A stretch of DNA of 64,000 bases. It comes from Trypanosoma brucei (lineage: Eukaryota). The translations under genes and the position numbers were made by a program. The stretch spans positions 672,001 through 736,000 of the forward strand of contig CM000207.1 in the NCBI GenBank assembly GCA_000002445.1, read 5' to 3'. Within the stretch, counting starts at the first letter, position 1; the number at the start of each line of letters is the position of its first letter. The notes under the pieces are model-generated. The model ran no database searches and had not been told where the DNA came from. It worked only from the letters and a program-made list of their open reading frames with translations. Positions 1-64,000 of this stretch are shown one piece after another.

Positions 1-170
1 CCAGGGCCAGAGAGTCTATGGAATCGCTTACTGGCCAAGAACCCCCGGGTTCCGCCGTTTCCGGAGCGTCACTGGCGCAGGCGGAAACCACCGCCAGTGC
101 TGGAGATTTGGCGAATAAGAACTTGAACAAATTCGCGGTTGCTAGTGACAGTGACAGTGATTCTGACTAG
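1..170 (+). CDS. 3' end of an upstream CDS continuing off the window edge; C-terminus is ...ASDSDSDSD* with stop TAG at 168-170
   Basis: Frame open from position 3 to the TAG at 168-170 with no stops. Same strand as the rest of the array. Confidence 0.3.
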   Translation, partial: RARESMESLTGQEPPGSAVSGASLAQAETTASAGDLANKNLNKFAVASDSDSDSD

Positions 171-584
171 GCGCTGACGCTTCACCTAGTTAGCTTTCAC
201 TCGAACATGCTAAGAAAAAACTTTCGTTCTTCTGAGGAAGGCTTTATATACATCCATATATATATATATGTACTTGCGTCCGTCTCTGGTATGGAAAATG
301 GCCAAAGGGCAGCAACATAGATTATTTTGTTTGTTGGTGAAGCTGTGTCTGCACCAAGATCCGCGGACCGGCACCCCAACGGTGTGGAATAAGAGAAAGT
401 ACGATTATATGCGATGAGTTTTACTTAAAATTAGGTAAATCCTTGCTTGACTAACTTGATTGTTCAAAAAGTTATCTTCCCATCGTCACATGTATAGATG
501 CGTCACTGTCACATGTCCTTCGCTTACTGTTTCTGCCCTTTTTCTGCCCATCGCTCTGCCTCATCTCAAGGTTACACACGCCTA

Positions 585-1139
585 ATGCGGCGACTGAGCG
601 GTTCGACGTGTCTTTTAACGGGAGTGACGCGCGCAGGGAGGTGGCTTCCCACGACAGCGCCATGTCTGTCACTCTGCTCCTTCTTCTTAACGGCTTCCCG
701 ACGAAAGCAAAGCACCTCCGGCATTGGTGGTGACGTGCGCGACATCGAAGAAACTCACCCCGACTTCCAGCCGCGTCTTGTCAGTGCAGACCTTGCGGAG
801 GACGAAATAGCAATGGTTAAGAAAGACATCGACGACACAATAAAATCGGAGGATGTTGTTACATTTATAAAGGGCCTACCCGAGGCCCCCATGTGTGCCT
901 ATTCGAAGCGTATGATTGATGTGTTGGAGGCACTCGGACTAGAGTACACGTCTTTCGATGTACTCGCCCATCCGGTTGTACGCAGTTATGTGAAGGAGGT
1001 GAGCGAGTGGCCGACCATACCGCAATTGTTTATAAAAGCTGAATTTGTGGGGGGCTTGGATATTGTCACGAAGATGCTGGAGAGCGGTGACCTTAAAAAG
1101 ATGCTGCGGGATAAGGGAATCACTTGTCGGGACCTGTAA
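585..1139 (+). CDS. 1-C-Grx1: Monothiol (1-Cys) glutaredoxin with CAYS active site, probably mitochondrial; ORF opens at ATG 498, and ATG 585 gives a 184-aa product with a basic N-terminal presequence
   Basis: C-terminal half has a Grx fold: KSEDVVTFIKGLPEAPMCAYSKRMIDVL...WPTIPQLFIKAEFVGGLDIV. CAYS is the active-site motif reported for trypanosome 1-C-Grx1. The N-terminus is Arg/Ser-rich. Confidence 0.7.
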   Translation: MRRLSGSTCLLTGVTRAGRWLPTTAPCLSLCSFFLTASRRKQSTSGIGGDVRDIEETHPDFQPRLVSADLAEDEIAMVKKDIDDTIKSEDVVTFIKGLPEAPMCAYSKRMIDVLEALGLEYTSFDVLAHPVVRSYVKEVSEWPTIPQLFIKAEFVGGLDIVTKMLESGDLKKMLRDKGITCRDL

Positions 1140-1523
1140 GCCGCAGCTGGGGCAGGGAAGCAAAGCAGTGTATTGAATTGGATCGGAAGAACTGAAGGGG
1201 AAAAATACGGAGACGAGCGTACGTGTAACAGTAGGAGAGGGAAATGAGGAAAAATGGGAGCGAATACACGCGGGGTGTGTAACAGAAAGCTACCCTTTCT
1301 GCATGGTATTATCAATACTTTTTCATCGGGATCCGTACATCTTCTCATCGTTGAAGGAACTGCCGTTTGCGCAGGCCTTGTTCGCGCTCCTCTCCATCAA
1401 CTCAGCCGTACTGGTGGGTTGAAGTAACCGCATATTTCTCACGTGTGTAGCAATGTGTTGAGTCTGTTCCCACTTTAATGCGTCACGTGGCATCACGGTG
1501 GTTTTCCTTTGTGTGTGTGTGGT

Positions 1524-1547
1524 TCTCTCTCTCTCTCTCTCTCGACC
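1524..1547. repeat. (CT)n microsatellite
   Basis: ttctctctctctctctctctcgacc. Confidence 0.9.
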
Positions 1548-1616
1548 TCCCCATCCGGTCTGAGCACTTGTACCCTCGGAGGGTTGCAGCAGAAAAGAGG
1601 AGCGCGGGAGGCAGTC

Positions 1617-2543
1617 ATGAGCAACAAGGCATTCCTAACAACTAATTTAGTTGGTGGACTTGGAAACCAGCTTTTTCTTGTTGCCAATCTATTAGCCACG
1701 GCCCGTCGAAACGGTCTGACAGCTGTACTGCCGCGGATGAGCTTTAGCAGTAGCAACGAGCAACCACGACCTGTGTACTGGCAATCAGTGTTTGCTAACC
1801 TTGAGTCGTACGGCGTAGGACATGATCTTCCAACAGGCGTCCCTGAAGTAATTGTGCCAGAGCAGCGGCCGGCTGCAGCCGTGACGCTTGATGCATCTAG
1901 GCAATGTGTGTATAACATGGTGGGTTTTTTTCAGTCAGAAACGTTCTTTGCCGATCATCCTGTCGTGAGCGAAGTGATATCTCCAGAGATGCGACGGACG
2001 TCGATGAGGCACATGTGGGAAAACTACAACAACGGGTACAAGGATCCTAGCCTAGCGCACTATGTTGGACTGCACATTCGGCGTGGAGATTATCTACGTT
2101 TGCGTGATGTGTTTGAAATTCTGGAAGTGGACTATTATGATGCTGCTGTGCGGCAGCTTCTGGGTTGCGCTCTGCACCAGCGGTCTCCGGGTCATCGTAG
2201 TACACATCTCCTTGTGTTCTGCGAGGAGGAAGAAAGACGGTACGGCGCTTCGGTTGTTGGATATTTCCGAAGCAAATACGAGGGGTTGGAGGTTTCTCTT
2301 GTTTCTCCCACCAAAGAGCATGTGAAGTTTCCTTGTGATGCTCAGATGCCCCGTGAGGTACTAGAGTTGTTGATGCTATCGAGTTGTGACGATGTTATCA
2401 TGGCAAATTCATCGTGGTCCTGGTGGGCAGCGTATTTGAATAGCAGACCGGTGCGGCGCGTGGTGGCACCGTCCCGTTGGTTTGTTCAGCACCCTTACCC
2501 CCAGTCAAACCATATGTACTGTAACGACTGGATCCTCCTGTAG
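1617..2543 (+). CDS. FUT1: GT11-family alpha-1,2-fucosyltransferase (FUT1-like)
   Basis: N-terminal GGLGNQLF motif, the GT11 donor-binding signature, and overall length about 308 aa. The track start at 1509 is TTG inside a (TG)n/(CT)n repeat; the first ATG is at 1617 (MSNKAF...). Confidence 0.65.
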   Translation: MSNKAFLTTNLVGGLGNQLFLVANLLATARRNGLTAVLPRMSFSSSNEQPRPVYWQSVFANLESYGVGHDLPTGVPEVIVPEQRPAAAVTLDASRQCVYNMVGFFQSETFFADHPVVSEVISPEMRRTSMRHMWENYNNGYKDPSLAHYVGLHIRRGDYLRLRDVFEILEVDYYDAAVRQLLGCALHQRSPGHRSTHLLVFCEEEERRYGASVVGYFRSKYEGLEVSLVSPTKEHVKFPCDAQMPREVLELLMLSSCDDVIMANSSWSWWAAYLNSRPVRRVVAPSRWFVQHPYPQSNHMYCNDWILL

Positions 2544-2740
2544 CGCTGCGTTTGTACGGCAGACACTAACAATACCACGCGGATGAGCAACGGAGGATAT
2601 CACGTGAGATGCTGCGTTTGCCAAGGGTCTGCTCGCCGGTAGAAAGTGGCTGAATTTGCATCAAGTTCGGTCTGCCTACATCCACGATTCATCGTGAGAT
2701 ACTTTGTGCGGGGAAACGTTTATGTGGTTCAGTAGTAAGA

Positions 2741-2775
2741 TAATGTGTGTGTGTGTGGGGGGGGGGTTGTGTGGC
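2741..2775. repeat. (TG)n followed by G homopolymer
   Basis: gtgtgtgtgtgtgtggggggggg. Confidence 0.9.
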
Positions 2776-2890
2776 CGTAACGATTCGCTCCTACATTAAC
2801 TTTGCCCCGTTTTGCAATTATTTTGTGGGGAAAAGATTGGACGGACGCAAATGGCCTTATACTTAGTGTGTATGCCGCAATTTGTTTTAC

Positions 2891-2916
2891 CTGTGTGTGT
2901 GTGTGTGTGTGTGTGT
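2891..2916. repeat. (TG)13 microsatellite
   Basis: ctgtgtgtgtgtgtgtgtgtgtgtgtac. Confidence 0.9.
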
Positions 2917-2989
2917 ACTGTTATTTGCCTGTATTACTCTTCTTCCCTTCAGTTGCCTTCGCTCGGCGCCTTCCTTAGATATAATTCCA

Positions 2990-3685
2990 ATGACACCTGC
3001 TGTAGTTTCGATGCGAGAGAAAAATAACGGCCTGCTCCTTTCCTTTGCGGTCACCGCGATGGGAGTCGCGTGTTTGGTAAAGCTCTACAAGCGCTGCTTT
3101 GTTCGTGTTCCTCCTCATTGTGTTACCGTGGTGTATGAGACTCGGAGGAACTCTATTCTCGCATCGTCCATGGAGGAAGCAAATAATGAGCTTCCGCAAG
3201 TGTCACACTTCCGTCCATTGATGTATATAGTGAGTTTGCTGCTCTACAGGAGCAAGAAGTTAGTTATTGTGCCACCTACATCCTTCTTTAGCACCTTCAC
3301 ACTCCCGTGTAGCGTTCTTGATGAGTCAGGTGATGGAGAGGTGGTAGACTGCACGGTGGAGGACATTCACGTGACCGATGGGTCCGTGCGCATGGTCATG
3401 ACAATTCGCTACTGCATTCCTATCAATGAGTTGGAACGCTACCTCGCTGCAGTAGGGCCAACGGCGCCAAATGAGCGCATAGCCCTAGCTGCCGCAGGTG
3501 CTGCAAGGGCCAGGGGGGCCGAACTCTCCGTTGGCTTGATCATTAACAAATCCAAGCGCGATACCGCATTTTTAGAGCCCTTTCGGGCGCACCTCTCGTC
3601 CAAGTTGATGTCCGAGTCGTGTGTGAAGGTGTTGGATGTCGTTGTAGAGGCTGCTGAGATCGCGGACCGGTCTTTGGGAGGATGA
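2990..3685 (+). CDS. Hypothetical protein (231 aa from first ATG)
   Basis: Long + strand ORF. The track start at 2882 is TTG inside a (TG)n microsatellite; the first ATG is at 2990. Confidence 0.4.
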   Translation: MTPAVVSMREKNNGLLLSFAVTAMGVACLVKLYKRCFVRVPPHCVTVVYETRRNSILASSMEEANNELPQVSHFRPLMYIVSLLLYRSKKLVIVPPTSFFSTFTLPCSVLDESGDGEVVDCTVEDIHVTDGSVRMVMTIRYCIPINELERYLAAVGPTAPNERIALAAAGAARARGAELSVGLIINKSKRDTAFLEPFRAHLSSKLMSESCVKVLDVVVEAAEIADRSLGG

Positions 3686-4272
3686 TATGCTTGAGGATGC
3701 CTTCCTTCCTTTTTTGTGCATTTGTGGCCAAATTTAAGCGCAGAAAGTGGGAAGGTGAAATATTTGTGAGTTGTTGCGTTGTGGATGTGCTTTTCTTGTC
3801 ATTCCAACTTATGTCATAACAAAGCCAATGCGCGCGCAAAGGGGAACATGGGGTTATGCGGACCGGGCAGGGCAGTGGCGACGCAATCGTCAGCCAATCA
3901 CAAACGATTTCGCATTTGGTGCAACGTGTTAGTTTGTGGGTAGGGAAATGCGTTAGCGATGACTCATACCGTACAAAATAGGGATGTTTTGCTTGGAGGG
4001 GAGAAACATATTGTCAGTTTTGCACCGTGTTACTTTGCTTACCGTTGATTCTCCTTCCACGAATACCCTGGCTTGTTCTCCCTCCGGGTGCACATTAACG
4101 CTCGCAGAGCCGGGAATTTCCTTAACTTGTAGGAGAGTGTTAATACTAGATTAATTAGTAACGGGAAGCTGTTTTCTACATCAGTGGCCACTGATATACC
4201 CCCCGAGCAGGCACGTACGGCGGTATACGCTATTAGGGTAGAAATACACACTCGTACGGTAGTCCGTTTGAG

Positions 4273-5934
4273 ATGGCCGCGTCGCAGGTAGAACTTGTTG
4301 CGAACCCCTCATCCGATGTCAGCACGTATCGCTGGGTCGTCGATACCGTTGGGCACCTCAACCGCAAGAATAAAATGACATCTCTCCCCTTCTGGATGCC
4401 GAACTACATAACGAAGGAGCACCAGTTCCGCCTCATACTTATTCGTGGCGTGGTTTTAAGGGAACATGCAAGGGACGACCCCATTGGGGTGATGCTCGAG
4501 CTAATCCCACCGCCCACCGGCACCGACGTCGCGTTCCCTGGTGGCTGTGTAGTGACCGCCAGTCTTGTGAATCGTGTGCATGATGATGGTACCCATAACA
4601 TAGAGGCGACGGAAACCGTTGAAATTGCCCCCGATAACCTGCAAGTGTTCTTTCCGGAGCTCATCCCCGCCTCCGCCCTACAAGACCCTGAATTCGCGGA
4701 AGGAGAAGGTCCTACATTGCTCATTGAAGTGACGATTCAAACGGGTGTTAACGTAACTTTCGAAAGGGTGAATCAAACAGTGACCTCGGTGTGGTCAAGG
4801 ATATCGAGTTCCGTGAGCAAACTGGTTGAGCGGGCGGCCCATGCCCTTGGTGAGACGCGGGAGGAATATGGTGTGTGTGAGGCAGCGCAGGGGCATCGCA
4901 AGTTACCCTGGGAAGATGTGCCAAAGGGATGGGAAGAAAAGGAGGATGAGTGGCGGCACCTTGTTACAAAGCTTATAGTTGAGGATGAAGGAACGTTTCG
5001 ATACGGGCCAAACAGAGGGTTTTCCAAGGACGAACAAGCGCTGCTGGTTCAGTGCGGTCTCAACCAACGCTCCATCGCAGATGCCCGTGCCATCTTTGAT
5101 TACAACCGTGATGTGCATGAAGGGCTTCTGGCTGTTCCGGAAATTCGACAACAGCGCTACAACCTCGTTCCGGGAAAGTTGAAAGATGAAGTTTTTTGGG
5201 CAAATTATTTTTGGAAGGTAGCTGTTCTCGGCTACTGCACCAATGACGAGCAGGTTCGACTCCTTCTCACAGTGCTAAACGCACCTCCAGCAGTTCAACC
5301 GCGCGATATATCTTCCATCCGTTTGGTTGACGAGGAAACCGTTCTATTCCACGTAAGTGACGCACAAGAGGCAGCTGACATGCTCGTTGAATATCTCACT
5401 GATGATGCACCAGACGGTGACATGTTGCTTGAGGCGGCGGCTGAAGCATGCGAGGGGCATGCAAGACAATTGGAAGGCTACTTTAAGCGAACTGACCTGT
5501 CGGAGTCGACGCTCAAAGTTATAGGTGTTTTGTTGAAGCGATTACGGGACCGGCTCACAGCCTACAGGGAGCGAAATGTCAACCGAGGCCTACTGGGGGA
5601 AAATGGTGTTATGTTGCCCACCCGTGACTTGAGCAGGGAAAATTATGACTGCCAGGTGTCGGTAAAAAGTATTCAGCCTCATGAAGAACATCTGGTAGCG
5701 CGGGCAAGCAGCCCCCTCAAGCAACCGCACAAGGAGGGTGAGGCCGACAAGCCCGAAGACATAGCTTCTTCCTCCATAGTTGAGTCGGTGGTTAAGGAGG
5801 CAGAAAGAATCGGTCATACTTTGGGTGTCAAGCAAACGGGTGCAACCATTGGTAACCAAAGTGGCGCCCGCGTAACCTCGGGACTGGAGTTTCCGAAAAT
5901 GCCCTGGGAGGAGGAAGACGAGGTCGATGAGTGA
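4273..5934 (+). CDS. Hypothetical protein with probable BSD domain, 553 aa
   Basis: ATG start. DEVFWANYFWKVAVLGY matches the FW..YF core of BSD domains. The C-terminus is acidic. Confidence 0.55.
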   Translation: MAASQVELVANPSSDVSTYRWVVDTVGHLNRKNKMTSLPFWMPNYITKEHQFRLILIRGVVLREHARDDPIGVMLELIPPPTGTDVAFPGGCVVTASLVNRVHDDGTHNIEATETVEIAPDNLQVFFPELIPASALQDPEFAEGEGPTLLIEVTIQTGVNVTFERVNQTVTSVWSRISSSVSKLVERAAHALGETREEYGVCEAAQGHRKLPWEDVPKGWEEKEDEWRHLVTKLIVEDEGTFRYGPNRGFSKDEQALLVQCGLNQRSIADARAIFDYNRDVHEGLLAVPEIRQQRYNLVPGKLKDEVFWANYFWKVAVLGYCTNDEQVRLLLTVLNAPPAVQPRDISSIRLVDEETVLFHVSDAQEAADMLVEYLTDDAPDGDMLLEAAAEACEGHARQLEGYFKRTDLSESTLKVIGVLLKRLRDRLTAYRERNVNRGLLGENGVMLPTRDLSRENYDCQVSVKSIQPHEEHLVARASSPLKQPHKEGEADKPEDIASSSIVESVVKEAERIGHTLGVKQTGATIGNQSGARVTSGLEFPKMPWEEEDEVDE

Positions 5935-6460
5935 AGCATGCGTGACGCATACCGGCTTGTGGACGCTGATCGATGGATCTAACGGTGGGAAGACGGGGTC
6001 ATCTTTACGTGTACCCGTCTATTCTTTTTTGCTTCCACAATGCTTGCATTCCATGGGTCTTTAGCGTGCCAATTTCTGCAAACCACTCAACAATATTTCC
6101 CAACGAGTGCTACGTATCATTCGTTTCGAATATGTTGGGTACGTCCAAGAGTATTCCCCCCTAGTTCTCCTATCCCCCACCCAATCCTGCGACTCTCAAC
6201 TTGATCATCACCGCAACTGTTAACACGTAGATCGTCCCACAGGTATTGGTTGTGATGATGGTGCTGGGAGAGTTGCAGCGAAGGAAGATGCAGAGAAACC
6301 TGCTCCGTCAAAAAGAAACAGGACTGACAGTTTGTGGCGAGTGTCCCTTGATCGTCTGTATCGCACTTAACACCATGCGCTCACGCTGCTCATTGCCCCT
6401 TTTCCAACACTTCCTTTGTTTCAATATAACTCAATTTCGCACGTGTGTGGTGGTAGAAGA

Positions 6461-7057
6461 ATGCGACGCCTGGGCGTGTTTTGCCGTGGGCAGCGGAACT
6501 CTCCATTGCTTACGCGCGGCATCGCTACAGGTGGGCGCGTGACTAATGAGGACCGGCGCTGGTGGCTTGTACACCTTGAATGTGCGCCCGATGTAACGCC
6601 TGGCACCTTCATCGCATGGCTTGACTGCTGTGGAACTCATACGTGCAAGAAGCTAATCGAGCGAAATATATGGACCATTGAGCAGGTCGCCGCACTAGAC
6701 TCTGATCAGGTCGATGAACTGAAGTATAGAGAAGGTTGCCTCAAAATGGATGTGGTGTGGGAGCACGCCCGTACAATTATTACACCGCTCCGACAACGCG
6801 AGGTTACTGGAGGTGTGGAATCGGAATTGCAGGGCCGAATCATGGAACTGCGCAAGAAGCGGGAGCTGGAGCGACGGCGAGAGGAGATTCTGAAGGAGCG
6901 TGCAAACGTCTCAGAGCAACGGGAAGAGACACTCAGGAAGTTGCGCGAGGCGATCGCAGCGAAGAAGGCTGCTATGCTGCAGAAAAAGCAGGCGGCGTCG
7001 GAGGCATATGGTGGAAGTAGCGACGGTGGCGCCAGGAAAGAGGGGGCTGAAGAGTAA
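6461..7057 (+). CDS. Hypothetical coiled-coil protein (198 aa from first ATG)
   Basis: Track start at 6416 is TTG; first ATG at 6461. The C-terminus is a charged heptad-like stretch (ELRKKRELERRREEILKERANVSEQREETLRKLREAIAAKKAAMLQKK). Confidence 0.35.
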   Translation: MRRLGVFCRGQRNSPLLTRGIATGGRVTNEDRRWWLVHLECAPDVTPGTFIAWLDCCGTHTCKKLIERNIWTIEQVAALDSDQVDELKYREGCLKMDVVWEHARTIITPLRQREVTGGVESELQGRIMELRKKRELERRREEILKERANVSEQREETLRKLREAIAAKKAAMLQKKQAASEAYGGSSDGGARKEGAEE

Positions 7058-7870
7058 CCACCCTGTTGCGCATGTTTGGAGTTTGTGAATGGCTGTAAAT
7101 TGTTATCTGTCGAAAGAGTACGCGTCTGGGTGTATCCTAATACACTTTCACAGTTTACAGCTGTGTGGAGTGGAGTGACCAGAAGAAGACTTTGCAAGAA
7201 TAATGATGAGATGAGTGGAGGTGGGGTGTGGCGTCGATGCCTACCCCGGGGCAAACGTGTGACTCAATAATCGTATTAACTGCGTGCTATCATCATACGA
7301 GAGTTTACCATTTGACTGGAAGTGTGGGAGTTGGCGATTCCACCGATGCTTTGGTACTACAGCAGGACTTGCATGATAAAATGTCCTTGAATCTGACGAA
7401 GCTAATGAACTATGTGAGGAATGACTATCACACCAAAGAAAACTAAGGCTGCGGGACACCGTAGGGGATTCAGGCGTTTCTTTTTTAAATAACAATCTGA
7501 GATTTTGCCTCGCGCCGCTTCCCTTCTATCCATGTGTCTGACACGTAACGGACCCTGTGGTGGATTTTTACTGTAATGCTTTAGTTCTTTTATTCTGTGG
7601 GCGGGTTCTATTGAGCGTTAGCATTTATGAAACACTTCGCTTGTTGGGTGTGAACAAATGGTTCAGCGTCGAAAGCGGGCTGCTTCGATATCTGACAGGT
7701 AAGGAGGGGAGAAGATGCTCGGCCCTCCGTTGGTTACATGGGATGTTGTTGCAGCAGTTTGGTGTTTAGAAATATATGTCGCAGTCTCAAAATAACAAGG
7801 ACATACACACATATATGTATATTTATACGCAGCTACTTCACTTGTTTTGATCTATAGGTAGTTGGAAAGG

Positions 7871-9946
7871 ATGGCGAAGTGGGAATTAAAGCTGGTGAGT
7901 TTGCTCGAGCAGCACTCGCTTGGGCACCTCGCCGGGAAGTTCATGGATTCCGGTATTACTTGTGAAGAGTTCGTAGCCCTGCAGCACGAGCAGTACGGTG
8001 CGTATGGTGTTAGTAGCGATGAGGATACGGTGAATTTGTATCACGCCATAAAGAAGCTGCGCGGGGAGCCGGCTGTCGGTTCGGACTCGTTACAATCGGA
8101 GGAAGAGTCGCTTCTTGTGCCGCCCATATTACCCAGCACCTCGCTTCCGCCTCCGATGGAAGCAGCAACGGCGACAGGCGCGGTTGGCGACTCAGATGAT
8201 ATTCTAGACGAGAAAGTGAAGGAGCGTCAGTACACAACACGTGGCACCACGCTTCTGATGCGAACAGATGACAGCCGGGAGGTTAAACGGCGTAAAAGCC
8301 GCATCGTGGTTGCTGTGCGCAAGCGGCCCATCAGCCAGTGCGAGCAGCAGCGCGGATTCACGGACGTCATGACGACAAACGACTGTGATGAGCTCGTGCT
8401 CGCGGAGACGCGGCAAAAAGTTGACCTCACGCGGTATACCCATGCACATCGGTTCTTCTTTGATGAGGTGTTCGCCGAAACGGCGAGCAATACTGACGTA
8501 TACAAACGCACGGCGGCAGCGCTTATTGACACGGTCTTCGAGGGTGGGTACGCAACGTGCTTTGCCTATGGGCAAACAGGTAGTGGAAAGACGCACACCA
8601 TGCTCGGTACCGGTGGCGAGCCTGGCATCTATGCTCTTGCAGCAAAGGAAATGTTGGCCCGTCTTGATCCCACGAAGCAGATGTTCGTGTCTTTCTACGA
8701 AATATACAGCGGGAAGTTGTATGACTTGCTTAACGGCCGGCAGCCACTGCGATGTCTGGAAGACGGGAAGCAAAACGTCAACATTTGCGGACTCACGGAA
8801 CACCCGCAGAGCAACGTGAAGAGCATCATGCGCCTCATTGAAGAGGGGACTCGTATCCGAAGTAGTGGGACCACAGGTGCCAACGATACCAGCTCCCGCT
8901 CGCACGCAATTCTTGAGGTGAAGTTGCGCAACCGGGGGGACAAGGAGCTCTTCGGTAAGTTTACTTTTATTGATCTCGCTGGGAGTGAGCGTGGGGCGGA
9001 CACGATGGACTGCGACAGACAAACACGGATTGAGGGAGCGCAGATCAACAAGAGCCTTCTAGCGCTCAAAGAATGTATTCGGTCCCTTGACTTGAACCAC
9101 AAACACGTGCCGTTTCGAGGCTCAAAGTTGACGGAGGTATTGCGCGATTCATTCGTCGGGAACTGCCGCACCGTGATGATTGGTGCTGTCTCACCGACGA
9201 GCAACAGCTGTGAACACACTCTCAATACGTTGCGGTACGCTGATCGTGTGAAGGAGTTAAAGAAAAGCCGTAGTGAAAGAAAGCCTCTAGAGGAAAATGA
9301 GCAATCTGAGTTCATTATGGAAAAGAAACAGACATCACCAGCTGCCCGTTTATCTTCGCATGGACGACTCTCCATTTCCCCGCAAGGTTCCTTGAACTTG
9401 GGATGTGTCTCTACTCATCAAAATACAAGCAACAAAGGCAATTCTGTCAATACAAGTTCCCCCAGCTTACCCAAGCGGCGTTCAGGTACCATGCGACCGA
9501 GTGGAATGTTGTGCGGGCGAAGCACCGAGCAGTTCATCAGCGAGAGTACATTCAAGCGATCACGCGAGGATGATGAAGGTAGGCAGAGCCAGCAACAACA
9601 GCAGCAGCAGGGGAAAGAAGAAGCTGGGCGAAAGAGCATTGACCTCGACCTTGGCAACCGGTATGATAAGGTAGTGGATGAGATTGTTCAGCTTGAACGT
9701 GAGTGCGTCAACACGCATCGTCTTTACCTTGATAAAGATATGGCACTGATAAAGGAGGAGTTCTCTCACATAATGTCGGTGGAGATGCCTGATTCTAACA
9801 TTGACACCTACGTGAATAATGTTCTAGATATACTTAGTGTGAAGCTGAAGGCAATTCATCACTTCCAGGGTCAAATGATGCGCCTGAGAGGATTACTTGA
9901 CGAAGAAGAGAAACTTTGTCAGCGTCTCGAGCAAAACGGGATTTAG
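7871..9946 (+). CDS. Kinesin-13 (MCAK-like microtubule depolymerase) with N-terminal SAM-like region and internal poly-Q
   Basis: Motor motifs are present: GQTGSGKTHTM P-loop, SSRSHAI switch I, DLAGSER switch II, and the kinesin-13 neck/KVDL motif (KVDLTRYTHAHRFFFDEVF). Track start at 7862 is TTG; first ATG at 7871. Confidence 0.85.
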   Translation: MAKWELKLVSLLEQHSLGHLAGKFMDSGITCEEFVALQHEQYGAYGVSSDEDTVNLYHAIKKLRGEPAVGSDSLQSEEESLLVPPILPSTSLPPPMEAATATGAVGDSDDILDEKVKERQYTTRGTTLLMRTDDSREVKRRKSRIVVAVRKRPISQCEQQRGFTDVMTTNDCDELVLAETRQKVDLTRYTHAHRFFFDEVFAETASNTDVYKRTAAALIDTVFEGGYATCFAYGQTGSGKTHTMLGTGGEPGIYALAAKEMLARLDPTKQMFVSFYEIYSGKLYDLLNGRQPLRCLEDGKQNVNICGLTEHPQSNVKSIMRLIEEGTRIRSSGTTGANDTSSRSHAILEVKLRNRGDKELFGKFTFIDLAGSERGADTMDCDRQTRIEGAQINKSLLALKECIRSLDLNHKHVPFRGSKLTEVLRDSFVGNCRTVMIGAVSPTSNSCEHTLNTLRYADRVKELKKSRSERKPLEENEQSEFIMEKKQTSPAARLSSHGRLSISPQGSLNLGCVSTHQNTSNKGNSVNTSSPSLPKRRSGTMRPSGMLCGRSTEQFISESTFKRSREDDEGRQSQQQQQQQGKEEAGRKSIDLDLGNRYDKVVDEIVQLERECVNTHRLYLDKDMALIKEEFSHIMSVEMPDSNIDTYVNNVLDILSVKLKAIHHFQGQMMRLRGLLDEEEKLCQRLEQNGI

Positions 9947-10481
9947 CACAGAAGCAGTGGGGGAGGGAAGAAAGGCAAACAAGAGAGGAACAGAAAATAA
10001 GAAAATACAGATATATTTATTTACTACTAGAGTCACAGCATGTCTCCCATGACCGTTTCTGCAGGAACTTAACTAAACTTGTGAGGGTCGACATTTGCCT
10101 GGAGGATGTGTGAGCGTTACGTTGCTTTGTTAGATTCACTCAACTTCTTTGCTTGGTGCAGTGTTGTTTTTTTTTGTACATCACTTCCTGCCTCTTCCGT
10201 TTCGCTCACAGAGGGAAACAAAAATAAGCATCGGCTCAGGTATAGTTGAGTATACCCTCGCGCATTCCCCTCTATTCTTTCTAACTGATCACTTCGCTAT
10301 TTTCCGTTTGAACGGCGTGCCGCGGCTTCCTCTTGACCTCTCCCTTTTTTGTCATCTCCCCCTTTTTTTGCGCGTGAGTGATTTGTTGACCGTGGTTTTT
10401 CCAACGGGGTGAGGGGAGGGAAATAATAAAGACGCCTTAGTGGTAAGGTAACAATAATTGTCGTGGTGGTATCATCGGCAA

Positions 10482-12077
10482 ATGCTTCGCATCAGCACCC
10501 CACGATTAGATGGCCCCATGGTAACGGGAGGCCCAGTTAAGGGTTTACAGGGTCGCATGCGTAGCCTAATTAAACCTAGCGTAGCGGAGCATGTTTTGCG
10601 GGACGTAGCGGTGGTACGTCAGCGTTTCGCAGAGTTGACAGACGCAGGCGTGGAGGATCCGGCTTCCACATACAAACCGTCGATTCCGCGTCCGTGGGTG
10701 AAGGCGCCTCTTTCTCGACTTTCCACCTCCGTTTCGAGGAGAGATTGGTTCCGCATCATGCAGTTCAACATCATGGCAGACGCTTGGAGTAACGGAGGCA
10801 CTACAGTGGAGAGAACGACGCCTGTACACGGTGTCCTGCCGTGGGTCCCCGGTTTCACGCGACGCGGAACGGACCCTTGTGGGTTCTACCCGTACGACCA
10901 TAGTGTGGATGAGGAGGTCCCGCCTTTTTTGCAAGAGGACATTAGGCGGGCCTACATTGTGAATGAGATTTGCTATTATGATCCCGATATTGTTTGCTTA
11001 CAGGAGGTCAACAGATCTTTTTTTAACGAAACCTTTTCTAAATACATTCGGTATCGTGGTTACGGCACGTTGTATCAATCAAGTCGCGGATATAAGGTGC
11101 GGGCCCTGCGTAGAGGCGATGACCCAACGCTGCTGCGCCACAAAGGAAAAATCGAAGAGAGGGAGGACATTGGAAATGTGATCCTTTTCCACAAGGGACG
11201 CTTCGTACCCATTTTGATGCCGGGTAAAGATCTTGTGCAGCATTTACACTTTGCTCACATTGTTGCCATGCGGGATAGGGTCACCAACATGACACTGAAT
11301 GTAGCATGCGCACAGTTTACCGCTGGAGATTCCGCTGAGGCATCGGAGATACGCCTGCACGAAGCAAGGCAGACAATGCAGATACTCGATGCTCTGAACC
11401 GAAACGACACAGATCGCTCACATATGAGTAATGTTATATGTGGGGACTTTAACAACGTTGAGGACGAAGAGCCGTGCGTGCAGTTTATGAGGGAGCGTTT
11501 GTTTTCCACATACGACGTGGTGGGCGGCCCGCGGTGGACCACCTGGTTTCATGAAGATGCCCAAAGTAATGCTCGGTATCAAAAGTATTATTCCTGCAAC
11601 CGTGCTGGATACTTCGCCACTAATGCAGCAAAGCGAGCTGAGCAGGAAGTAGCGAAGTTTACGTGGTTACGAAGTGGTGGTCTCAATGGTCGACGCCAAG
11701 ATGTCAGCGGCGGCGATTCCGCTCCACCCGGGACACGCAGTGCAACAATCTCATCACTCGATAAAGTGGTTGGTGCTAACGAACCTAACACTGCGGCGCG
11801 CACACTCGAGCGGGGTGGCACATGTGGAGATGTGTTGGTTGAACAAAAGCAGGCCCTGAAAGCAGATGGTATTATTAGGCGCACTCAAGACTTTGTGCTG
11901 TACGACCCCAAAACACTCGCACTTCACCAGGTTTTAGACGTTCCGGAGGATGAGCACATCGATAGTCAGCAGCTGCTTCCGTGCAGTGGCCATCCTTCGC
12001 ATCACCTTCATCTAGTCGTTGATGTCTCCTTCACAGATGTTTGCCCCGACGTGGGGGAAATATCTATAAAGGATTGA
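10482..12077 (+). CDS. Endonuclease/exonuclease/phosphatase (EEP) family protein, CCR4/nocturnin/PDE12-like
   Basis: IVCLQEVN and VICGDFNNV motifs are typical of Mg-dependent EEP nucleases/deadenylases. Track start at 10458 is TTG; first ATG at 10482. Confidence 0.6.
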   Translation: MLRISTPRLDGPMVTGGPVKGLQGRMRSLIKPSVAEHVLRDVAVVRQRFAELTDAGVEDPASTYKPSIPRPWVKAPLSRLSTSVSRRDWFRIMQFNIMADAWSNGGTTVERTTPVHGVLPWVPGFTRRGTDPCGFYPYDHSVDEEVPPFLQEDIRRAYIVNEICYYDPDIVCLQEVNRSFFNETFSKYIRYRGYGTLYQSSRGYKVRALRRGDDPTLLRHKGKIEEREDIGNVILFHKGRFVPILMPGKDLVQHLHFAHIVAMRDRVTNMTLNVACAQFTAGDSAEASEIRLHEARQTMQILDALNRNDTDRSHMSNVICGDFNNVEDEEPCVQFMRERLFSTYDVVGGPRWTTWFHEDAQSNARYQKYYSCNRAGYFATNAAKRAEQEVAKFTWLRSGGLNGRRQDVSGGDSAPPGTRSATISSLDKVVGANEPNTAARTLERGGTCGDVLVEQKQALKADGIIRRTQDFVLYDPKTLALHQVLDVPEDEHIDSQQLLPCSGHPSHHLHLVVDVSFTDVCPDVGEISIKD

Positions 12078-12499
12078 CGAAGCGAAGAAGGCAATGAGTC
12101 GTTGTTGAAGTTAGTGGAATGGAGGGGGCAGCTGCAGATGGAAGTGATAACGAAAAGCGTTCGCATGCCATAAGTCAGTTACATATGCATCAGTTTCAGT
12201 GCGGGGCTCGGGGGGGGCCACATTCACTGTTCATTTCGTTTTCATTACTGGTACTACCCACTCTCTTGGTGAAAAACGTTTCTCGTCCATACACCACCGA
12301 CGGTGGACAAAAATAAGACTGTCCTTTTACTCGCTACAACCCTTTTCACATCTTTAAGTGACCTAGGATAGGTACAAAGTGACCTAACAGCATAGTGATA
12401 ATTCAATTTGTGTTTGCTGTTGGAGGAAAAAAAAAATTTAAAGTGGAAAGGGGAAGGCACAGGCAAGGCAAGGCAAGCCTGAGGAGCTGCTGTCGAACA

Positions 12500-15400
12500 A
12501 TGGCCCAGTGCTTTGGAAGTGATTATGTACTCGGCAAGGCGAAACCCTCAGATGGGGAACGATGGAACCTTCTCGAGCGCGTATATGCAGACTATGAGGA
12601 GATGAATGCTCAGCAGCAGGAGATTGCAGCGCGCAAGCGTGAGCTGGATATGGAGTTCTATGACGGCAACATTGAAAAGATTGAAGAGGCGCTTCACTTC
12701 AACGAGAATCGCCGTGGCTCTCGTGAAGGGGACTGGGACACGTACGAAAAGGTGGAGCATATCGTCAAGAAGTTTGTGTACTGTCGTGCTGGAAGGGTGT
12801 TCAAAGCTAGTGAAGTCCAGGAAGTCTTGGAGGAGCGCATCCGCCTATTGGGCGATATTGAAGCTTCACAGAAGCAGCGCATCACTGCCTTGGAAACAAC
12901 GCTTAGCTCAGTTCAGAGCGAGTTGGCTGAGGTAACGCGACTTCTGTGCATGAGTGAGGCCCGAGCTAAGGCCCTCAAGGCGGAATGTGTGGCAAATACC
13001 ATGAAAGCTAGGCAGCTGCAGCGCGTGTGCGACGGCCTTAGAGGCAGTGGGAAAAAAGACGAGAGCGAGGTGTTCAGAGACATGCGCCTCCTCATTGAGG
13101 CAAACAGACAAATGGAGAAGGATTGCCAGAAACTACGCGTCGCGTTGAACATGGGCCCTGTGAGCGCGAAGAAACAGAAGACTGTGAAAGCAGCGCAAAG
13201 AGTCCGCGCGCGGCCTGTGGTCGCCCACTCGATGTCGAATTCTCGCAACGGAAGCATGGTGGAAACACTCCTAACTCACACGGAAAAGGTGGGGGAGTTG
13301 AAGTCAGAAGAAACTCTAGAGGCAAACATTGAATCTAAGGCGGATGTGGTAACTGATGCTTCACAGAAGCAAACCAAGACTCTTCCTCAGCTCACGGCAC
13401 TCACGGGAGATGCAGAGAAAAGTGTGTCAGCTGCCCAGTCCGCGGTGCGCGCAGACGACGGTGCCCCTGCTTCCGTGGAAAATAGTCTTGTTGTTTGCGG
13501 TGGTAATGGTCTTTGTGAAGTTTCGCTGGAAGGGAAGCCTGGCGACGAGACGCTTAAATTCATGTCTCAACCTAACATAACCGGGAGTTTTCCAGATCTT
13601 GATCAGTCGCAGCGGGATGTTTCCGTTTCCAGAACTATGAGCAGTAAGGCGATTTATAAACTTGAGCGTATTCAAGAGAGAGCGAGCACGTTGGCGGAGG
13701 AGGTACCTTTGTCTGATGCCCTCATGCGTGCGTTCATCAAATGTGAAAAGTTGCAGGAGCTAATGGAGTGGGAAGTTGGCAGGAGCATGGCAATGCTTGA
13801 CTATGATGCAAATGTGTCCCACAAGCACGTAAGTTTCCACAGTGCGTGTGTGGGTGCCAGCAAAAAATTCTCACAGGACGCTTCTTGTGGGGAAGAGAGG
13901 GATATGTCCATGGTTTTTAGTGGGAGAGAAGTTGCCGGAATGCCCGGAGAGTCCCTGAACACCTCCAATTCACACCTAAGCCCGGCTGCTGGCGCTTCCA
14001 GGACCGCCGTGTTGCAAGGCTCCGGAGTCTCTCCAATGAGCACCTTGATTGGTAACCAGACTTCCTTCTTTACTACTACGCAGGATGCTACGCGCACGCT
14101 TACCTCCCTGTCAGGTGATTTGGGGCACCCATTGCACTCTCTTATGGGGCAAGTTTTGCCTAATGGTCTGCTAACCGCGTCTCAGAATAGTGGGTATACG
14201 GAGATGTCCTCCGCTGCGGCGAGAGAACTAGCTGAAACGGGCGGCGGAAACGTTGACTTCAACGACCCTGGAATGCCAATACAAGGAATGGAAACTTCTT
14301 ACAAGAACGGGCTGTTGCCCCACCACGCTGCGGTTGTGTTGTCGACTCGTAAGAATTTAGCTGTTGAAGATGTCGGCGGTTTGTCCACCCGCATCAGGAC
14401 GGCAGCATTGAGTGGAAGTGATGTGAGCGGTGCGAGCGAAGGTGGGTGGAATCAGGTGGGAAGCCGCGAGGGATCTGAATGCTCCCAACTCGTGTATTCT
14501 TCTGAAGATGGTGATTCGGACAGCGAAACTCACCACCTCGGTCGCTGGGTGGATTCCCCCTCACAATTAAGTGATGAAGCTCCCTTCGAGGGAGTGGGAG
14601 TCGAAAACGCTAACACCAGGGCTAAAAAGTATTCAGCACGGGGAAGCGATAGGTCCAATATCTCTTTTGCGGGCTCCCGGAGAAGTGCCCACCGCAGCGC
14701 AGCTAGCCGCCTGACGAGTGCTGCTACCAAAGGGCGAACCCGTAATTCAACAGTCAGCTTGGCAACAGAGCAACGACTAAGCGCGAGGACCAAGAGGAGG
14801 GCTGCGAGGGGCGGGGTGAAGGTTAACAGTGCGTTTCGGGCCCTGAGTAAGGAGGTGTCCACGCTACGAGATGCATGCCATAATATGATCAACGAAATGA
14901 ACGAGATGTTTGACGTAATGGGGAAATGTGTTGATGCCCTCGAAAAGCACTCGGGCACTGGCCAGCAAGTGGCGGCAACCCGCACAAAGCAGGCCTTATC
15001 AGCTGTTGTCAAGGAGGTAGTGAAGGGGGTGGCGGAGCAAGAGGTGTTGGACCGTCTCGGGAAACAAGGCATTGTTTTGGAGCGTCACCCAGAGTCTCCT
15101 AACTTAACTGATGAGCAGTGGATGCAGAATCGGCTGTACGATGCCATTATGAAATCAACAAGTGAACACGTTGACAGGGCCCTCGTGCAAAAGGGTGAAC
15201 GCCCAAGCAAATCCCTTTGCGGTAGTCGTAGGTCATCCCTATCGGCACTCGACCAGAAGCAAGAAGGGCAGGAACGGCAACGGGAACGGGAACGGCAACG
15301 TTGGCAGAAACAAGAAGAACAGTGTCAAGGACAGGACCGCTTGTGGAAACAGGGACGAGAGCAATGGCAAAGAGAAGGGAGAGGAGGTGGAGGAGGACAG

Positions 15401-16600
15401 TGGTGGGAACGAGAAGAACACATGCACGCATCCGAGCCCGAGAATGTACAAAGGCGGTTAGCTGACTTGGGAAAAAGAAGGACTCCACGCCAGTCGGGCA
15501 CTAACCAGGGCGATTCGCACTTCTTCTCCTACCCATTTAGGGGCGATAATGAGTTGGAGGATGGATCGTACACTCTTTGGCCATCTGATCCCACTCCGCC
15601 CACAGGTGTGGACACGGGGGTGTGGGAAGAGCCACTGGAAGCAATGCGTCGAGAAATGTGGAGACTCGCTGGCCACCCCTGCGTGGACTCTGGCGATGGA
15701 AACACAGAGCAGAATCCTCGGCCACTTCATGCGCATATGAGCAAAGGGGGTGGTGGGGGTTGGAGGGAGAGGTTTTCAAGCTGGACGGTTGCTGGTGATG
15801 CGATGTTTTGTGCCCCACTTGCCGAGGAGGGTGATAGGAAGTACCAACCCCCTGTGCCGTACAAGACCGGCCCAGGATTCTTGGTTCCGCGCTTAAGGTT
15901 AGGATGTGCGAGGCTCGGGGCCACGCACGGCGCGGTAAGGAGCAACTCCTGTGAGGAGATTTTGGAGTATCTAAGACGGCTTCAGCCACCGGAGTACTCC
16001 AGGGACCTCGCGTGTCTGACACCCAGAGTCTTCAGATACGATTTTGGAAGCACAGTTTCTGACGCTAGACGGAACGTGCGGGAGGGCGTCTCTCAGGTCA
16101 AACACCATCTGCAAAGTGCGTTGTTTAATCAGGGGTTCTCCAGCGAAATACTACCGTACGCAACTGCTGCGAGGCGCTTGCAGCATGGGGGAGCCCTGCC
16201 CACGTGGATGCGTGAGGCGGTGGTGATGCTCCGAAGGGAGGAAAAGGACCGAAACCAAAAGATGGCCAAACTTATCTTCCAGAAGGTGGCAACAAATATC
16301 CGTACAAGAAGTATATTGAAGCGCGTGTGTCGGGGATCTGCTTTCGCCGCCTATCTGGTTGTTATGTGGGAGAAATGGATGGGAGGGTGGGAGAAACGCT
16401 GCGAGGCGTTACGGCATACACAGAAGGAAAGTTTGGGGCGCGTTATGGACATGGTGGTGAATGGTTTTAATGTAGTGCCACAGCAGCTCCGCGGGCCACT
16501 TGAGACACAGGAGTCTCCGTGGGTAGACGCGAGGAGGACACTCAAAGGCGCGAGCAGCTACCACTTCAGAGATGCACGGATCCCCTCGAAGGACAAATGA
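12500..16600 (+). CDS. Large hypothetical protein (about 1366 aa) with N-terminal coiled coil, Ser/Thr-rich middle and an ER/QR-rich low-complexity block
   Basis: 4.1-kb uninterrupted + strand ORF. Track start at 12395 is GTG; first ATG at 12500. A (GGAACG)n-type repeat near 15270-15330 encodes QERQRERERQR. Confidence 0.55.
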   Translation: MAQCFGSDYVLGKAKPSDGERWNLLERVYADYEEMNAQQQEIAARKRELDMEFYDGNIEKIEEALHFNENRRGSREGDWDTYEKVEHIVKKFVYCRAGRVFKASEVQEVLEERIRLLGDIEASQKQRITALETTLSSVQSELAEVTRLLCMSEARAKALKAECVANTMKARQLQRVCDGLRGSGKKDESEVFRDMRLLIEANRQMEKDCQKLRVALNMGPVSAKKQKTVKAAQRVRARPVVAHSMSNSRNGSMVETLLTHTEKVGELKSEETLEANIESKADVVTDASQKQTKTLPQLTALTGDAEKSVSAAQSAVRADDGAPASVENSLVVCGGNGLCEVSLEGKPGDETLKFMSQPNITGSFPDLDQSQRDVSVSRTMSSKAIYKLERIQERASTLAEEVPLSDALMRAFIKCEKLQELMEWEVGRSMAMLDYDANVSHKHVSFHSACVGASKKFSQDASCGEERDMSMVFSGREVAGMPGESLNTSNSHLSPAAGASRTAVLQGSGVSPMSTLIGNQTSFFTTTQDATRTLTSLSGDLGHPLHSLMGQVLPNGLLTASQNSGYTEMSSAAARELAETGGGNVDFNDPGMPIQGMETSYKNGLLPHHAAVVLSTRKNLAVEDVGGLSTRIRTAALSGSDVSGASEGGWNQVGSREGSECSQLVYSSEDGDSDSETHHLGRWVDSPSQLSDEAPFEGVGVENANTRAKKYSARGSDRSNISFAGSRRSAHRSAASRLTSAATKGRTRNSTVSLATEQRLSARTKRRAARGGVKVNSAFRALSKEVSTLRDACHNMINEMNEMFDVMGKCVDALEKHSGTGQQVAATRTKQALSAVVKEVVKGVAEQEVLDRLGKQGIVLERHPESPNLTDEQWMQNRLYDAIMKSTSEHVDRALVQKGERPSKSLCGSRRSSLSALDQKQEGQERQRERERQRWQKQEEQCQGQDRLWKQGREQWQREGRGGGGGQWWEREEHMHASEPENVQRRLADLGKRRTPRQSGTNQGDSHFFSYPFRGDNELEDGSYTLWPSDPTPPTGVDTGVWEEPLEAMRREMWRLAGHPCVDSGDGNTEQNPRPLHAHMSKGGGGGWRERFSSWTVAGDAMFCAPLAEEGDRKYQPPVPYKTGPGFLVPRLRLGCARLGATHGAVRSNSCEEILEYLRRLQPPEYSRDLACLTPRVFRYDFGSTVSDARRNVREGVSQVKHHLQSALFNQGFSSEILPYATAARRLQHGGALPTWMREAVVMLRREEKDRNQKMAKLIFQKVATNIRTRSILKRVCRGSAFAAYLVVMWEKWMGGWEKRCEALRHTQKESLGRVMDMVVNGFNVVPQQLRGPLETQESPWVDARRTLKGASSYHFRDARIPSKDK

Positions 16601-19099
16601 CGTGATTTGATGTGTACGCGTTTGCGGTGTGGACCTCAATCATGCGTCAGCAAACGTGCCCCGCCGGCGTTGGCAATATGTATTGGCTGCAACCCTCAGG
16701 TAGCATTCGCCAACTCACTCACCAACGTGAGTGTGCTTGTTTTTGTGTAACAAAAAGAGTATGTACATTTAGTTGAAGTTAGTAAACAGGAAGGGTGTGC
16801 GCGGAGTCTCATAGTGTAATTAGTAGTATGGCACACAAAAGCACTTTGGAAACGTGTGGGCGACGCACCCGTGTAAACAAGAAGTAACCGATTGCGGTTC
16901 CATGCGATGGCGGTAGGGTCGATATCATTATCAATACTATTTTTGTTTTTCGTTGTAGCTACGTCTATTCCCAATTTTCTGCTTCCCACCTTGTTTCCTC
17001 GCTGGTTTCTTTGCGCTTTGTGGTAGAGGGGAAAAGCTTCTCCCGGAGAATGGTTTTGCCACCCTTCCGCTATACGCTCACCTTACTACTTCCAGTTTCT
17101 TACTGTTATTGTGTGCGCACGTGCTCGGTACCTTTGTCCCCTTTTCCCCTGTGTATCTATCTTTAATCGGTGCACAGTTACGCCATCCCATCTTGTGGAA
17201 TTCCCTCCCCTTTGAATTAAATGCAAGATGACAGTTAGCCTTCCATTGCTCTGCTTGGTGACTGCTGCCTTTTCATACGGTGGAAGAGCTTCACCGACGA
17301 ATGAAGTTTTTCACCCCTTGGACTTACCCCTGGCCTTGTTGAAGGACTGCCAAGCACGTCCGTACGCCGTCAGGGCGTCGTCTGAAGCAGATTGCGTTAC
17401 CCGATAACAGTGAAGCTCCTGATCAACAGGGCTGCTGTGCACGGAGGGGAATGGCTATGCCGGATGATGTGGCACCTGTGCTTTAGTGTGGTGGCACTGC
17501 TCTTGCAGTTTCTGGAGCTCAGCCACTTGCGAGTTAAGAGCCAATGTCGCTAAAAAGGGGCAGGTGACAGTAGGGTGGTCGACGCTCAACTTGTTGATGG
17601 TTGTAGGAAACCAAAAGGGTGGCTTTGGCGGCCTAATGGAAGTCCGAAACGCTTCGATGGGACCCGAGTGAAATACGCATTGACAAGCGTCCAAGTTAGT
17701 GGGGAAGCCAAAACCGTCAACGAGGACATTGCACCCAACCCACCCACCCCCCCCCCGCGCTCTCCCACACAACCACACGTGCACGCATTGGGTGTCGCTC
17801 GTTTCGGATAGCAGCGCCCCTCTGTGTTTGATGGCGCGCGCTCTCGGGTGTTTGGGCGTCCTGGACAGTCACGCGCATACAAAGGATATGCACAATCCCC
17901 GACATTCCCATTGCGTTCTGAGGCGTTTTTCCAACTCGTTCCTTGTCCAACCCTTTCTACAGATTTTTTTCCCCGTCGCATGAGCAACCCACGTTAATCG
18001 TTGGAACGATACCGCATCACTGCCCGGGCGTATCACTGGGCGCCAAACGTTTATCCACCACGCGAGGTATGAGCTGTTCCGACTAAACTTCACATTATGT
18101 GTGTGTGTGTAGGGGGCGACGACTCCTCATGATTTGCTCTATTCTGCACCAACCGCGTCTCTCATTCGGTTGATGCAGTCGCTCAGCCATCCCAGATATC
18201 ATCCGAACCGTTTCGTTGCGCCAGAAGAAAAACCAAGCGGGAAATTTCTCTTGTCTCCGCGCCGCCTCCATATCTTTCCTAGCAGAAGGGGTATGAGAGA
18301 AAGCGTTGATACCGTGCGTGACGGCCCTCAAACTGCTGCGTTAAAATTGAAGTATTCACCGCTGATGCCTTTTGAATCGACAACTATATCACGGTATTAG
18401 TGCCGCACGGAGGGTGTTCCGGTTGTAGACCCGCCCCCGTAGCCGGGTAATTAGTTTCAATAAAAATTAGAGCAATAGAAAACATAATGCACTTATAGGG
18501 GCATATTCCTAACGAGCTGCACCGATCCCTTCTCCATATAGGGCGAAGGACGTTACCTTTTATACGTGTTGGTTCCGCCTTTAAAGAAAAGAGGGACGAT
18601 GCGAATTTGTTGAACGTCTCTAACCCGGACCCCACCCTTTGCCTTGTATGCCGTTTCTTTTAGAGGCCTTTCAAGCACAATCTTCATTGCAGCCCTCCCT
18701 CCTCGGAAGTCACGTGGCAGCTTACCGATCCTTCTGCGTAACTCAGCCGTCTTTCTGCCTTATCAAATATGAAAGTTTCTCCACCGCTCGGCATATCCAA
18801 TTCAGCAGAACCTTCTGTTCAGGTTTGGTGGTGGATGGCAACGGACACCTCTATTTTTCTCTTCGCACGGCGCATCTTCCCTCAGCCCACTCGAGGGATA
18901 GGGCCGTGCTTGCAACCCCGAAAACGATCCACACTAAGCTTTCCTTTTGCGGTAAGTCTTCCCCACTTTGTTACACTAACACTTGGCAGCATCCAATTCG
19001 TTATGCATAGGGTAGTCCAGAAGGTCCGGCTTTTCTTATGACTTCACTGAATGTTTAATCGACGGCTTCCCATTTCAGGTAACATTCCACTCCCCTCTT

Positions 19100-22000
19100 G
19101 CAAACTACACCCCTAACGATGATCAGCTGAGCCAACTCAACCGCATCTTCCCCGCTCTCTCCACCCGTCACGCCTGTGATCATGTTGGTTACTTGCCGTC
19201 GTGACCCCACCGCATTCTTCCAAAAAAATGAGGGAAAATGTGGCGGTGCTCGATTCCCTGCATGATCGTTTCCCTGCCGCTCCGAGTCGGGGTGTACGCA
19301 GTGCTCGGGCTATTGAATCCCACACTGTCGAGAAAGGAGTTCTCAATCTGAGGAGCGGGCGTGCTACACCTTTAAATTTCCTTTGAGGAAGCTTCGCTGT
19401 GGACACGAAAGTTTGACGGTTAAGCCCAGTGCTTTCGTTGTACATTTTTCTTTTACCTTGTTTTCAAATACCTTGACGCTCAGTGAGTATCGGGTTGCTG
19501 CCGCAAACAAATACTCTCTTTCCCTGTAAATTCCTCCGCGAAAAAAGGCTTTGTATGCTTCGAACCACTGGCAAGATGTTACTGAAGACGGGGCCTTAAT
19601 GAACGATGGTCAGCCCCCGGGTGCACCATTGTCAGGTTGGTCATGGGAAACTAATACTGGAAGTCCGGCATTCTTTTAATGCAACTGCTGTTCACCCACA
19701 GTTGTAATCATCGTAGTTGAACCGAACAGCAATCTCCGCGGAAACTCGCTTGATAGCGACTCTTCTCGATATCCAGTTGCTGCTGCCAATGCTCGCCGTC
19801 CTTTTGGGAGTGAACTGTTGACGGATACCGTTACGTAAGAGACAACTCCAAATACTTAAATTCGTGGGCGGCAGCATGTGATCCAGCGAATCCAAAGCAT
19901 GAGCTTGATGCACCAATGCGACTAGCACAAGCCGGCACTCCCCCAGCGCTTCGGGTTCCAAGCAGCTGCCGCAGGTGGCCGTTGTCTAAGGCTTTGGTTG
20001 TAGCCCATTTTCTTGCTCGCGTAGTTTGTTGTCTAAAAGGCAGTGGAGCCTTTGGCTGATAGTTCACTCCATCAACTTTCGCACCCGGTGGTGGTTGTTT
20101 CCGGCCAAAATTATGCTTTCTCAGTAGCTGGTGTGTTCACCATCAGAACTGGTATGACGATCCCACGTCCCTACTTTCCCCGAACTTTTCTACTCTGCAG
20201 ACACCGGCCGCCCAACTACCCTGGAGACCACAGCCCGCCAACCCCAACTGCGTCAGCCGCTCACAGTGTGTGCCGCCCTCTCCCGCCGGAAATCCTTTCA
20301 GCTCCTCCAAATACTGCAACCGTCCCGCTTGGTAGATGGGGATGTCCCCCGGCACTGGACACCTGAGTTTTCGGAACTTCACGAAGTGGTTGCGGGTTGA
20401 TAACATTGAGTAAGCAGGGGACGGTTACCAGCACACGCAGGTAGCTGCTTGAATGGGCAGAAACAAAGCAGTGACCGTTCTGCGCTCATGGCTCAGGCCG
20501 TCAGATTAGTAGACTGGCATATGATGGCGAAGGTGCATGCACCCAGACCGCTCAGAACTATGCCGATGCTTCGAGTGGATCAGGCCACCATCACGGATTG
20601 TGGACGAGCCGAGCACTTCGCTGACCTCTGCTCGATGCCGGAACTCTGACATCCTGACTCACACCCTCCAACGTCGACTAGGAAGAAAGCTAACGAATAC
20701 TAACTGACCGCGACGGCGGGGCCCAAGAGTGTCCCGAAACTGTCACCAAGCGACTCAGCAACCGGACCCGACTATGTGCACGACGAGGTACTGCAACAAC
20801 TCGGCAGAACAGCGCAGAATGTTGTTCTGAGGCTATTCAATGAGAGCCTACGAACGGGAGTCGTGCCGCCTGCATGGAAGACTGGTGTTATCATCCCCAT
20901 CCTGAAGGCCGGAAAAAAGGCGGAGGACCTCGATTCTTACAGGCCTGTGACGCTCACGAGCTGTCTCAGTAAAGTCATGGAGCGCATAATTGCCACGAGA
21001 CTTAGAGACACTGTTGAGTCCCAGCTGGCGCCGCAGCAATCAGGCTTTCGCCCCGGATGCTCAACGCTCGAACAACTCCTGCACGTCCGCGCTGCCCTCT
21101 GCCGTCCCACGCACCAATCTCGTACAGGTGCTGTATTCGTCGACCACGCTAAGGCATTCAATACAGTAGACCACGACAAAATTGCGAGGGAAATGCACAG
21201 AATGAAAGTATCACCCCACATTGTGAAGTGGTGTGTATCATTTCTGAGTAACCGAACTGGAAGAGTGAGATTCAAGGAGAAGCTTTCCAGAAGCAGAACA
21301 TTTGAGCGAGGAGTGCCACAAGGAACTGCCCTTGGCCCAATCATGTTCATTATTGTCATGAACTCGTTGAGCCAACGCCTTGCAGAAGTGCCGTTACTGC
21401 AGCACGGATTCTTTGCAGACGACCTGACGATACTTGCGAGGCACACAGAGAGGGATGTCATCAACCACACACTACAATGCGGCCTAAACGTGGCGTTACA
21501 GTGGTCAAAAGAGTACTTCATGTCTGTCAACGTAGCGAAAACAAAGTGCACACTCTTCGGGTGTATAGAGCGCCACCCCCTTACATTACAACTGGACGGC
21601 GAAAGAATAGGAGCTGACAGGACACCGAACCTTCTAGGAGTAACATTCCAGTGTCTGCAAGGGATGGCAACACATGCGGCCGAAACGAGACGCAAGATGG
21701 ACTTCCGACTACTGCAGATAGCAGCCATCTCAGCTTCTACATGGGGACCAAGACGACAAGTGTTGAGAGCTTTTTATCTAGCACTCGTACAGGCACACAC
21801 CATGTATGGCATTGAGGTATGGTACTGGGACGCTTCGGAACGAAGTCGCGACCTCCTTGCATCAGCACAACACAAAGCCAGTCGCATCACAGCCGGCATA
21901 CCGCATGGGACGCGCAAAGAGGACTCTCTGCTGGAAGCAAACCTCCTGCCGCTCAAGACGACCACTCTTGTGCGCAGCATGAAATTCATGCTGATGTGTG

Positions 22001-23400
22001 AGTCACGAGGCGGATGTTTGCGGCGTAGTGCTGAGGAAGTATACCGCAGCAAACACCCAGTCAGAGTCCTACATTCCCGCATCATGCGGTCCTACCCCCA
22101 CCTCCGCATTGAGCCACGCGAACACCCACTAGAGACATCGACGCTCCGCCACAGCTACCGACCGCTATTTCACACGCAGATAAAGCCTGTGTGCGCTGAT
22201 AACCCTGACGATATCAAAAAGGAAGCTTCCGAGAAATGGGCAGAAGGCGGTTCGTACAAGTGGGCGCGCACTATGAGGTGTGGGCCGGTGGGTTTGTGTT
22301 TGTTTGTGAGGAGTCTTTTGCAGCCGCGATATTAAACGCTGAAAAGAACTCATGTTTAGGACATGGAGGGGGAGAGGCTCGCTTGCGAACAGTTGCAGTA
22401 CGGTATCTCTCCCGCCTGAATTGCGCCCGTGGAAAGTGATAGAGATTTTCCCAAAGTGCAAGAGGACGCCGAGCAGACCGTCGATTTTTAGGGACCCTCC
22501 TTGTCCCTTTACCGTGCTAGAAAGAGACCCACTGATTATTATCAACACGCTCCTGCGAGAACTATGGCGGCTGAGCGCAAAAATGCGGGCGCAGGAGGGT
22601 GAGCATGGGGCTGCAGTTCGTATTTACCAACCGTGTCGTGACGCAGAATGGCGCGTGCGGCGAACTTTTGAACATCGATTACAATACGCCCACGCCGAGC
22701 GAGGAGTGGATTCCGGATATTGTGGTTTACGTGAAACGCCTGTTATTTTCTGAGGAGGGACATGCGGATGCGCCCCGGTGCTGGATCGCCGGAACGCAAC
22801 TCCTAAGAAAACTCGAGGGAGCGGTGACTCAAGAGGAAGAGACAGCGTTGTCGCGTTTCCGTGTTGGCGTTATCTCTTGGCATTATGGATGTTTGGTACC
22901 CGAAATAAACCCACAAGTGACTCCACAACGCCACAGGTGTGATCCACAGCTTCCCTTCAGACTATCCAATACTCCAGCCGCCAAATTGCCCACGGCTTCG
23001 AACCCATAAAGCATTTCGCACATGATTGGTCCTGTTAAGTACACTGAATGTGGCAGATTGTACCGGTGTCGGGTGAGCGGTTTTGCACACATGGTCAACA
23101 AGCGCAACTTTGTACGAACGGAAGGCCTCCAGAGGATAATATGCGGCGACGCCCCACAACTGGTGGATGCGCCTCTAAATTCCTCATTAACGGAAGTTTC
23201 ACTAACGACTGCAAACGCTTGACGACCCGCGACACGGAAAACGAAGGAAGTGAGGATGTTCCGTGCGACGTTTGTGAATTCCTACTCGCAGCTGGGGGCC
23301 GCCCGCCGCTCAGAAGGCAGCTGACACACGGCATAGGCGCTGGCAGCTGTGCGTGAAGAAGCGACGGGACGAGGACGAAGCACAAAGGGAAGGTAACCGT
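19100..23400 (+). mobile_element. Degenerate non-LTR (ingi/L1Tc-clade, DIRE-like) retroelement; boundaries approximate
   Basis: Central 1.6-kb RT ORF. Flanking it are frame-shifted short + strand ORFs in all three frames (22352-23356) and short ORF fragments upstream (19.2-20.7 kb). No long ORFs on either strand. Confidence 0.5.
20704..22335 (+). pseudogene. Reverse-transcriptase domain ORF of non-LTR retrotransposon, truncated and frame-disrupted
   Basis: RT motifs are present: YRPVTLTSCLSKVMERIIATRL, GFRPGCST, FVDHAKAFNTVDH, and the FADD box (GFFADDLTILA). The reported start at 20776 is GTG, with an in-frame TAA at 20701, so there is no ATG. No endonuclease domain lies in frame upstream. 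Confidence 0.7.
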
Positions 23401-23987
23401 GAGTCGGTCGACCGTGCTACGCGGCAGTGCGTTTGTGCTGTGAGTTTGCGGCGAGTTGTGTCCGACGCACTAGTTTCCCAGGACCTTGCGATCGTCCGTG
23501 GGAAATAGGAGAGGGTTGAAGTGTGTCCCTATGGGGAATGGTGGCGTCTGCTAGTTTTTGTCTTCCTTTTACTGCGTTATAGTGTCAGTCTGAGGTGGTG
23601 ACCATCCCCATCAGGCATCTGTTTGGTTACCGGTTGCACAGCCTTGGCACTAAGGGTGCTGCGGGGGTATTTCCATCTCTTTAATCTTACTTGTATGACT
23701 CGAGTCTTTGACTTCTTTCTTTTTGTCGTTTGATCTGTGATTGAATCTTTGCCGAGACAAAAGGTGCGTGTTCCAACGATCATCAACCACGGCGTTGCGC
23801 GGTGACTTGGTCAGTCGTTGTCCGGGAGGGGGGGGGGTGTCGGCGCGCGTGGTGTTGTGCTTTTGCACTTCTCCTTGCTGAGAGGACAAGACGTAGCTTT
23901 TGACCTATGTGCTCTGCACGTCAGTGGGTGGTTCTCTGATTTGACTGGGGGCATATTGGTGGTACTTCCCCTCATGAGGCGCTTCCG

Positions 23988-24345
23988 GAGAATATGAAGC
24001 ACCTATGGTTGTGAGATTGTTTAGTGGTAATAGTTATAATTTTCTTTTGTGTTCTTGTCACCGGTCAGTTCCGTTAGTGAGGAGTAGTTGCGCTCGTACA
24101 GACCCGTTGGTAATTGTTGTGAATTTGGTGCTCAGGGCTCCATGCGGCACTGGGGGCGAGGGCTCGTCATTCAGAGGATGTCGTATACTAAAGGGCAGGC
24201 AACGCTGTGCGAGATCACAATCGTTTTAGCGATTCTTGTTGGAAGTATTTATGGAGTCTTATGACACTGGGTATGGCTGGTATCATTCTGTGTTACCCTG
24301 TAGCCTACTGGTCGTTCATCATGGCCTACCTTGTTGCCGTAGGCA
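23988..24345. repeat. Copy A of a 358-bp perfect direct repeat
   Basis: Identical to 26827-27184 by direct comparison; divergence begins immediately outside both ends. Confidence 0.85.
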
Positions 24346-24886
24346 GCACTATAAAACGTGATCAAAAGGTTGCTGCTGCAGCTGGTTGTTTTATGTGGAC
24401 GGAGTGTGCCGCATAGTTTGAATAGCAACGTTTTATATCGCTTCGTTCAGCTTACACTCTTATTTTTTTCGATGACTGAAGAACGGTCTATCGGGGTATC
24501 CACTTAGTAGTTCATATATGTCGTACTACGCATATATTCATTTTTAAAATAAAAAACTGCGTCTAATATCGTTGAATTCCATGTTCTCTTTTAGTTCGTT
24601 GACTATATCGGGGAGAGTTTCACTTGTGGTTCGGTGCATGTGTGCCCCCTTAATAATTAGTAGTGATTTTTAAAAAATATTGACTCTGTCTCACTCTTCT
24701 TCTCTCTCTGTATGTGACCCTTTAATGTGTTTCTTGTCCCTGCATTTCCGGGTAGTTTTCATCATAGTTATTTAAACTTTATATTTTCGTTTCATTAATC
24801 TAATCAGCTGAAAATTAAACCTTTTTTTTTTTTAAAAGGGGTGTAGACAAATCAACTGTGAATTTATTCATTTATTGGGGCAACCG

Positions 24887-25372
24887 ATGCCTACTCCTCG
24901 GGAAACTGTCGTTGCCTTTTTGACACAGGCATGCTGTGGGACCATCGTGGCGCTTCACCGCATGGGCGGTATGGAGGTGATGTTGTATAAAGAGCAACTT
25001 GTTGTTATGCTTACGAGGTACTTTAATAGCTGCTGGAATTCTCTCCTTAGCGGAGATGATCCGTATGTTGTTGAGTCGTTTAATATGATGAAACATGATA
25101 ATCCTGGGTGCGTTATGAGGTATCTCTTTTCCGTCGGGACGTCCGTACTTCCCGACGAACCCCCCCAGGAAATAGCTCGCTATTCTCCCGAAGACACTGA
25201 CGACCTTGAAGCAGCGCGTGTGACAATTTCTGAGACGCTGCAACAGCTTCTCGCTGAACGGATAGCCGTCGATCCATTTCAACATTCCTGTGAGGGTTTA
25301 TCATTGAGTGCGGAGCGGACGGCGTGGAGTGAAAAAGGTTGTCCACCGCAAAATTTCTTTGAAATTTCGTGA
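24887..25372 (+). CDS. Hypothetical protein (161 aa)
   Basis: + strand ORF between the two repeat copies. Track start at 24875 is TTG; first ATG at 24887. Confidence 0.4.
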   Translation: MPTPRETVVAFLTQACCGTIVALHRMGGMEVMLYKEQLVVMLTRYFNSCWNSLLSGDDPYVVESFNMMKHDNPGCVMRYLFSVGTSVLPDEPPQEIARYSPEDTDDLEAARVTISETLQQLLAERIAVDPFQHSCEGLSLSAERTAWSEKGCPPQNFFEIS

Positions 25373-25759
25373 TGACGGGATTTCTCATCGTCGTTTCCTT
25401 TTTGCTACACTTCCTTTTGTTGGCGCTCTCGTATTTGTTTTCTTTGGGGAGGGGGGGGGGATGGATGACAGGTAAAAACGTATGTCGTGACAGCGAAGTT
25501 TTTTTTTTATTAATTGTTGAAGTGTATATTTTTCCTCTTGCTTTTCTCCAATGTTTAAAGCTACTTTTTTTTTTTTACTATGTCTCTTCAACTGTTCCTC
25601 AGGGTGTGGCGTAGGAGACCACCGTATGCGGGCGTCGTTTGGTTCTATTACTGTAGCCGAGCTGATCGCTGCGGTATATAGTTTACTGTGTTGTCGGCAC
25701 TTTTTACTACATTCGATTGGTTTTATTTAGGTAGAATAGAGGTAAGTCGACCAATCTGT

Positions 25760-26809
25760 ATGTTTCCGTTTTACTCATGCGACCAGGGTAAAGGTGCACA
25801 CGAGGTGCAAAGTCCACCAGGTGATACCATAAGCTCGATCCGTTTCTCCCCTGCAGGATGTCCGCTGTTGCTTGTAGGCGCAACATCATGGGACAAAAGT
25901 TGTCGTGTATGGCAGGTTGATAATTCGTCCAGAAGCGCAGCCATTAGTTCCAAACCGTTAAGCCTTGCAGAAAGTGGCGCCCCAATTTTGGATATGTCGT
26001 TTTCGGAAGATGGCAGGGTGTTCTTTGGTGGGTGTGACAAGAGCGCAACGATGTGGAATCTAACGACTGGTCAAAAAACCGTTGTCGCATCCCACGACCT
26101 TCCGATTAGTTGCCTGTCCTACGTGTTGTCACCAACCGGAGGTGACATGTTAATAACAGGAAGTTGGGATGGTAAGTTACGATACTGGGACATGAAGCAG
26201 CCGCGACCTGTTAAGGAGGATTTACTTGGTGAGCCGATATTTGCACTTGATGCGCAAAGATCGTTTCCTATGGCCGCATGCGTCACCGGACGCAAAGTGC
26301 ACGTTTTTAACATGCAGTTTATGTCGAAGGTGATGGAACTGGACCCCCCCAAAATGATGAAGTTCAGTTTACGATGTGTTGCTTGTTCACCTCAGCATGA
26401 TGGGGTTGCCGTTGGGAGCTCGGAGGGGAGGGTATCGTTCATTCCTTTGAGACAAGAAAGTGGCTGCACATTTAAAGCTCATGTCGTTGAAGAGAACAAT
26501 GTTTTCTATATGCACCAAACGAATTTCTGCTCGATAGATTCGAAGACCGGACGAATGATAACTGGTGGTGGGGATGGTCGCATTGCCGTCTGGGATTATA
26601 AAAAGAGGTGCAACGTATGCTATGAAAATGATCCGAAGTTGCCAAACAGGAATAACTCGATTTCTGCCGGAGACATTAGTGCCGACTGCTCTTTGCTTGC
26701 GTACGCACGTAGCTATGATTGGGCAATGGGAAAGACGCGCGCGATTACGAACGAGCCTCATACAATACACATAAGATCTGCTAATCCTACACAGCTGAAA
26801 GCAAGATAG
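25760..26809 (+). CDS. RAE1: Rae1/Gle2-family WD40 protein (poly(A)+ RNA export factor)
   Basis: Collinear matches to Rae1 blocks: EVQSPPGDTISSIRFSP, TSWDKSCRVWQV, CDKSATMWNL, TGSWDGKLRYWD, FKAH.., GGGDGRIAVWD, AYARSYDWAMG. Track start at 25688 is GTG; first ATG at 25760. Confidence 0.85.
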   Translation: MFPFYSCDQGKGAHEVQSPPGDTISSIRFSPAGCPLLLVGATSWDKSCRVWQVDNSSRSAAISSKPLSLAESGAPILDMSFSEDGRVFFGGCDKSATMWNLTTGQKTVVASHDLPISCLSYVLSPTGGDMLITGSWDGKLRYWDMKQPRPVKEDLLGEPIFALDAQRSFPMAACVTGRKVHVFNMQFMSKVMELDPPKMMKFSLRCVACSPQHDGVAVGSSEGRVSFIPLRQESGCTFKAHVVEENNVFYMHQTNFCSIDSKTGRMITGGGDGRIAVWDYKKRCNVCYENDPKLPNRNNSISAGDISADCSLLAYARSYDWAMGKTRAITNEPHTIHIRSANPTQLKAR

Positions 26810-26826
26810 TTATTCTATTTTTCGAA

Positions 26827-27184
26827 GAATATGAAGCACCTATGGTTGTGAGATTGTTTAGTGGTAATAGTTATAATTTTCTTTTGTGTTCTTGTCACCG
26901 GTCAGTTCCGTTAGTGAGGAGTAGTTGCGCTCGTACAGACCCGTTGGTAATTGTTGTGAATTTGGTGCTCAGGGCTCCATGCGGCACTGGGGGCGAGGGC
27001 TCGTCATTCAGAGGATGTCGTATACTAAAGGGCAGGCAACGCTGTGCGAGATCACAATCGTTTTAGCGATTCTTGTTGGAAGTATTTATGGAGTCTTATG
27101 ACACTGGGTATGGCTGGTATCATTCTGTGTTACCCTGTAGCCTACTGGTCGTTCATCATGGCCTACCTTGTTGCCGTAGGCAGT
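26827..27184. repeat. Copy B of the 358-bp perfect direct repeat, starting 18 bp after the RAE1 stop
   Basis: Identical to 23988-24345. Confidence 0.85.
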
Positions 27185-27436
27185 ACTAAATTTAAAAGAA
27201 TTCCTTCGGCTGATAATATACTGAATCTTTTTGCTGTTCAGTTTATTTTGCACTGTCTCTCATTTTGGTGCGGCGCGGCGTATGCTTCACTGTTATGAAT
27301 CATGTCTTTTCCTTTTTTTTTTTGCAATATTTTTCGACATCGTTTGTGCCGTTGTTGGGTACAGGTTTTAGGTGTTAATCCGTTGCTGAGTAAATTTGGT
27401 TCTTAAATTTCGATTACTACGACAAGTAGCTGAGCG

Positions 27437-28099
27437 ATGAGTGAGTCTAGTGCGACCAAAAAGCATGTATATGGATATGAACTTTACAGTAAAAATGTTC
27501 ACCAATATCCATCTATTACTGATGTTAAAACCGTAAAGGGTGCAATCGCAGGAAACATTCATGACTACCTCAATCATTTGGGTGCATTTGAAGGGAATGC
27601 GCGTCGAGAGCGTGGGGAGGTATTGGCGTATTCGCTTTTGGCTGGTGCCCTCTCTCTGGCCTGCGCGATATATTTCGCCAAAGACGTATTACTGCCTTAC
27701 AAGTTGCTTACATTATCTCTCATTGGGGTTACAGGTGCTGCCACCCTGTGTGCTTACGTTTGTGACTGCAGACAGAAATCGGACAATATTGCCTTCCTGG
27801 CCACGTGCTCAGCTTCTACCGAGGCGAAGGACTACCTTCGTACCTTAAAAGGGCATCGGGTTTGCATTCGCTTGGGTGAGGTACCCAACTCGTCAGCGCT
27901 TACCATGGAAGCGCAGGTGGTTGGGCCTCCTTGTTTCTTCGGCGCTCCAGAAGTGCACTCATCATCGTCGAAGGTGGTGCCATACGGACGTTACTTCACT
28001 AAAAGCGGGTACTTTTTCCCTCCTCCGCTCATGAATGACGTGGATAATCTTCTAAGCTCATTAAAGACCTCGACCTCAAAAAAGAAACGGCAATCCTAA
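27437..28099 (+). CDS. Hypothetical protein, 220 aa, with two predicted TM helices
   Basis: ATG start. Hydrophobic segments VLAYSLLAGALSLACAIYFA and LLTLSLIGVTGAATLCAYV. Confidence 0.4.
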   Translation: MSESSATKKHVYGYELYSKNVHQYPSITDVKTVKGAIAGNIHDYLNHLGAFEGNARRERGEVLAYSLLAGALSLACAIYFAKDVLLPYKLLTLSLIGVTGAATLCAYVCDCRQKSDNIAFLATCSASTEAKDYLRTLKGHRVCIRLGEVPNSSALTMEAQVVGPPCFFGAPEVHSSSSKVVPYGRYFTKSGYFFPPPLMNDVDNLLSSLKTSTSKKKRQS

Positions 28100-28353
28100 C
28101 ACCGCAGATGCCTTCTAAACAATACAAAAACCGACTGCATCATATCTACGTTCCTTCTAATTTCTTGTGTTGTTTTTCTCTGCTTGGGATGCGGCGCGAG
28201 TCAAGAAGCTAGCGCCCGTGCACCCCTCTCCTACCCAACAATGCACATATCGTGTACCCCATTCATTTCACTAGCTCAACAAACTACAAGGGAGGTGCTT
28301 AGGGCATAAACAAAACTCTACTACGCAAGAGCGCGGAGAAGCTGATCAGGAAA

Positions 28354-28614
28354 ATGGTGTCTGCAACGGCAGTTCGTCGTTTTGGTTACGTTGGTGCGGC
28401 AGCAAACTGGCTTATACCCCTTGCTGCCATTGTTAATCTTCCTACGCGCAAACCCAGTGAGATTGACCCTCTGATGACCGGTGTTTTGGGAACGTACAGC
28501 GCAGTGTTTGTTCGATGGTCGATAGCCATCTCGCCACCAAATTATCCCTTGTTTTTATGTCACGCGACGAACTGCGTGGTGCAGGCCGCAACCCTTGTCC
28601 GAAAGGCAGTGTGA
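28354..28614 (+). CDS. MPC: Mitochondrial pyruvate carrier (MPC/UPF0041 family) subunit, 86 aa
   Basis: ATG start. NWLIPLAAIVNLPTRKPSEIDPLMTGVLGTYSAVFVRWSIAISPPNYPLFLCHATNCVVQAATLVRK matches the MPC family pattern (W.iP...i.D...P..iS..mt.aL..Ys..F.R.......P.NY.L..cH..N...Q..Q..R). Confidence 0.7.
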   Translation: MVSATAVRRFGYVGAAANWLIPLAAIVNLPTRKPSEIDPLMTGVLGTYSAVFVRWSIAISPPNYPLFLCHATNCVVQAATLVRKAV

Positions 28615-29837
28615 ATATAGGGTGTGCTGACTTGCGTAGTGAACACCGACGGTTCTTTCACTATATAAACCTCTAGGAATATAAGTTATCGTTTACATCC
28701 CTTTGTTGGGGCGACTCCCCCGTGAGAGGCAAAAGAGTGCATAAAGTCAGGAGACAGTGTGACGAATATTGAGTGAGATGAGTGTCTATATCCGACTTTC
28801 AGTGTTCCCTACCCATGCATGATTAAGACCGTAGCATCTGAGCATCTACCGTTATTAACTATGTGAAGATGGTTTGACGTATCCTTTGAGTGAAGCAAAA
28901 AGAAAAAAAAGAATCCCCCTTCTTACTTTAATGGCGGTGGCCTGCTCCAGCCGAGTGACTGGCTGTTCTCGGTTGAGTTACCTTTAAATGTTGTTTCCCC
29001 CCTCTATGCTAGTTGAAGTTGTGTACCGCAGATTTTTTGTAACTCACTGAAGGCTAAGGGAGTGACAACCGGGGAAACAGGTAAATATTCAACGTTGTCG
29101 GGTGGGGCTCCTGTATTATGTTACTGTCTGTAAGGACACTGGCGAAGATGCTTGTTTCATGAAATGGGTGGTGATATTGCAACGATCGGATGTTAGGCCG
29201 CTGAAGAGATTTGTCATTGCCGGAGGAGGGCGGCCTGGAAATTTTGTGCATGACATTTTTTGTGAGTTACCCTGACATTTTGTCGCTAATGTGACGTGTG
29301 ATTGTGCATTCCAGCGTGTAAATGTCAACGTGTATTTAGTCGCCGCTCGTTTTGCTAGACGCCAGCGCTGCATAGCTGCTTGCGCCAACGTCGAACATAT
29401 TCCCATTTGAAGGTAGTTTGCGGTGTCGAAGAGAAAAGTGTCCCTACCACTGGATCTGCTTTCGCCACGTGTGTTTGTGAATAATGAACGCGGCACTCTT
29501 CAGAAAGAAAAGTATTAAGCTGCTTCTACGTTCTGTTGTTTTTGACCCTGTTTGTTCGGAGGGGTGAAGTATGGGGCATACGGAGTGATGATTGGCTGTT
29601 ATGCAACGTTTTGTGAACTGTTGAGAGGGCATGTTCCTGTTACTTGGACTTTTCTTTAGCACTTTATCCTTGGGAGGGGTTTGCCAACCGCGTGCCTGTG
29701 GTCTTCAGCCGTGCATTTCTTTCCTCTTTCTTCAGCCTCATCGTTGTAGGGCGCTGACCAGGCAATATACAACTTTTAGGGAATTTTGCTCCAAGTAAAG
29801 ATTGAATATTGTGGAAAGAGGTTTTAACTGACCCACA

Positions 29838-31634
29838 ATGACCTGCGTAAAAGAGTTGTTGCAGCTTCCAACGGACGAGGTGCGCGCTTGTGTGTTTCCC
29901 CTTTCTGATGTAGAGGTTACTTTAGTCCTCTGTGAATTGGGAAAACTTCTGCAGAGATGGCTTTACGCCACGCGCTACAAGTTGGTTTCCTCATTCGAGG
30001 TATTTCTTCATTTATTTGTGCACGTAGCGGACAGAGAACCGAAAAGGATAGCCAACGCTTTCCTCGGTTCATGTAAAGAGGGCCAGCACCTGTCGTTGCT
30101 GGCAGATGTATGTGAAACCCTCTTCTCACCATCCCGGATTTCCCTTCTTGCTGAAGTGGACGTAGAGCTTTTCTTAACATTCTTAAAGTTCCTCTGTGAC
30201 ATTCCTGTATTGAAGGATCGGCTCGGTAATGTTCTGGTGAAGATTCTCCTGGAATTCCTCTCCGCTGCGGTGGAGCGCGATGGGGACTACCGTCAACCCC
30301 GAGCATGTGCAAGCGTGCTCATCACCCTCACACGTGGGTCAAAGGCAAACAAAGATCGTATGAAGGTGGAGTGCGACCGTTTGGGGGAGACCCTTGAAAA
30401 AACAACTGATGTCTATCTGCGACTTCAGTGTGTTGAGTTGCTGTTTCGACTTCACGTACACGACGGAACAATTTTAGCTACTTCCTCATTGTGTGGGCTA
30501 CTGAAGAGGGGTGTGCCAAAGCTTCCAAACGATGAGCATTTATTAACAAACATGCTGGTCTTGCTAGAGTCCTACGACGCTGACCGAGAGGTCCCACGAA
30601 TTCTGCAGTTTACAACAATCCTTGTTGAAGTGGACAGCATACAGGTATGTGGGCCCACGAAAATTTATTTTTCCCTATCTATGCTAGTAATTATGATGCC
30701 GGGGTACACCGGGGACAACATTACAATTCCATATGAGCATATCCGTTCTATGAAGCTAACTAGGGAACGTAAACTGGGACTTCGTTTGCACGTTGTTCCA
30801 CCGCAGCTGTCGGGTATCATGTCGTTTGAGGCGTTGAAGGACACGTTAACAGTTTCGTTAACGCAGGCGACGGTCGATGCCTTTCGCGCATCAGGTATTC
30901 GGGATTGGGTTGCTGCTAGAAAGAACTTTGCTCCTCTTGGAAGCGCTCGGGAGGTGAGGGACACTTCCACTAAGCTGTATGCGCTGTCGGTTCCAGAGAC
31001 GGAGAAACGTGGGAACACCGAAGGATACAATGCTGGTGAAGGGCGGGCTGCAAAACGGGACGAATTGGGGATGCCTTTCTTGGAAATCAAAGAGGAGGGG
31101 CACCCATCTGGTGGGGGAAGGGGGAACGGAGACATGGGGATGTTTCACGATCTTAATGAGGTCGCCACCAGCAAGGTTACGCGAATGCGCCAAGACTGCC
31201 GCCGGGAGCTTCAATCTGTGTTTCACTTCGCGGAGGAGGAGATAGAGAAGATGCGGCGAACAAACGCATCCGAACGTGATGCTTTCAACACTTCGTTGAA
31301 GGAAGACTTGATAATGATACGGCGCGTGGGGGCTCAAGTGAAAGCGAAAACTGCGGAGTGTGTCGAGTCACTTAACCAGGAGTTGACTGAGACTCAGGCT
31401 CTCGGTGAGCTTCTCAGGGATGAGCTGGGCAAGCTACAAGACAGCCTCACATCAGCGCTGCACAGCTCTGAGGAAGCTGAAGTGGGGCACCTTATTGAGC
31501 TAAAAACGTTGGTTGACGCAGAAATGAAATCTATTAAAGACAAGTTGATGAGGCTAGTTTCTTTAGCAGGGCCATTCCGGACGTTGGGAAACCACACTTT
31601 GCAGCGGGAGCCGGTGGCTGGTGCTAGCACATAG
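29838..31634 (+). CDS. Hypothetical protein, 598 aa, C-terminal coiled coil
   Basis: ATG start; long + strand ORF; no recognised domain. Confidence 0.5.
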   Translation: MTCVKELLQLPTDEVRACVFPLSDVEVTLVLCELGKLLQRWLYATRYKLVSSFEVFLHLFVHVADREPKRIANAFLGSCKEGQHLSLLADVCETLFSPSRISLLAEVDVELFLTFLKFLCDIPVLKDRLGNVLVKILLEFLSAAVERDGDYRQPRACASVLITLTRGSKANKDRMKVECDRLGETLEKTTDVYLRLQCVELLFRLHVHDGTILATSSLCGLLKRGVPKLPNDEHLLTNMLVLLESYDADREVPRILQFTTILVEVDSIQVCGPTKIYFSLSMLVIMMPGYTGDNITIPYEHIRSMKLTRERKLGLRLHVVPPQLSGIMSFEALKDTLTVSLTQATVDAFRASGIRDWVAARKNFAPLGSAREVRDTSTKLYALSVPETEKRGNTEGYNAGEGRAAKRDELGMPFLEIKEEGHPSGGGRGNGDMGMFHDLNEVATSKVTRMRQDCRRELQSVFHFAEEEIEKMRRTNASERDAFNTSLKEDLIMIRRVGAQVKAKTAECVESLNQELTETQALGELLRDELGKLQDSLTSALHSSEEAEVGHLIELKTLVDAEMKSIKDKLMRLVSLAGPFRTLGNHTLQREPVAGAST

Positions 31635-32040
31635 AGAAGCGGCCTACAAGGCGGTCACGGAAGTCCCAACGCAGCTGTAACCGCCTTTCCTGTTAGAGGG
31701 AAAGTGTTATACCGCGTCCGGAATACAGGTAAGGCTTTTTTTGTTCATATTTTTATGCATATAAATGTGCTTATTTTACGCAAATGACTTGTTTCTCCGC
31801 GTCAGTATGGGCAGTTGCGTGCGTAAAGTGTCTCGCAGCGCTATTTCCTTTCTGCACGTGTTGCGGCGACATGTTTCCTACGACTTTCTTGTCTCCCGCT
31901 TTTTTTTCTTGCAAATAACGACGATGATTATGGTTGCTACTGTTGATGCTGTTTTTTCCCCTACGGCGCTTACTTCGTAACCACACACAAAGGGGCAAAG
32001 GTGAGAAAAAGCGAAGTAGCGGATAGACGCTAAAGAGACA

Positions 32041-32895
32041 ATGTCGGATGTAAAAGGGGCGCTTACACGCCTGGAGCGCCTGCACGAGGCGTGCGGCGGT
32101 GCCGGTCTTTCAACCGTGGGAGCGTTACCGGCTGACGGTGGGGCAAATATGAGTGTCAACGAAGTGGGTTCCTACGAGAAAGGCCAATACCATGTCGCCT
32201 GCTTGATGAAGAGAGCAAGAGAGAGTATGACTATCCTGGCGGAGACTGGGGAATCCATGGACATAGCGCGGAGAGCCGAGATATCAAATTCGATCCGGCG
32301 GGATATGAGTGCTGTTAAGAAAGAGTGCACAGCCTTGAATCGGGTGGCAATGAAGGAGGGGAAGCGTGGTGACTACATGCAACTTCTTTCTTTTGTTAAT
32401 AAGACCGAGCAATTTCAACGCCGTCTCCATAATGGCCCAGTGTTGGGCGAGGCTTCAGGAGCAATAGGTGATGGGAGCACACACGTCGGTGGAACTACTC
32501 CAGGGGTGCCGGAAGCTAATGCGGTCACTGCCGATTCAGAAAACCGCGAAGTCGGCTCGTTTATTTCGGCCAGTGAAGTTGAAGGGTTTCTCCAGTTTTT
32601 TGAGGAAACGAGGAAGCGTGACGCTGAAATAGATCAGGTATTGGAGAGAATCAGCGCCGGCGTTACGCGTTTACAAGAAAACGCGTTGACACTTCGTTCC
32701 GAACTGTGTACACAACAGCGTCTTCTCGACGATACGGAAGAAAAGGTCGATGGTATACACGCAAAGTTGGACTCCTTGAATATCAAACTTCGTCGCACAC
32801 TAGAGCAGGTGGATAAGGATCGCATGTCCGTGTATATCCTTTGCTGTTTGCTTCTCCTTGGCATCTATGGGGCGATATACAACATGTCTAGGTGA
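32041..32895 (+). CDS. Tail-anchored Q-SNARE (syntaxin-like)
   Basis: ATG start. SNARE heptad region with central Gln (LRSELCTQQRLLDDTEEKVDGIHAKLDSLNIKLRRTLEQV), followed by a C-terminal TM anchor (VYILCCLLLLGIYGAIYNM). Confidence 0.6.
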   Translation: MSDVKGALTRLERLHEACGGAGLSTVGALPADGGANMSVNEVGSYEKGQYHVACLMKRARESMTILAETGESMDIARRAEISNSIRRDMSAVKKECTALNRVAMKEGKRGDYMQLLSFVNKTEQFQRRLHNGPVLGEASGAIGDGSTHVGGTTPGVPEANAVTADSENREVGSFISASEVEGFLQFFEETRKRDAEIDQVLERISAGVTRLQENALTLRSELCTQQRLLDDTEEKVDGIHAKLDSLNIKLRRTLEQVDKDRMSVYILCCLLLLGIYGAIYNMSR

Positions 32896-33398
32896 GGCAT
32901 TTTATAAATTACCTGCACAACATAATGAAAGGGAGGTGCTTCGATCCTGAAGCTGCAGGGATCCAACAAGGAGAGTATTACCAGTTAGTTAAATTTGCGC
33001 TGAAGTTATGGGGAGCTAACAGGGAGGGGGCATTCATGCTCTTTCTTCAAACTTACCCATTTCCATCCATCTCTTTGCTCTTTTGCATACTTTCTACTGC
33101 GTGTCTGCCCGTGTTTGTTAGGTTGGGCACAAACTTCACTTTGCTTTTGATACTATGTGATGGGGGTTTGTTGTTGCGCCCTCCAGGGGCGTCGGATGAA
33201 ATCCGTGAGGTATGATCCTCGGTTTGTGTCTTTATTTTTCATCCCCGTTCCTTTAACTTTTAGTAGCAGCTTTGCCCCTCTGCGGTGGCGTCTACCGACT
33301 TCTGGTCACAGGTTGCGGACACACACACACAAAAAAAAACTGTAGTGCCATCAAAGGGAGGAAGTGAAGGATTGCATCCCTCGGTTCCAACACGACGA

Positions 33399-33752
33399 AT
33401 GCAACGCCGAGTGCAGCTGCGTATCTCTCTTACTGCAGCCTCTAGTTTTTTCTTCTGGCAGCATCGCTCCTATTATGACAAAGTGCGCAGGGAGCGTGAG
33501 AAAAGCGATGACACTCCCTGTGCAATGTTTGACGAGTTTCCCAAGAATCCTCATGCGAGTAGTGTCCCCAACCAATTTCGTACACCGAATGCGGATGCCG
33601 TGAAAGATGCTGAATTGTTACAGCGCGGGTTCCTTTTGTCACTTGTAGTCATGCTGTTTGCACTTTTTTACAGTGGATTCTTGGATCCCTTCAATGAGGG
33701 GTATCGGCGCCCAGACGGATATGGTATGCCGGCTGTGGAGAAGAGCGTATGA
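33399..33752 (+). CDS. Possible small membrane protein (117 aa from first ATG); weak
   Basis: Track start at 33285 is GTG inside a (CA)n tract. The C-terminus has a hydrophobic helix (GFLLSLVVMLFALFYSGFL). It lies in the expected intergenic space. Confidence 0.15.
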   Translation: MQRRVQLRISLTAASSFFFWQHRSYYDKVRREREKSDDTPCAMFDEFPKNPHASSVPNQFRTPNADAVKDAELLQRGFLLSLVVMLFALFYSGFLDPFNEGYRRPDGYGMPAVEKSV

Positions 33753-33962
33753 TATCTGTGAATGGGGGTGGTGGAAGGTGCGTGTGGTCTGTTGGTGGCA
33801 TCGGTAATACACACCAAGAAGGAAATGCACTTTCTATGTTGGTCCAAATATCTGCATACCGGTAAACGTCGTTAGGCAGTTATTGGAGGCGGTTACCTCA
33901 CTGCTTTTTTCTTCCAACCTCTTACTTACAGCCCCGTTGGGAAAGAATTACGTAGATTAAGC

Positions 33963-34493
33963 ATGGCCAAGGATACGGCGAAGAAGAACATGCGTGGGAA
34001 TGCTGTCCGCATGCAGGTGTTTTCTCTGATAACACTCACTGTTAACGTGATCTGCTTTCTCGTATCCTTTTGGCGCCAAAGTTCTTTCCCAGGTTTTGGT
34101 AGCTTGGCCGCGCTAGCATTTTGGGCGGGGCAGGAGTACGCGTCGCTCGCGCTCTTGAAGCATTTCGCAAGACCCGTGTTCAACGCGGAGGGTGAGTTAT
34201 TGGATTGCCCGGACGCTTCAGATCCAAAGGAGCTGGGATATTATTCCCTTGCGCAGGACGTCCTTTGGGTGTGCTGGGTGGTTCAGGTACTGTGTTTTCT
34301 GTTTCATTGGGGGTTCATGGTGCTGTATCTTCCTGTCCCTGTCATGGGTCTCTACAAGCTGTGGGGAATCATAGGGCCCTTGCTCACGCCCGCTCAGCCT
34401 GCGGCTGGTGAGGGGTGTGGATTTGCCCCCGGGGGGTTGAGCCGAGCGGAGCGGAGAAAGATGGAATTGCAACAGCGCAAGAAGAGAGTGTAA
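33963..34493 (+). CDS. Small multi-pass membrane protein, TMEM208/DUF788-like, 176 aa
   Basis: ATG start. Three hydrophobic helices, the conserved LGYYSLAQDVLWVCW block and a basic C-terminal tail. Family assignment is tentative. Confidence 0.4.
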   Translation: MAKDTAKKNMRGNAVRMQVFSLITLTVNVICFLVSFWRQSSFPGFGSLAALAFWAGQEYASLALLKHFARPVFNAEGELLDCPDASDPKELGYYSLAQDVLWVCWVVQVLCFLFHWGFMVLYLPVPVMGLYKLWGIIGPLLTPAQPAAGEGCGFAPGGLSRAERRKMELQQRKKRV

Positions 34494-35234
34494 GAACAAA
34501 AGCGATTTCGGTTGCGGGGGTCAGGGACCGGGGCGAGTGTGGGGGGAGGTGGAGGATAAAAGATGAAAGACTCCAGTGTACGGCTAGTGGGTCGGTTCGT
34601 CTCTTTGCACTGTCTGTTTCCTACTGTACACCACGGAGTCATCCGTGGGAGTCTGAAAAATGTAGAGTAGTGGCATTGTAGTGCGGTGGAGCCGGGGGAT
34701 GGAGACCCACAGCAGGCACTTTCGGTCTTCTTGGTTGATTAACCGCTGTCGCAGAAGGGAGTTATCTTACCCTTACTACCTCTAGTTTATTGTCATTCAC
34801 GCGTTCGCCTCGCAGTCACGCTCTTCTTCGAGGCTGTGGTAGACGTGGATGAGTGTCTTGCTATTCCCTTGTTCAAACTGAGGCATTTTTTTTTTTGCAC
34901 TATGGGGTATTTTCTGCCCTCCAGCTCTTTCTTGTTTCGGTCCTTCGTCCAAATACATGTTTCTTGTAATGGCATAGGGGGAGGTTCGGTGGACAAGAGC
35001 TGAGCAAGTGCGTGTGCTATGAGGTGCTACACCGCATTCTAATTGCTTTTAGGTAATGTACGTCATAATAATAAGCAGAGAGTAAGTGCAGGAGATACTT
35101 CCGAGTAAGGTTATGCAGATACACTTTGCACTTCCTGTCACTTTACCCTTAATTATTCTTCGGGTGTTTCTCACCCTTCTATCTGTACTTTCTGCGTCCA
35201 TTCTCACCCTCTTGCGTAGTATATCCGCGTGTAA

Positions 35235-37433
35235 ATGGGAGGGACGTCTACGAAGGAGTCACTTTTGTACTTCATGGATGTGGCGCGTGGTGTTTCCCCT
35301 CCGGATGAGAAGGACTTTTCCAGCCACTTGGGACGCTGTAGGAAGGAGCTCTGTTCGGGTGCTGAACTCTACAGGACGTTATTACCAATTATGCAGACCT
35401 TAATGCCTGCCAATGCCCAAGCATCTCAGGTTCAGTGGGTTGTGAGGTTCTGCTTAAAACAAGTTGAACATGCTTCCTGTAACTACAGTCAAGGCGTTAG
35501 TGACATCTTTCTTACCACAGTACGTGCTGTGCAGTTTGTGGTGCGTCACGCATGCGAAACTTCCCGTGGGGATGCCTCCCGCTTGCTGTGGACAATCGGT
35601 GAAGATCTAGGGGAGAGTGTACATGGTGCCTTGCGGGTCAGCACCACTGGTGATAGTGACACTGTATTCATGAATAGGTGGCTGTCCACCGGTATAGGTA
35701 AGCTGTGTATTGCGCTGGAAAAGTTTATTGTTTTTGTGCCTTTGACGGTGTCGACAGTGGAGGCACATGGTGAGGTCGTAAGCCTTCTTCTTTGCATGTG
35801 CTCTACTGCACTTTATCATTCGACTGCGTGCGACACGAACTTTACAGACCCCTTTACAAGACTTATTTTGGCGTCAGGCGACCTACATGCGCTTGTGCTG
35901 GTGCTGCTGCAACGACTTATGGACTGGGGTGAAGGTCGGCTCCCAAAGACACCAGTGTTATACCGCTGTGCCCAGTATTCGTCGTTGTGGACGCTTTACA
36001 ATATGTTCGCTGGTGGGACTGAAAATGAATCTATCACCTGCGGGAATCACCTTGGGCGGCACTGCGCACAGCTGTTGTCCGTTCTTGTATCGTATGGGAA
36101 AGGCTACAGACCGAATGAGGCACTACATTACATCGCAAGCTTAGGGGACTCCTCCCAGATTCAGGTCAAGGCCCTGTTAGTAACGTTTAACCGTCACGTA
36201 TTGCGATGCCCTGCCCTTTGCATTTTGCTGTACACCCTACTTCACGATAATCCGACATTTATCCACACCGTCATGACTGCCTACCCTGATGAATTTTTGG
36301 GGGTTATTCAGGGAGTGCTTCGTCTGAGCTATACGGCGTCATCAGAGGCTTGGGCTTCCGGTTTTAATTCAAGTGATGATGATATAGATGGTGGCCAATG
36401 CGCCATTCCTATCGTTGAAGATGCGATTACACCTGAAGCTGTTGCCAGTATTGTGCGTAGGATGACAGCATTTTCTTACCCGTTTATCAGCTTCATGACG
36501 GGAACATTGGTGCTCGTGTGTTCGCAAGATCAAGTAATTAACAAGCGTATGAGTAATACCATAGCTGAGACCACATTCAAGGTTGGCCGTCTGGTAGGTA
36601 GGTGCCCGGTGATTGCCGTTTGCATTGTGATCATCGTACACAGCATTGCCAGAGCGCTAAACGACGGAAACGAAGCACTGGCGGCTGTTTTTATTCCATG
36701 TCTAGCGAACTTTGCCCCATTCGTTCATGATATTGACGTGTACACTTCTCAGCGTTTGGTCGGGTTGCTTTTGTTAACGTTGCGGAAGGTACAGCGGACT
36801 GCGGAACATGCGCGCTCCGGGGCAGGAGATTGTTTGGGCACGTTAGAAGGTACAACTCCGGCTGGGGGTTGCAGTAGCGCTGATACATCAATTCAAATGT
36901 TTCTTCGTCAACTTCTTGCATTAACGGAGGCGGTTGGAGGGCTGTTGCAAGGTGATTGCCGAAACAATTATTCCTTCATATACGAACTGGTCTACCAACG
37001 CTCTCACTTGGAGGAAGGGGCGAAATTGCTGAGCACAGTTAGTTGTCATAGCTCTGAAGCCCAAACGGCTCTCCAGTCACTTCTTAGCGTTGCGAAATTC
37101 TACGATGAAGAAATAGCAAACTCTACCGCGACCGACTCGTACGGCGGCGCATTGGCCGTCATTCGGCAGGTGTCCCAAAACAAAGTTGTACCGACGGGGC
37201 CCTCGTCGCGGTTATCCGTGCGAACGGGAACATATGCGGCAACCGCAAGCGCAGATGTTGAATACTGCACCTCCCTGGAGATGGGCGAAATTCCTTTTCT
37301 GTATGAAGAGTCGACGTGCAGCTATGATTTCTTTGGGCCCTTCCTGTGGTCCACACTGTTGAGTGATGCTGCGTATCCAGGAGGCATATTGTGGGCGACG
37401 GATCTGTCTACGTTGGGGATATTCCCTCACTAA
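35235..37433 (+). CDS. Hypothetical protein, 732 aa, with possible N-myristoylation signal (MGGTSTK)
   Basis: ATG start. Gly2 and Thr6 fit the N-myristoylation consensus. No recognised domain. Confidence 0.5.
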   Translation: MGGTSTKESLLYFMDVARGVSPPDEKDFSSHLGRCRKELCSGAELYRTLLPIMQTLMPANAQASQVQWVVRFCLKQVEHASCNYSQGVSDIFLTTVRAVQFVVRHACETSRGDASRLLWTIGEDLGESVHGALRVSTTGDSDTVFMNRWLSTGIGKLCIALEKFIVFVPLTVSTVEAHGEVVSLLLCMCSTALYHSTACDTNFTDPFTRLILASGDLHALVLVLLQRLMDWGEGRLPKTPVLYRCAQYSSLWTLYNMFAGGTENESITCGNHLGRHCAQLLSVLVSYGKGYRPNEALHYIASLGDSSQIQVKALLVTFNRHVLRCPALCILLYTLLHDNPTFIHTVMTAYPDEFLGVIQGVLRLSYTASSEAWASGFNSSDDDIDGGQCAIPIVEDAITPEAVASIVRRMTAFSYPFISFMTGTLVLVCSQDQVINKRMSNTIAETTFKVGRLVGRCPVIAVCIVIIVHSIARALNDGNEALAAVFIPCLANFAPFVHDIDVYTSQRLVGLLLLTLRKVQRTAEHARSGAGDCLGTLEGTTPAGGCSSADTSIQMFLRQLLALTEAVGGLLQGDCRNNYSFIYELVYQRSHLEEGAKLLSTVSCHSSEAQTALQSLLSVAKFYDEEIANSTATDSYGGALAVIRQVSQNKVVPTGPSSRLSVRTGTYAATASADVEYCTSLEMGEIPFLYEESTCSYDFFGPFLWSTLLSDAAYPGGILWATDLSTLGIFPH

Positions 37434-38025
37434 ACTACCCGCGCGGAGCGATCGGAACATTCACCTCTGGTCTTCCCTCCGCCTTGTCCACATATCTTGT
37501 CTGTGTTACTGCTGGTCCCAGTCCTGGTTTTGCATTTGTGAGGTGTACAGGTGTGTGTAAAGTAGGTTGGAATTTACGGACGGGGCTCCAAAAGGTAAAT
37601 TGGAAGGTGGTGCCACGTTAGGGGTTTGTTGGAGTGGTGGGCAGGGCGCACGGACTTTCCTTCTTGCCCCCATTTCGACATCATCGTGTTGTTGATTTGA
37701 AGTCACTGCTTGAGGTGCCGGCAAAAAGAACCTTCAAGGGAGCTTGGGTTTACAGGCAGTTAGGCCAGTACCGCGTCTGAGCAGTGTCTTAAAGTGGTGA
37801 CTGTCTTGGATGTGGAATCAGGTTTGGTACTTGATAATTTAAAAAAAAAGGTCTTGTCGCTGTTGGCTTATTCCCCTGCATTGCGATGATTCATCCCAGT
37901 CGTGTTGATCATGAAGGGATGAGGTACGCGAAAGAGGGAGGTGATCAATCTCATCAACACAAATTCTGGTCATTTTTTTAAAAAAAAGATATTTATATCG
38001 GATAACAAAGGTAATTATTAGAAAA

Positions 38026-40140
38026 ATGAAAAAGAGGAGGCCAATACCCAATCCTACAAAGATCAGTTCCTACTTTTTCCAGCAGCTGGTAAGCCCAGGT
38101 GCAACAACTCCGGATGATAGGAAGGAGCGTGCCCAGTCCGAGCAAACGAAGCGGGCTGCCGCGTCGGTGCTAAGTGAGTCGTTTACACCAGAGGGCGTCG
38201 CTGCTTTCCTTCAGAGTAGGTCAGAAATTGAGCGACAGCACAGTGAAGCGCTAGAGGATGTGCTTGATGCTTGTTGGAAGCGTGTTGAGGACATAATCGA
38301 GCGAAATAAGGAGCGCCGTCGGGTTATAGAGGAGGACATTCCCCAAGTTGTTGCTCCCACAGGCACGTTCACCTTTTGGACACCCGAGGGCGTTGAACAA
38401 TACTACAGCCTGAAAACTTTGCCCGTTTTTGCCAGTGATGAGGAAGGCGTCAGAAGCGACAGCAATGGCTTCGGTACCGACAATAGCAACGCAATGAAAA
38501 GTGATAGAAATGGCCCTGCTGCCGCTGACCATGCAGTAATTTCGCCTCAGGGTCGCTCAGCGGAGGACAAAGTTGACGGAAACGCAGCGGCAGAGGGGGA
38601 CGGGAGGACTGATCCGGTTGCTGAATTTTCATCCCAAAGGGCATGTGGCAGGGCGCCCATTGTGTCGGGAGCCCACCATACGAAGGGGCGGAAATTGACG
38701 GACAAAGAACTTCTTGATGAATCGAAGGTCCCCCATTGTCTGCGTCGGTTGTTCGCCTCACTTCTTAGGCGTCGCAACGAATTTCCCAAATCAACAACAC
38801 TTCTATTTGATGCAATCCAGCGAACGCAGTCGGAGAGATTTCCTGAAATTGAAGCGGTGATCGAAGATGTACCCTTTTCAATGCCTCTTCATCGACCATT
38901 TAGATGCATCGCTGCCTTCGTGGCCCGGTCTTTCGCAGAGAACCCCAAGGGTGAAGCACCTGAGCAGGCATTTGCTGCGACTTTCAAAACGGTGAGCAAA
39001 GATTTGAAGACGGCATACGAGAAACTGCATGAACTAAAGGGTTATGTGCACCCTGTGGGTGAACGAACAGATCGGGCGGAAGTCATCTACAAAACCCTTT
39101 TGGGTGAGTTGCAGGGTCGGAAGAGTCTTCATGAAACCTACGGTATTGATATAGAAGCCATAATGAAAGCATCGGCAGTGGAGCTGAGCGTGATGGAGGG
39201 GGCTCTTAAAGAGTGTAATGAAACATCCCGGAGGTTGCTTGCCACCATTGAGGATCAGACCGCACAGTTCATAGCTGACGTGCACACCAGCCTTGATCGA
39301 CGAGAGGAGGCTATAGAGGAAATTGCCTCGTTCTACAAGCGGGATCGTGATCGCCTGCAGTCGTCATTGCAGAGGAAGATTTATCGTGCGAAGAAGAGTG
39401 AGGAACTTCAAGAAAAGTGCGCTCGACGTATTCGGGAGGTTACGAAGGAGCTTTACATTGAGCAGGTCAATTACGAGGAGCTGCTGCAGGAAATATTGGC
39501 AGAGAGTTTGCTGCTACAGCAGCTGGACAGCAGCTACACGCAGTTGTCAAGTTCGCTTAATAACGCAGCTTCCGTTCATCAGGAATCAAAGATAAGCTCT
39601 ATTAGGGAGGCGCTTCAGCGGTCGGAAGATGTTCGTGTGCATCTCATTGAACAATGTCAGTTCCACATAAACCGACTTAAAAAGGACGAGCACTATCGGC
39701 TCTGCCGCTTAGCCACAAACGCCAAGGATAATGCATTGTGCTGGTCTCGCTGCCTGAACGACCTTTCAACAATATATGAGACTCACTTTAACTCCCTAAA
39801 TGAGAAGTGCAGGGTCTCCACGCAAATGCGTTACCTTCTTTCGTACGAGAAAGATTGCGTTTCTCGTGACCTGAACCAAGTTCAAAAGGAAATGGAACAG
39901 TTAGATAGCAAATGGCACGAAATTTCCACTCTCCTGGAGGAACTCGGTGAACCAGTTCCACCACTTTCATTACTTGAAAAGGACCCCTCGTGTGGAGAGC
40001 TCCGCCACGCTTTGACCGCACTGGCATTAACTCGCCTTGTGCATGGAGAGTCTTCCCACCTTGTGCGCCCCGAACAGTGGAGAGAGCGAACTGTTGTGGC
40101 CACCGGTGACGGCAGTGCGACTGCGAATGATATGTCGTAG
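38026..40140 (+). CDS. Hypothetical coiled-coil protein, 704 aa
   Basis: ATG start; extended heptad-like regions in the C-terminal half. Confidence 0.5.
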   Translation: MKKRRPIPNPTKISSYFFQQLVSPGATTPDDRKERAQSEQTKRAAASVLSESFTPEGVAAFLQSRSEIERQHSEALEDVLDACWKRVEDIIERNKERRRVIEEDIPQVVAPTGTFTFWTPEGVEQYYSLKTLPVFASDEEGVRSDSNGFGTDNSNAMKSDRNGPAAADHAVISPQGRSAEDKVDGNAAAEGDGRTDPVAEFSSQRACGRAPIVSGAHHTKGRKLTDKELLDESKVPHCLRRLFASLLRRRNEFPKSTTLLFDAIQRTQSERFPEIEAVIEDVPFSMPLHRPFRCIAAFVARSFAENPKGEAPEQAFAATFKTVSKDLKTAYEKLHELKGYVHPVGERTDRAEVIYKTLLGELQGRKSLHETYGIDIEAIMKASAVELSVMEGALKECNETSRRLLATIEDQTAQFIADVHTSLDRREEAIEEIASFYKRDRDRLQSSLQRKIYRAKKSEELQEKCARRIREVTKELYIEQVNYEELLQEILAESLLLQQLDSSYTQLSSSLNNAASVHQESKISSIREALQRSEDVRVHLIEQCQFHINRLKKDEHYRLCRLATNAKDNALCWSRCLNDLSTIYETHFNSLNEKCRVSTQMRYLLSYEKDCVSRDLNQVQKEMEQLDSKWHEISTLLEELGEPVPPLSLLEKDPSCGELRHALTALALTRLVHGESSHLVRPEQWRERTVVATGDGSATANDMS

Positions 40141-40596
40141 ATCACTCATTTTGTTTGCTCACCCCCCTTTCCTTCACGTTTCCCCTGTTTCAGCTGTACA
40201 TCATATGTAAGCATTAGAGCATTATGGGATGCAGAGTGAGAAATTGGCAAAGGCTGCACAGCGGATGGATGTGTAAGTCAATGAACTTTCTCATGTTGCT
40301 TTTCTCGCTCACATCAACGCGTCGTTTCCCTCCTCCCTATCACAAATGTTTACTAATGGGATCACGTTGACGTTGGTTAACTGATGTCGCGCATTCATCG
40401 AAGCACTTCTCAATGGTGCACCATTCAACAAATGCTTTTGCTGTCGTGTTTGCTATTTTTGCTTGAGCCTTCTTGTTCCTTTCGTTAATCTCACTCTGTA
40501 AAACCCTTAAGTTGGACTCACGTTAAACAGGCAGTGATCTGAGCTATTGCTCCACGTAAGGGGAGAAGAATAAATCCCCCTTTTCACGCTGAATAC

Positions 40597-41553
40597 ATGG
40601 CTCCAGTAGTGTGGCCGTGCGCCCTTAACCCATCAAATCACATACTGGTGCAAGAGTTGCTGCTACACGCGTCATTAGGTCGTCACCGCCATTCCCTGAG
40701 GGACAGAAAGGACTTTTTTCACCTTGCTAGGCACATTTCCTGCCTCAAAGAACCTTGCAAATACCTCGTTTCTGCGCCACCAACCTCTCGTGGACCACTG
40801 TGGGCTCCTTGGCGAAGCACAGTCCCCCGGCAAATAGTTTTCAATCGTATACTCCGTCAGTGCACCGATACTTATACGCAATCATCCCATAAAGAAGACA
40901 AAGAAGACGAGGAGGGGAGACGCGTACCAGTGTTTTATGATGATGCCATTGCTCATTTGAACAGAATAGCAGAAGAACTGGGGCCACACGGATACAAAGT
41001 AACTCTGGTCGGAGCACTGCGACGCGGGTGCCCCGTTGCTTCCCGAGCTGAGTTCCTTTTGACGTACGATGATGACGATAGAATCAGGAAACATCGTGAC
41101 AACGACACCACTGTGTCCCACAGTGTTCATTTTGAGCGAGCGATACAGGGACTAAGGGCTTCCGGATACATCAAGCATCATAGGACAAAAAGAAAGATTG
41201 ATATTCACACAAAACAGTACATAACACTTGCTTCTAGGTCCCATTCACATCCAGAAACCCTCTCCACATCACGAGAGGAAAGACAGGTTTTGTCTATTAC
41301 CTGGTCAAAACCACAACAGTTTCACACGCGGCAGCTGTTCCTCACGGGCCCGAACCCATTCGTGGTGCACCTTGTGCTGCTGGCCCATGCGAAGGGCCTG
41401 GGACTGGATCCTTGCGGGTTGTACAAATCCCAATTAGGGTTTCGGGAGTCTGTGGCACTTGAATGTGAAAGGGACATCTTCGCTGCGTTGCAGTTGCCGT
41501 ACGTTGAGCCCATTCACCGCCATGCATACTGCCGCGTTCACAACCTGTTTTGA
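40597..41553 (+). CDS. DNA polymerase X family (pol beta-like) protein, 318 aa, with non-canonical catalytic residues
   Basis: ATG start. The C-terminus (ERDIFAALQLPYVEPIHRHA) matches pol beta [28 protein letters not shown]...AHAKGLGLD matches FTGS..F...RAHALEKGF, RKIDIH matches RRIDIR (Asp256), and ALRRG matches SFRRG. The GDMD carboxylates are replaced by SRAE. Confidence 0.65.
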   Translation: MAPVVWPCALNPSNHILVQELLLHASLGRHRHSLRDRKDFFHLARHISCLKEPCKYLVSAPPTSRGPLWAPWRSTVPRQIVFNRILRQCTDTYTQSSHKEDKEDEEGRRVPVFYDDAIAHLNRIAEELGPHGYKVTLVGALRRGCPVASRAEFLLTYDDDDRIRKHRDNDTTVSHSVHFERAIQGLRASGYIKHHRTKRKIDIHTKQYITLASRSHSHPETLSTSREERQVLSITWSKPQQFHTRQLFLTGPNPFVVHLVLLAHAKGLGLDPCGLYKSQLGFRESVALECERDIFAALQLPYVEPIHRHAYCRVHNLF

Positions 41554-41815
41554 GAGCGCCCGCGCCTTCCTTTTATTTGTTCTCCATGGGATATTGCTGT
41601 TCTTTAACTTCCTAACTGTATGGTTTTCTGTCGCATGTGTCGTCACAGACGCGCATCACTTTTTATACGACTAGATATGCCGCGTTACAGAGACCTATCG
41701 ATTGCCTGATTAAGTACTCTTGCAGGTGTTGCTTTGTCTTCTCCGCACTATTACTCATTCCCTTTTTCTTTACTGATTTTTTCTGGTATGAAGGCACTTC
41801 TATACACTAAGGGTG

Positions 41816-42424
41816 ATGTCCGCACAACCGCACCTCCGCAAGCTGCGTAAGCTCAAGCGCGCCAACCCGTCTCAGGAGGAGGAGGGCGTCGCGAGGGTGC
41901 TCTTTGAATTGGAAGGCTCCCACAAGACTCTCCGCGCGCAGTTGCCCCGCTTCCATATAAACACTGTTCGCACGTCGTCGAGTCCCCGTCACAAGAAGAC
42001 AGCTATGATCATTTTGTACCCGTTGCGTTTTATCATGCTTGTACGCAAGATTCAGCGAACGCTTACGGCAGAGCTCGAGAAGCGCTTCCCCGGAAACATT
42101 GTTGTGCTTGTTGCGCAGCGCAAGATAACGAAGCGACCGAATGATGTGTACAAGCTTCAGCAGGTGCAACGTTCCCGTACGAGCGTAGCGGTGTTTGAGA
42201 ATATCTTGAATGATCTTATATATCCGTGTGACGTGGTGGGCCGCCGTTGGCGTTACCGTACGGATGGGAGTAAGCTGATGAAAGTGTTCTTGGACGCCCG
42301 TGACCGCAAGAGGGTGGAGTCGAGACTTCCCCTTCTTGCCCACGTCTACAAGTTGTTGACGCACCGAACTGTCACCTTCGGGTTCATGTGGAACCCTAAG
42401 TTGCAGCAAGTGTCCTCCCGGTAG
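41816..42424 (+). CDS. RPS7: 40S ribosomal protein S7e, copy 1
   Basis: Full-length eukaryotic S7e-like sequence (NIVVLVAQRKI..., ...VFLDARDRKRVESRL...). Track start at 41813 is GTG immediately before ATG 41816. Confidence 0.85.
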   Translation: MSAQPHLRKLRKLKRANPSQEEEGVARVLFELEGSHKTLRAQLPRFHINTVRTSSSPRHKKTAMIILYPLRFIMLVRKIQRTLTAELEKRFPGNIVVLVAQRKITKRPNDVYKLQQVQRSRTSVAVFENILNDLIYPCDVVGRRWRYRTDGSKLMKVFLDARDRKRVESRLPLLAHVYKLLTHRTVTFGFMWNPKLQQVSSR

Positions 42425-42978
42425 ATGAGTTTCGCCCAGCTACTTTGAAGGTGCCATTATCAGTTTTTTGTTTTGATTTATTTTCACTACGCTGCCATCC
42501 TCGGTTGTGTAGTGCTAGAAAATGAAATGACACATGTCAGTACTGAAACTAGTGTAAGTTACAACCTCGAAGCTGCCTGTGTTTCCATGTTAGTCACCCC
42601 TTTGACATTTTCTTACCTTTTTGCTCATTAGTATTTTATGCTGGTGATAGACGCCCACTTTGGTGGTTCCTATGTGATGCAGCGAGTGAGATGAGGTGGC
42701 ATGCTATACTTCACTTCCGTGAGCTGCGTCACCACAGGTTCACCAACCCCTTCTCCACTGCGTGAGGATCGCGTGGTAAAAGCGTTTTCCGTGTTGGTGT
42801 CTTGTAGTAGAGTCATCCGAATGTGCCTCTCGCGGATAATGTGATTTATGTTTCCCACTGTTGCAGGCGGCTGCGAGTAGTCGGGTGCATCACAGATCAG
42901 CTTAGATTTCGCACAAGATCTGAGGCCCCGGAAGGTGTTTTCAAGCCTCTTCCTTATCGTCTTGGCGCTACGTTGTGG

Positions 42979-43143
42979 TTACTCCAATCGCATACCAACC
43001 AAGGCCTGAATGCCAGGATATCGAGCTTAGGAGCGAATATCGACAAGGCCAGACAGCGTGGCGAACAGCAGGTTGCGTTAAAGGAAGAGGAGTTAAGGGA
43101 TCTGCAGGGGAGACTTGAGAGTTTGATGAGGGATTTGGAGTGA
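42979..43143 (+). pseudogene. 3' fragment of the BRAP2-like gene, last 54 codons plus stop, copy 1
   Basis: Identical to 56268-56432, the C-terminus of the full BRAP2-like gene (LLQSHTNQGLNARISSLGANIDKARQRGEQQVALKEEELRDLQGRLESLMRDLE*). The upstream ORF extension starts with GTG at 42823 and has no ATG. Confidence 0.75.
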
Positions 43144-43543
43144 TGGTTTTCGGCGTCGTCTTGTCATCCCATCCCGCCTCCCTTCCGTATCATGCTGCGT
43201 CATTCCCCTTCGCCACTTATCAACACAGTCGTGTGCACTCCTACTGTTCTCACATCAGTCAGTGCAGCTTAGTTACCTCGTTTGGCTTACTTTGACTTAA
43301 GTACCTTTTTTTGTGCTCATTGCGGTTGCTGTATGACTGCCAGCTCTCAGATGTCTGGACTTTCCATTCTCTTTATGTTGACCCTACACACCTGCCCCAC
43401 ACTGCATTTCCCCCCACCGTTCCCTGTTTGCACCTTCCTGCTGTATGGGTGGTGTAAAATACCCATTAGCATTATAGCAGTTGGTGGCTTGTTAATAACT
43501 GAAGTTCGGATTACCGTGGCGAGTAAAGGTTTCCGGTGATATT

Positions 43544-44629
43544 ATGGTCGTCAAACGCCGTGGAAATGGCCGGTTAGGCAAACCTCCGACAGATACTGGA
43601 GTGAGTGAGAACTCTACCGGTGGAACCCCACCCCCGGAGTCTGCTTCTCAACGTGGCGGGGCGAAACAAACTACGGTTGCTTCCGCGATCAAGCAGCCCG
43701 CTTCGATGCCCGACGGCTCGTTGTCGCAGGATCGACGAAAGCGCCGCCGTAGGTTATCGGTGCCAGAGGAGGTGGCCCATGCCGTTGTGGAGGGGGAAGA
43801 AGCTACAGGTGCTGTAAGGGATGAAAGACTACCCGAAAATACTCGAGTTGTTGAACCTCAATTGAATGATCATGATGGTAAAGAGAGATACCCTCTGGGC
43901 GTTGTCCAGTTCCCAGAGGAGCAGCGCCCGTGGAGGAGCGCAAGGCGTAAAGCTGGGGTAGCTGAGGGAGGTAGTGACGAGGTTAACGCCGCACAGCTTC
44001 CTCCGACGGGCAACGCTGTGCCGCAGAAACCAACTAGGCGTTTAGGTAGAGCATCTGCCCCTCCGATACCACCTGTCGGTACTGTTGAACATGATTTGCA
44101 GACAACTGGTGGAACGTGTACGAGTGCTCCTATTGCGGGTGACCGCGCTTCCCGAACGTTTCAGGCGGCGGCGAGCCCCTCCGAAGATATTAAACAAAGG
44201 CCGCATAGAATTCCATTGATAATAGATAAGGGGCGTTTCAGTAAGCAAAAAGTCGAGGCTCCTCCCGGGACCGCAACCGTGGTGCCCATGGACACTGGAG
44301 AAAACCAGGCTGGCGTTTGTGAAGCAAACTCCGCACCACCAACTTCCTGTTCCCACCGTGGCGCCCAGCGCTTGGGGCATGGCCAACCTGCTGATGGCAC
44401 AAGTGGTGCTGTTGATAGTATAGAGGAGGGGCCCGGGCGCGGAATTGAGGAAGCCTCCGTGGACGCGCGACGTAGGAGGTTTATGCAGGTGCCGGTGAGC
44501 AGAATCTCGTTGTATACACGGCTTGCCGAGGGGGGTTTGGATGCTGCCGACCGCCCATTTGTCACATGTGTGGTAAAACATGCCCAATCGTCTGTTTCCG
44601 CATGGGTATCCGGGTTCTTGTCGCCTTGA
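43544..44629 (+). CDS. Hypothetical basic, low-complexity protein, 361 aa, copy 1
   Basis: ATG start. Rich in R/K/P/S/G. Duplicated at 50031-51116 with three amino-acid differences. Confidence 0.5.
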   Translation: MVVKRRGNGRLGKPPTDTGVSENSTGGTPPPESASQRGGAKQTTVASAIKQPASMPDGSLSQDRRKRRRRLSVPEEVAHAVVEGEEATGAVRDERLPENTRVVEPQLNDHDGKERYPLGVVQFPEEQRPWRSARRKAGVAEGGSDEVNAAQLPPTGNAVPQKPTRRLGRASAPPIPPVGTVEHDLQTTGGTCTSAPIAGDRASRTFQAAASPSEDIKQRPHRIPLIIDKGRFSKQKVEAPPGTATVVPMDTGENQAGVCEANSAPPTSCSHRGAQRLGHGQPADGTSGAVDSIEEGPGRGIEEASVDARRRRFMQVPVSRISLYTRLAEGGLDAADRPFVTCVVKHAQSSVSAWVSGFLSP

Positions 44630-45920
44630 TGTGAGTGATGCTTTTATTTTTTCTTTGGAGGTGTGCGAATTTCTGTTTCTTGAAACAGATACTGACCGAT
44701 GGAGGGTCGTTGTTTTTCTTAGTTGGCTGTGCTGCTGGTGAAAGCACATTGTGAATGGGATAAATGGGTGTGAGGGTTTTCTTTCTAAATTTCTGCTGGC
44801 GGTTTATCCCTCATATTGTTTGCCTGAACTGGAGTGAATACAGTTCTCTTTTTGATACGGCTTCCTTTGCCGGTTGAACGGGGACACGCCTTCTTATTGG
44901 TTCTGTCGTGTACGCTTTTTCAGTGTAGTATTGGAGGGACTAACAGTGTGAGGAGCGGTGCCGAACCCAGTTGAACGCCTGTCATTGTGTGTGATGCCTG
45001 TACAACCGTGTTTCGGTTGCTTTGATTGCTCGATTGGCTGTGCGGCAGCCGTTGTGAAGGTGATGTAATCCCTTCAGTTGATGTGGCTTCTGCAGGTTGT
45101 TTCTTCCGGTGCGCGGGAACGGCAGACATAAGTGGTATATGTTTGGCTAGATACCGGCACTACTCTATAGGTTTACTTTTACTCTACTTTTTTTTTGTGT
45201 GTGTGCTTCCACTCACTTTGGTGTTCTGTTGCTGAGGCGGTGTTGCAACTGTGTCAGTGAACAGTACGCCATCTACGGATAGCACTACCGGCAGTCGGTT
45301 GCCGCTGGCGGTTGCTCATGAGGAGGTTTGTATTTACCTGCCGGTGGGTTGGCTTCTTGATGGGAGGTTAACAGGCGTGGGTGCCTTGTATGGTATCAGA
45401 TATTTCTCTAGGATGAAGGTTATGCACCATTACCATACCGTGGAGTTCGCCGTAATAAGGTGAAGTCATTTGAGCAGTAGTTCCTTTTGCTGTCATCTCT
45501 TGGTATATTATTGCCAAAAATACCTGTGCTATTGCTGCTACGTTGTAACCATGTCCTCTTTTGTGTTCAGTAACGGGGGTAGTGACTGTGACGACATATT
45601 CCGAGGCCGCATCGAGTTGTGTTTGACATTTGCCCTCCGTGTCGTAGCTTATACAACCTTCGTGGGTGGTGGTGCACATGTTTGTGTGCCCTGCAACGTC
45701 GCCGTTCACTACTTCAATTTTTTTGTACCCACTTGCGGATGAAACTTTTAGTCGGTATGTTCCCTTCTGGAATGACAGAGGGGAAGGACTGGTGATGTGC
45801 CGGTCGTCCCTCATTGTTGGTCTTTTCTCTTCTTGAACACGTAAATGCAAGCAGTGTCATAGCTATATTTTGGGGTGAAGAAAGGGCGAGGTTCACCTTC
45901 ATTTGGTTGGATTGCTGGGT

Positions 45921-46535
45921 ATGTCTACATCCCGCATTACGTTGTCGTCACAGCACGATGCACTGATAATTGTGGATATGCAGAATGATTTCGTGCTTCC
46001 CGACGGTGCGCTCTCCGTAACTGGTGCCACTGAGATCATACCGATAATTAATCGCGTTGTCGGAGATCACCAGTTTCGTGCCGTTGTCGCATCGATGGAC
46101 TGGCACCCTCCTGGACACATGTCGTTCCGAAATGAAGATGGGACAGGGGGTCCATGGCCTCCCCATTGCGTACGGTCAACGACTGGTGCCCAACTTCATT
46201 CAGAGATGAAACAAGGAGAGATAACCCACCTTATTCACAAGGCGACATCTCTGGATTCTGAAAGTTACTCCGCCTTCAGCGATGACAGCGGTAAGACAAC
46301 CGGTCTGGCTGCAATGCTGCGCGCCATGGACGTGAGAAGGGTTTTTATGTGTGGCGTAGCTTCCGATTACTGTGTATACTTTACCTCACTACACGCTATC
46401 CAAGAGGAATTTACCGTTGTTGTGTTGGAGGACGCCGTTCGCCCCGTCGACCCTGTTGCCATGGAGAAGAAGCGAGCACACCTGGAAAAGGAGGGCGTAA
46501 TCTTTGCGCGAAGCACAGACCTTTCCAGCTTCTGA
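45921..46535 (+). CDS. PNC1: Nicotinamidase/pyrazinamidase (isochorismatase family), copy 1
   Basis: IIVDMQNDF catalytic Asp motif, CGVASDYCV nucleophile Cys motif, and length about 204 aa. Track start at 45903 is TTG; first ATG at 45921. Confidence 0.8.
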   Translation: MSTSRITLSSQHDALIIVDMQNDFVLPDGALSVTGATEIIPIINRVVGDHQFRAVVASMDWHPPGHMSFRNEDGTGGPWPPHCVRSTTGAQLHSEMKQGEITHLIHKATSLDSESYSAFSDDSGKTTGLAAMLRAMDVRRVFMCGVASDYCVYFTSLHAIQEEFTVVVLEDAVRPVDPVAMEKKRAHLEKEGVIFARSTDLSSF

Positions 46536-47806
46536 GTCGGAGGTGGCTTCTTCTAGTGGTTCCTCCAGAAGTGTGGGACCGCGTAGGTGTGCCTAAGTGA
46601 TGAACGACAGGATGGAATGTAATGTGCTAATAATATGGGGCTGGGTGGCGGTGGTGGTGGTGAGCATGTCAAGGCGTACAGTGAGGGCTAGGTATATGCA
46701 ATCACCACCGTTATCATTGATTCTCAAGTGCATATTCCCAATAGGGCCACACATGCGCTCATGTACGGTCTCCTAAGGTGTATGTATGTGTGCGTTAGGT
46801 GTGTATGAAGCGAGCAAAGAAGAGAGGGGGGTCGAAATGGATGGCTCGGCAAACGGGTCTGCCAACTATTTTCTTCCCTCTCCCTTGGTTCTATTGCCTT
46901 GGTCGTTTTGCCATTTGAAAGACCTCTTCTTTGTTTTTTCTTCCATTGCACCGCGCCCGTCCCCGACGCCACCGGGTTCCCATTTTTTTTGTAACTGAAA
47001 AGAGGGACGGTACTGACACTTGGGGCGAATAACGGACACTAAGCGAACCTCACCCCTGAGTCTTCCCCACAAGGTGTTGGTTGCCGCGCAACAGAAGAAA
47101 TGGCGGGGTAGTAAGTGATGTGCGCGCGTACATGCACGATCCTGCGCGGCATCCGAAATTAATGGGCGGCGAGCTTTTGCTTACGGTTGGCCCTTGACAT
47201 GTGCGTTCAAATGGTGATGCCCTTCCATCATTTGCCGCAGTAACTTTTTTCCAGTGCAAACTCACAAGACATGCATTTGGAACATATTGGCGCTGGGGAT
47301 GTCAGGTGCCAACAGGGGTACTCTGTTTAATTGACGGTCAATAGCAGACAGCGTTTGTGTGATCTCCCTTTACCAGGCTGCAGATCCGTAGGGGTTGCCG
47401 AGTGGGAAGCCATCCGTTACGTTCCTGTCCCATTCCTCTCTTCCTCACACATGATGGTCGCAGCCGCCTGTAGGTATAATGTATTACCTATGGGTACAGT
47501 GAGCATTTGTTTGGAATAAAATGCCTTTTGCGACCATACAACAACCTACGCGTAATCGGCTACACTTATGCCTGAGCTGGTCGTGCGTAGGTCGCGTGTC
47601 TTGAAGGATGGTGCCGGGTTGACATGGGCTTCGGACTCTCATGAAGAGTGTCGATTCTTGTGGTATGCGCTGGTGCTATTTATATTGGAGTGATGTCTAC
47701 TGTGTGGAATCACAGCATGATGGCTTTGTGTGACGATTACCCGCCATTGGATTGAAATGTACTGCTTTGAACAGGTTGTGTGGCTGTGCCCACTGTCATT
47801 AATCGT

Positions 47807-48040
47807 ATTTACACGCGGCAGCTGTTCTTCACGGGCCCGAACCCATTCGTGATGCACCTTGTGCTGCTAACCCATGCGAAGGGCCTGGGACTGGATCCTT
47901 GAGGGTTGTACAAATCCCAATTAGGGTTTCGGGAGTCTGTGGCACTTGAATGTGAAAGGGACATCTTCGCTGCGTTGCAGTTGCCGTACGTTGAGCCCAT
48001 TCACCGCCATGCATACTGCCGCGTTCACAACCTGTTTTGA
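47807..48040 (+). pseudogene. 3' fragment of the Pol X-like gene (last about 78 codons) at the unit 1/unit 2 junction; carries an in-frame TGA
   Basis: Matches 41320-41553. Where copy 1 reads ggatccttgcgggttg, copy 2 reads ggatccttgagggttg near 47880, introducing a stop. There is no ATG. Confidence 0.75.
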
Positions 48041-48302
48041 GAGCGCCCGCGCCTTCCTTTTATTTGTTCTCCATGGGATATTGCTGTTCTTTAACTTCCT
48101 AACTGTATGGTTTTCTGTCGCATGTGTCGTCACAGACGCGCATCATTTTTTATACGACTAGATATGCCGCGTTACAGAGACCTATCGATTGCCTGATTAA
48201 GTACTCTTGCAGGTGTTGCTTTGTCTTCTCCGCACTATTACTCATTCCCTTTTTCTTTACTGATTTTTTCTGGTATGAAGGCACTTCTATACACTAAGGG
48301 TG

Positions 48303-48911
48303 ATGTCCGCACAACCGCACCTCCGCAAGCTGCGTAAGCTCAAGCGCGCCAACCCGTCTCAGGAGGAGGAGAGCGTCGCGAGGGTGCTCTTTGAATTGGA
48401 AGGCTCCCACAAGACTCTCCGCGCGCAGTTGCCCCGCTTCCATATAAACACTGTTCGCACGTCGTCGAGTCCCCGTCACAAGAAGACAGCTATGATCATT
48501 TTGTACCCGTTGCGTTTTATCATGCTTGTACGCAAGATTCAGCGAACGCTTACGGCAGAGCTCGAGAAGCGCTTCCCCGGAAACATTGTTGTGCTTGTTG
48601 CGCAGCGCAAGATAACGAAGCGACCGAATGATGTGTACAAGCTTCAGCAGGTGCAACGTTCCCGTACGAGCGTAGCGGTGTTTGAGAATATCTTGAATGA
48701 TCTTATATATCCGTGTGACGTGGTGGGCCGCCGTTGGCGTTACCGTACGGATGGGAGTAAGCTGATGAAAGTGTTCTTGGACGCCCGTGACCGCAAGAGG
48801 GTGGAGTCGAGACTTCCCCTTCTTGCCCACGTCTACAAGTTGTTGACGCACCGAACTGTCACCTTCGGGTTCATGTGGAACCCTAAGTTGCAGCAAGTGT
48901 CCTCCCGGTAG
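48303..48911 (+). CDS. RPS7: 40S ribosomal protein S7e, copy 2
   Basis: Identical to copy 1 except one codon (EEEGVARV versus EEESVARV). Confidence 0.85.
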   Translation: MSAQPHLRKLRKLKRANPSQEEESVARVLFELEGSHKTLRAQLPRFHINTVRTSSSPRHKKTAMIILYPLRFIMLVRKIQRTLTAELEKRFPGNIVVLVAQRKITKRPNDVYKLQQVQRSRTSVAVFENILNDLIYPCDVVGRRWRYRTDGSKLMKVFLDARDRKRVESRLPLLAHVYKLLTHRTVTFGFMWNPKLQQVSSR

Positions 48912-49465
48912 ATGAGTTTCGCCCAGCTACTTTGAAGGTGCCATTATCAGTTTTTTGTTTTGATTTATTTTCACTACGCTGCCATCCTCGGTTGTGTAGT
49001 GCTAGAAAATGAAATGACGCATGTCAGTACTGAAACTAGTGTAAGTTACAACCTCGAAGCTGCCTGTGTTTCCATGTTAGTCACCCCTTTGACATTTTCT
49101 TACCTTTTTGCTCATTAGTATTTTATGCTGGTGATAGACGCCCACTTTGGTGGTTCCTATGTGATGCAGCGAGTGAGATGAGGTGGCATGCTATACTTCA
49201 CTTCCGTGAGCTGCGTCACCACAGGTTCACCAACCCCTTCTCCACTGCGTGAGGATCGCGTGGTAAAAGCGTTTTCCGTGTTGGTGTCTTGTAGTAGAGT
49301 CATCCGAATGTGCCTCTCGCGGATAATGTGATTTATGTTTCCCACTGTTGCAGGCGGCTGCGAGTAGTCGGGTGCATCACAGATCAGCTTAGATTTCGCA
49401 CAAGATCTGAGGCCCCGGAAGGTGTTTTCAAGCCTCTTCCTTATCGTCTTGGCGCTACGTTGTGG

Positions 49466-49630
49466 TTACTCCAATCGCATACCAACCAAGGCCTGAATGC
49501 CAGGATATCGAGCTTAGGAGCGAATATCGACAAGGCCAGACAGCGTGGCGAACAGCAGGTTGCGTTAAAGGAAGAGGAGTTAAGGGATCTGCAGGGGAGA
49601 CTTGAGAGTTTGATGAGGGATTTGGAGTGA
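49466..49630 (+). pseudogene. 3' fragment of the BRAP2-like gene, copy 2
   Basis: Same as 42979-43143, offset by 6,487 bp. Confidence 0.75.
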
Positions 49631-50030
49631 TGTTTTTCGGCGTCGTCTTGTCATCCCATCCCGCCTCCCTTCCGTATCATGCTGCGTCATTCCCCTTCGC
49701 CACTTATCAACACAGTCGTGTGCACTCCTACTGTTCTCACATCAGTCAGTGCAGCTTAGTTACCTCGTTTGGCTTACTTTGACTTAAGTACCTTTTTTTG
49801 TGCTCATTGCGGTTGCTGTATGACTGCCAGCTCTCAGATGTCTGGACTTTCCATTCTCTTTATGTTGACCCTACACACCTGCCCCACACTGCATTTCCCC
49901 CCACCGTTCCCTGTTTGCACCTTCCTGCTGTATGGGTGGTGTAAAATACCCATTAGCATTATAGCAGTTGGTGGCTTGTTAATAACTGAAGTTCGGATTA
50001 CCGTGGCGAGTAAAGGTTTCCGGTGATATT

Positions 50031-51116
50031 ATGGTCGTCAAACGCCGTGGAAATGGCCGGTTAGGCAAACCTCCGACAGATACTGGAGTGAGTGAGAACT
50101 CTACCGGTGGAACCCCACCCCCGGAGTCTGCTTCTCAACGTGGCGGGGCGAAACAAACTACGGTTGCTTCCGCGATCAAGCAGCCCGCTTCGATGCCCGA
50201 CGGCTCGTTGTCGCAGGATCGACGAAAGCGCCGCCGTAGGTTATCGGTGCCAGAGGAGGTGGCCCATGCCGTTGTGGAGGGGGAAGAAGCTACAGGTGCT
50301 GTAAGGGATGAAAGACTACCCGAAAATACTCAAGTTGTTGAACCTCAATTGAATGATCATGATGGTAAAGAGAGATACCCTCTGGGCGTTGTCCAGTTCC
50401 CAGAGGAGCAGCGCCCGTGGAGGAGCGCAAGGCGTAAAGCTGGGGTAGCTGAGGGAGGTAGTGACGAGGTTAACGCCGCACAGCTTCCTCCGACGGGCAA
50501 CGCTGTGCCGCAGAAACCAACTAGGCGTTTAGGTAGAGCATCTGCCCCTCCGATACCACCTGTCAGTACTGTTGAACATGATTTGCAGACAACTGGTGGA
50601 ACGTGTACGAGTGCTCCTATTGCGGGTGACCGCGCTTCCCGAACGTTTCAGGCGGCGGCGAGCCCCTCCGAAGATATTAAACAAAGGCCGCATAGAATTC
50701 CATTGATAATAGATAAGGGGCGTTTCAGTAAGCAAAAAGTCGAGGCTCCTCCCGGGACCGCAACCGTGGTGCCCATGGACACTGGAGAAAACCAGACTGG
50801 CGTTTGTGAAGCAAACTCCGCACCACCAACTTCCTGTTCCCACCGTGGCGCCCAGCGCTTGGGGCATGGCCAACCTGCTGATGGCACAAGTGGTGCTGTT
50901 GATAGTATAGAGGAGGGGCCCGGGCGCGGAATTGAGGAAGCCTCCGTGGACGCGCGACGTAGGAGGTTTATGCAGGTGCCGGTGAGCAGAATCTCGTTGT
51001 ATACACGGCTTGCCGAGGGGGGTTTGGATGCTGCCGACCGCCCATTTGTCACATGTGTGGTAAAACATGCCCAATCGTCTGTTTCCGCCTGGGTATCCGG
51101 GTTCTTGTCGCCTTGA
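50031..51116 (+). CDS. Hypothetical basic low-complexity protein, 361 aa, copy 2
   Basis: Offset by 6,487 bp from copy 1. Differs by R/Q, G/S and A/T substitutions. Confidence 0.5.
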   Translation: MVVKRRGNGRLGKPPTDTGVSENSTGGTPPPESASQRGGAKQTTVASAIKQPASMPDGSLSQDRRKRRRRLSVPEEVAHAVVEGEEATGAVRDERLPENTQVVEPQLNDHDGKERYPLGVVQFPEEQRPWRSARRKAGVAEGGSDEVNAAQLPPTGNAVPQKPTRRLGRASAPPIPPVSTVEHDLQTTGGTCTSAPIAGDRASRTFQAAASPSEDIKQRPHRIPLIIDKGRFSKQKVEAPPGTATVVPMDTGENQTGVCEANSAPPTSCSHRGAQRLGHGQPADGTSGAVDSIEEGPGRGIEEASVDARRRRFMQVPVSRISLYTRLAEGGLDAADRPFVTCVVKHAQSSVSAWVSGFLSP

Positions 51117-52407
51117 TGTGAGTGATGCTTTTATTTTTTCTTTGGAGGTGTGCGAATTTCTGTTTCTTGAAACAGATACTGACCGATGGAGGGTCGTTGT
51201 TTTTCTTAGTTGGCTGTGCTGCTGGTGAAAGCACATTGTGAATGGGATAAATGGGTGTGAGGGTTTTCTTTCTAAATTTCTGCTGGCGGTTTATCCCTCA
51301 TATTGTTTGCCTGAACTGGAGTGAATACAGTTCTCTTTTTGATACGGCTTTCTTTGCCGGTTGAACGGGGACACGCCTTCTTATTGGTTCTGTCGTGTAC
51401 GCTTTTTCAGTGTAGTATTGGAGGGACTAACAGTGTGAGGAGCGGTGCCGAACCCAGTTGAACGCCTGTCATTGTGTGTGATGCCTGTACAACCGTGTTT
51501 CGGTTGCTTTGATTGCTCGATTGGCTGTGCGGCAGCCGTTGTGAAGGTGATGTAATCCCTTCAGTTGATGTGGCTTCTGCAGGTTGTTTCTTCCGGTGCG
51601 CGGGAACGGCAGACATAAGTGGTATATGTTTGGCTAGATACCGGCACTACTCTATAGGTTTACTTTTACTCTACTTTTTTTTTGTGTGTGTGCTTCCACT
51701 CACTTTGGTGTTCTGTTGCTGAGGCGGTGTTGCAACTGTGTCAGTGAACAGTACGCCATCTACGGATAGCACTACCGGCAGTCGGTTGCCGCTGGCGGTT
51801 GCTCATGAGGAGGTTTGTATTTACCTGCCGGTGGGTTGGCTTCTTGATGGGAGGTTAACAGGCGTGGGTGCCTTGTATGGTATCAGATATTTCTCTAGGA
51901 TGAAGGTTATGCACCATTACCATACCGTGGAGTTCGCCGTAATAAGGTGAAGTCATTTGAGCAGTAGTTCCTTTTGCTGTCATCTCTTGGTATATTATTG
52001 CCAAAAATACCTGTGCTATTGCTGCTACGTTGTAACCATGTCCTCTTTTGTGTTCAGTAACGGGGGTAGTGACTGTGACGACATATTCCGAGGCCGCATC
52101 CAGTTGTGTTTGACATTTGCCCTCCGTGTCGTAGCTTATACAACCTTCGTGGGTGGTGGTGCACATGTTTGTGTGCCCTGCAACGTCGCCGTTCACTACT
52201 TCAATTTTTTTGTACCCACTTGCGGATGAAACTTTTAGTCGGTATGTTCCCTTCTGGAATGACAGAGGGGAAGGACTGGTGATGTGCCGGTCGTCCCTCA
52301 TTGTTGGTCTTTTCTCTTCTTGAACACGTAAATGCAAGCAGTGTCATAGCTATATTTTGGGGTGAAGAAAGGGCGAGGTTCACCTTCATTTGGTTGGATT
52401 GCTGGGT

Positions 52408-53022
52408 ATGTCTACATCCCGCATTACGTTGTCGTCACAGCACGATGCACTGATAATTGTGGATATGCAGAATGATTTCGTGCTTCCCGACGGTGCGCTC
52501 TCCGTAACTGGTGCCACTGAGATCATACCGATAATTAATCGCGTTGTCGGAGATCACCAGTTTCGTGCCGTTGTCGCATCGATGGACTGGCACCCTCCTG
52601 GACACATGTCGTTCCGAAATGAAGATGGGACAGGGGGTCCATGGCCTCCCCATTGCGTACGGTCAACGACTGGTGCCCAACTTCATTCAGAGATGAAACA
52701 AGGAGAGATAACCCACCTTATTCACAAGGCGACATCTCTGGATTCTGAAAGTTACTCCGCCTTCAGCGATGACAGCGGTAAGACAACCGGTCTGGCTGCA
52801 ATGCTGCGCGCCATGGACGTGAGAAGGGTTTTTATGTGTGGCGTAGCTTCCGATTACTGTGTATACTTTACCTCACTACACGCTATCCAAGAGGAATTTA
52901 CCGTTGTTGTGTTGGAGGACGCCGTTCGCCCCGTCGACCCTGTTGCCATGGAGAAGAAGCGAGCACACCTGGAAAAGGAGGGCGTAATCTTTGCGCGAAG
53001 CACAGACCTTTCCAGCTTCTGA
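52408..53022 (+). CDS. PNC1: Nicotinamidase/pyrazinamidase, copy 2
   Basis: Protein identical to copy 1. Confidence 0.8.
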   Translation: MSTSRITLSSQHDALIIVDMQNDFVLPDGALSVTGATEIIPIINRVVGDHQFRAVVASMDWHPPGHMSFRNEDGTGGPWPPHCVRSTTGAQLHSEMKQGEITHLIHKATSLDSESYSAFSDDSGKTTGLAAMLRAMDVRRVFMCGVASDYCVYFTSLHAIQEEFTVVVLEDAVRPVDPVAMEKKRAHLEKEGVIFARSTDLSSF

Positions 53023-54293
53023 GTCGGAGGTGGCTTCTTCTAGTGGTTCCTCCAGAAGTGTGGGACCGCGTAGGTGTGCCTAAGTGATGAACGACAGGAT
53101 GGAATGTAATGTGCTAATAATATGGGGCTGGGTGGCGGTGGTGGTGGTGAGCATGTCAAGGCGTACAGTGAGGGCTAGGTATATGCAATCGCCACCGTTA
53201 TCATTGATTCTCAAGTGCATATTCCCAATAGGGCCACACATGTGCTCATGTACGGTCTCCTAAGGTGTATGTATGTGTGCGTTAGGTGTGTATGAAGCGA
53301 GCAAAGAAGAGAGGGGGGTCGAAATGGATGGCTCGGCAAACGGGTCTGCCAACTATTTTCTTCCCTCTCCCTTGGTTCTATTGCCTTGGTCGTTTTGCCA
53401 TTTGAAAGACCTCTTCTTTGTTTTTTCTTCCATTGCACCGCACCCGTCCCCGACGCCACCGGGTTCCCATTTTTTTTGTAACTGAAAAGAGGGACGGTAC
53501 TGACACTTGGGGCGAATAACGGACACTAAGCGAACCTCACCCCTGAGTCTTCCCCACAAGGTGTTGGTTGCCGCGCAACAGAAGAAATGGCGGGGTAGTA
53601 AGTGATGTGCGCGCGTACATGCACGATCCTGCGCGGCATCCGAAATTAATGGGCGGCGAGCTTTTGCTTACGGTTGGCCCTTGACATGTGCGTTCAAATG
53701 GTGATGCCCTTCCATCATTTGCCGCAGTAACTTTTTTCCAGTGCAAACTCACAAGACATGCATTTGGAACATATTGGCGCTGGGGATGTCAGGTGCCAAC
53801 AGGGGTACTCTGTTTAATTGACGGTCAATAGCAGACAGCGTTTGTGTGATCTCCCTTTACCAGGCTGCAGATCCGTAGGGGTTGCCGAGTGGGAAGCCAT
53901 CCGTTACGTTCCTGTCCCATTCCTCTCTTCCTCACACATGATGGTCGCAGCCGCCTGTAGGTATAATGTATTACCTATGGGTACAGTGAGCATTTGTTTG
54001 GAATAAAATGCCTTTTGCGACCATACAACAACCTACGCGTAATCGGCTACACTTATGCCTGAGCTGGTCGTGCGTAGGTCGCGTGTCTTGAAGGATGGTG
54101 CCGGGTTGACATGGGCTTCGGACTCTCATGAAGAGTGTCGATTCTTGTGGTATGCGCTGGTGCTATTTATATTGGAGTGATGTCTACTGTGTGGAATCAC
54201 AGCATGATGGCTTTGTGTGACGATTACCCGCCATTGGATTGAAATGTACTGCTTTGAACAGGTTGTGTGGCTGTGCCCACTGTCATTAATCGT

Positions 54294-54527
54294 ATTTACA
54301 CGCGGCAGCTGTTCTTCACGGGCCCGAACCCATTCGTGATGCACCTTGTGCTGCTAACCCATGCGAAGGGCCTGGGACTGGATCCTTGCGGGTTGTACAA
54401 ATCCCAATTAGGGTTTCGGGAGTCTGTGGCACTTGAATGTGAAAGGGACATCTTCGCTGCGTTGCAGTTGCCGTACGTTGAGCCCATTCACCGCCATGCA
54501 TACTGCCGCGTTCACAACCTGTTTTGA
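54294..54527 (+). pseudogene. 3' fragment of the Pol X-like gene, copy 3; reading frame intact but GTG-initiated only
   Basis: Track ORF 54267-54527 starts with GTG; the C-terminal 78 codons are identical to the Pol X-like gene. Confidence 0.7.
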
Positions 54528-54752
54528 GAGCGCCCGCGCCTTCCTTTTATTTGTTCTCCATGGGATATTGCTGTTCTTTAACTTCCTAACTGTATGGTTT
54601 TCTGTCGCATGTGTCGTCACAGACGCGCATCATTTTTTATACGACTAGATATGCCGCGTTACAGAGACCTATCGATTGCCTGATTAAGTACTCTTGCAGG
54701 TGTTGCTTTGTCTTCTCCGCACTATTACTCATTCCCTTTTTCTTTACTGATT
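54294..54752. repeat. Partial third repeat unit, 5' part (Pol X 3' fragment plus downstream 225 bp)
   Basis: Identical to 41320-41778 and 47807-48265. Sequence diverges from the RPS7-containing units at 54753. Confidence 0.85.
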
Positions 54753-54776
54753 GGTGTTGATAGTATATTTTTTGAA

Positions 54777-56432
54777 ATGAGTGTCACCGGCTTCGGTGAT
54801 GTTGTTGTATCTTTTGATGCGGAAGGTGTTGTAGTTGTTGGGCTAACTTATGAGCGTTCAAATGCGACACAGTGGTTGCTGCTCCCGGAAATTCCCGTTG
54901 AAGTCCCTCTTGTTAAGGTTCTTCGTGATCTTGAGGAATCTGGTGCTTCTCGACAACGGTCACCTGGTCGAATGAGGGGAGAAGGAGTTAAAGGAGATGT
55001 TTGTTTGCCAGACAGTGAAGTTGGATCACCTTGTAACGCGTGCGGTGTTAATAACATTCGTAGTGATTGTTGCATTTCTGTTGCTCGTGTGGGGCACATT
55101 CCGGAACGAAATCGCGCATACTGTTTGCTTTTGGAGTTGTCATCTTCTTCTGATGCCGCTGATGTGCAAAGAGATCTGCTGCACGTCGAGTGGGCTAATG
55201 GGCCCTTGTGTGCACCGCAGTTTTTGCAGTCCGTCGGCCGTATAATGAGGGTGGAGCATGAAGGGCGTGATGCCGCATGCGTGAGCAACTGCGCGGGTTG
55301 GCGGACACAAGTGTCTACGGACAATGCGGAAGATGTTTGCCTACGTGTCCTTTGCAGTGTGTCGTGCGGTGTTGATGGGGCGTCATCTCGGCGGCAGTTG
55401 GAAAGTGAAAAGGAGATATCTAGCGTTGCGCTCCGGAGAGACGCTCCTCTAGCACCGATAGAAGAGTTTTGCCCCATCTGCCGTGAGGAAATCGCATCTG
55501 GAAGAACGTGCGTTGTTACTATGTGCACCCACGTCTTCCACCTTGTTTGCCTCATGAAGCACTTAGAAGATGTTAGTTCATATTGCCCTCTTTGTCGTTT
55601 TTCGATGTCGTCTCTTGAAACTAAGTGCAACGCGTGTGGAACGTGCCAGGACTTGTGGAGTTGTTTAGTTTGCGGTTGGGTGGGATGTGGTAAGGGGCGG
55701 CACGGACATAGCATACGGCACTTCCACAGCACAGGGCACTCGTGTGCCGTGCAGAATAGCACTTCACGCATATGGAACTATCGCGCCAGCACATTTCTCC
55801 ACCACCAACTAGCTATGGAATTGGGTTACGAAGACGACGCAAGGGCGGAGCGTGCTGCAGCGCAGGAGGAGGGCAGGTCGGCCCTCTCTGTTCGTCACAG
55901 CGGGGAAAAACCCAGGGTCAGTGCTTCATCCTATTGGCGCAGTAGGTGGTGGTGGGACGAAAAGGAAGAGGAAGCTGCACAAGAGCTCAATGGCGACTAT
56001 GTGCGGGAGTATTATCTCCGTGTAATGGAGGAACTCATGCAGGAACAGGCGGACTATTTTGAGGGGCGTACAATGGTGGAGGGAGAGAATGCGGCTGTAC
56101 CCATCGGGACATGGAAGAAGCTGCAAAGCGCAGAACGGCGTCAACGGCGTAGTCTTGCTTCGAGGTACATTGCTGGTTTGCGCCGTATTGCGCTACACAG
56201 CCAGATGGCCGTCAACAATTTTGTGAAGCAGGAGGTCTTATGGAGGGATTCGTTGCGTGAAGAGTTATTACTCCAATCGCATACCAACCAAGGCCTGAAT
56301 GCCAGGATATCGAGCTTAGGAGCGAATATCGACAAGGCCAGACAGCGTGGCGAACAGCAGGTTGCGTTAAAGGAAGAGGAGTTAAGGGATCTGCAGGGGA
56401 GACTTGAGAGTTTGATGAGGGATTTGGAGTGA
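54777..56432 (+). CDS. BRAP2/ETP1-like E3 ligase: RING-H2 + ZnF-UBP + C-terminal coiled coil
   Basis: RING-H2 region: CPICREEIASGRTCVVTMCTHVFHLVCLMKHLEDVSSYCPLCRF. ZnF-UBP region: CNACGTCQDLWSCLVCGWVGCGKGRHGHSIRHFHSTGHSCAV. Track start at 54708 is TTG inside the shared repeat; the first ATG is at 54777, after the repeat boundary. Confidence 0.75.
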   Translation: MSVTGFGDVVVSFDAEGVVVVGLTYERSNATQWLLLPEIPVEVPLVKVLRDLEESGASRQRSPGRMRGEGVKGDVCLPDSEVGSPCNACGVNNIRSDCCISVARVGHIPERNRAYCLLLELSSSSDAADVQRDLLHVEWANGPLCAPQFLQSVGRIMRVEHEGRDAACVSNCAGWRTQVSTDNAEDVCLRVLCSVSCGVDGASSRRQLESEKEISSVALRRDAPLAPIEEFCPICREEIASGRTCVVTMCTHVFHLVCLMKHLEDVSSYCPLCRFSMSSLETKCNACGTCQDLWSCLVCGWVGCGKGRHGHSIRHFHSTGHSCAVQNSTSRIWNYRASTFLHHQLAMELGYEDDARAERAAAQEEGRSALSVRHSGEKPRVSASSYWRSRWWWDEKEEEAAQELNGDYVREYYLRVMEELMQEQADYFEGRTMVEGENAAVPIGTWKKLQSAERRQRRSLASRYIAGLRRIALHSQMAVNNFVKQEVLWRDSLREELLLQSHTNQGLNARISSLGANIDKARQRGEQQVALKEEELRDLQGRLESLMRDLE

Positions 56433-56978
56433 TGTTTTTCGGCGTCGTCTTGTCATCCCATCCCGCCCCCCTTCCGTATCATGCTGCGTCATTCCCCTTC
56501 GCCACTTATCAACACAGTCGTGTGCACTCCTACTGTTCTCACATCAGTCAGTGCAGCTTAGTTACCTCGTTTGGCTTACTTTGACTTAAGTACCTTTTTT
56601 TGTGCTCATTGCGGTTGCTGTATGACTGCCAGCTCTCAGATGTCTGGACTTTCCATTCTCTTTATGTTGACCCTACACACCTGCCCCACACTGCATTTCC
56701 CCCCACCGCTCCCTGTTTGCACCTTCCTGCTGTATGGGTGGTGTAAAATACCCATTAGCATTATAGCAGTTGGTGGCTTGTTAATAACTGAAGTTCGGAT
56801 TACCGTGGCGAGTAAAGGTTTCCGGTGATATTATGGTCGTCAAACGCCGTGGAAATGGCCGGTTAGGCAAACCTCCGACAGATACTGGAGTGAGTGAGAA
56901 CTCTACCGGTGGAACCCCACCCCCGGAGTCTGCTTCTCAACGTGGCGGGGCGAAACAAACTACGGTTGCTTCCGCGAT
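56268..56978. repeat. Partial third repeat unit, 3' part (BRAP2 3' end through the first 49 codons of the 361-aa gene)
   Basis: Identical to 42979-43689 and 49466-50176. Homology ends at 56978. Confidence 0.85.
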
Positions 56979-57018
56979 GGAGGTGCTTCCGTTTGTTTTC
57001 CTTTGGTGCCTTGATTAA
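56833..57018 (+). pseudogene. Truncated third copy of the 361-aa gene (first 49 codons, then unrelated sequence and stop)
   Basis: MVVKRRGNGRLGKPPTDTGVSENSTGGTPPPESASQRGGAKQTTVASA is identical to copies 1 and 2; it then diverges (MEVLPFVFLWCLD*). Confidence 0.7.
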
Positions 57019-58060
57019 GTGGGAACAGAAGGGCACATGCTGGTCGTCAGTATTTTTTTGTGAGGCCAAATTAAATTTAGTGTTTTTGTTCAGTGCTTTT
57101 TTTTTTGACTTGGAAGGTATTCAAAATTATGCTGGGGAGGTGCTTTTGTCCCTCTGCAGGAAAGGAGGGTGCTGACGCTTTTTGTATATTATGCGCTTGC
57201 TTGCTTTTGCCCACGTGGCTTGTGTTGGGTGAATAAATTGAATATCAATATTTGTGGCGTAATATCAACGTTTATGTGCCCTTTTTTATTGTTTTGTGAA
57301 GGAGCATATGACTCATTCCCCCCTCGCGTCTCCCCACCGTTGCATTGCCTTTCCAGTGTGTCGGTGACTGAAGCGGAGGTTTTGTCCTGTCTTTTATAAA
57401 GTTATTCCTGGTGAGGACTGGGTGGATTTCCGGTGCCTGTGTGCAATACCTATTTTCTGATGCGGGGTAGTGGATGAGGTTTCCACGCCAGCGGGCAGTT
57501 TGACTTTTCTTTTGCAATGTGTATCGATTGGTTATTGATGTGTTTTGCCTTGGTTGTTTTCTAGTTCTGAGAGCGTTATGCATTTTCCATACTTTTCGTT
57601 TCCTGAGGTGTGCACTTGCTGACCTATTGTGGCAACATGCGAAGCATCATGTTGAAAAGGTGTCATCGTTGAGCGTCGTATTTATTCGGTTCCCACCTGG
57701 AGCAAGATGACGAGTGCCCTCGTGGACTTACGGTGTGACAGAAGTGGTTGTTGCCGCGTGAGAAATACTTTGTGTGGAAATTGGTGTGAAGGTTGCCCTC
57801 GTAATGCTTAAATTGGCGTTTTGGGAAGATGGTAGTATCAATTTGTTTGTGTTATCTGTTAATGCCATTTTTTCTTTTTTGTGCGTCAAAGGTATCCGTT
57901 AGCGTCCCAACTGCCCCTTTTTTGTTAGCGATTTCCCCGCAGCAGGCTGTATGAAGATGGTTGGAAGCAACTGTTCCCCGTTCGTTGTTTTGGTCAACCT
58001 CTGCTCCTTTTATTTTTCTTCTTTAAACAAGTTGTTACGTGGTAGAATACGTGCACTGAT

Positions 58061-61000
58061 ATGGCATCGGAGGCAGCGTTATCGCTTCCTGCTGATGATG
58101 AAAAGGTGCAGGCGGATGCTGCTACTAATCACGGTACCACAACGCCCCCCTCTTCAGTAGAGACAGCACCAAGTACGGCCACTGGTGCTGTTGCACCGAC
58201 GGGTTCCAGCGAACGGGAAAGCAACGTAGTAATGCCCGCGGTTGCTGTTGTGCCCGCATTGGAAGCAAGTGAATGTCAGGTGCAAACAGAGCCGGGAGGG
58301 AACGACCCTATTACGTCTGGGGAGCTTTCGCTCGTTAATGACCATACGGCACCGCAAAAGCTGAATGCTGATGTGAAGTTGTTCTCGGGTGACAACCGGC
58401 CTTCAAAGTCGTTGGCTGCACCTTTCAGGGGCCCTAGTAATCGACCACAAGGAATTCCCCCTGGCGGCGGCACCCCTTTATGGCCCCCCAATGCTCCTCT
58501 TGGCCAAACTGTGATGTCGCTTCCGCATCCACCCATGCCTCCTCATCAACTTTATCAACCTCCTTTGATGATTCCAACACTGGTGCCGAATATGCATCCA
58601 CTGATGGCACCGTTCATCTCAGGCATGGCCCACGCCCCACAGCCGCCCCCGCCCCCCCCACCGCCGCCAGGGTTTGGACCCCCACCGGGTTCGTTTGGGC
58701 CACTGCCGTTTCCCGCAGCATTGAATGGACCTCTTGGCGCACCGCCTCCGCCCCTCATGATGCCCAATCCACCCGATTTGGCAGTTTTTCAACCGCGGTT
58801 CCCTGGTGACAAGATGGCGGCGTCGCAGTCATCCCAGGGTCCGGCGCTTTCGAAGCAAAAATCACATGTGTTGTCGGCTTCATCACCAAGTGCGAAGATA
58901 ATTGTTGGTAATGCTTCCCTTGCCGCACATGTGTCAAATGATCCGCCTAAATTCTCGTGCGTATTGCTTTCTGGAATATCAGCAGTTGGCAAAACAACAA
59001 TGGGAAGGGAGTTAGTTAACGAACTACAGGCAGATGGTTTAGGCTGGGTATTTTTTTCTGGTGCTGATTTCATTTCAGCTCCTACAACGAGGCGGGCCGT
59101 GTGGGAGACCACAAAGGAGGTATTTGATGCCCTGGAGAAGCAGCTGGAGAGGCTTCTTGACCAACAGAAGGAAAAGCGAGACTTGAAGGGTCTTGTCATC
59201 GACAAAAATGTGAAGAACGTAGAGGACATTTTTTATTTGGCGGCGCTGCTAAGATCGAAGCAGATCCCATTTGTTGGAATTGTAGGCATGGAAGCTGATG
59301 ATGATGAGGTGCTTCTGCAGCGCATGGGTGGCGAGCGGGAACTTCATGAAAAGCTAAAGTACCACCGTGTTATTCATTATAGGATCCGTAATTTAGCCAG
59401 GAAAGCGGCTATGTACCGAGAGATTGACGCCAACAAGCCGAGGCAAGAGGTTCTCAACGCATTGCGCACTAAGGTGCTGGGTTGTTGCGCCCAACCACCG
59501 CAGAATGGTATACTTTCTGATCTATACGTGAAATCGGCTTCCATTTCAATGGTTGATGACTATGCCGAATACTACACGGTTGTGACACAACTTTTCGACT
59601 TAATTAAACCATTGAATGGCTCTGCACACTTCCCCGGAACAACGAACTACGTTCCCTTGTCAACCCGTGATATGGCCGACAAGAATCGTGTGAGTGCAAT
59701 CAAGGAATCCTACGGTGCCCGTCGATTTAACAAAGGCACCCGCTACCTGCTCATGTATGATAAGGGGAAATTGTACCTGATTTCGACTCATCTTAGGGCG
59801 GTATTACGCCTGTCTCCCAAAGCGCTGTTAGGAGATAAGATGGCTTCGGTAACGTGCGCCGTGTTTGAGGGTGATTTAGTGAGAATAAGGGAGGACCCGC
59901 AGACCGAAATATTTCTTGTTTTTGACGTTCTCTTTTGGAATAATGCAGCGGATCCGGAGGGCAATGAGGTGACACAGATGAGTATGGAACAGCGTCATGC
60001 CCTTCTGAGCGCCCACCTATGCAGTGAAAGCAGTGCCTTCTCCCCTACGGGTACTGACTGCGTTGTGGCCTACCGAGCCACGGTAAAGCTTGAGGAGATT
60101 CCAAAACTTCTGGAGCCATGCGGTTTCCCAGGTGAGGGCATAATATTCCAACCCACTTCTTCGGTACACAATCTGAACAAAGTGTATTTGTGGCGACCCG
60201 CGAGCAGTATTTCAGTAGATTTTCGCATTGGTGCGTTGAGGGGGACACGAGAAGAGAGTGCTGTTTCGGAGAGCGGTGAATTGTGTGCGGATGCGGGCTC
60301 CCCAACGCTGAATGATTCTGCTAATCCCGGTGCCACCGCTGGCCAATCTCAGTCCCAACTGTCAAATAGTAGTAACCCGGCAGGGCAGAGCGCTGTGGGC
60401 TCCGGAGGGTCTAGCCATGTGCGTTGTAATGAAGGCGGTCCCACGCGTACCTTTGAGCTTGAAGTCTATGACAAGCAAGAAAAGGAATACACACAATTCG
60501 AAGACTGTACAGTGGATGTGAGGCACCCAGACGTGGTAGAGGGTTGCATATGCACTTGTGCGCTCGCGGACGAAAAGGGCCGTAAGTGGAGTTTCCAGAA
60601 TATCTGCTACGATGCGGTTCGTCCTGCATACAAGCGAGATGTAAGTTCACTGCTCGAGCACTCTATCATTCCAAAGTCCAAACTTCTTCAGTGGCTCGCT
60701 AGCGAAAAGATTACACCACCACTTCCAAGTGGTACAGTGCCACAAGCGGCGACTTCGAGTGCCCCACAGCAACAATTCTGGGAGGCGGTTTCGAATTCCA
60801 TTCGACAACCTCCACCGCATGCACCCCCGGCGTACGCCAGCGCCGTCCTCATGCAGCATGCTATGCCCCGACCAAACCCATCAGGGGCCCACGGCGGCGG
60901 CACAAACCTTGCAGCACTTGCAGAGGTAGTTGCCCCAACTGAAATTTCAAAGGGACACCAACCGGTGCTAACATCAACCTCTAGCGCGGGTGTGGGCTCT

Positions 61001-62005
61001 CCTCCCCGGGGGCTGTCAATTGGTCAACCACCAAGCTACAAGATGCATGGGCTTTTGCAGCAGGGGCTATCGACGTCACCGGGAACAAAGAAGGTTGTGG
61101 GAGTGGCACCCGACAACACTGTGGCTGCTGTTGGTGGCTCTTCCGCGGCGGGCGGCAGCGCAACGAACACGTATGTGGTGCAGTTGTTAACGTCAATGGT
61201 TCGCTCCGTACGCACTGTTCGTAAGGATGGGGTGGGCGACGAGTGCCAAAGTACAGCGGGTGCGACTCGACAGGAACAGCACCCTTCATGTGTCGATCGG
61301 TCAGACGGCGATCAGCACAGACGAGGGCACACTCGTTTTGATGATGTGAAGGATAGGAGGGAGCGGGGTCACGGGAAAATGCGGCGGGCCACCAGTGGTA
61401 CACCTGGTCGCTGTATGGGGTGTGGCAAGGACAAGCCAGCGGAGGAACTTCGCTTCCGCCCAAAGGACAATTTGTACTGCTATGACTGCTGGGCAGCGAA
61501 GGGTTGGGAAACATGCCGTGAGTGTGGAGAGTTTAGTAGGGGCTACCACGAACGCACGCGTGAGTGTGTGGGTGAGTTTTACTGCAACAACTGTTGGGAG
61601 AAGTTCAAGGAAGGAGACAACCAAAAAAAGGAAGGGAGGAAAGAAGATACCGAAAACCAACAAGGGGAGAGGAGGCGGCGAAGACCCAAGCGGCAAATTC
61701 AAACAGTAGAAGTGAAGGATGAAGGGGAGAGCAAAACTGCAAGCGATTTTACAGCGGAGGCAGCGGGGAGAGACGGTGCGGCGAAGCGGCGGGCGCGGCG
61801 TGGACAGAAGAACGACACCAAAGACCGTGCAGCTGTTGATATTCATGTTGGATGTGAGGAAGTTAGCGAAGGGAGGACCGCCGCGAACGACACGAATGCC
61901 GCGGAACAGGCACAGGAGGACGGCACGAAGTCAAATAAGAGGCATGGAGTTGAGAGTAGATCCAACAAAAGGCATAGGCGGAAGGAGGCAGTTAGGGGCG
62001 AATAA
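58061..62005 (+). CDS. Large multidomain protein: Pro-rich N-terminus, P-loop NTPase/kinase-like domain, capping-enzyme-like covalent nucleotidyltransferase domain with OB region, C-terminal Cys-rich zinc-binding module and basic tail
   Basis: ATG start. Walker A (LLSGISAVGKTTMG) at about aa 303-314. NTase-like motifs: FNKGTRYLLMYDKGKLYLI (motif I-like), AVFEGDLV...IFLVFDVLFW (motif III), EGIIFQP (motif IV), VYLWRP...VDFRI (motif V-like). Cys-rich tail: CMGCGKDK...YCYDCW...CRECGEF...YCNNCW at aa 1118-1179. Confidence 0.7.
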   Translation: MASEAALSLPADDEKVQADAATNHGTTTPPSSVETAPSTATGAVAPTGSSERESNVVMPAVAVVPALEASECQVQTEPGGNDPITSGELSLVNDHTAPQKLNADVKLFSGDNRPSKSLAAPFRGPSNRPQGIPPGGGTPLWPPNAPLGQTVMSLPHPPMPPHQLYQPPLMIPTLVPNMHPLMAPFISGMAHAPQPPPPPPPPPGFGPPPGSFGPLPFPAALNGPLGAPPPPLMMPNPPDLAVFQPRFPGDKMAASQSSQGPALSKQKSHVLSASSPSAKIIVGNASLAAHVSNDPPKFSCVLLSGISAVGKTTMGRELVNELQADGLGWVFFSGADFISAPTTRRAVWETTKEVFDALEKQLERLLDQQKEKRDLKGLVIDKNVKNVEDIFYLAALLRSKQIPFVGIVGMEADDDEVLLQRMGGERELHEKLKYHRVIHYRIRNLARKAAMYREIDANKPRQEVLNALRTKVLGCCAQPPQNGILSDLYVKSASISMVDDYAEYYTVVTQLFDLIKPLNGSAHFPGTTNYVPLSTRDMADKNRVSAIKESYGARRFNKGTRYLLMYDKGKLYLISTHLRAVLRLSPKALLGDKMASVTCAVFEGDLVRIREDPQTEIFLVFDVLFWNNAADPEGNEVTQMSMEQRHALLSAHLCSESSAFSPTGTDCVVAYRATVKLEEIPKLLEPCGFPGEGIIFQPTSSVHNLNKVYLWRPASSISVDFRIGALRGTREESAVSESGELCADAGSPTLNDSANPGATAGQSQSQLSNSSNPAGQSAVGSGGSSHVRCNEGGPTRTFELEVYDKQEKEYTQFEDCTVDVRHPDVVEGCICTCALADEKGRKWSFQNICYDAVRPAYKRDVSSLLEHSIIPKSKLLQWLASEKITPPLPSGTVPQAATSSAPQQQFWEAVSNSIRQPPPHAPPAYASAVLMQHAMPRPNPSGAHGGGTNLAALAEVVAPTEISKGHQPVLTSTSSAGVGSPPRGLSIGQPPSYKMHGLLQQGLSTSPGTKKVVGVAPDNTVAAVGGSSAAGGSATNTYVVQLLTSMVRSVRTVRKDGVGDECQSTAGATRQEQHPSCVDRSDGDQHRRGHTRFDDVKDRRERGHGKMRRATSGTPGRCMGCGKDKPAEELRFRPKDNLYCYDCWAAKGWETCRECGEFSRGYHERTRECVGEFYCNNCWEKFKEGDNQKKEGRKEDTENQQGERRRRRPKRQIQTVEVKDEGESKTASDFTAEAAGRDGAAKRRARRGQKNDTKDRAAVDIHVGCEEVSEGRTAANDTNAAEQAQEDGTKSNKRHGVESRSNKRHRRKEAVRGE

Positions 62006-64000
62006 ACAAAAAGGTAGGGGTTCCACACTTAACTGTCACGGTTATGTGGCAGGTTTATGCAGCAAGCGGTGACATTTGCCAATTTGTAGTGTGTTTCCCT
62101 CCCCCTCCCCCTGCTGAGGGGGGAAGGGGGAGGGATCCGCACGTTTTTTTGCGCGCATAATACTTCCCTTATTTCTGTTAGTGGACGAATGTCGTTTGCT
62201 TTTCGTGTTTTCTCAACCTGCAGGAGGTGGTGTGAAAAAAAAGAATTTCATGAAAGAAGCCATGGGGTAGCCCGTTATGAAACTTCTCGGCCGCCTAAGG
62301 GGAAGACAAGGGGGAAGAGAGCTTGAGGAGGGAGGGATTTAGGATGAAAAATGTGTACCATTTATTGTACAGGGTGCATCTAAATGATTGACGCCGTTGT
62401 GCGTTAACTCATTACAACAGTTGTTATCTTTTCATTCCCCCCCCTCCCCACTGCATCTTCTTTTGTTTTCCTCGAAAGGGGGAGTTTTCTTTCTTTCTTT
62501 CTTTTCATTCAACTCTTCCGTGACTGCCGTTACTTTTGGACCGCGCATGTCTCCCTCTACATACTGGAGTAGCGAGCGATGTTTCCGTTCCATATTTCCT
62601 CAACCGAAGGATGAAAAAAAATAAAAATAAAAAGAAATGGGCGAAACGATGGTGTGGAATCGATCCTTGATGCGGAGGGGGAAAGTGTGTGTTTGTGTTT
62701 TTGTTTGTGTGGAAGGTAAGATCGAAGCAGAAAAAAGAATAAGAAGGATAAGAAGAAAAGGAAAAAAAAAAGGATTAACAACCGTGCAAGGGGAACGATG
62801 ACATCTGCTTTTTTTTTTTTTTTTAATTTTCTTCTTACGCATTTCATTTCATTTCATTTCACTTCTGTTGTTTTTTTTTGTTTTTTGTTGTTGTCGCTCC
62901 TGTTAGACATCATTCCTAAAATTGCGCGGTGAAGTTCTTACGGTGTGCCGGGAAGTATGAAGGAGGGAGAACGGAACAGAAAGCGAGCGATAAAGCGAGT
63001 GTTAAGGGAGTAAGAACAAAGGGAAAGGAAGAGAAACAGAGAAATGTATGGGAACAAATAAAATAAGAGAAAAGAAAGGAAAAACAAACAAACAAACAGA
63101 GAGATGAAAGGATGCAGAGGAAAAGGAGGGGGAAAAGTGTTCCCGTTGTTGCCTACTTCCTTTCCACAATCCTCTTCTCTTTCTTCCTTTCCTACGTGTA
63201 CTATTTTCCCAGTGATTCACTATCATTTTTTCTTTTTCTTTTTTTTTTTTAATGGTTATTTGTTTTTTGTTCATTCACAAGAAAAAAATCATTTTCTTGT
63301 TTTTTTTTCCGATGTTGTTGCTGTTGTTATTGTTATTGTTATTGTTATTGTTGTTGTTTTGTTTTCGAGACAATCCCTACGGAGAATTATCACACCTCTT
63401 TTTTTTCTTTTTTTTTTTGTATCATTTTTTTTGTTTTTACAACCTAAATTATTAAAGGAGTGTGTGTGTGTGTGTGTGTGGAAGGAGGAGAGGAGGAGAG
63501 GGGGAGAAAGAAATAAATAGAATGAAATGAAAAAGTGAAAAAGGGGTTTAATAACCTCTTGTTCTTCTTCGTTTTGTTTTTTTTTTTTACAGTTCATCTT
63601 TACAAGGCTGCAGGCAGGGGAGATGAAAAGAGGATGGGATGAAACCCCCTCCTCCAAAAAACAACGACAAAAACAACAACAAAGACAATAATAATAATAA
63701 TAACAATATCAGTAACAGTATCCAAAAGATGAAAAGTAAACAAAAAATAATAAGAATAATAAATGAAGCATCAAGAGGGGGAAAGAGCTACCGTGCGGTA
63801 AAGTATGGAATACGGTGTACGTTTCATGCAGGCGCGCACATGTACTTATATGTGTGTATATTTTTCCTCATCTTGTTTTTTTTGTTTGTTTTCCATTATC
63901 TTTTTTTTCTTTTTCTTTTTCTGTCTTTTTTCTGTTTTTTTTTTCTGTTTTTATGTTTATATTTGCGTTACTTTTTTTTTTCCCTCCTCCTCTTTTAGTT
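62006..64000. other. Gene-free low-complexity region rich in T-tracts, A/G-tracts and several microsatellites; possible end of transcription unit
   Basis: No ORF longer than about 140 aa, and those present are repeat-encoded. Microsatellites: (GTTATT)n near 63311-63350, (TG)n at 63463-63480, (AAT)n at 63686-63706, (CATTT)n at 62836-62860. Confidence 0.5.

What the first reader, a model, noticed from the sequence alone, without database searches (positions are those of the whole stretch)
23988..27184. 358-bp perfect direct repeat bracketing a 2.5-kb two-gene segment (hypothetical 161-aa gene + RAE1)
23988-24345 and 26827-27184 are identical, with sharp boundaries and unrelated sequence immediately outside. 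Copy B begins 18 bp after the RAE1 stop codon. Copy A lies 0.9 kb upstream of the 161-aa gene and just 3' of the degenerate retroelement. Perfect identity argues for a very recent duplication, recombination or gene-conversion tract, or a remnant of a tandem duplication of the hyp-RAE1 pair. Alternatively it is a shared UTR or regulatory element. Such repeats can mediate deletion or amplification of the intervening genes.
Basis: seen in the sequence. Interest (0 to 1): 0.5.

Follow-up and report, generated by a model that had tools for sequence, protein, structure and literature searches.

The report
Gene-conversion-homogenised repeat flanking RAE1 cassette
A real 363-bp direct repeat brackets two genes (a hypothetical gene and the mRNA-export factor RAE1/GLE2) on a Trypanosoma brucei chromosome; it is an ordinary leftover or seed of a tandem duplication, and its two copies are kept identical by gene conversion, not because the duplication is recent.

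Summary
The repeat is real. Window 23989-24346 is base-for-base identical to 26826-27183 (358 bp, spacing 2837 bp). In sister strains the identity runs to 363 bp. The edges are sharp and these are the only two copies in the window.

The window is Trypanosoma brucei-group DNA. Three other T. brucei-group assemblies carry the same two copies with the same unique flanks.

Three sites differ between strains, but in every genome both copies carry the same state. The duplication therefore predates strain divergence, and the copies are homogenised by non-allelic gene conversion or unequal crossing-over. Perfect identity does not mean recency.

Copy B starts 17 nt after the RAE1/GLE2 stop codon and by position makes up most of the presumed RAE1 3' UTR. 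Copy A sits 535 bp upstream of the conserved 161-aa gene, at a synteny breakpoint next to a 3'-truncated ingi/DIRE remnant.

T. vivax and T. melophagium have no such repeat. The only T. congolense contig reads RAE1-hyp161-RAE1, which implies a tandem array with a period near 2.8 kb.

The best reading is the one-unit state, (R-X)1-R, of a tandem-duplication cassette. No RNA family, conserved small ORF or mobile-element hallmark was found. This is ordinary for T. brucei, so interest is low.

The parts
23989..24351 (+). Repeat copy A (R_A), 363 bp. Positions 23989-24346 are exactly identical to copy B. Position 24347 (C) is a private SNP of this strain.
26826..27188 (+). Repeat copy B (R_B), 363 bp. 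It starts 17 nt after the RAE1 stop codon. By position it is most of the presumed RAE1/GLE2 3' UTR.
24352..24886 (+). Spacer between copy A and the 161-aa gene ('A-down'). It is unique sequence with polypyrimidine tracts (about 24690-24750 and 24823-24834) followed by AG dinucleotides. This is the presumed trans-splice region of the 161-aa gene.
   Evidence: sequence read directly; signal assignment is inference
24887..25372 (+). 161-aa conserved hypothetical gene with no Pfam domain. Orthologues lie immediately next to RAE1 in T. congolense (65% identity), T. melophagium (53%) and T. vivax (27%, partial).
25760..26809 (+). RAE1/GLE2 (poly(A) export protein, WD40), 349 aa. The identical protein is present in T. 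b. gambiense, T. b. equiperdum and T. equiperdum.
   Evidence: The gene name GLE2 for Tb927.9.3760 comes from the literature. Equating the window gene with Tb927.9.3760 is my inference.
27189..27436 (+). Unique spacer between copy B and the next gene ('B-down'). It holds a polypyrimidine tract at 27305-27335 and an AG at about 27363, the presumed trans-splice signals of the 220-aa gene.
   Evidence: sequence; inference for signals
20338..23474 (+). Degenerate ingi/DIRE-type non-LTR retroelement remnant. Nucleotide similarity to a paralogous element is 93% over 20755-22239, and protein-level collinearity runs to about 23474. The last ~900 nt of an ingi (C2H2 zinc-finger block and A-rich end) have no counterpart.
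23475..23988 (.). Unassigned 514 bp between the last detectable retroelement similarity and copy A. There is no RAE1 or hyp161 pseudogene trace here.
27437..28099 (+). Downstream neighbour, a 220-aa conserved hypothetical gene. It follows RAE1 directly in T. vivax and T. melophagium as well.

Best explanation
The window is Trypanosoma brucei-group chromosomal DNA. A 363-bp segment R is the first ~363 nt of the 3' flank of the mRNA-export gene RAE1/GLE2 and, by position, most of its 3' UTR. A second copy of R lies 2837 bp upstream, ahead of the neighbouring 161-aa gene. The locus therefore reads R-[spacer-hyp161-RAE1]-R, which is a tandem repeat of period 2837 bp with 1.13 copies. This is the one-unit state of a tandem-duplication cassette. 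It is either what remains after an upstream hyp161-RAE1 unit was lost at a retroelement-marked rearrangement breakpoint, or the seed from which arrays form by unequal crossing-over. The two copies are old, predating the divergence of T. brucei subspecies. Recurrent non-allelic gene conversion or unequal crossing-over keeps them identical. Shown: the repeat is real, its boundaries are conserved across strains, and it evolves in concert. Also shown: it is absent from T. vivax and T. melophagium, and T. congolense has RAE1-hyp161-RAE1 adjacency. Inferred: the 3' UTR assignment, a past second cassette in the T. brucei lineage, and the repeat's role as a substrate for copy-number change. I put about 0.85 on 'local segmental duplication homogenised by conversion'. 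I put about 0.55 on the specific 'relic or minimal state of a hyp161-RAE1 tandem array'.
For: (1) There is exact 358-bp identity with sharp edges, and only two copies in 64 kb. (2) The same two copies with the same unique flanks occur in three independent assemblies. These are T. b. gambiense DAL972 chr 9 (L001) and T. b. equiperdum (L002). In T. equiperdum OVI the contigs break inside R (L003, L019). (3) Concerted evolution: unit positions 6, 16 and 30 are A/T/T in both copies of the window (and in T. equiperdum OVI, whose copy B is covered only for its first 32 nt). They are T/A/G in both copies of L001 and L002. Within-genome differences are 0-1 per 363 bp, against 3-4 between strains. (4) Between-strain divergence of R (0.8-1.1%) equals that of neighbouring non-coding DNA (0.3-1.2%). 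Purifying selection therefore does not explain the identity. (5) The only T. congolense contig carrying these genes (L013, 2780 bp) reads RAE1 (from about codon 22)-845-bp spacer-hyp161-425-bp spacer-start of RAE1 (13 codons). That is an almost complete circular permutation of a ~2.8-kb unit, and needs a tandem array of at least 2 units. Its RAE1-to-hyp161 spacer (845 bp) is close to the 915 bp (17 + 363 + 535) that a T. brucei array would have. (6) T. vivax (two assemblies) and T. melophagium have hyp161-RAE1-p220 with no flanking repeat. (7) The same window holds a 6488-bp tandem array with two full units plus a 459-bp partial third copy. That is the same (R-X)n-R architecture with n = 2. 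(8) Literature: in T. brucei arrays the terminal UTRs are identical to the internal intergenic sequence but curtailed, and arrays evolve in concert by unequal crossing-over and gene conversion (PMC1855330). Single-copy versus tandem differences between subspecies are common, and one chr 9 duplication sits just downstream of an ingi insertion (PMC2854126).
Against: No trace of a second RAE1 or hyp161 copy survives upstream of copy A, so a former full second unit in T. brucei is inferred, not seen. T. brucei and T. congolense intergenic spacers are not alignable at all, even the orthologous hyp161-to-RAE1 spacer. Orthology of the T. congolense array junction with R + A-down therefore cannot be shown, and the T. 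congolense duplication could be independent. The T. congolense evidence rests on one small unplaced contig. The three diagnostic sites lie within 25 bp and may reflect a single mutation cluster plus one or two conversion events. The 3' UTR assignment rests on positional rules, not mapped poly(A) sites. Genome-wide copy number of R could not be measured with these tools.
Confidence: 0.65

Rival explanations
1. Stand-alone duplication of just the 363-bp segment. For example, a templated insertion during repair of the break that created the synteny breakpoint upstream of hyp161 could have copied nearby sequence 2.8 kb away. No second hyp161-RAE1 unit would ever have existed in the T. brucei lineage. 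The copies are then homogenised by gene conversion.
For: Copy A lies exactly at the point where synteny with T. melophagium and T. vivax ends, next to a truncated DIRE. No pseudogene remnant of a second cassette is present. Both edges are sharp.
Against: T. congolense shows that this very cassette does exist as RAE1-hyp161-RAE1, with a spacer of similar length. The (R-X)n-R layout is the standard layout of T. brucei arrays. This rival and the best explanation converge if T. congolense expanded from an ancestral R-X-R.
Confidence: 0.2
2. Retroelement-mediated origin. Copy A would be a 5'-truncated retrocopy of the RAE1 mRNA 3' end, or a 3' transduction carried by the adjacent ingi/DIRE.
For: Copy A lies downstream of, and in the same orientation as, a non-LTR retroelement remnant. 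R corresponds to a presumed 3' UTR. Its right edge could coincide with a poly(A) site (ACTA|AA at 27188).
Against: There is no poly(A) tail after copy A; the sequence there is TAAAACGTGATCAAAAGG. No target-site duplication is visible around copy A (read directly). The DIRE lacks its own last ~900 nt, and 514 unassigned bp separate it from copy A, so a read-through transcript from this element is not a good fit. R has no similarity to ingi/DIRE sequence.
Confidence: 0.07
3. R is retained in two copies because it is functional. It could be a regulatory 3' UTR module, or it could carry the shared 5' part of two small membrane-protein genes (51 aa at 24261-24416 and 66 aa at 27098-27298, which share their first 30 residues).
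For: Gene callers predicted the 51- and 66-aa ORFs in some assemblies. The shared N-terminus is hydrophobic. R contains a polypyrimidine tract followed by AG (about 24034-24068) that could serve as a splice acceptor (read directly).
Against: An exhaustive search of 1.84 billion representative proteins found only the ORF itself and its 51-aa sister. tblastn found nothing in the T. congolense, T. vivax or T. melophagium loci. R diverges between strains as fast as neighbouring non-coding DNA. There was no Rfam match even at E <= 1. Folding energy is unremarkable (z = -0.88).
Confidence: 0.05
4. Ordinary dispersed repeat (SIDER/RIME-like element or LTR pair), or an assembly artefact.
For: Direct repeats of a few hundred bp bracketing 2.5 kb superficially resemble LTRs or dispersed retroposons. 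Contigs of a short-read assembly break at R.
Against: The internal genes are conserved cellular genes, syntenic in other trypanosomes. There are no TG...CA termini, no target-site duplication and no poly(A). R has no similarity to ingi/DIRE. There are only two copies in the window, and exact look-ups of the two ORFs that extend from R into its flanks return only this locus. Three independent assemblies agree on both copies and their flanks, and some distinguish the copies by one SNP.
Confidence: 0.03

Closest known systems
Trypanosoma brucei tandem gene arrays / segmental duplications evolving in concert (Jackson 2007, PMC1855330; Jackson et al. 2010, PMC2854126)
   Same: The repeat is direct, on the coding strand of a polycistronic unit. 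The unit contains whole genes plus intergenic sequence. The terminal flank is identical to the 'internal' intergenic sequence over a curtailed, UTR-sized length. Paralogous copies are more alike within a genome than orthologous copies are between genomes. An ingi-type element lies immediately upstream, as in the chr 9 example of PMC2854126.
   Different: Only 1.13 units are present in every T. brucei-group assembly examined, so no gene is actually duplicated. What evolves in concert is a 363-bp non-coding segment, not a coding sequence. An array state is seen only in T. congolense, and there only through one small contig.
The 6488-bp RPS7e / hypothetical / isochorismatase tandem array in the same window (41320-54752)
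   Same: It has the same (R-X)n-R layout: full units followed by a short partial copy (459 bp there, 363 bp here). Identity is near-perfect (99.7%), and it is on the same strand and the same chromosome region.
   Different: That array has n = 2 full units, and its unit boundary cuts into a coding sequence. The finding has n = 1, and its boundaries lie in non-coding DNA.
Repeat-mediated gene amplification and deletion in Leishmania (direct or inverted repeats flanking genes giving circular or linear amplicons; recalled from Ubeda et al. 2014, not read here)
   Same: Two direct repeats of a few hundred bp bracket a short gene segment. They could in principle recombine to amplify or excise it.
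   Different: The Leishmania repeats are mostly members of dispersed SIDER families present genome-wide, whereas R appears to be a local two-copy sequence. No amplicon or excision product was observed here. T. brucei is not known to use this route routinely (my knowledge, untested).
LINE-mediated processed retrocopies / 3' transduction (ingi, L1Tc)
   Same: A piece corresponding to an mRNA 3' end lies downstream of a non-LTR element in the same orientation.
   Different: There is no poly(A) tail and no target-site duplication. The retroelement's 3' end is missing, and a 514-bp gap separates it from copy A.

Membership tests
T. brucei tandem array / segmental duplication under concerted evolution | Head-to-tail (direct) copies on the same strand with a constant period | tested here: met
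   There are two copies in direct orientation with spacing 2837 bp. The same layout is present in L001 and L002.
T. brucei tandem array / segmental duplication under concerted evolution | Two or more full copies of the gene-containing unit | tested here: not met
   Only 1.13 units are present in the window, L001 and L002. There is no second RAE1 or hyp161 copy or pseudogene. The feature is met only in T. congolense, via the RAE1-hyp161-RAE1 contig L013.
T. brucei tandem array / segmental duplication under concerted evolution | Paralogous copies within a genome more alike than orthologous copies between genomes | tested here: met
   Positions 6/16/30 co-vary in both copies per genome. There are 0-1 differences within genomes against 3-4 between strains. 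R is not more constrained than its flanks.
T. brucei tandem array / segmental duplication under concerted evolution | Terminal flank identical to the internal intergenic sequence over a curtailed, UTR-sized stretch | tested here: inconclusive
   R_B (363 bp after the RAE1 stop) equals R_A ahead of hyp161, as described for array termini in PMC1855330. With n = 1, however, there is no internal intergenic sequence to compare.
Dispersed retroposon (ingi/RIME/DIRE/SIDER) | Sequence similarity to the ingi/DIRE family | tested here: not met
   BLASTN of window 16000-25000 against locus L020, which holds three ingi/DIRE copies including a 3' end, matches only 20755-22239. Nothing in R matches.
Dispersed retroposon (ingi/RIME/DIRE/SIDER) | Poly(A) or A-rich tail and a target-site duplication | tested here: not met
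   The flanks were read directly: left of A is ...GCGCTTCCGG and right of A is TAAAACGTGATC. Left of B is ...TATTTTTCGA and right of B is AATTTAAAAGAA.
Dispersed retroposon (ingi/RIME/DIRE/SIDER) | Many copies dispersed in the genome | not testable with these tools
   No T. brucei whole genome is searchable by DNA here. Indirect evidence: two copies in 64 kb, exact ORF look-ups return only this locus, and short-read contigs traverse R from RAE1 in 6 of 6 samples.
LTR retrotransposon (R copies as LTRs) | Internal gag/pol-type genes, TG...CA LTR termini, and a target-site duplication outside the pair | tested here: not met
   The internal genes are RAE1 and a conserved hypothetical gene, syntenic in T. 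vivax and T. melophagium without repeats. R starts AGAATATG and ends GTACTA. The outer flanks are unrelated.
Processed retrocopy of the RAE1 mRNA 3' end | The copy ends at the mRNA poly(A) site and is followed by a poly(A) tract | tested here: not met
   There is no poly(A) tract after copy A. The position of the RAE1 poly(A) site itself is not testable here.
Structured non-coding RNA gene (snoRNA and similar) | Match to a described RNA family, or exceptional folding | tested here: not met
   Rfam at gathering threshold on the whole window gave 0 hits. Rfam at E <= 1 on 23900-24900 gave 0 hits. The fold z-score was -0.88.

The most novel reading that the evidence does not exclude
R-X-R is an actively cycling dosage module for the mRNA-export factor RAE1/GLE2. 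Unequal crossing-over between the two R copies would expand and contract the hyp161-RAE1 cassette among salivarian trypanosome strains and species: n = 1 in the assembled T. brucei genomes and n >= 2 in T. congolense. On this reading the five short-read contigs that join RAE1 -> R -> copy-A downstream sequence (L004, L005, L007-L009) would be true array junctions, not graph artefacts. Copy number of a nuclear export factor would then be a selectable variable in an organism that lacks gene-specific transcriptional control.
Probability: 0.2. Interest if true: 0.4.

Novelty: new member of a known kind. Interest (0 to 1): 0.2.

Why it matters
The main value is as a worked caution: perfect identity of a repeat does not date it. 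Here a 363-bp non-coding segment has stayed identical in two places across T. brucei subspecies divergence because the copies convert each other. For annotation, the repeat explains why short-read assemblies break or mis-join at the RAE1 3' end. It also explains why RNA-seq reads in the RAE1 3' UTR will multi-map. For biology, it marks hyp161-RAE1/GLE2 as a cassette that can change copy number, as the T. congolense contig suggests. That is a modest but testable point about dosage control in organisms with polycistronic transcription.

Tried and rejected
(1) Rfam on the whole window at gathering threshold, and on 23900-24900 at E <= 1, gave nothing.

(2) Folding of the RAE1 3' flank gave z = -0.88, which is unremarkable.

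(3) I tested the small ORFs as real genes. The exhaustive representative search returned only the 66-aa ORF and its 51-aa sister. tblastn found nothing in other trypanosome loci. Exact look-ups returned only this locus. Rejected as conserved genes.

(4) I tried to align the T. congolense RAE1-to-hyp161 spacer to R, A-down and B-down to prove orthology of the array junction. No spacer aligns, not even the orthologous hyp161-to-RAE1 spacer. The test is uninformative.

(5) I searched for decayed homology outside the repeat edges and found none. I searched for RAE1 or hyp161 pseudogene remnants upstream of copy A and found none.

(6) I tried to define the DIRE 3' end to test 3' transduction. Similarity stops at about 23474, and the ingi zinc-finger block and A-rich tail are missing. 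This weakens transduction, but the exact end is undefined.

(7) The six Logan contigs (ERR7929156-64) were examined as evidence for an array. Five join RAE1 -> R -> A-down and one joins RAE1 -> R -> B-down. Any de Bruijn assembler must choose or clip branches at a 363-bp two-copy repeat. The runs also look like RNA-seq: two contigs start exactly at the G after the AG at 25609-25610, and exact look-ups of hyp161 and MPC returned no Logan contigs. I therefore do not count them as evidence for an array. A paper search for the run accession found nothing.

(8) The exact look-up of the 220-aa neighbour returned nothing on record.

(9) The bacterial promoter/terminator scan gave chance-level results and is irrelevant for a trypanosome.

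(10) The hyp161 homologue search returned only T. brucei-group and T. congolense proteins, because of the word prefilter. More distant orthologues were found by tblastn in the fetched loci instead.
Full report
**Observation**

The repeat finder, direct reading and a self-BLAST agree. Window 23989-24346 is identical to 26826-27183 (358 bp) in direct orientation, with a start-to-start spacing of 2837 bp. The length, the perfection and the sharp edges are right.

BLAST extends the match to 369 bp at 99.2%. The single mismatch just after the perfect block (24347 C versus 27184 T) is private to copy A of this strain. Every other genome examined has T in both copies, so the unit is really 363 bp (23989-24351 / 26826-27188).

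Flanks of 100-600 bp outside the unit show no residual similarity (z between -1.2 and 1.9 against shuffles). The window holds only these two copies.

**Organism and genes**

The 349-aa WD40 protein encoded at 25760-26809 is found residue-for-residue in three assemblies. These are T. b. gambiense DAL972 chromosome 9 (FN554972.1, L001), T. b. equiperdum (GCA_003543875.1, L002) and T. equiperdum OVI (L003). It is also present in short-read assemblies of runs ERR7929156-64 (L004-L009).

Sources name it poly(A) export protein / mRNA export factor. The literature calls Tb927.9.3760 GLE2; equating the window gene with that identifier is my inference.

The window is about 99% identical to L001 and L002. 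It therefore comes from a further T. brucei-group strain, probably TREU927, though I could not check this.

The '161-aa hypothetical gene' (24887-25372) is a real conserved gene. Orthologues lie next to RAE1 in T. congolense (65% identity), T. melophagium (53%) and T. vivax (27% over 128 aa). It has no Pfam domain. Downstream follow a 220-aa gene and the mitochondrial pyruvate carrier, in the same order as in T. vivax and T. melophagium.

**Where the copies sit**

Copy B begins 17 nt after the RAE1 stop codon. It ends about 120 nt before the polypyrimidine tract (27305-27335) and AG (about 27363) that should serve trans-splicing of the 220-aa gene. In trypanosomes, polyadenylation is coupled to the downstream splice signal and usually falls one to a few hundred nt upstream of it (established knowledge). 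Copy B should therefore make up most of the RAE1 3' UTR. This is inference from position, not from mapped sites.

In all six Logan contigs the RAE1 coding sequence runs without a break into the repeat. These runs look like RNA-seq. Two contigs start exactly at the G following the AG at 25609-25610, just after a polypyrimidine tract. Exact look-ups of the neighbouring hyp161 and MPC proteins returned no Logan contigs. If they are RNA-seq, they show that R is transcribed contiguously with RAE1. I could not confirm the data type.

Copy A ends 535 bp before the hyp161 ATG. The spacer between them carries its own polypyrimidine tracts and AGs.

Upstream of copy A lies a degenerate ingi/DIRE-type element:
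- RT similarity spans 20338-22239.
- Nucleotide identity to a paralogous element on another chromosome is 93% over 20755-22239.
- Collinear protein-level similarity runs to about 23474.
- The last ~900 nt of an ingi (zinc-finger block and A-rich tail, seen in L020) have no counterpart.
- 514 bp (23475-23988) remain unassigned.

Synteny with T. melophagium and T. vivax starts exactly at hyp161. In T. melophagium, hyp161 is the first gene after a divergent strand-switch region. Copy A therefore lies at a rearrangement breakpoint.

**Age and mode of evolution**

The two copies, with the same unique flanks, are present in L001 and L002. In T. equiperdum OVI the contigs break inside the repeat (L003, L019). 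The duplication therefore predates the divergence of these lineages.

At unit positions 6, 16 and 30, the window has A/T/T in both copies, and so does T. equiperdum OVI as far as its contigs reach. L001, L002 and the Logan contigs have T/A/G, in both copies wherever both are assembled. Within a genome the copies differ at 0-1 sites. Between strains the orthologous copies differ at 3-4 sites.

Between-strain divergence of R (0.8-1.1%) matches that of neighbouring non-coding DNA (0.3-1.2%) and exceeds that of coding sequence (0-0.45%). Selective constraint therefore does not explain the identity.

The pattern requires non-allelic gene conversion or unequal crossing-over, that is, concerted evolution. 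The three sites are clustered, so the minimum is one mutation cluster plus one or two exchange events.

**Origin**

T. vivax (two assemblies) and T. melophagium show hyp161-RAE1-p220 with no flanking repeat.

In T. congolense IL3000, both genes occur only on one 2780-bp contig. It reads:
- RAE1 from about codon 22 to the stop codon;
- an 845-bp spacer;
- hyp161;
- a 425-bp spacer;
- 'MFSGYLRAPCQNK', the start of another RAE1.

This is an almost complete circular permutation of a ~2.8-kb unit, and it requires RAE1 on both sides of hyp161. The simplest reading is a tandem array collapsed by the assembler. A hypothetical T. brucei array would have a RAE1-to-hyp161 spacer of 17 + 363 + 535 = 915 bp, close to the 845 bp seen in T. 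congolense.

The same window contains a 6488-bp array (41320-54752) with two full units and a 459-bp partial third copy. That is the same (R-X)n-R layout. Jackson (2007) reports that terminal UTRs of T. brucei arrays are identical to the internal intergenic sequence but curtailed, and that arrays evolve in concert.

I therefore read the finding as the n = 1 state of such a cassette. It is either a relic after loss of an upstream unit at the DIRE-marked breakpoint, or a seed for expansion. I could not prove a former second unit in T. brucei:
- No pseudogene trace remains upstream of copy A.
- T. brucei and T. congolense spacers are unalignable even where they are orthologous.

**Rivals**

- A stand-alone 363-bp templated duplication at the breakpoint remains possible (about 0.2).
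- A retrocopy or 3' transduction is weakened by the absent poly(A) tail and target-site duplication, the truncated DIRE 3' end and the 514-bp gap (about 0.07).
- A functional small-ORF or regulatory element lacks support. The 66-aa ORF has no relatives among 1.84 billion representative proteins other than its 51-aa sister. There is no Rfam hit and the fold is ordinary.
- A dispersed-repeat or LTR reading fails the tests that could be run, but genome-wide copy number could not be measured.
- An assembly artefact is excluded by three concordant assemblies.

**The Logan junction contigs**

Five contigs join RAE1 -> R -> copy-A downstream sequence, and one joins RAE1 -> R -> copy-B downstream sequence. 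These could be true array junctions. However, a de Bruijn assembler must clip or choose branches at a 363-bp two-copy repeat, and homopolymer tracts lie about 150 nt outside both alternative branches. I treat these contigs as ambiguous.

**Verdict**

The feature is real and well explained, and it is an ordinary kind of feature for T. brucei. The only mildly interesting lead is possible copy-number cycling of the RAE1/GLE2 cassette.

Noticed in passing
window 41320-54752 (also 56268-56978): A 6488-bp tandem array has two full units at 99.7% identity plus a 459-bp partial third copy (54295-54752). A 711-bp piece of the unit recurs at 56268-56978. Each unit carries ribosomal protein S7e, a 361-aa hypothetical gene and an isochorismatase-family gene. 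The unit starts inside the 3' end of the 318-aa DNA-polymerase-beta-thumb ORF (40597-41553).
   Followed up: partly
L013 (T. congolense IL3000 CAEQ01002284.1) 1-2780: This unplaced 2780-bp contig is an almost exact circular permutation of a RAE1-hyp161 unit. It starts at about RAE1 codon 22 and ends at codon 13 of another RAE1, which implies a collapsed tandem array. It is the only contig on record that carries either gene for this species.
   Followed up: partly
window ~20338-24886; L014 7595-9168; L011 742-9185: Synteny with T. melophagium and T. vivax begins exactly at hyp161. In T. melophagium, hyp161 opens a plus-strand gene cluster after a divergent strand-switch region. In T. brucei the same point is preceded by a DIRE remnant and same-strand genes, so it is a retroelement-marked synteny breakpoint.
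   Followed up: partly
window 24261-24416 and 27098-27298: Two small ORFs (51 and 66 aa) start inside the repeat. They share a hydrophobic 30-residue N-terminus and then diverge in the unique flanks. Some gene callers predict them. No homologues exist outside the T. brucei group.
   Followed up: yes
L004-L009 (Logan ERR7929156-64): Five of six short-read contigs join RAE1 -> repeat -> copy-A downstream sequence. L007 and L008 both begin exactly after the AG at window 25609-25610, which looks like a trans-splice site. L005 ends with 16 nt (CGCTGCCAGAGGGTAC) that match nothing in the window. The data type (RNA or DNA) is unresolved.
   Followed up: partly
L020 (T. b. equiperdum CM010677.1) 7249-15263: Large ingi/DIRE fragments lie in inverted, tail-to-tail arrangement at about 99% identity (7296-10200 versus 15263-12358, and 7249-9610 versus 12257-9897). 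This is a recent complex retroelement rearrangement on another chromosome.
   Followed up: no
window 62001-64000: G+C drops to 0.376 in the last 2 kb of the window, against about 0.50 elsewhere. I did not examine it.
   Followed up: no

What the first reader, a model, noticed from the sequence alone, without database searches (positions are those of the whole stretch)
41320..56978. 6,487-bp tandem array (2 full + 1 partial unit) whose junctions cut through two genes
RPS7, the 361-aa gene and the nicotinamidase gene each recur at exactly +6,487 bp with near-perfect identity. The unit boundary (41320, 47807, 54294) falls inside the Pol X-like CDS, 78 codons before its stop. Each downstream unit therefore begins with a Pol X 3' pseudogene fragment. 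The array ends at 56978 inside the third copy of the 361-aa gene, leaving a 61-aa truncated ORF. This is a segmental duplication with gene-internal breakpoints rather than simple gene amplification, and the near-identity suggests a recent event or ongoing gene conversion. Collapsed or expanded copy number in an assembly is also possible.
Basis: seen in the sequence. Interest (0 to 1): 0.7.

Follow-up and report, generated by a model that had tools for sequence, protein, structure and literature searches.

The report
Known trypanosome three-gene tandem duplication
This is a real but already catalogued tandem duplication of a 6.5-kb three-gene block (ribosomal protein S7, a hypothetical protein, nicotinamidase) on Trypanosoma brucei chromosome 9, and it sits on an older, brucei-specific gene-order rearrangement that left three gene fragments behind.

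Summary
The repeat is real. Window 41321-47807 and 47808-54294 are two ungapped 6,487-bp units that differ at 19 sites (99.71% identity).

The "third partial unit" is not collinear. It has 458 bp of shared sequence (A), then 1,515 bp of unique sequence holding an intact RING/zf-UBP (BRAP2-like) gene where the 1,200-bp RPS7 cassette would be, then 711 bp of shared sequence (C). Three genes are cut, not two:
- Pol-beta-thumb gene: 3' fragments, two copies.
- BRAP2-like gene: 3' fragments, two copies.
- 361-aa gene: one 5' fragment.

The window matches T. b. brucei chromosome 9. Jackson et al. 2010 (PMC2854126, Table 1a) already list this S7/hypothetical/nicotinamidase unit as two copies in T. 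b. brucei and one in T. b. gambiense.

T. cruzi, T. theileri, T. vivax and (partly) T. congolense keep the order PolX-S7-S7-BRAP2-X-Nic. The brucei order is therefore derived, most simply by block duplication followed by differential deletions.

The gambiense single-unit assembly already carries all four junctions, so the unit gain is a later event, most likely homologous exchange between the A repeats.

Paralogous copies cluster by strain, which shows ongoing gene conversion.

Verdict: ordinary genome dynamics, low novelty.

The parts
40597..41553 (+). Intact 318-aa Pol-beta-thumb-domain (PolX-like) gene. Its last 233 nt are the start of repeat segment A.
   Evidence: ORF. Pfam PF14791 DNA_pol_B_thumb, E = 4.5e-13. 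Orthologues in the same position in T. cruzi and T. theileri.
41321..41778 (+). Segment A, copy 1 (458 bp): PolX 3' end (41321-41553) plus 225 nt of intergenic sequence ending in a polypyrimidine tract. The native copy.
   Evidence: Differs from A3 at 6 sites.
41779..42978 (+). Segment B, copy 1 (1,200 bp): RPS7 cassette. The CDS is 41816-42424 (202 aa), with a 37-nt leader and a 554-nt 3' flank.
   Evidence: Pfam PF01251 Ribosomal_S7e, E = 5.6e-60. Boundaries.
42979..43689 (+). Segment C, copy 1 (711 bp): BRAP2-like 3' pseudogene fragment (42979-43143, 54 codons plus stop), 400 nt of intergenic sequence, and the first 146 nt of the 361-aa gene.
   Evidence: tblastn of BRAP2 aa 498-551, 100% identity. 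Translation. Self-BLAST.
43690..47807 (+). Segment D, copy 1 (4,118 bp): the rest of the 361-aa gene (whole CDS 43544-44629), the nicotinamidase gene (45921-46535) and a 1,272-nt tail.
   Evidence: (PF00857 Isochorismatase, E = 1.2e-23). The C terminus of the 361-aa protein is conserved with the positional orthologues in T. cruzi, T. theileri, T. vivax and T. congolense.
47808..48265 (+). Segment A, copy 2: PolX 3' pseudogene fragment (47808-48040) with a premature stop (TGC>TGA at 47902), plus the 225-nt intergenic sequence.
48266..49465 (+). Segment B, copy 2: second RPS7 gene (CDS 48303-48911), with one amino-acid difference (G/S) from copy 1.
49466..50176 (+). Segment C, copy 2: second BRAP2-like 3' fragment (49466-49630), intergenic sequence and the start of the second 361-aa gene.
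50177..54294 (+). Segment D, copy 2: the rest of the second 361-aa gene (whole CDS 50031-51116), the second nicotinamidase gene (52408-53022) and the tail.
54295..54752 (+). Segment A, copy 3: PolX 3' pseudogene fragment (54295-54527) plus intergenic sequence. Here it supplies the upstream region of the BRAP2-like gene.
   Evidence: Differs from A2 at 1 site.
54753..56267 (+). Segment B' (1,515 bp, single copy): body of the intact 551-aa RING + zf-UBP (BRAP2-like) gene. The ATG is at 54777 and the CDS runs to 56432, inside C3.
   Evidence: Pfam PF02148 zf-UBP (E = 9.3e-17) and PF13639 zf-RING_2 (E = 9.6e-09). Orthologues named BRCA1-associated protein in T. grayi, T. theileri and others.
56268..56978 (+). 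Segment C, copy 3: the functional 3' end of the BRAP2-like gene, intergenic sequence, and a 5' fragment of the 361-aa gene. The right end of the array.
   Evidence: Differs from C1 at 3 sites and from C2 at 2.
56833..57018 (+). Truncated 61-aa ORF: the first 48 residues of the 361-aa protein followed by 13 unrelated residues.
56979..58060 (+). Unique 'down' sequence between the array and the 1,314-aa P-loop protein gene (58061-62005). Presumed remainder of the ancestral nicotinamidase-to-next-gene spacer.
   Evidence: No self-match. The next gene is orthologous to the gene after the nicotinamidase in the outgroups. Which spacer this sequence descends from is inferred.

Best explanation
The locus has the form up-A-B-C-D-A-B-C-D-A-B'-C-down, and it formed in two layers.

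Layer 1 (older, specific to the T. brucei group): the ancestral order PolX-S7-S7-BRAP2-X-Nic-next gene was changed to PolX-S7-[BRAP2 3' fragment]-X-Nic-[PolX 3' fragment]-BRAP2-[X 5' fragment]-next gene. The most economical route has two stages.
- First, a block running from PolX codon 242 rightwards was duplicated.
- Then non-homologous deletions removed the redundant copy of each gene. The second S7 and most of BRAP2 were lost from the first copy. Both S7 genes, most of X and the nicotinamidase gene were lost from the second copy.
- This left three gene relics and two pairs of direct repeats: A (458 bp) and C (711 bp).

Layer 2 (recent, polymorphic): unequal homologous exchange between the downstream A repeat of one chromatid or homologue and the upstream A repeat of the other adds or removes one B-C-D-A unit (6,487 bp: S7, X and Nic). 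This gives two units here and in T. equiperdum, and one unit in the T. b. gambiense assembly.

The repeated segments are kept nearly identical within each strain by gene conversion and unequal exchange. Because trypanosome genes are transcribed polycistronically, the practical effect is on gene dosage: two copies each of S7, X and nicotinamidase.

Shown: the anatomy, the outgroup gene order, the shared junctions and the strain-wise clustering of paralogues.

Inferred: the order and number of the old events, the A-A exchange, and the dosage effect.
For: Anatomy and sharp junctions:
-.

Gene identities and fragments:
-.

Ancestral order PolX-S7-S7-BRAP2-X-(MFS)-Nic-large gene:
- T. theileri, T. 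cruzi and the T. vivax long-read contig.
- In T. congolense IL3000 the last 133 residues of the full-length BRAP2 orthologue lie directly upstream of X and Nic.

The junctions predate the copy-number change:
- The same A/B/C/D/B' segments, in the same order and each matched over its full length, are found in T. b. gambiense DAL972 (one unit) and T. equiperdum PacBio (two units).
- Short-read contigs from other isolates break exactly at the C-left and C|D boundaries.

A-A exchange:
- In T. equiperdum the middle A copy has the pseudo-copy state at column 64 and the native-copy state at column 398. That is the chimera expected from an exchange between A repeats.
- In the window the middle A is of pseudo-type through column 340, which is compatible with an exchange in the last 119 bp.

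Concerted evolution:
- All three C copies in the window share 8 states that differ from all five C copies in equiperdum and gambiense.
- The B and D copies also cluster by strain.

Relaxed constraint on the relics:
- The PolX fragments carry amino-acid changes and one premature stop, while the intact PolX C terminus is identical in all three strains.

Literature:
- Jackson et al. 2010 (PMC2854126) Table 1a lists Tbg972.9.1930-1950 with three genes and two copies in T. b. brucei.
- Its distances are 0.0016, 0.0037 and 0. These equal the 1/609, 4/1086 and 0 differences seen here.
Against: - No intermediate arrangement (a fully duplicated block) was found in any genome, so the number and order of the old events (one duplication plus three deletions, or a duplicative insertion plus two deletions) is reconstruction, not observation.
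- None of the four junctions shows clear microhomology that would name a repair pathway. There is only a repeated GCTTCCG motif beside the C|down junction.
- The chimeric-A evidence rests on one informative site on each side.
- DAL972's single unit could be a collapsed assembly. The authors themselves warn that assembled repeat numbers can be arbitrary.
- Only the 3' part of the T. congolense locus was available.
- No expression or read-depth data were available to test the dosage effect.
Confidence: 0.72

Rival explanations
1. A single recent tandem duplication whose own breakpoints cut PolX and the 361-aa gene: one event made 2 + 0.4 units.
For: Near-identical units and sharp boundaries inside two coding sequences.
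Against: - The third unit is not collinear: 1,515 bp of unique BRAP2 sequence stands where the RPS7 cassette would be.
- BRAP2 3' fragments lie inside units 1 and 2.
- The one-unit DAL972 assembly already has the PolX, BRAP2 and X fragments at the same positions.
- The outgroup gene order differs.
Confidence: 0.05
2. An assembly artefact: allelic variants or a mis-joined repeat were assembled as two tandem units, and the true copy number is one (or is much higher and collapsed).
For: The units differ by only 0.29%, which is similar to allelic heterozygosity. Jackson et al. 2010 caution that assembled repeat numbers can be arbitrary. DAL972 shows one unit.
Against: - An independent PacBio assembly of T. 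equiperdum has exactly the same 2 + partial structure.
- Short-read contigs from further isolates break at the predicted segment boundaries.
- The A-B'-C composite and the relics are present in every assembly, so the underlying architecture is not an artefact.
Confidence: 0.08
3. The RPS7 cassette (B) was inserted into, or converted over, copies of the BRAP2 gene, for example by retroposition of an S7 mRNA or by ectopic conversion. On this view B was not left behind by deletions.
For: B replaces B' almost exactly between a point just upstream of the start codon and a point 54 codons before the BRAP2 stop. A and C flank both B and B'.
Against: - In all outgroups S7 lies directly downstream of PolX, so the A-B junction is native.
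- B has no spliced-leader sequence at its 5' end, no poly(A) at its 3' end and no target-site duplication.
- B carries 554 nt of non-coding 3' flank.
Confidence: 0.05
4. The two-unit state is ancestral to T. brucei sensu lato, and gambiense lost one unit by A-A (or unit-unit) exchange. This is the same mechanism run in the opposite direction.
For: Two units occur in two divergent haplotypes, TREU927-like and equiperdum. The equiperdum and gambiense haplotypes are almost identical yet differ in unit number.
Against: No position-specific variants are shared between the window and equiperdum units. The data therefore fit independent gains, or homogenisation after a single gain, equally well. Direction cannot be decided here.
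Confidence: 0.4

Closest known systems
Species-specific segmental duplications of T. brucei catalogued by Jackson et al. 2010 (PLoS Negl Trop Dis 4:e658, Table 1a, locus Tbg972.9.1930-1950)
   Same: The same three genes (ribosomal protein S7, hypothetical protein, nicotinamidase), the same chromosome 9, two copies in T. b. brucei against one in T. b. gambiense, and identical paralogue distances.
   Different: The table gives a unit length of 6,350 bp; 6,487 bp was measured here. The passages and table read here do not mention the PolX, BRAP2 and X fragments, the composite third unit, or the change of gene order relative to other trypanosomes. The whole paper and its supplements were not read.
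Copy-number change by non-allelic homologous recombination between flanking low-copy repeats (as in human genomic disorders and segmental duplications)
   Same: Direct repeats (A, 458 bp, over 98% identical) flank the block that is gained or lost. There is a chimeric repeat at the new junction and copy number is polymorphic.
   Different: The repeats here are much shorter than typical human low-copy repeats. The organism is a largely clonal diploid protist, so the exchange may be mitotic (sister chromatid) rather than meiotic. This was not tested.
Tandem-duplication/random-loss (TDRL) model of gene-order change, best known from animal mitochondrial genomes
   Same: The derived gene order is explained by duplication of a contiguous block followed by loss of one copy of each gene. 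Pseudogene relics sit where the lost copies were.
   Different: This is a nuclear, polycistronic locus. The relics are sharp-edged truncations rather than decayed full copies. The surviving repeats then served as substrates for a further amplification.
Concerted evolution of trypanosome tandem gene arrays (Jackson 2007, BMC Evol Biol 7:54)
   Same: Duplicates within a genome are more alike than orthologous positions between strains. Unequal crossing-over and gene conversion are the invoked mechanisms.
   Different: Homogenisation here also involves non-functional fragments and the functional 3' end of a different, single-copy gene (segment C3). It is not limited to whole gene copies.

Membership tests
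Tandem segmental duplication (multi-gene unit) | Head-to-tail copies of one unit at constant period with high identity, far beyond chance | tested here: met
   6,487-bp period, 19 substitutions and no indel.
Tandem segmental duplication (multi-gene unit) | The last, partial unit is a collinear truncation of the unit | tested here: not met
   Only 458 bp and 711 bp are shared. They are separated by 1,515 bp of unique sequence that stands where the 1,200-bp RPS7 segment would be.
NAHR-mediated copy-number variant | Direct repeats flank the variable block in the low-copy haplotype | tested here: met
   DAL972 has up-A-B-C-D-A-B'-C-down, with A copies on both sides of B-C-D.
NAHR-mediated copy-number variant | Copy number differs between individuals or strains, with identical outer junctions | tested here: met
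   One unit in DAL972 and two units in the window and in T. equiperdum PacBio, and in the literature. Caveat: DAL972 could be collapsed.
NAHR-mediated copy-number variant | The repeat at the new junction is a chimera of the two parental repeats | tested here: inconclusive
   eq_A2 is of pseudo-type at column 64 and native type at column 398, but there is only one informative site on each side. The window's A2 is uninformative after column 340.
Duplication followed by differential loss (TDRL-type gene-order change) | The ancestral order is established from several outgroups | tested here: met
   T. cruzi, T. theileri and T. vivax give the full order; T. congolense gives the BRAP2 3' end, X and Nic.
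Duplication followed by differential loss (TDRL-type gene-order change) | Relics of the lost gene copies lie at the predicted positions and in the same orientation | tested here: met
   The PolX 3', BRAP2 3' and X 5' fragments are all on the + strand. No relic of the second S7 copy or of an MFS gene was found.
Duplication followed by differential loss (TDRL-type gene-order change) | An intermediate with the fully duplicated block is observed in some lineage | not tested
   No such genome was among those retrievable. It would need a wider sample of Trypanozoon and close relatives.
Concerted evolution by gene conversion | Paralogues cluster by genome rather than by position, although the duplication predates the split | tested here: met
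   At 8 sites all three window C copies differ from all five equiperdum and gambiense C copies. The junctions are shared by all strains.
Retroposed gene copy | A spliced-leader remnant at the 5' end, a poly(A) tail at the 3' end and target-site duplications | tested here: not met
   No spliced-leader match within 3 mismatches in the window (the query was a spliced-leader sequence recalled from memory). No poly(A) at 42978. No duplicated flanks.

The most novel reading that the evidence does not exclude
The locus would be a fully preserved nuclear example of gene-order change by block duplication and differential loss, specific to the T. brucei group. All three truncation relics are still readable. 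The rearrangement cut the S7 gene count from the ancestral tandem pair to one. The later A-A exchange that doubled the 6.5-kb unit would then have been retained because it restores S7 dosage in a genome with no gene-specific promoters. As by-products, the BRAP2-like gene now uses the upstream processing region that formerly served S7, and a truncated 61-aa X ORF keeps its splice-acceptor region.
Probability: 0.3. Interest if true: 0.35.

Novelty: already known. Interest (0 to 1): 0.22.

Why it matters
- For annotation, three short ORFs or fragments (47808-48040 and 54295-54527; 42979-43143 and 49466-49630; 56833-57018) should be labelled as gene relics, not genes. The 106-aa ORFs at 42823-43143 and 49310-49630 are chimeric read-throughs.
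- For population genomics, S7, X and nicotinamidase copy number at this locus is a variable marker. Read mapping over segments A and C will be ambiguous.
- For evolution, it is a tidy worked example of how a trypanosome polycistron can be reordered without inversion, and of how the leftover repeats seed further copy-number change and gene conversion.
- None of this challenges current understanding.

Tried and rejected
- Exact-sequence look-ups of the window's 361-aa, BRAP2 and first-copy S7 proteins found nothing. The second-copy S7 and homologue-derived look-ups did work.
- Non-coding homology between the brucei spacers (D tail, 'down', the A intergenic part, the B 3' flank) and the T. congolense, T. 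vivax, T. cruzi and T. theileri loci gave no informative matches. The native neighbours of the D tail and of 'down' therefore could not be shown.
- I tested whether the sequence upstream of BRAP2 in the outgroups is homologous to that upstream of S7, which would have explained the A|B' junction by homologous exchange. Only the S7 coding sequences and very short flanks are repeated there, so the idea was rejected.
- Retroposition of S7 was rejected.
- Extra relics (a second S7, an MFS gene) were sought by tblastn and none was found.
- No tRNA genes, Rfam families or short tandem repeats lie in the array.
- A T. congolense S7/PolX contig could not be retrieved, so the 5' half of that species' locus is unknown.

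Full report
**Observation.** Self-BLAST of the window gives one long diagonal, 41320-48265 against 47808-54752 (6,946 bp, 99.7%). It also gives three short matches: 41320-41778 = 54295-54752, and 42979-43689 = 49466-50176 = 56268-56978. Ungapped comparison at offset 6,487 starting at 41321 gives 19 substitutions and no indel over 6,487 bp (99.71%). Base 41320 does not match 47807 or 54294, so the homology starts at 41321. Two full units are therefore confirmed.

The third "partial unit" is not collinear. After 458 shared bases (segment A), 1,515 bp of unique sequence (B', 54753-56267) stands where the 1,200-bp segment B (41779-42978) would be. The 711-bp segment C then follows, and the similarity stops sharply at 56978. 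The locus therefore reads up-A-B-C-D-A-B-C-D-A-B'-C-down. The third start of the 361-aa gene lies at +6,802 from the second, not +6,487.

**Gene content.** Pfam and ORF analysis give the following genes.
- 40597-41553: a 318-aa protein with a DNA polymerase beta thumb domain.
- 41816-42424 and 48303-48911: ribosomal protein S7e.
- 43544-44629 and 50031-51116: a 361-aa protein with no Pfam family (called X here).
- 45921-46535 and 52408-53022: an isochorismatase-family nicotinamidase.
- 54777-56432: a 551-aa RING plus zf-UBP protein, whose orthologues are named BRCA1-associated protein.

Three genes are cut at repeat boundaries.
- The last 77 codons of the PolX-like gene recur at 47808-48040 and 54295-54527. 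These copies carry amino-acid changes, and the middle copy has a premature stop.
- The last 54 codons plus stop of the BRAP2-like gene recur, 100% identical, at 42979-43143 and 49466-49630.
- The first 48 codons of X recur at 56833 and run on into a 61-aa ORF.

The 106-aa ORFs at 42823-43143 and 49310-49630 are read-throughs into the BRAP2 fragment. tblastn found no other relics.

**Source and prior knowledge.** The BRAP2-like, S7 and nicotinamidase proteins are identical or nearly identical to Trypanosoma brucei-group proteins. Jackson et al. 2010 (PMC2854126), Table 1a, list locus Tbg972.9.1930-1950 on chromosome 9 as a three-gene repeat unit (ribosomal protein S7, hypothetical protein, nicotinamidase). 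It is present twice in T. b. brucei and once in T. b. gambiense, with paralogue distances of 0.0016, 0.0037 and 0. These equal the 1/609, 4/1086 and 0 differences found here. The window is therefore almost certainly T. b. brucei TREU927 chromosome 9, and the duplication is already catalogued. A search for the locus identifiers found no other paper.

**Other assemblies.** The T. equiperdum PacBio chromosome (GCA_003543875.1) has the same up-A-B-C-D-A-B-C-D-A-B'-C-down structure. T. b. gambiense DAL972 has up-A-B-C-D-A-B'-C-down. In both, every segment matches over its full length and in the same order. Short-read contigs from T. equiperdum OVI and two Logan assemblies end or begin at the B|C, C-left and C|D boundaries. 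The architecture is therefore real and shared. The unit number varies: 2, 2 and 1. The caveat is that DAL972 could be collapsed, and the authors themselves warn that assembled repeat numbers can be arbitrary.

**Ancestral order.** T. theileri and T. cruzi have dymeclin, a ~700-aa gene, PolX, S7, S7, BRAP2, X, (MFS in T. theileri), nicotinamidase and a ~1,400-aa gene. A T. vivax long-read contig has the same order, and a second T. vivax contig shows BRAP2, X, Nic and the large gene. In T. congolense IL3000, a 4.5-kb contig begins with the exact last 133 residues of the full-length BRAP2 orthologue TCIL3000_9_1280, followed by X and the nicotinamidase. That is more BRAP2 sequence than the 54-codon brucei relic. 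The brucei arrangement, with BRAP2 behind X-Nic and one S7 per unit, is therefore derived and specific to the T. brucei group.

**Mechanism, layer 1 (inferred).** The native junctions are up-A, A-B (PolX to S7), B'-C and C-D. The non-native junctions are D|A, B|C, A|B' and C|down. The simplest history starts with duplication of a block beginning at PolX codon 242. This was either a tandem duplication or a duplicative insertion downstream of the nicotinamidase gene. Deletions then removed the redundant genes:
- the second S7 and most of BRAP2 from the first copy;
- both S7 genes from the second copy, ending 24 nt before the BRAP2 start codon;
- X from codon 49 onwards, together with the nicotinamidase gene, from the second copy.

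Each gene survives intact exactly once, and a relic marks each cut. The junctions show no useful microhomology; there is only a repeated GCTTCCG motif at C|down. In the outgroups only the S7 coding sequences are repeated. The cuts therefore look non-homologous. Retroposition of S7 is excluded: there is no spliced-leader remnant, no poly(A) tail and no target-site duplication.

**Mechanism, layer 2.** In the one-unit form, two A repeats flank B-C-D. Unequal exchange between the downstream A of one chromatid and the upstream A of the other yields exactly the two-unit form seen here. Exchange between C repeats would instead duplicate BRAP2, which is not seen. In T. equiperdum the middle A copy has the pseudo-copy state near its 5' end and the native-copy state near its 3' end, which is the expected chimera. 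This rests on one informative site on each side. In the window the middle A is of pseudo-type to column 340, which leaves 119 bp for the exchange.

**Concerted evolution.** At 8 sites all three C copies in the window share one state, and all five C copies in equiperdum and gambiense share the other. The B and D copies also group by strain. The junctions are shared, so the repeats predate the strain split. Variants must therefore have spread between paralogues 6.5-13 kb apart by conversion or repeated unequal exchange. In contrast, the window's two PolX relics carry six transitions that are absent from the native copy, mostly in the first 64 bp.

**Consequences (inferred).**
- S7, X and the nicotinamidase gene are doubled in dosage.
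- No other locus encoding this exact S7 protein turned up in the collection.
- The BRAP2-like gene now sits behind the polypyrimidine tract that also precedes S7.
- The X relic retains its upstream region and could be expressed as a 61-aa product.

**Verdict.** The array itself is already published, and the layered history appears to be an ordinary example of known processes.

Noticed in passing
window 20776-22335 (+), within an ORF-poor stretch at about 16600-23400: A 519-aa ORF has a strong reverse-transcriptase domain (PF00078, E = 4.8e-43). It lies in a region with few long ORFs and locally negative GC skew. This is probably a degenerate ingi-type non-LTR retrotransposon inserted in the polycistron.
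   Followed up: partly
window 23983-24351 and 26820-27188: A 369-bp direct repeat (99.2% identity) brackets a 2.8-kb block that holds a 165-aa ORF and a 373-aa WD40 gene (25688-26809). The second copy starts 10 nt after the WD40 stop codon. It may be another small duplication remnant or a substrate for unequal exchange.
   Followed up: partly
window 43544-44629 and 50031-51116; L002 12197-13009; L003 12084-12917; L007 2413-3324; L012 812-1798: The 361-aa hypothetical protein evolves fast. Only its last 45-150 residues align with the positional orthologues of other trypanosomes (270-328 aa), and it matches no Pfam family.
   Followed up: partly
L009 (T. equiperdum OVI scaffold CZPT02001821.1) 5904-10615: In this short-read scaffold the X-Nic segment starts exactly at the C|D boundary, directly after an unrelated DEAD-box helicase gene. 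The locus contains runs of N. This is most likely a scaffolding mis-join at the repeat, not a second genomic location.
   Followed up: partly
L002 8159-9679, L003 8123-9727, L013 9994-11566: In T. theileri, T. cruzi and T. vivax the two adjacent S7 genes are 95-99.5% identical. The identity is confined to the coding sequence plus a few to about 90 flanking bases, which indicates gene conversion limited to the CDS in those species.
   Followed up: no
window 63313-63952: An AT-rich tail of the window (GC 0.38 in 62001-64000) carries several short T-rich tandem repeats.
   Followed up: no

What the first reader, a model, noticed from the sequence alone, without database searches (positions are those of the whole stretch)
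40597..41553. Pol X (pol beta-like) paralogue with two of three catalytic aspartates substituted and no recognisable dRP-lyase N-terminal domain
The C-terminal two-thirds align convincingly with pol beta palm and thumb (RRG, RKIDIH aligned to RRIDIR, TG..F, AHAKG, ERDIFAALQLPYVEP). The segment corresponding to pol beta GDMD (Asp190, Asp192) reads SRAE. The N-terminal 90 residues lack the HhH/8-kDa lyase signature. This suggests a catalytically altered or non-enzymatic Pol X-like protein. Its 3' end is also the breakpoint of the tandem array. Copy 2 of the duplicated fragment has acquired a TGA at 47880, and copy 3 has not.
Basis: partly seen in the sequence, partly recalled or inferred. Interest (0 to 1): 0.55.

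Follow-up and report, generated by a model that had tools for sequence, protein, structure and literature searches.

The report
Catalytically dead Pol X relative, trypanosomes
This Trypanosoma brucei gene encodes a protein with the shape of a small DNA-repair polymerase (Pol beta) that has lost all three catalytic aspartates and one DNA-binding subdomain. It has stayed intact at the same chromosomal spot across kinetoplastid parasites and their free-living relatives, so it most likely binds nucleic acid or partner proteins without polymerising, and its role is untested.

Summary
The window is T. b. brucei TREU927 chromosome 9. ORF 40597-41553 is identical to EAN76475/Q38FE5. By position it is probably Tb927.9.3910; that id was not verified.

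The Pol X assignment is solid:
- Pfam thumb, E 4.5e-13.
- Profile-profile match to canonical Pol X, 99.2% probability.

The "RKIDIH = RRIDIR" match is a chance resemblance. Three alignment methods place D256 on S233, so all three catalytic Asp are gone. N279 and R283 are also lost.

About 25 cluster representatives form a kinetoplastid family (Trypanosoma, Leishmania, Phytomonas, environmental relatives), all lacking the triad. Relatives in conserved gene order (PolX-like then RPS7) keep an "IPGVGRS" hairpin. The N-terminus is therefore probably a degenerate 8-kDa domain. The fingers subdomain is replaced by a short acidic linker in Trypanosoma.

The tandem array does start inside codon 242/243. 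The stop codon in copy 2 is at 47900-47902, not 47880.

Best reading: a conserved non-catalytic Pol X pseudoenzyme that acts as a binding or scaffold module. No published characterisation was found. The closest precedent is diplonemid DAPX1. Interest is moderate.

The parts
40597..41553 (+). Full ORF, 318 aa. Pol X-like pseudo-polymerase, identical to T. b. brucei TREU927 EAN76475/Q38FE5. The gene id Tb927.9.3910 is inferred from neighbouring ids and not verified.
   Evidence: neighbour ids
40597..40881 (+). Residues 1-95: basic helical N-terminal domain (pI 10.2), probably a degenerate 8-kDa-like domain. It has no HhH hairpin and no Lys72 equivalent.
   Evidence: AF2 helices 12-27, 34-48, 54-58, 75-94. 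Family motif HPANHxxVQELxL aligns to Pol beta N12-L22. Syntenic relatives keep IPGVGRS, aligned to Pol beta LPGVGTK. Not significant by hhalign on the whole N-terminus (E 0.17). No Pfam hit. pI.
40882..40926 (+). Residues 96-110: acidic low-confidence linker (SSHKEDKEDEEGRR) occupying the place of the Pol beta fingers (D) subdomain, which is absent.
   Evidence: pLDDT <50 for residues 96-103. The palm starts at about Tb 108, equivalent to Pol beta about 148. Non-Trypanosoma members carry an extra conserved P.RL.ALY.P segment here.
40927..41304 (+). Residues 111-236: palm subdomain without catalytic carboxylates.
41041..41052 (+). S149-R150-A151-E152, in place of Pol beta G189-D190-M191-D192.
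41191..41208 (+). RKIDIH (residues 199-204): a chance look-alike of Pol beta RRIDIR. It lies at a beta-hairpin upstream of the true D256 strand and is not conserved.
41293..41295 (+). Codon S233, the position equivalent to catalytic D256.
   Evidence: strand 229-236 in the model
41305..41553 (+). Residues 237-318 plus the stop codon: thumb subdomain (Pfam PF14791) and a trypanosomatid-specific C-terminal tail, R-x-AYC-x-x-HNL.
41320..41324 (+). Left junction of the 6487-nt tandem unit, inside codons 242/243.
47807..48040 (+). Copy 2 of the 3' gene fragment (codons 242-318). Changes are H243Y, L249F, V257M, A263T and a premature TGA at 47900-47902. There is no in-frame ATG upstream.
54294..54527 (+). 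Copy 3 of the 3' gene fragment. It carries the same four substitutions, has no internal stop (TGC at 54387-54389) and has no in-frame ATG upstream.

Best explanation
The ORF encodes a non-catalytic member of the DNA polymerase X superfamily, a pseudo-polymerase conserved across kinetoplastids.

Architecture. It keeps the Pol beta palm-thumb fold and a basic helical N-terminal domain that is probably derived from the 8-kDa domain. It has lost the three metal-binding aspartates, the residues that check the nascent base pair (N279, R283), the lyase lysine and, in the genus Trypanosoma, the whole fingers subdomain.

Shown here: homology, fold, loss of catalytic residues, conservation and positional orthology.

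Inferred: the protein does not polymerise. It works as a nucleic-acid-binding and/or protein-docking module, that is, a scaffold or adaptor subunit of some DNA or RNA transaction. The location is possibly the mitochondrion, where the active kinetoplastid Pol beta paralogues work. Localisation and partners are unknown.

The 3' gene fragments in the downstream array are incidental by-products. Amplification of the RPS7-containing unit carried along the upstream gene's 3' end and the intergenic region upstream of RPS7.
For: Fold and homology:
- Pfam thumb, E 4.5e-13.
- Family profile against PDB: best hit is Leishmania Pol beta 4p4m at 3.3e-11, then Pol lambda, TdT and Pol mu.
- hhalign against canonical Pol X: 99.2%, E 3e-19.

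Loss of catalysis:
- D190->R150, D192->E152, D256->S233, N279->V, R283->V.
- Across 24 members, no Asp occurs at the 190 or 256 columns.

Constraint without catalysis:
- Intact ORFs occur in T. brucei subspecies, T. grayi, Phytomonas, Leishmania (chromosome 01) and many unnamed assemblies.
- Structural positions are invariant or nearly so: R182 in 24/24, G179, G184, T273-G274 in 24/24, E316, P330, R333 in 24/24.

Positional orthology in environmental kinetoplastid contigs:
- The order is 719-aa gene, PolX-like, RPS7, RING/ZnF-UBP. Those copies also lack the triad.

Basic charge:
- pI 9.4 overall and 10.2 for the N-domain, like the Pol beta 8-kDa domain.

Precedent:
- Diplonemid DAPX1 is a PolX-like protein with substituted catalytic residues. 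It is an essential stoichiometric partner of a mitochondrial RNA deaminase (bioRxiv 10.64898/2026.09.04.749523).
Against: - No experimental data on localisation, partners or phenotype were found. The inferred id Tb927.9.3910 is absent from the searchable main texts and from the stored, partly truncated supplements of TrypTag, hyperLOPIT, ImportOmics and the nuclear proteome.
- The N-terminus starts directly with the conserved domain and shows no obvious presequence, so mitochondrial targeting is not supported by sequence.
- In Trypanosoma both HhH motifs are gone, so Pol beta-style DNA backbone binding is doubtful.
- The N-terminal domain's homology to the 8-kDa domain is not statistically significant (E 0.17; E 0.004 for the hairpin only).
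- The protein evolves fast (41-47% identity within Trypanosoma). Seven amino-acid polymorphisms occur among T. brucei subspecies, so constraint is moderate.
Confidence: 0.6

Rival explanations
1. It is the kinetoplastid counterpart of diplonemid DAPX1. On this reading an ancient euglenozoan non-catalytic Pol X acts as a stoichiometric cofactor of a mitochondrial RNA-processing or RNA-editing enzyme. It would stabilise the enzyme and offer its nucleic-acid cleft to RNA. This is a specific version of the scaffold model.
For: DAPX1 is described as having a PolX domain with 8-kDa, palm and thumb parts, and with most catalytic residues substituted. It is mitochondrial and is required for editing. 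Diplonemids are the sister group of kinetoplastids (established knowledge). The family here has the same kind of architecture and inactivation.
Against:
- T. brucei has no PPR-DYW deaminase, so the known partner is absent.
- No T. brucei entry with this sequence exists among solved structures, which include editosome and mitoribosome assemblies.
- The preprint says DAPX1 lacks similarity to characterised non-diplonemid proteins outside the PolX domain.
Confidence: 0.17
2. It is still an enzyme, using a non-canonical active site (for example E152 plus other ligands). The activity would be a different nucleotidyl-transfer or lyase reaction.
Against: - No acidic residue in the palm is conserved family-wide. 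The D190 and D256 columns are hypervariable (H, R, Q, A, V, S and others).
- S180 and G189 are not kept.
- Lys72 is absent even in members that keep the HhH hairpin.
- The only near-invariant acidic residue, E291, matches thumb E316, which is not a metal ligand.
Confidence: 0.08
3. It is a decaying, functionless remnant of a Pol beta duplication, open by chance.
For: Divergence is fast and there are several non-synonymous polymorphisms among T. brucei subspecies. The gene abuts a recombination-prone array that has already produced truncated copies.
Against: An intact full-length ORF is kept at the same locus from bodonid-like environmental kinetoplastids to Leishmania and Trypanosoma. It retains conserved N-terminal and thumb motifs and a confidently predicted fold. 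By contrast, one of the real relics (copy 2) has already acquired a stop codon, and neither relic has a start codon.
Confidence: 0.05
4. It is the canonical (mitochondrial) Pol beta and the missing aspartates are an alignment artefact.
For: The best PDB sequence hit is Leishmania Pol beta.
Against: Three alignment methods and the structure model agree on the substitutions. No orthologue has the triad. The active T. brucei Pol beta and Pol beta-PAK genes are elsewhere, on chromosome 5 (established knowledge, not tested here).
Confidence: 0.01

Closest known systems
DNA polymerase beta / Pol X family (human Pol beta, Pol lambda, Leishmania infantum Pol beta 4p4m, ASFV Pol X)
   Different: - None of the three catalytic Asp are present.
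- N279 and R283 are absent.
- There is no Lys72.
- T. brucei has no HhH hairpins.
- The fingers subdomain is replaced by a 15-residue acidic linker.
- There is an extra conserved C-terminal AYCxxHNL tail in trypanosomatids.
DAPX1 of Diplonema papillatum (bioRxiv 10.64898/2026.09.04.749523)
   Same: A Pol X-like protein, in a sister lineage of kinetoplastids, with a thumb domain and substituted catalytic residues. It is proposed to act non-catalytically as a partner or stabiliser with an exposed nucleic-acid cleft.
   Different: Its partner, the PPR-DYW deaminase PPRD1, has no homologue in T. brucei. Localisation and function of the T. brucei protein are unknown.
T. brucei mitochondrial Pol beta and Pol beta-PAK (established knowledge)
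   Same: Kinetoplastid Pol X paralogues. The family profile scores best against kinetoplastid Pol beta (4p4m, E 3.3e-11), and that alignment runs through the segment just upstream of the D256 strand. Whether this reflects a shared insertion was not tested; it hints at origin by duplication of the kinetoplastid Pol beta lineage.
   Different: Those two are active gap-filling polymerases with intact triads and HhH motifs. This protein is not.

Membership tests
DNA polymerase X (Pol beta-like) superfamily, by fold and homology | Pol beta-type thumb (N-) subdomain | tested here: met
   Pfam PF14791, E 4.5e-13, 49.3 bits against a cutoff of 25. Found in 21 of 24 family members.
DNA polymerase X (Pol beta-like) superfamily, by fold and homology | Pol beta-type palm (nucleotidyltransferase fold) contiguous with the thumb | tested here: met
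Active Pol X polymerases | Three metal-binding aspartates (Pol beta D190, D192, D256) | tested here: not met
   R150, E152 and S233 in T. brucei. Family columns: the D190 column has 0 Asp and 1 Glu; the D192 column has 5 Asp, 10 Glu and 9 other; the D256 column has 0 Asp and 1 Glu.
Active Pol X polymerases | dNTP and nascent-base-pair residues (S180, R183, G189, Y271, F272, N279, R283) | tested here: not met
   Only R183 (21/24) and an aromatic residue at position 271 are kept. S180, G189, N279 and R283 are replaced.
Active Pol X polymerases | 8-kDa domain with HhH hairpin and lyase Lys72 | tested here: not met
   No Pfam HHH_8 hit at E<=10 for the T. brucei protein or at E<=0.1 for any member. 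The hairpin is degenerate in Trypanosoma. PGVG is kept in syntenic relatives, but Lys72 is replaced by Ile there. Helix pattern and motifs suggest a remnant domain, which is not statistically significant.
Active Pol X polymerases | Fingers (D) subdomain with the second HhH | tested here: not met
   Only about 15 disordered residues lie between the N-domain and the palm in T. brucei.
DAPX1-type non-catalytic Pol X | Pol X domain with catalytic residues substituted | tested here: met
   the DAPX1 description is
DAPX1-type non-catalytic Pol X | Sequence orthology to DIPPA_70088 | not tested
   The DAPX1 sequence was not obtainable. No supplements are held for the preprint.
DAPX1-type non-catalytic Pol X | Stoichiometric association with a PPR-DYW deaminase, and mitochondrial localisation | not testable with these tools
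   T. brucei has no PPR-DYW protein according to the preprint. No localisation data were found.
Unitary pseudogene | Disrupted reading frame or lack of conservation | tested here: not met
   The full-length ORF is intact and conserved at a syntenic locus across kinetoplastids. Only the duplicated 3' fragments are relics.

The most novel reading that the evidence does not exclude
The family is an ancient glycomonad (kinetoplastid plus diplonemid) invention. On this reading a Pol beta duplicate was stripped of catalysis and re-used as a nucleic-acid-presenting adaptor in mitochondrial genome expression or maintenance. It would be homologous to diplonemid DAPX1. In kinetoplastids, which lack the DYW deaminase, it would be re-wired to another machine, such as U-insertion/deletion editing or RNA processing, or protection of the gaps that mark replicated kDNA minicircles.
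Probability: 0.15. Interest if true: 0.7.

Novelty: new variant of a known kind. Interest (0 to 1): 0.45.

Why it matters
Trypanosomatids have only Pol beta-type Pol X enzymes, and they use them for the unusual replication of kinetoplast DNA. A third, conserved but catalytically dead Pol X paralogue has not been described in the searchable literature. Databases label it only 'hypothetical' or 'DNA polymerase beta thumb domain-containing protein'.

Pseudoenzymes derived from polymerases are rare. The one close precedent, DAPX1, turned out to be an essential core subunit of an RNA-editing machine. If this protein is likewise a core adaptor, it points to an unrecognised component of kinetoplastid nucleic-acid metabolism. 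It would also show how a repair polymerase fold is repurposed. If it proves dispensable, it is simply a well-documented example of pseudoenzyme drift.

Tried and rejected
- The first AlphaFold run, with a 3-sequence alignment, was unusable (pLDDT 38.9). It was repeated with 24 sequences.
- The word-index homologue search found only 2-4 proteins per query. The family was recovered only by the exhaustive HMM search.
- The afdb50 fold library was unavailable.
- hhalign of the N-terminal 108 residues against the Pol X N-termini was not significant (E 0.17). The hairpin-only comparison reached E 0.004. The 8-kDa homology therefore remains probable, not proven.
- Literature: no paper mentions Tb927.9.3880-.3920, any other Tb927.9.39xx id apart from .3930.3970 and .3990, or the guessed Leishmania ids.
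- Supplement searches of TrypTag, hyperLOPIT, ImportOmics, the nuclear proteome and the TelAP2 paper found nothing for the inferred id. Some files are truncated, so absence is not evidence.
- The DAPX1 sequence could not be obtained.
- I looked for a spliced leader on the L006 and L004 contigs to identify the organism and found none.
- The Rfam scan of 36000-58000 was empty.
- Rejected idea: that the minus-strand ORFs overlapping the gene (63-82 aa) are real. They lie antisense within a + strand gene run.

Full report
**Identity of the locus.** The window is Trypanosoma brucei chromosome 9. The 318-aa product of ORF 40597-41553 (+) is 99% identical to a T. b. gambiense protein. It is identical to T. 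b. brucei TREU927 EAN76475/Q38FE5, which databases call 'hypothetical protein, conserved' or 'DNA polymerase beta thumb domain-containing protein'. Several neighbours have published ids:
- RPS7 is Tb927.9.3990 (copy 2).
- TelAP3 is Tb927.9.3930/.4000.
- The nicotinamidases are Tb927.9.3970/.4040.

By position the ORF should be Tb927.9.3910. This id is inferred, not verified.

**Check of the observation.** The Pol X similarity is real and far beyond chance.
- Pfam finds the Pol beta thumb (PF14791) at E 4.5e-13 over residues 247-308.
- A profile of 24 family members hits Leishmania infantum Pol beta (4p4m, 3.3e-11), then Pol lambda, TdT and Pol mu in the PDB.
- Profile-profile comparison with canonical Pol X proteins gives 99.2% probability and E 3e-19 over Tb 104-312 against Pol beta 118-335.
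- An AlphaFold model built on the 24-sequence alignment is confident (pLDDT 81.6, pTM 0.68).
- Foldseek matches that model to Pol lambda and Pol beta at E about 3e-14.

VGALRRGCPVASRAE aligns with CGSFRRGAESSGDMD, giving D190->R150 and D192->E152.

RKIDIH (199-204) does not correspond to RRIDIR.
- MAFFT, HMMER and hhalign all put the D256 strand on 229-RQVLSITW-236.
- This strand lies exactly 17 ungapped residues upstream of the invariant TG motif, as in Pol beta.
- It coincides with predicted strand 229-236.
- D256 therefore corresponds to S233.
- RKIDIH sits on the preceding hairpin. It reads GKIDIH in T. b. gambiense and T. equiperdum, and is absent in other Trypanosoma.

All three catalytic aspartates are therefore substituted, not two. 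The minor-groove and nascent-pair residues N279 and R283 are also replaced, both by Val.

**The family.** An exhaustive HMM search of 1.84 billion representatives found about 25 specific relatives (20 at E<=1e-10). After those the hits are ordinary Pol X enzymes that match mainly through the thumb. Named members come from T. grayi, Phytomonas and many Leishmania species, on chromosome 01 next to RPS7. Lengths range from 320 to 660 aa because of insertions.

Counts across 24 members:

| Pol beta position | State in the family |
|---|---|
| D190 | never Asp (one Glu) |
| D192 | Glu 10, Asp 5, other 9 |
| D256 | never Asp (one Glu) |
| R182 | 24/24 |
| G179, G184 | near-invariant |
| T273-G274 | 24/24 |
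| E316 | 22 Glu, 2 Asp |
| P330 | 23/24 |
| R333 | 24/24 |

No alternative set of conserved acidic residues exists in the palm. The structural core is under constraint while the active site is free to vary, which is the pattern expected of a pseudoenzyme.

**Positional orthologues outside trypanosomatids.** Three more distant members are P0024, P0025 and P0170.
- P0170 lies on environmental metagenome contigs with this gene order on one strand: a 719-aa gene, the PolX-like gene, RPS7 (one or two copies), a RING/ZnF-UBP gene, then further genes.
- tblastn matches the flanking genes to window 38230-40023, to the RPS7 copies (68% identity) and to 55419-56417.
- The P0025 contig likewise has an RPS7 start (MSYVPHLRKL) 175 nt after the stop.

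These are therefore kinetoplastid orthologues, and the ancestral gene order was PolX-like, RPS7, RING/ZnF-UBP. They also lack the triad (D190->S, D192->Q/H, D256->H/A). P0024 and P0025 keep an 'IPGVGRS' hairpin that aligns with Pol beta 'LPGVGTK' (HhH1), although the Lys72 position is Ile. They end at 'NRLE', like Pol beta's 'DRSE'. Trypanosomatids have added a conserved AYCxxHNL tail.

**The N-terminus.** No Pfam 8-kDa or fingers model matches any of the 24 members scanned. hhalign of the N-terminal 108 residues is not significant (E 0.17, although collinear: Tb 38-51 against Pol beta 37-50). Several lines nevertheless point to a degenerate 8-kDa domain:
- The conserved start HPANHxxVQELxL matches the Pol X helix-A pattern N..I...L..L.
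- The Y..A...IA motif matches helix B.
- The model's helices at 12-27, 34-48 and 54-58 fall close to the positions of the Pol beta 8-kDa helices. Those Pol beta positions are from my own knowledge.
- The HhH hairpin of basal members aligns to Pol beta 61-78 at E 0.004.
- The domain is as basic as the Pol beta 8-kDa domain (pI 10.2 against 9.9).

Only about 15 low-confidence acidic residues (96-110) separate this domain from the palm. The fingers subdomain is therefore missing in Trypanosoma. Other trypanosomatids keep a short conserved P.RL.ALY.P segment there.

However, the domain is a remnant rather than something unrelated.

**The tandem array.** Self-comparison shows a 6487-nt unit whose left edge lies at 41321-41324, inside codon 242/243. 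Copies begin at 47807 and 54294.
- Both fragment copies share H243Y, L249F, V257M and A263T.
- Copy 2 alone has TGC->TGA at 47900-47902.
- Copy 3 keeps TGC at 54387-54389.
- Neither fragment has an in-frame ATG upstream, so both are untranslatable relics.

The simplest explanation is that amplification of the RPS7-containing unit had to include the intergenic region upstream of RPS7. That region contains the PolX-like gene's 3' UTR and the processing signals for RPS7. The breakpoint happened to fall in the upstream coding sequence. This explanation is inferred from trypanosome gene-expression biology and was not tested here.

**Mechanism.** The following are shown here: homology, fold, loss of the catalytic and fidelity residues, loss of the lyase lysine and of the fingers, family-wide conservation and synteny.

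The following are inferred. The protein cannot catalyse two-metal nucleotidyl transfer. Because it has been kept intact since before trypanosomatids diverged from free-living relatives, it must do something else with the fold. The most likely role is to bind nucleic acid and/or dock partner proteins as a scaffold.

The basic charge (net +12) is compatible with nucleic-acid binding. The loss of both HhH motifs in Trypanosoma argues against Pol beta-style gap binding.

The only functional precedent I found is diplonemid DAPX1. It is a mitochondrial PolX-like protein with substituted catalytic residues. It co-purifies 1:1 with the PPR-DYW deaminase PPRD1 and is required for C-to-U and A-to-I editing. 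T. brucei has no PPR-DYW protein, so any partner must differ.

No T. brucei chain with this sequence is present among solved structures. It is therefore not a modelled subunit of the published kinetoplastid mitoribosome or editing complexes.

**Rivals.** The rivals are a residual non-canonical enzyme (low probability, since no conserved acidic set exists), a decaying relic (contradicted by syntenic conservation and a confident fold) and a mis-aligned canonical Pol beta (excluded).

**Novelty and verdict.** I found no description of this protein in the searchable literature. It is best classed as a new variant of a known kind: a Pol X family member turned pseudoenzyme, with a reduced architecture. 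The biology is moderately interesting, chiefly because of the DAPX1 precedent and the central role of Pol beta paralogues in kinetoplast biology. Its function remains open.

Noticed in passing
window 43544-44629 and 50031-51116: By position, the 361-aa basic ORF that follows RPS7 in each array unit is probably TelAP3 (Tb927.9.3930/.4000). TelAP3 is a telomere-associated protein (PMC11649696) listed in the nuclear proteome. A third copy, truncated to its 5' end, starts near 56833 and diverges after 56978.
   Followed up: partly
window 42823-43143, 49310-49630 versus 54708-56432: The 106-aa ORF in each unit ends with the same about 52 residues as the 574-aa RING/ZnF-UBP gene (BRAP2-like domains in the environmental orthologue). 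Segment 42979-43689 repeats 56268-56978. The array therefore carries truncated 3' ends of both ancestral neighbours of RPS7. In the third unit the RPS7 segment is replaced by the 5' part of the RING/ZnF-UBP gene.
   Followed up: partly
window 41365 and 41383 (codons 257, 263); P0004: The full-length T. equiperdum allele carries V257M and A263T, the same changes seen in the TREU927 fragment copies 2 and 3. This suggests either gene conversion between the relic fragments and the intact gene, or an old shared polymorphism.
   Followed up: no
L001 4956-6332; L002 1605-2216; L006 1193-1222: Environmental kinetoplastid contigs keep the PolX-like then RPS7 adjacency. One contig has two tandem RPS7 copies, which is a duplication at the same locus independent of the one in T. 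brucei.
   Followed up: partly
window 23983-24351 and 26820-27188: A 369-bp direct repeat at 99.2% identity, about 2.8 kb apart. It is unrelated to the array and was not examined.
   Followed up: no
window 62001-64000: GC content drops to 0.376 from about 0.50 elsewhere. The region has long low-complexity pyrimidine- and purine-rich tracts and repetitive ORFs. It may be a strand-switch or otherwise non-coding region downstream of the 1314-aa gene.
   Followed up: no
window 58061-62005: A 1314-aa ORF with a P-loop motif (GISAVGKTT) and proline-rich, low-complexity regions. It occupies the same relative position as the gene of more than 1152 aa on the environmental contig L002, but tblastn at E 1e-5 found no match between them.
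   Followed up: no

What the first reader, a model, noticed from the sequence alone, without database searches (positions are those of the whole stretch)
41779..42978. RPS7 cassette occupies the position of the BRAP2-like gene body in two repeat units, leaving a 54-codon BRAP2 3' remnant
In unit 3, sequence shared with units 1 and 2 runs to 54752 and then continues into the full BRAP2-like gene (54753-56267 is unique). Homology with units 1 and 2 resumes at 56268, the last 54 codons of BRAP2. In units 1 and 2 that 1,515-bp BRAP2 interval is replaced by a 1,200-bp segment (41779-42978) carrying RPS7 and its downstream region. Units 1 and 2 therefore look derived from a BRAP2-containing ancestor by replacement or insertion. 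The remnant fragment has no ATG (its ORF starts at GTG 42823) but retains the coiled-coil coding sequence and the BRAP2 3' UTR. The downstream 361-aa gene may thus be processed using the BRAP2-derived upstream region.
Basis: seen in the sequence. Interest (0 to 1): 0.6.

Follow-up and report, generated by a model that had tools for sequence, protein, structure and literature searches.

The report
Gene-order shuffle scars in trypanosome array
In Trypanosoma brucei a block of neighbouring genes was duplicated and then trimmed, which moved one gene (BRAP2) downstream and left dead fragments of three genes; this is an ordinary genome rearrangement, not an inserted ribosomal-protein cassette.

Summary
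The layout is polB-a-R-c-d | a-R-c-d | a-B-c-Z. Here a is 458 bp (polB 3' end plus spacer). R is 1,200 bp (RPS7 plus 554 bp downstream). c is 711 bp (last 54 BRAP2 codons, a 400-bp spacer and the first 146 bp of hyp361). d holds the rest of hyp361 and nicotinamidase. B is 1,515 bp (BRAP2 body).

The window is T. brucei chromosome 9. T. cruzi, T. theileri and T. grayi all have polB-RPS7-BRAP2-hyp, then nicotinamidase and the large gene where the locus reaches that far. T. vivax and T. congolense keep BRAP2-hyp-nicotinamidase. So RPS7 is native at this spot and no donor locus was found. The 54-codon fragment is a true BRAP2 remnant. Unit 3 is equally derived: it carries a polB 3' remnant upstream and a hyp361 5' stub downstream.

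Best explanation: a Trypanozoon-specific duplication of the block with complementary losses, or one templated insertion plus one deletion. This was followed by tandem duplication of the 6,487-bp unit and gene conversion.

T. b. gambiense has one unit with identical junctions. The two-copy array is already catalogued (Jackson et al. 2010). Interest is low.

The parts
40597..41553 (+). Intact polB-thumb-domain gene (318 aa). Its last ~77 codons lie inside repeat segment a1.
   Evidence: Pfam DNA_pol_B_thumb, E=4.5e-13. Positional orthologue in T. cruzi, T. theileri and T. grayi. tblastn with the T. cruzi protein.
41321..41778 (+). Segment a1 (458 bp): polB 3' end plus 225-bp spacer, including a polypyrimidine tract at 41732-41774. 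This is the native upstream region of RPS7.
41779..42978 (+). The downstream region is presumably the left part of the native RPS7-BRAP2 spacer.
   Evidence: RPS7 sits directly upstream of BRAP2 in outgroups.
42979..43689 (+). Segment c1 (711 bp): BRAP2 3' remnant (last 54 codons plus stop, 42979-43143), native BRAP2-hyp361 spacer (43144-43543) and the first 146 bp of hyp361.
43544..44629 (+). hyp361 copy 1. A fast-evolving gene with a conserved C-terminal motif. It is the positional orthologue of the 270-328-aa gene that follows BRAP2 in other trypanosomes.
   Evidence: Alignment A1. tblastn. Only Trypanozoon hits by sequence search.
45921..46535 (+). Nicotinamidase (isochorismatase family), copy 1.
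   Evidence: Pfam Isochorismatase, E=1.2e-23. Homologues named nicotinamidase. Paralogues Tb927.9.3970 and Tb927.9.4040 (PMC10994559).
47808..48265 (+). Segment a2: polB 3' remnant (about 75 codons, no start) plus spacer.
   Evidence: tblastn with T. cruzi polB aa 238-312 hits 47813-48037..
48266..49465 (+). Segment R2: RPS7 copy 2 (48303-48911) plus downstream region.
49466..50176 (+). Segment c2: second BRAP2 3' remnant, spacer and hyp361 5' end.
50031..51116 (+). hyp361 copy 2.
52408..53022 (+). Nicotinamidase copy 2.
   Evidence: (ORF 52390-53022), by identity with copy 1.
54295..54752 (+). Segment a3: polB 3' remnant plus the RPS7-type upstream spacer. It is now fused 24 bp upstream of the BRAP2 ATG, a novel junction.
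54753..56267 (+). Segment B: 24 bp of leader plus BRAP2 codons 1-497. It occurs once in the window.
54777..56432 (+). Intact BRAP2-like gene (551 aa; RING-H2, zf-UBP and a C-terminal helical tail).
   Evidence: Pfam zf-UBP E=8.6e-17 and zf-RING_2 E=9.1e-09. Orthologues named BRCA1-associated protein.
56268..56978 (+). Segment c3: functional BRAP2 3' end plus 3' UTR/spacer plus hyp361 5' stub (56833-56978, 49 codons). The stub then runs 12 codons into unique sequence before a stop.
56979..58060 (+). Z head: unique sequence after the c3|Z junction, upstream of the 1,314-aa gene (58061-62005). That gene is the ancestral downstream neighbour of nicotinamidase.
   Evidence: Synteny.

Best explanation
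This is a lineage-specific (Trypanozoon) local rearrangement of a conserved gene row, and its scars are still readable.

**Ancestral order.** polB-thumb, RPS7 (1-2 copies), BRAP2, hyp (~300 aa), nicotinamidase, large (~1,300 aa) gene.

**Duplication in the T. brucei lineage.** Extra copies of [BRAP2 3' end, hyp361, nicotinamidase] and of [polB 3' end plus RPS7 upstream spacer] came to lie between RPS7 and BRAP2. Two routes could produce this:
- (i) Tandem duplication of the whole block from the polB 3' end to beyond nicotinamidase. Complementary deletions followed: BRAP2 body lost from the first copy, RPS7 and hyp361-nicotinamidase lost from the last copy.
- (ii) One templated insertion of copies [c d]+[a] at a single point of the RPS7-BRAP2 spacer, followed by deletion of the original hyp361-nicotinamidase.

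**Result.** polB-a-RPS7-c-hyp361-PNC1-a-BRAP2-c-Z. Three dead fragments remain: BRAP2 3' (54 codons), polB 3' (~77 codons) and hyp361 5' (49 codons).

**Later events.** The 6,487-bp unit (a-R-c-d) was duplicated once more by unequal crossing-over between the repeated a or c segments. This gives two copies of RPS7, hyp361 and nicotinamidase in some strains. Gene conversion keeps the a and c copies nearly identical.

**Functional consequence (inferred).** Every intact gene keeps its coding sequence and 3' region. BRAP2 is now preceded by the polypyrimidine tract that natively serves RPS7. The BRAP2 remnant is a non-coding scar inside the RPS7-hyp361 spacer.
For: **Shown: identity of the organism**
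- The BRAP2 protein is 100% identical (rounded; two residues differ) to that of T. b. equiperdum chromosome 9.

**Shown: ancestral order**
- T. cruzi L002, T. theileri L004 and T. grayi L005 all have Dymeclin-hyp700-polB-RPS7(x1-2)-BRAP2-hyp270-280, and then, where the locus reaches that far (T. cruzi, T. theileri), (MFS)-isochorismatase-large gene.
- T. vivax L003 has BRAP2-hyp303-isochorismatase-large gene.
- T. congolense contig L006 has the last 133 BRAP2 codons (100% identical to TCIL3000_9_1280), then hyp328, then nicotinamidase.

**Shown: the remnants are real**
- The BRAP2 C-terminal 54 aa are conserved across orthologues.
- The polB remnants are detected by tblastn with the T. cruzi protein.
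- hyp361 is an intact gene with a conserved C-terminal motif.

**Shown: age and copy number**
- T. b. gambiense has a single unit with identical junctions a-R-c-d-a-B-c-Z. The shuffle therefore predates subspecies divergence.
- The second unit is a later, polymorphic duplication. T. b. equiperdum has two units. Jackson et al. 2010 (PMC2854126, Table 1a) list RPS7/hypothetical/nicotinamidase as x2 in T. b. brucei and single in T. b. gambiense.

**Shown: concerted evolution**
- Eight strain-specific variants are shared by all or nearly all c copies of a strain.

**Shown: no donor**
- The exact RPS7 protein occurs only downstream of polB in three assemblies.

**Inferred: processing signals**
- The shared polyY tract at 41732-41774 / 54706-54748 is followed by a first AG at 41792 (RPS7) or 54762 (BRAP2).
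Against: - The exact path cannot be resolved. Route (i) needs four events. If no spacer sequence was lost, it also needs two deletions to share one breakpoint in the RPS7-BRAP2 spacer.
- Route (ii) needs a complex template-switch event, for which there is no direct evidence.
- No microhomology is visible at any of the four novel junctions.
- Intergenic sequence of T. congolense, T. vivax and T. cruzi is not alignable to T. brucei. Contiguity of xL (42425-42978) and xR (54753-54776) in the ancestor is therefore untested.
- The T. congolense contig starts inside BRAP2. The full polB-RPS7-BRAP2 stretch of that species was not seen.
- The single unit in T. b. gambiense could be an assembly collapse. 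The authors themselves warn that assembled copy numbers can be arbitrary.
- No expression data were examined.
Confidence: 0.85

Rival explanations
1. First reader's model. An RPS7 cassette from another locus was inserted into, or replaced, the BRAP2 body in an array of BRAP2-containing units. Unit 3 would then be the ancestral type.
For: In a pure within-window comparison, R (1,200 bp) and B (1,515 bp) occupy the same slot between a and c. The BRAP2 remnant in units 1 and 2 is genuine.
Against: - RPS7 sits between polB and BRAP2 in T. cruzi, T. theileri and T. grayi.
- a1-R1 follows the intact polB gene, as in the outgroups.
- No other locus carries the exact RPS7 protein in three Trypanozoon assemblies.
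- R has no poly(A) tail or target-site duplication at its ends.
- Unit 3 carries a polB pseudo-fragment and a hyp361 stub, so it is itself derived.
Confidence: 0.03
2. Reverse polarity. polB-RPS7-hyp361-PNC1 is ancestral, and BRAP2 was inserted (transposed) downstream of nicotinamidase in T. brucei. The 54-codon fragment would be produced by gene conversion from BRAP2 into the RPS7-hyp361 spacer.
For: Gene conversion among c copies is active. BRAP2 in T. brucei is flanked on both sides by duplicated segments (a3, c3).
Against: - All five other trypanosome species examined have BRAP2 directly upstream of the hyp361 orthologue.
- The c segment (BRAP2 3' end, spacer, hyp361 5' end) is therefore a native contiguous piece in units 1 and 2, not a converted patch.
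Confidence: 0.02
3. Assembly artefact. The a3-B and c3-Z junctions, or the second unit, come from mis-joined or collapsed repeats.
For: Repeats of 6.5 kb at 99.7% identity are hard to assemble. T. equiperdum OVI contig L014 breaks 586 bp after RPS7. Copy number differs between assemblies.
Against: Identical junctions occur in three independent assemblies from different projects: the window, FN554972.1 and CM010680.1. Strain-specific SNPs argue against copying between assemblies. Only the copy number (1 vs 2 units) remains open to artefact.
Confidence: 0.03

Closest known systems
T. brucei chromosome 9 segmental duplication 'Ribosomal protein S7 / hypothetical protein / nicotinamidase' (Tbg972.9.1930-1950; Jackson et al. 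2010, PLoS Negl Trop Dis 4:e658, Table 1a)
   Same: Same locus, same three-gene unit. Two copies in T. b. brucei and one in the T. b. gambiense assembly.
   Different: In the passages read, the paper lists the array only as a copy-number difference, with a unit length of 6,350 bp. It does not mention the BRAP2, polB or hyp361 fragments there. It also does not mention that BRAP2 changed position relative to other trypanosomes. The full text was not read.
Tandem gene arrays of T. brucei with concerted evolution (Jackson 2007, BMC Evol Biol 7:54)
   Same: Head-to-tail units inside a polycistronic transcription unit. Near-identical copies are homogenised by recombination. A dosage increase without individual promoters is the proposed advantage.
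   Different: Most arrays described there have more than 3 copies of single genes. This one is a two-copy, three-gene unit whose end units carry truncated neighbours.
Duplication followed by reciprocal (complementary) gene loss, as described for segmental and whole-genome duplicates (general knowledge, not tested against a specific reference)
   Same: After duplication of a block, each gene survives in only one of the copies. This changes the apparent gene order and leaves pseudogene relics.
   Different: Here the scale is about 7 kb within one transcription unit. For RPS7 and nicotinamidase no relic survives in the copy that lost them. A one-step templated insertion is an equally parsimonious route.

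Membership tests
Tandem segmental duplication / tandem gene array (T. brucei type) | Head-to-tail repeat units of near-identical sequence on one strand | tested here: met
   41320-48265 vs 47808-54752: 99.7% over 6,946 bp, period 6,487 bp.
Tandem segmental duplication / tandem gene array (T. brucei type) | Copy number differs between strains or subspecies | tested here: met
   One unit in T. b. gambiense DAL972. Two units in T. b. equiperdum and the window. Also in PMC2854126 Table 1a. Caveat: assembly collapse is possible.
Tandem segmental duplication / tandem gene array (T. brucei type) | Concerted evolution (paralogous copies within a genome more alike than orthologous copies between genomes) | tested here: met
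   Eight strain-specific variants shared by all or nearly all c copies of a strain.
   RPS7 lies between polB and BRAP2 in T. cruzi, T. theileri and T. grayi.
   The exact-protein look-up finds RPS7 only at this locus in three Trypanozoon assemblies. Limitation: it detects identical proteins only.
   No A-run or flanking direct repeat at 41779 or 42978.
Block duplication with complementary loss | Relics of each lost gene in the copy that lost it | tested here: inconclusive
   Relics are present for BRAP2 (units 1 and 2), polB (units 2 and 3) and hyp361 (unit 3). No relic of RPS7 or nicotinamidase is found in unit 3.
Ribosomal protein eS7 (Pfam PF01251) | Full-length match above the gathering score | tested here: met
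   202.6 bits against a cut-off of 33.5, covering profile positions 2-182 of 182. 84% identical to T. cruzi RPS7.
BRAP2 / BRCA1-associated protein (RING-H2 + zf-UBP + C-terminal coiled coil) | RING-H2 and zf-UBP domains in this order | tested here: met
   zf-RING_2 at aa 232-274 and zf-UBP at aa 284-344. Orthologues named BRCA1-associated protein by NCBI.
BRAP2 / BRCA1-associated protein (RING-H2 + zf-UBP + C-terminal coiled coil) | N-terminal BRAP2 domain (PF07576) and C-terminal coiled coil | tested here: inconclusive
   PF07576 was not reported for the T. brucei protein at E<=0.01. It is listed only for a distant Candida hit. The coiled coil was not computed.

The most novel reading that the evidence does not exclude
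The rearrangement rewired expression. BRAP2 would now be trans-spliced under the strong polypyrimidine tract that natively serves the highly expressed RPS7 gene. The BRAP2 3' remnant would be trans-spliced and polyadenylated as a separate non-coding RNA, or would extend the RPS7 3' UTR. The repeated a and c segments would act as recombination substrates that let T. brucei strains tune RPS7 and nicotinamidase dosage.
Probability: 0.2. Interest if true: 0.35.

Novelty: new member of a known kind. Interest (0 to 1): 0.2.

Why it matters
It gives a clean, fully reconstructible example of how gene order changes inside a trypanosome polycistronic unit. Trypanosomatid synteny is otherwise very stable. 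It also explains three small ORF fragments (BRAP2 3', polB 3', hyp361 5') that could be mis-annotated as genes. It flags the 458-bp and 711-bp repeats as the likely substrates for copy-number change of RPS7 and nicotinamidase. Finally, it warns that RNAi or CRISPR reagents against the BRAP2 3' end or 3' UTR will also match two or more other sites. It does not reveal a new kind of element or mechanism.

Tried and rejected
- **Exact-protein look-ups.** Look-ups of the window's BRAP2 and RPS7 copy 1 found nothing. The window strain differs by 1-4 residues from the deposited proteins. Copy 2 of RPS7 worked.
- **T. congolense BRAP2.** P0002 is not in the contig collection. The nicotinamidase orthologue P0015 gave a 4.5-kb contig instead.
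- **hyp361 homology search.** It found only Trypanozoon sequences. Orthology had to be shown by position plus alignment of the C-terminal motif.
- **Outgroup intergenic DNA.** I tried aligning T. vivax, T. congolense and T. cruzi spacers to the T. brucei spacers (xL, xR, d tail, Z head). The aim was to test whether breakpoints coincide. No similarity was found at E<=0.1.
- **Structured RNAs.** An Rfam scan of 40000-58500 gave no match at E<=0.1. There are no tRNAs in the window.
- **MFS transporter relic.** T. theileri and T. grayi have an MFS transporter between hyp and nicotinamidase. No relic of it was found in T. brucei.
- **Microhomology.** None was found at the four novel junctions.
- **Corrected reading.** An early reading that a2 and a3 carry a 1-bp deletion was wrong. 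Homology simply starts at 41321, with one substitution.
- **Literature.** Searches for BRAP2 in trypanosomes found nothing relevant.

Full report
**Observation**

The region reads polB | a1 R1 c1 d1 | a2 R2 c2 d2 | a3 B c3 | Z.

| Segment | Coordinates | Content |
|---|---|---|
| a (458 bp) | 41321-41778, 47808-48265, 54295-54752 | Last ~77 codons of the upstream polB-thumb gene (40597-41553) plus 225 bp of spacer |
| R (1,200 bp) | 41779-42978, 48266-49465 | 37-bp leader, RPS7 (41816-42424) and 554 bp downstream |
| c (711 bp) | 42979-43689, 49466-50176, 56268-56978 | Last 54 BRAP2 codons, 400-bp BRAP2-hyp361 spacer and first 146 bp of the hyp361 ORF |
| d (4,118 bp) | 43690-47807 and its copy | Rest of hyp361, and a nicotinamidase gene |
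| B (1,515 bp) | 54753-56267 | 24-bp leader plus BRAP2 codons 1-497 |
| Z | from 56979 | Unique sequence leading to a 1,314-aa gene |

- Units 1 and 2 are 99.7% identical over 6.9 kb. The c copies differ at 1-3 positions.
- Pfam confirms Ribosomal_S7e, DNA_pol_B_thumb, Isochorismatase and RING plus zf-UBP for the respective ORFs.
- The remnant ORF (GTG 42823 to 43143) is in frame with the BRAP2 tail.

**Organism and independent assemblies**

- The BRAP2 protein is 100% identical (rounded; two residues differ) to that of T. brucei equiperdum chromosome 9.
- The same a-R-c-d-a-B-c-Z junctions are present in T. b. gambiense DAL972 (FN554972.1, one unit) and in T. b. equiperdum (CM010680.1, two units).
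- The structure is therefore real and predates the divergence of the T. brucei subspecies. Only the unit number (1 or 2) varies, or may be affected by assembly collapse.

**Polarity from synteny**

| Species (locus) | Gene order seen |
|---|---|
| T. cruzi (L002) | Dymeclin - hyp~700 - polB-thumb - RPS7 x2 - BRAP2 - hyp277 - isochorismatase - large gene |
| T. theileri (L004) | Dymeclin - hyp~700 - polB-thumb - RPS7 x2 - BRAP2 - hyp270 - MFS - isochorismatase - large gene |
| T. grayi (L005) | Dymeclin - hyp~700 - polB-thumb - RPS7 x1 - BRAP2 - hyp280 - MFS (locus ends here) |
| T. vivax (L003) | BRAP2 - hyp303 - isochorismatase - large gene |
| T. congolense (L006) | Last 133 BRAP2 codons (100% identical to TCIL3000_9_1280) - hyp328 - nicotinamidase |

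- RPS7 is therefore native immediately upstream of BRAP2, and BRAP2 is native immediately upstream of the hyp361 orthologue.
- The T. brucei order (RPS7 - hyp361 - nicotinamidase - BRAP2) is derived and specific to Trypanozoon.
- The exact RPS7 protein occurs only at this locus in three Trypanozoon assemblies. No donor locus is indicated.

**What the fragments are**

- The 54 BRAP2 tail residues are conserved in all orthologues. The copies in units 1 and 2 are truncated relics of BRAP2.
- tblastn with T. cruzi polB (aa 238-312) hits 47813-48037 and 54300-54524. So a2 and a3 are relics of polB.
- hyp361 has a conserved C-terminal motif shared with the positional orthologues. It is intact in units 1 and 2.
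- In c3 only the first 49 codons of hyp361 survive. The frame stops 12 codons into Z.
- Unit 3 is therefore no more ancestral than units 1 and 2. Relative to the ancestor there are four novel junctions: xL|c, d|a, a|xR-B and c|Z.

**Mechanism**

Two routes fit the data.

- Route (i) is tandem duplication of the block [a R x B c d], followed by three deletions: BRAP2 body from copy 1, RPS7 from copy 2, and hyp361-nicotinamidase from copy 2.
- Route (ii) is a single replicative template-switch insertion of copies of [c d] and [a] at one point of the RPS7-BRAP2 spacer, followed by deletion of the original hyp361-nicotinamidase.

Some observations lean towards route (ii), but none is decisive.

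- Route (ii) needs fewer events.
- The retained spacer parts (554 bp plus 24 bp) already exceed the whole spacer of other species (237-327 bp; one search failed, sequences).
- When joined, the two parts form a plausible polyY-AG-short-UTR acceptor for BRAP2.
- Against this, outgroup intergenic DNA is unalignable, and no microhomology marks the junctions.
- The choice between routes therefore remains open.

Afterwards the 6,487-bp unit duplicated by unequal exchange. Gene conversion homogenised the repeats: eight strain-specific variants are shared by all or nearly all c copies of a strain. In the window strain, a2 and a3 share five changes absent from a1.

**Function (inferred)**

- All intact genes keep their coding and 3' regions.
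- The polypyrimidine tract at 41732-41774 is repeated at 54706-54748. It is followed by the first AG at 41792 (22 nt before the RPS7 ATG) and at 54762 (13 nt before the BRAP2 ATG).
- BRAP2 is therefore predicted to be trans-spliced under RPS7's native tract.
- The BRAP2 remnant has no ATG-initiated ORF of note and is best regarded as a scar.
- The duplication of the unit doubles RPS7, hyp361 and nicotinamidase dosage. T. cruzi and T. theileri also carry two RPS7 copies, but as adjacent ~0.9-kb repeats.

**Comparison with what is known**

- Jackson et al. 2010 (PMC2854126, Table 1a) already list this locus. Their entry is Tbg972.9.1930-1950: RPS7, hypothetical protein and nicotinamidase, a unit of 6,350 bp, two copies in T. 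b. brucei.
- A 2024 paper names the nicotinamidase paralogues Tb927.9.3970 and Tb927.9.4040 (PMC10994559).
- The array itself is therefore known.
- I did not find the relics or the BRAP2 relocation described in the literature searched. They are, however, typical by-products of segmental duplication.

**Verdict**

- The best explanation is a lineage-specific duplication-and-loss shuffle, held with confidence about 0.85. The sub-route is unresolved.
- Novelty: a new, well-resolved example of a known kind of event at an already catalogued array.
- Interest: 0.2.

Noticed in passing
window 20776-22335 (+): A 519-aa ORF with a strong reverse-transcriptase domain (Pfam RVT_1, E=4.8e-43). It is probably part of an ingi-type non-LTR retrotransposon, about 19 kb upstream of the array. 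It is not at any of the rearrangement breakpoints.
   Followed up: partly
window 23983-24351 and 26820-27188: A 369-bp direct repeat pair (99.2% identical) flanks a 2.5-kb segment that contains a WD40-repeat gene (25688-26809). This may be another small segmental duplication scar, just downstream of the RT element.
   Followed up: no
window 62001-64000: There is an abrupt drop to 37.6% G+C. ORFs there translate as poly-F/L/K/N, so the sequence is low-complexity and rich in pyrimidine/purine runs. This lies after the 1,314-aa gene and may be a long intergenic or transcription-unit boundary region.
   Followed up: no
window 44630-45902; L004 13494-14774; L005 12865-14157; L002 13418-14383: T. 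theileri and T. grayi have an MFS transporter gene between the hyp gene and nicotinamidase. T. cruzi retains only a 31%-identical stretch with no called gene. T. brucei has no detectable relic. This looks like an independent gene loss in the same gene row.
   Followed up: partly
window 41885 vs 48372 (RPS7 codon 24): The two RPS7 copies of the window differ by one residue (G24 in copy 1, S24 in copy 2). S24 is the state in T. b. gambiense and T. b. equiperdum.
   Followed up: yes
window 58061-62005 (+): The 1,314-aa downstream gene carries a P-loop kinase-like segment (AAA_18/AAA_17, weak). It is 42-46% identical to the T. cruzi and T. vivax positional orthologues over about 1,100 aa. Its function was not examined.
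   Followed up: no
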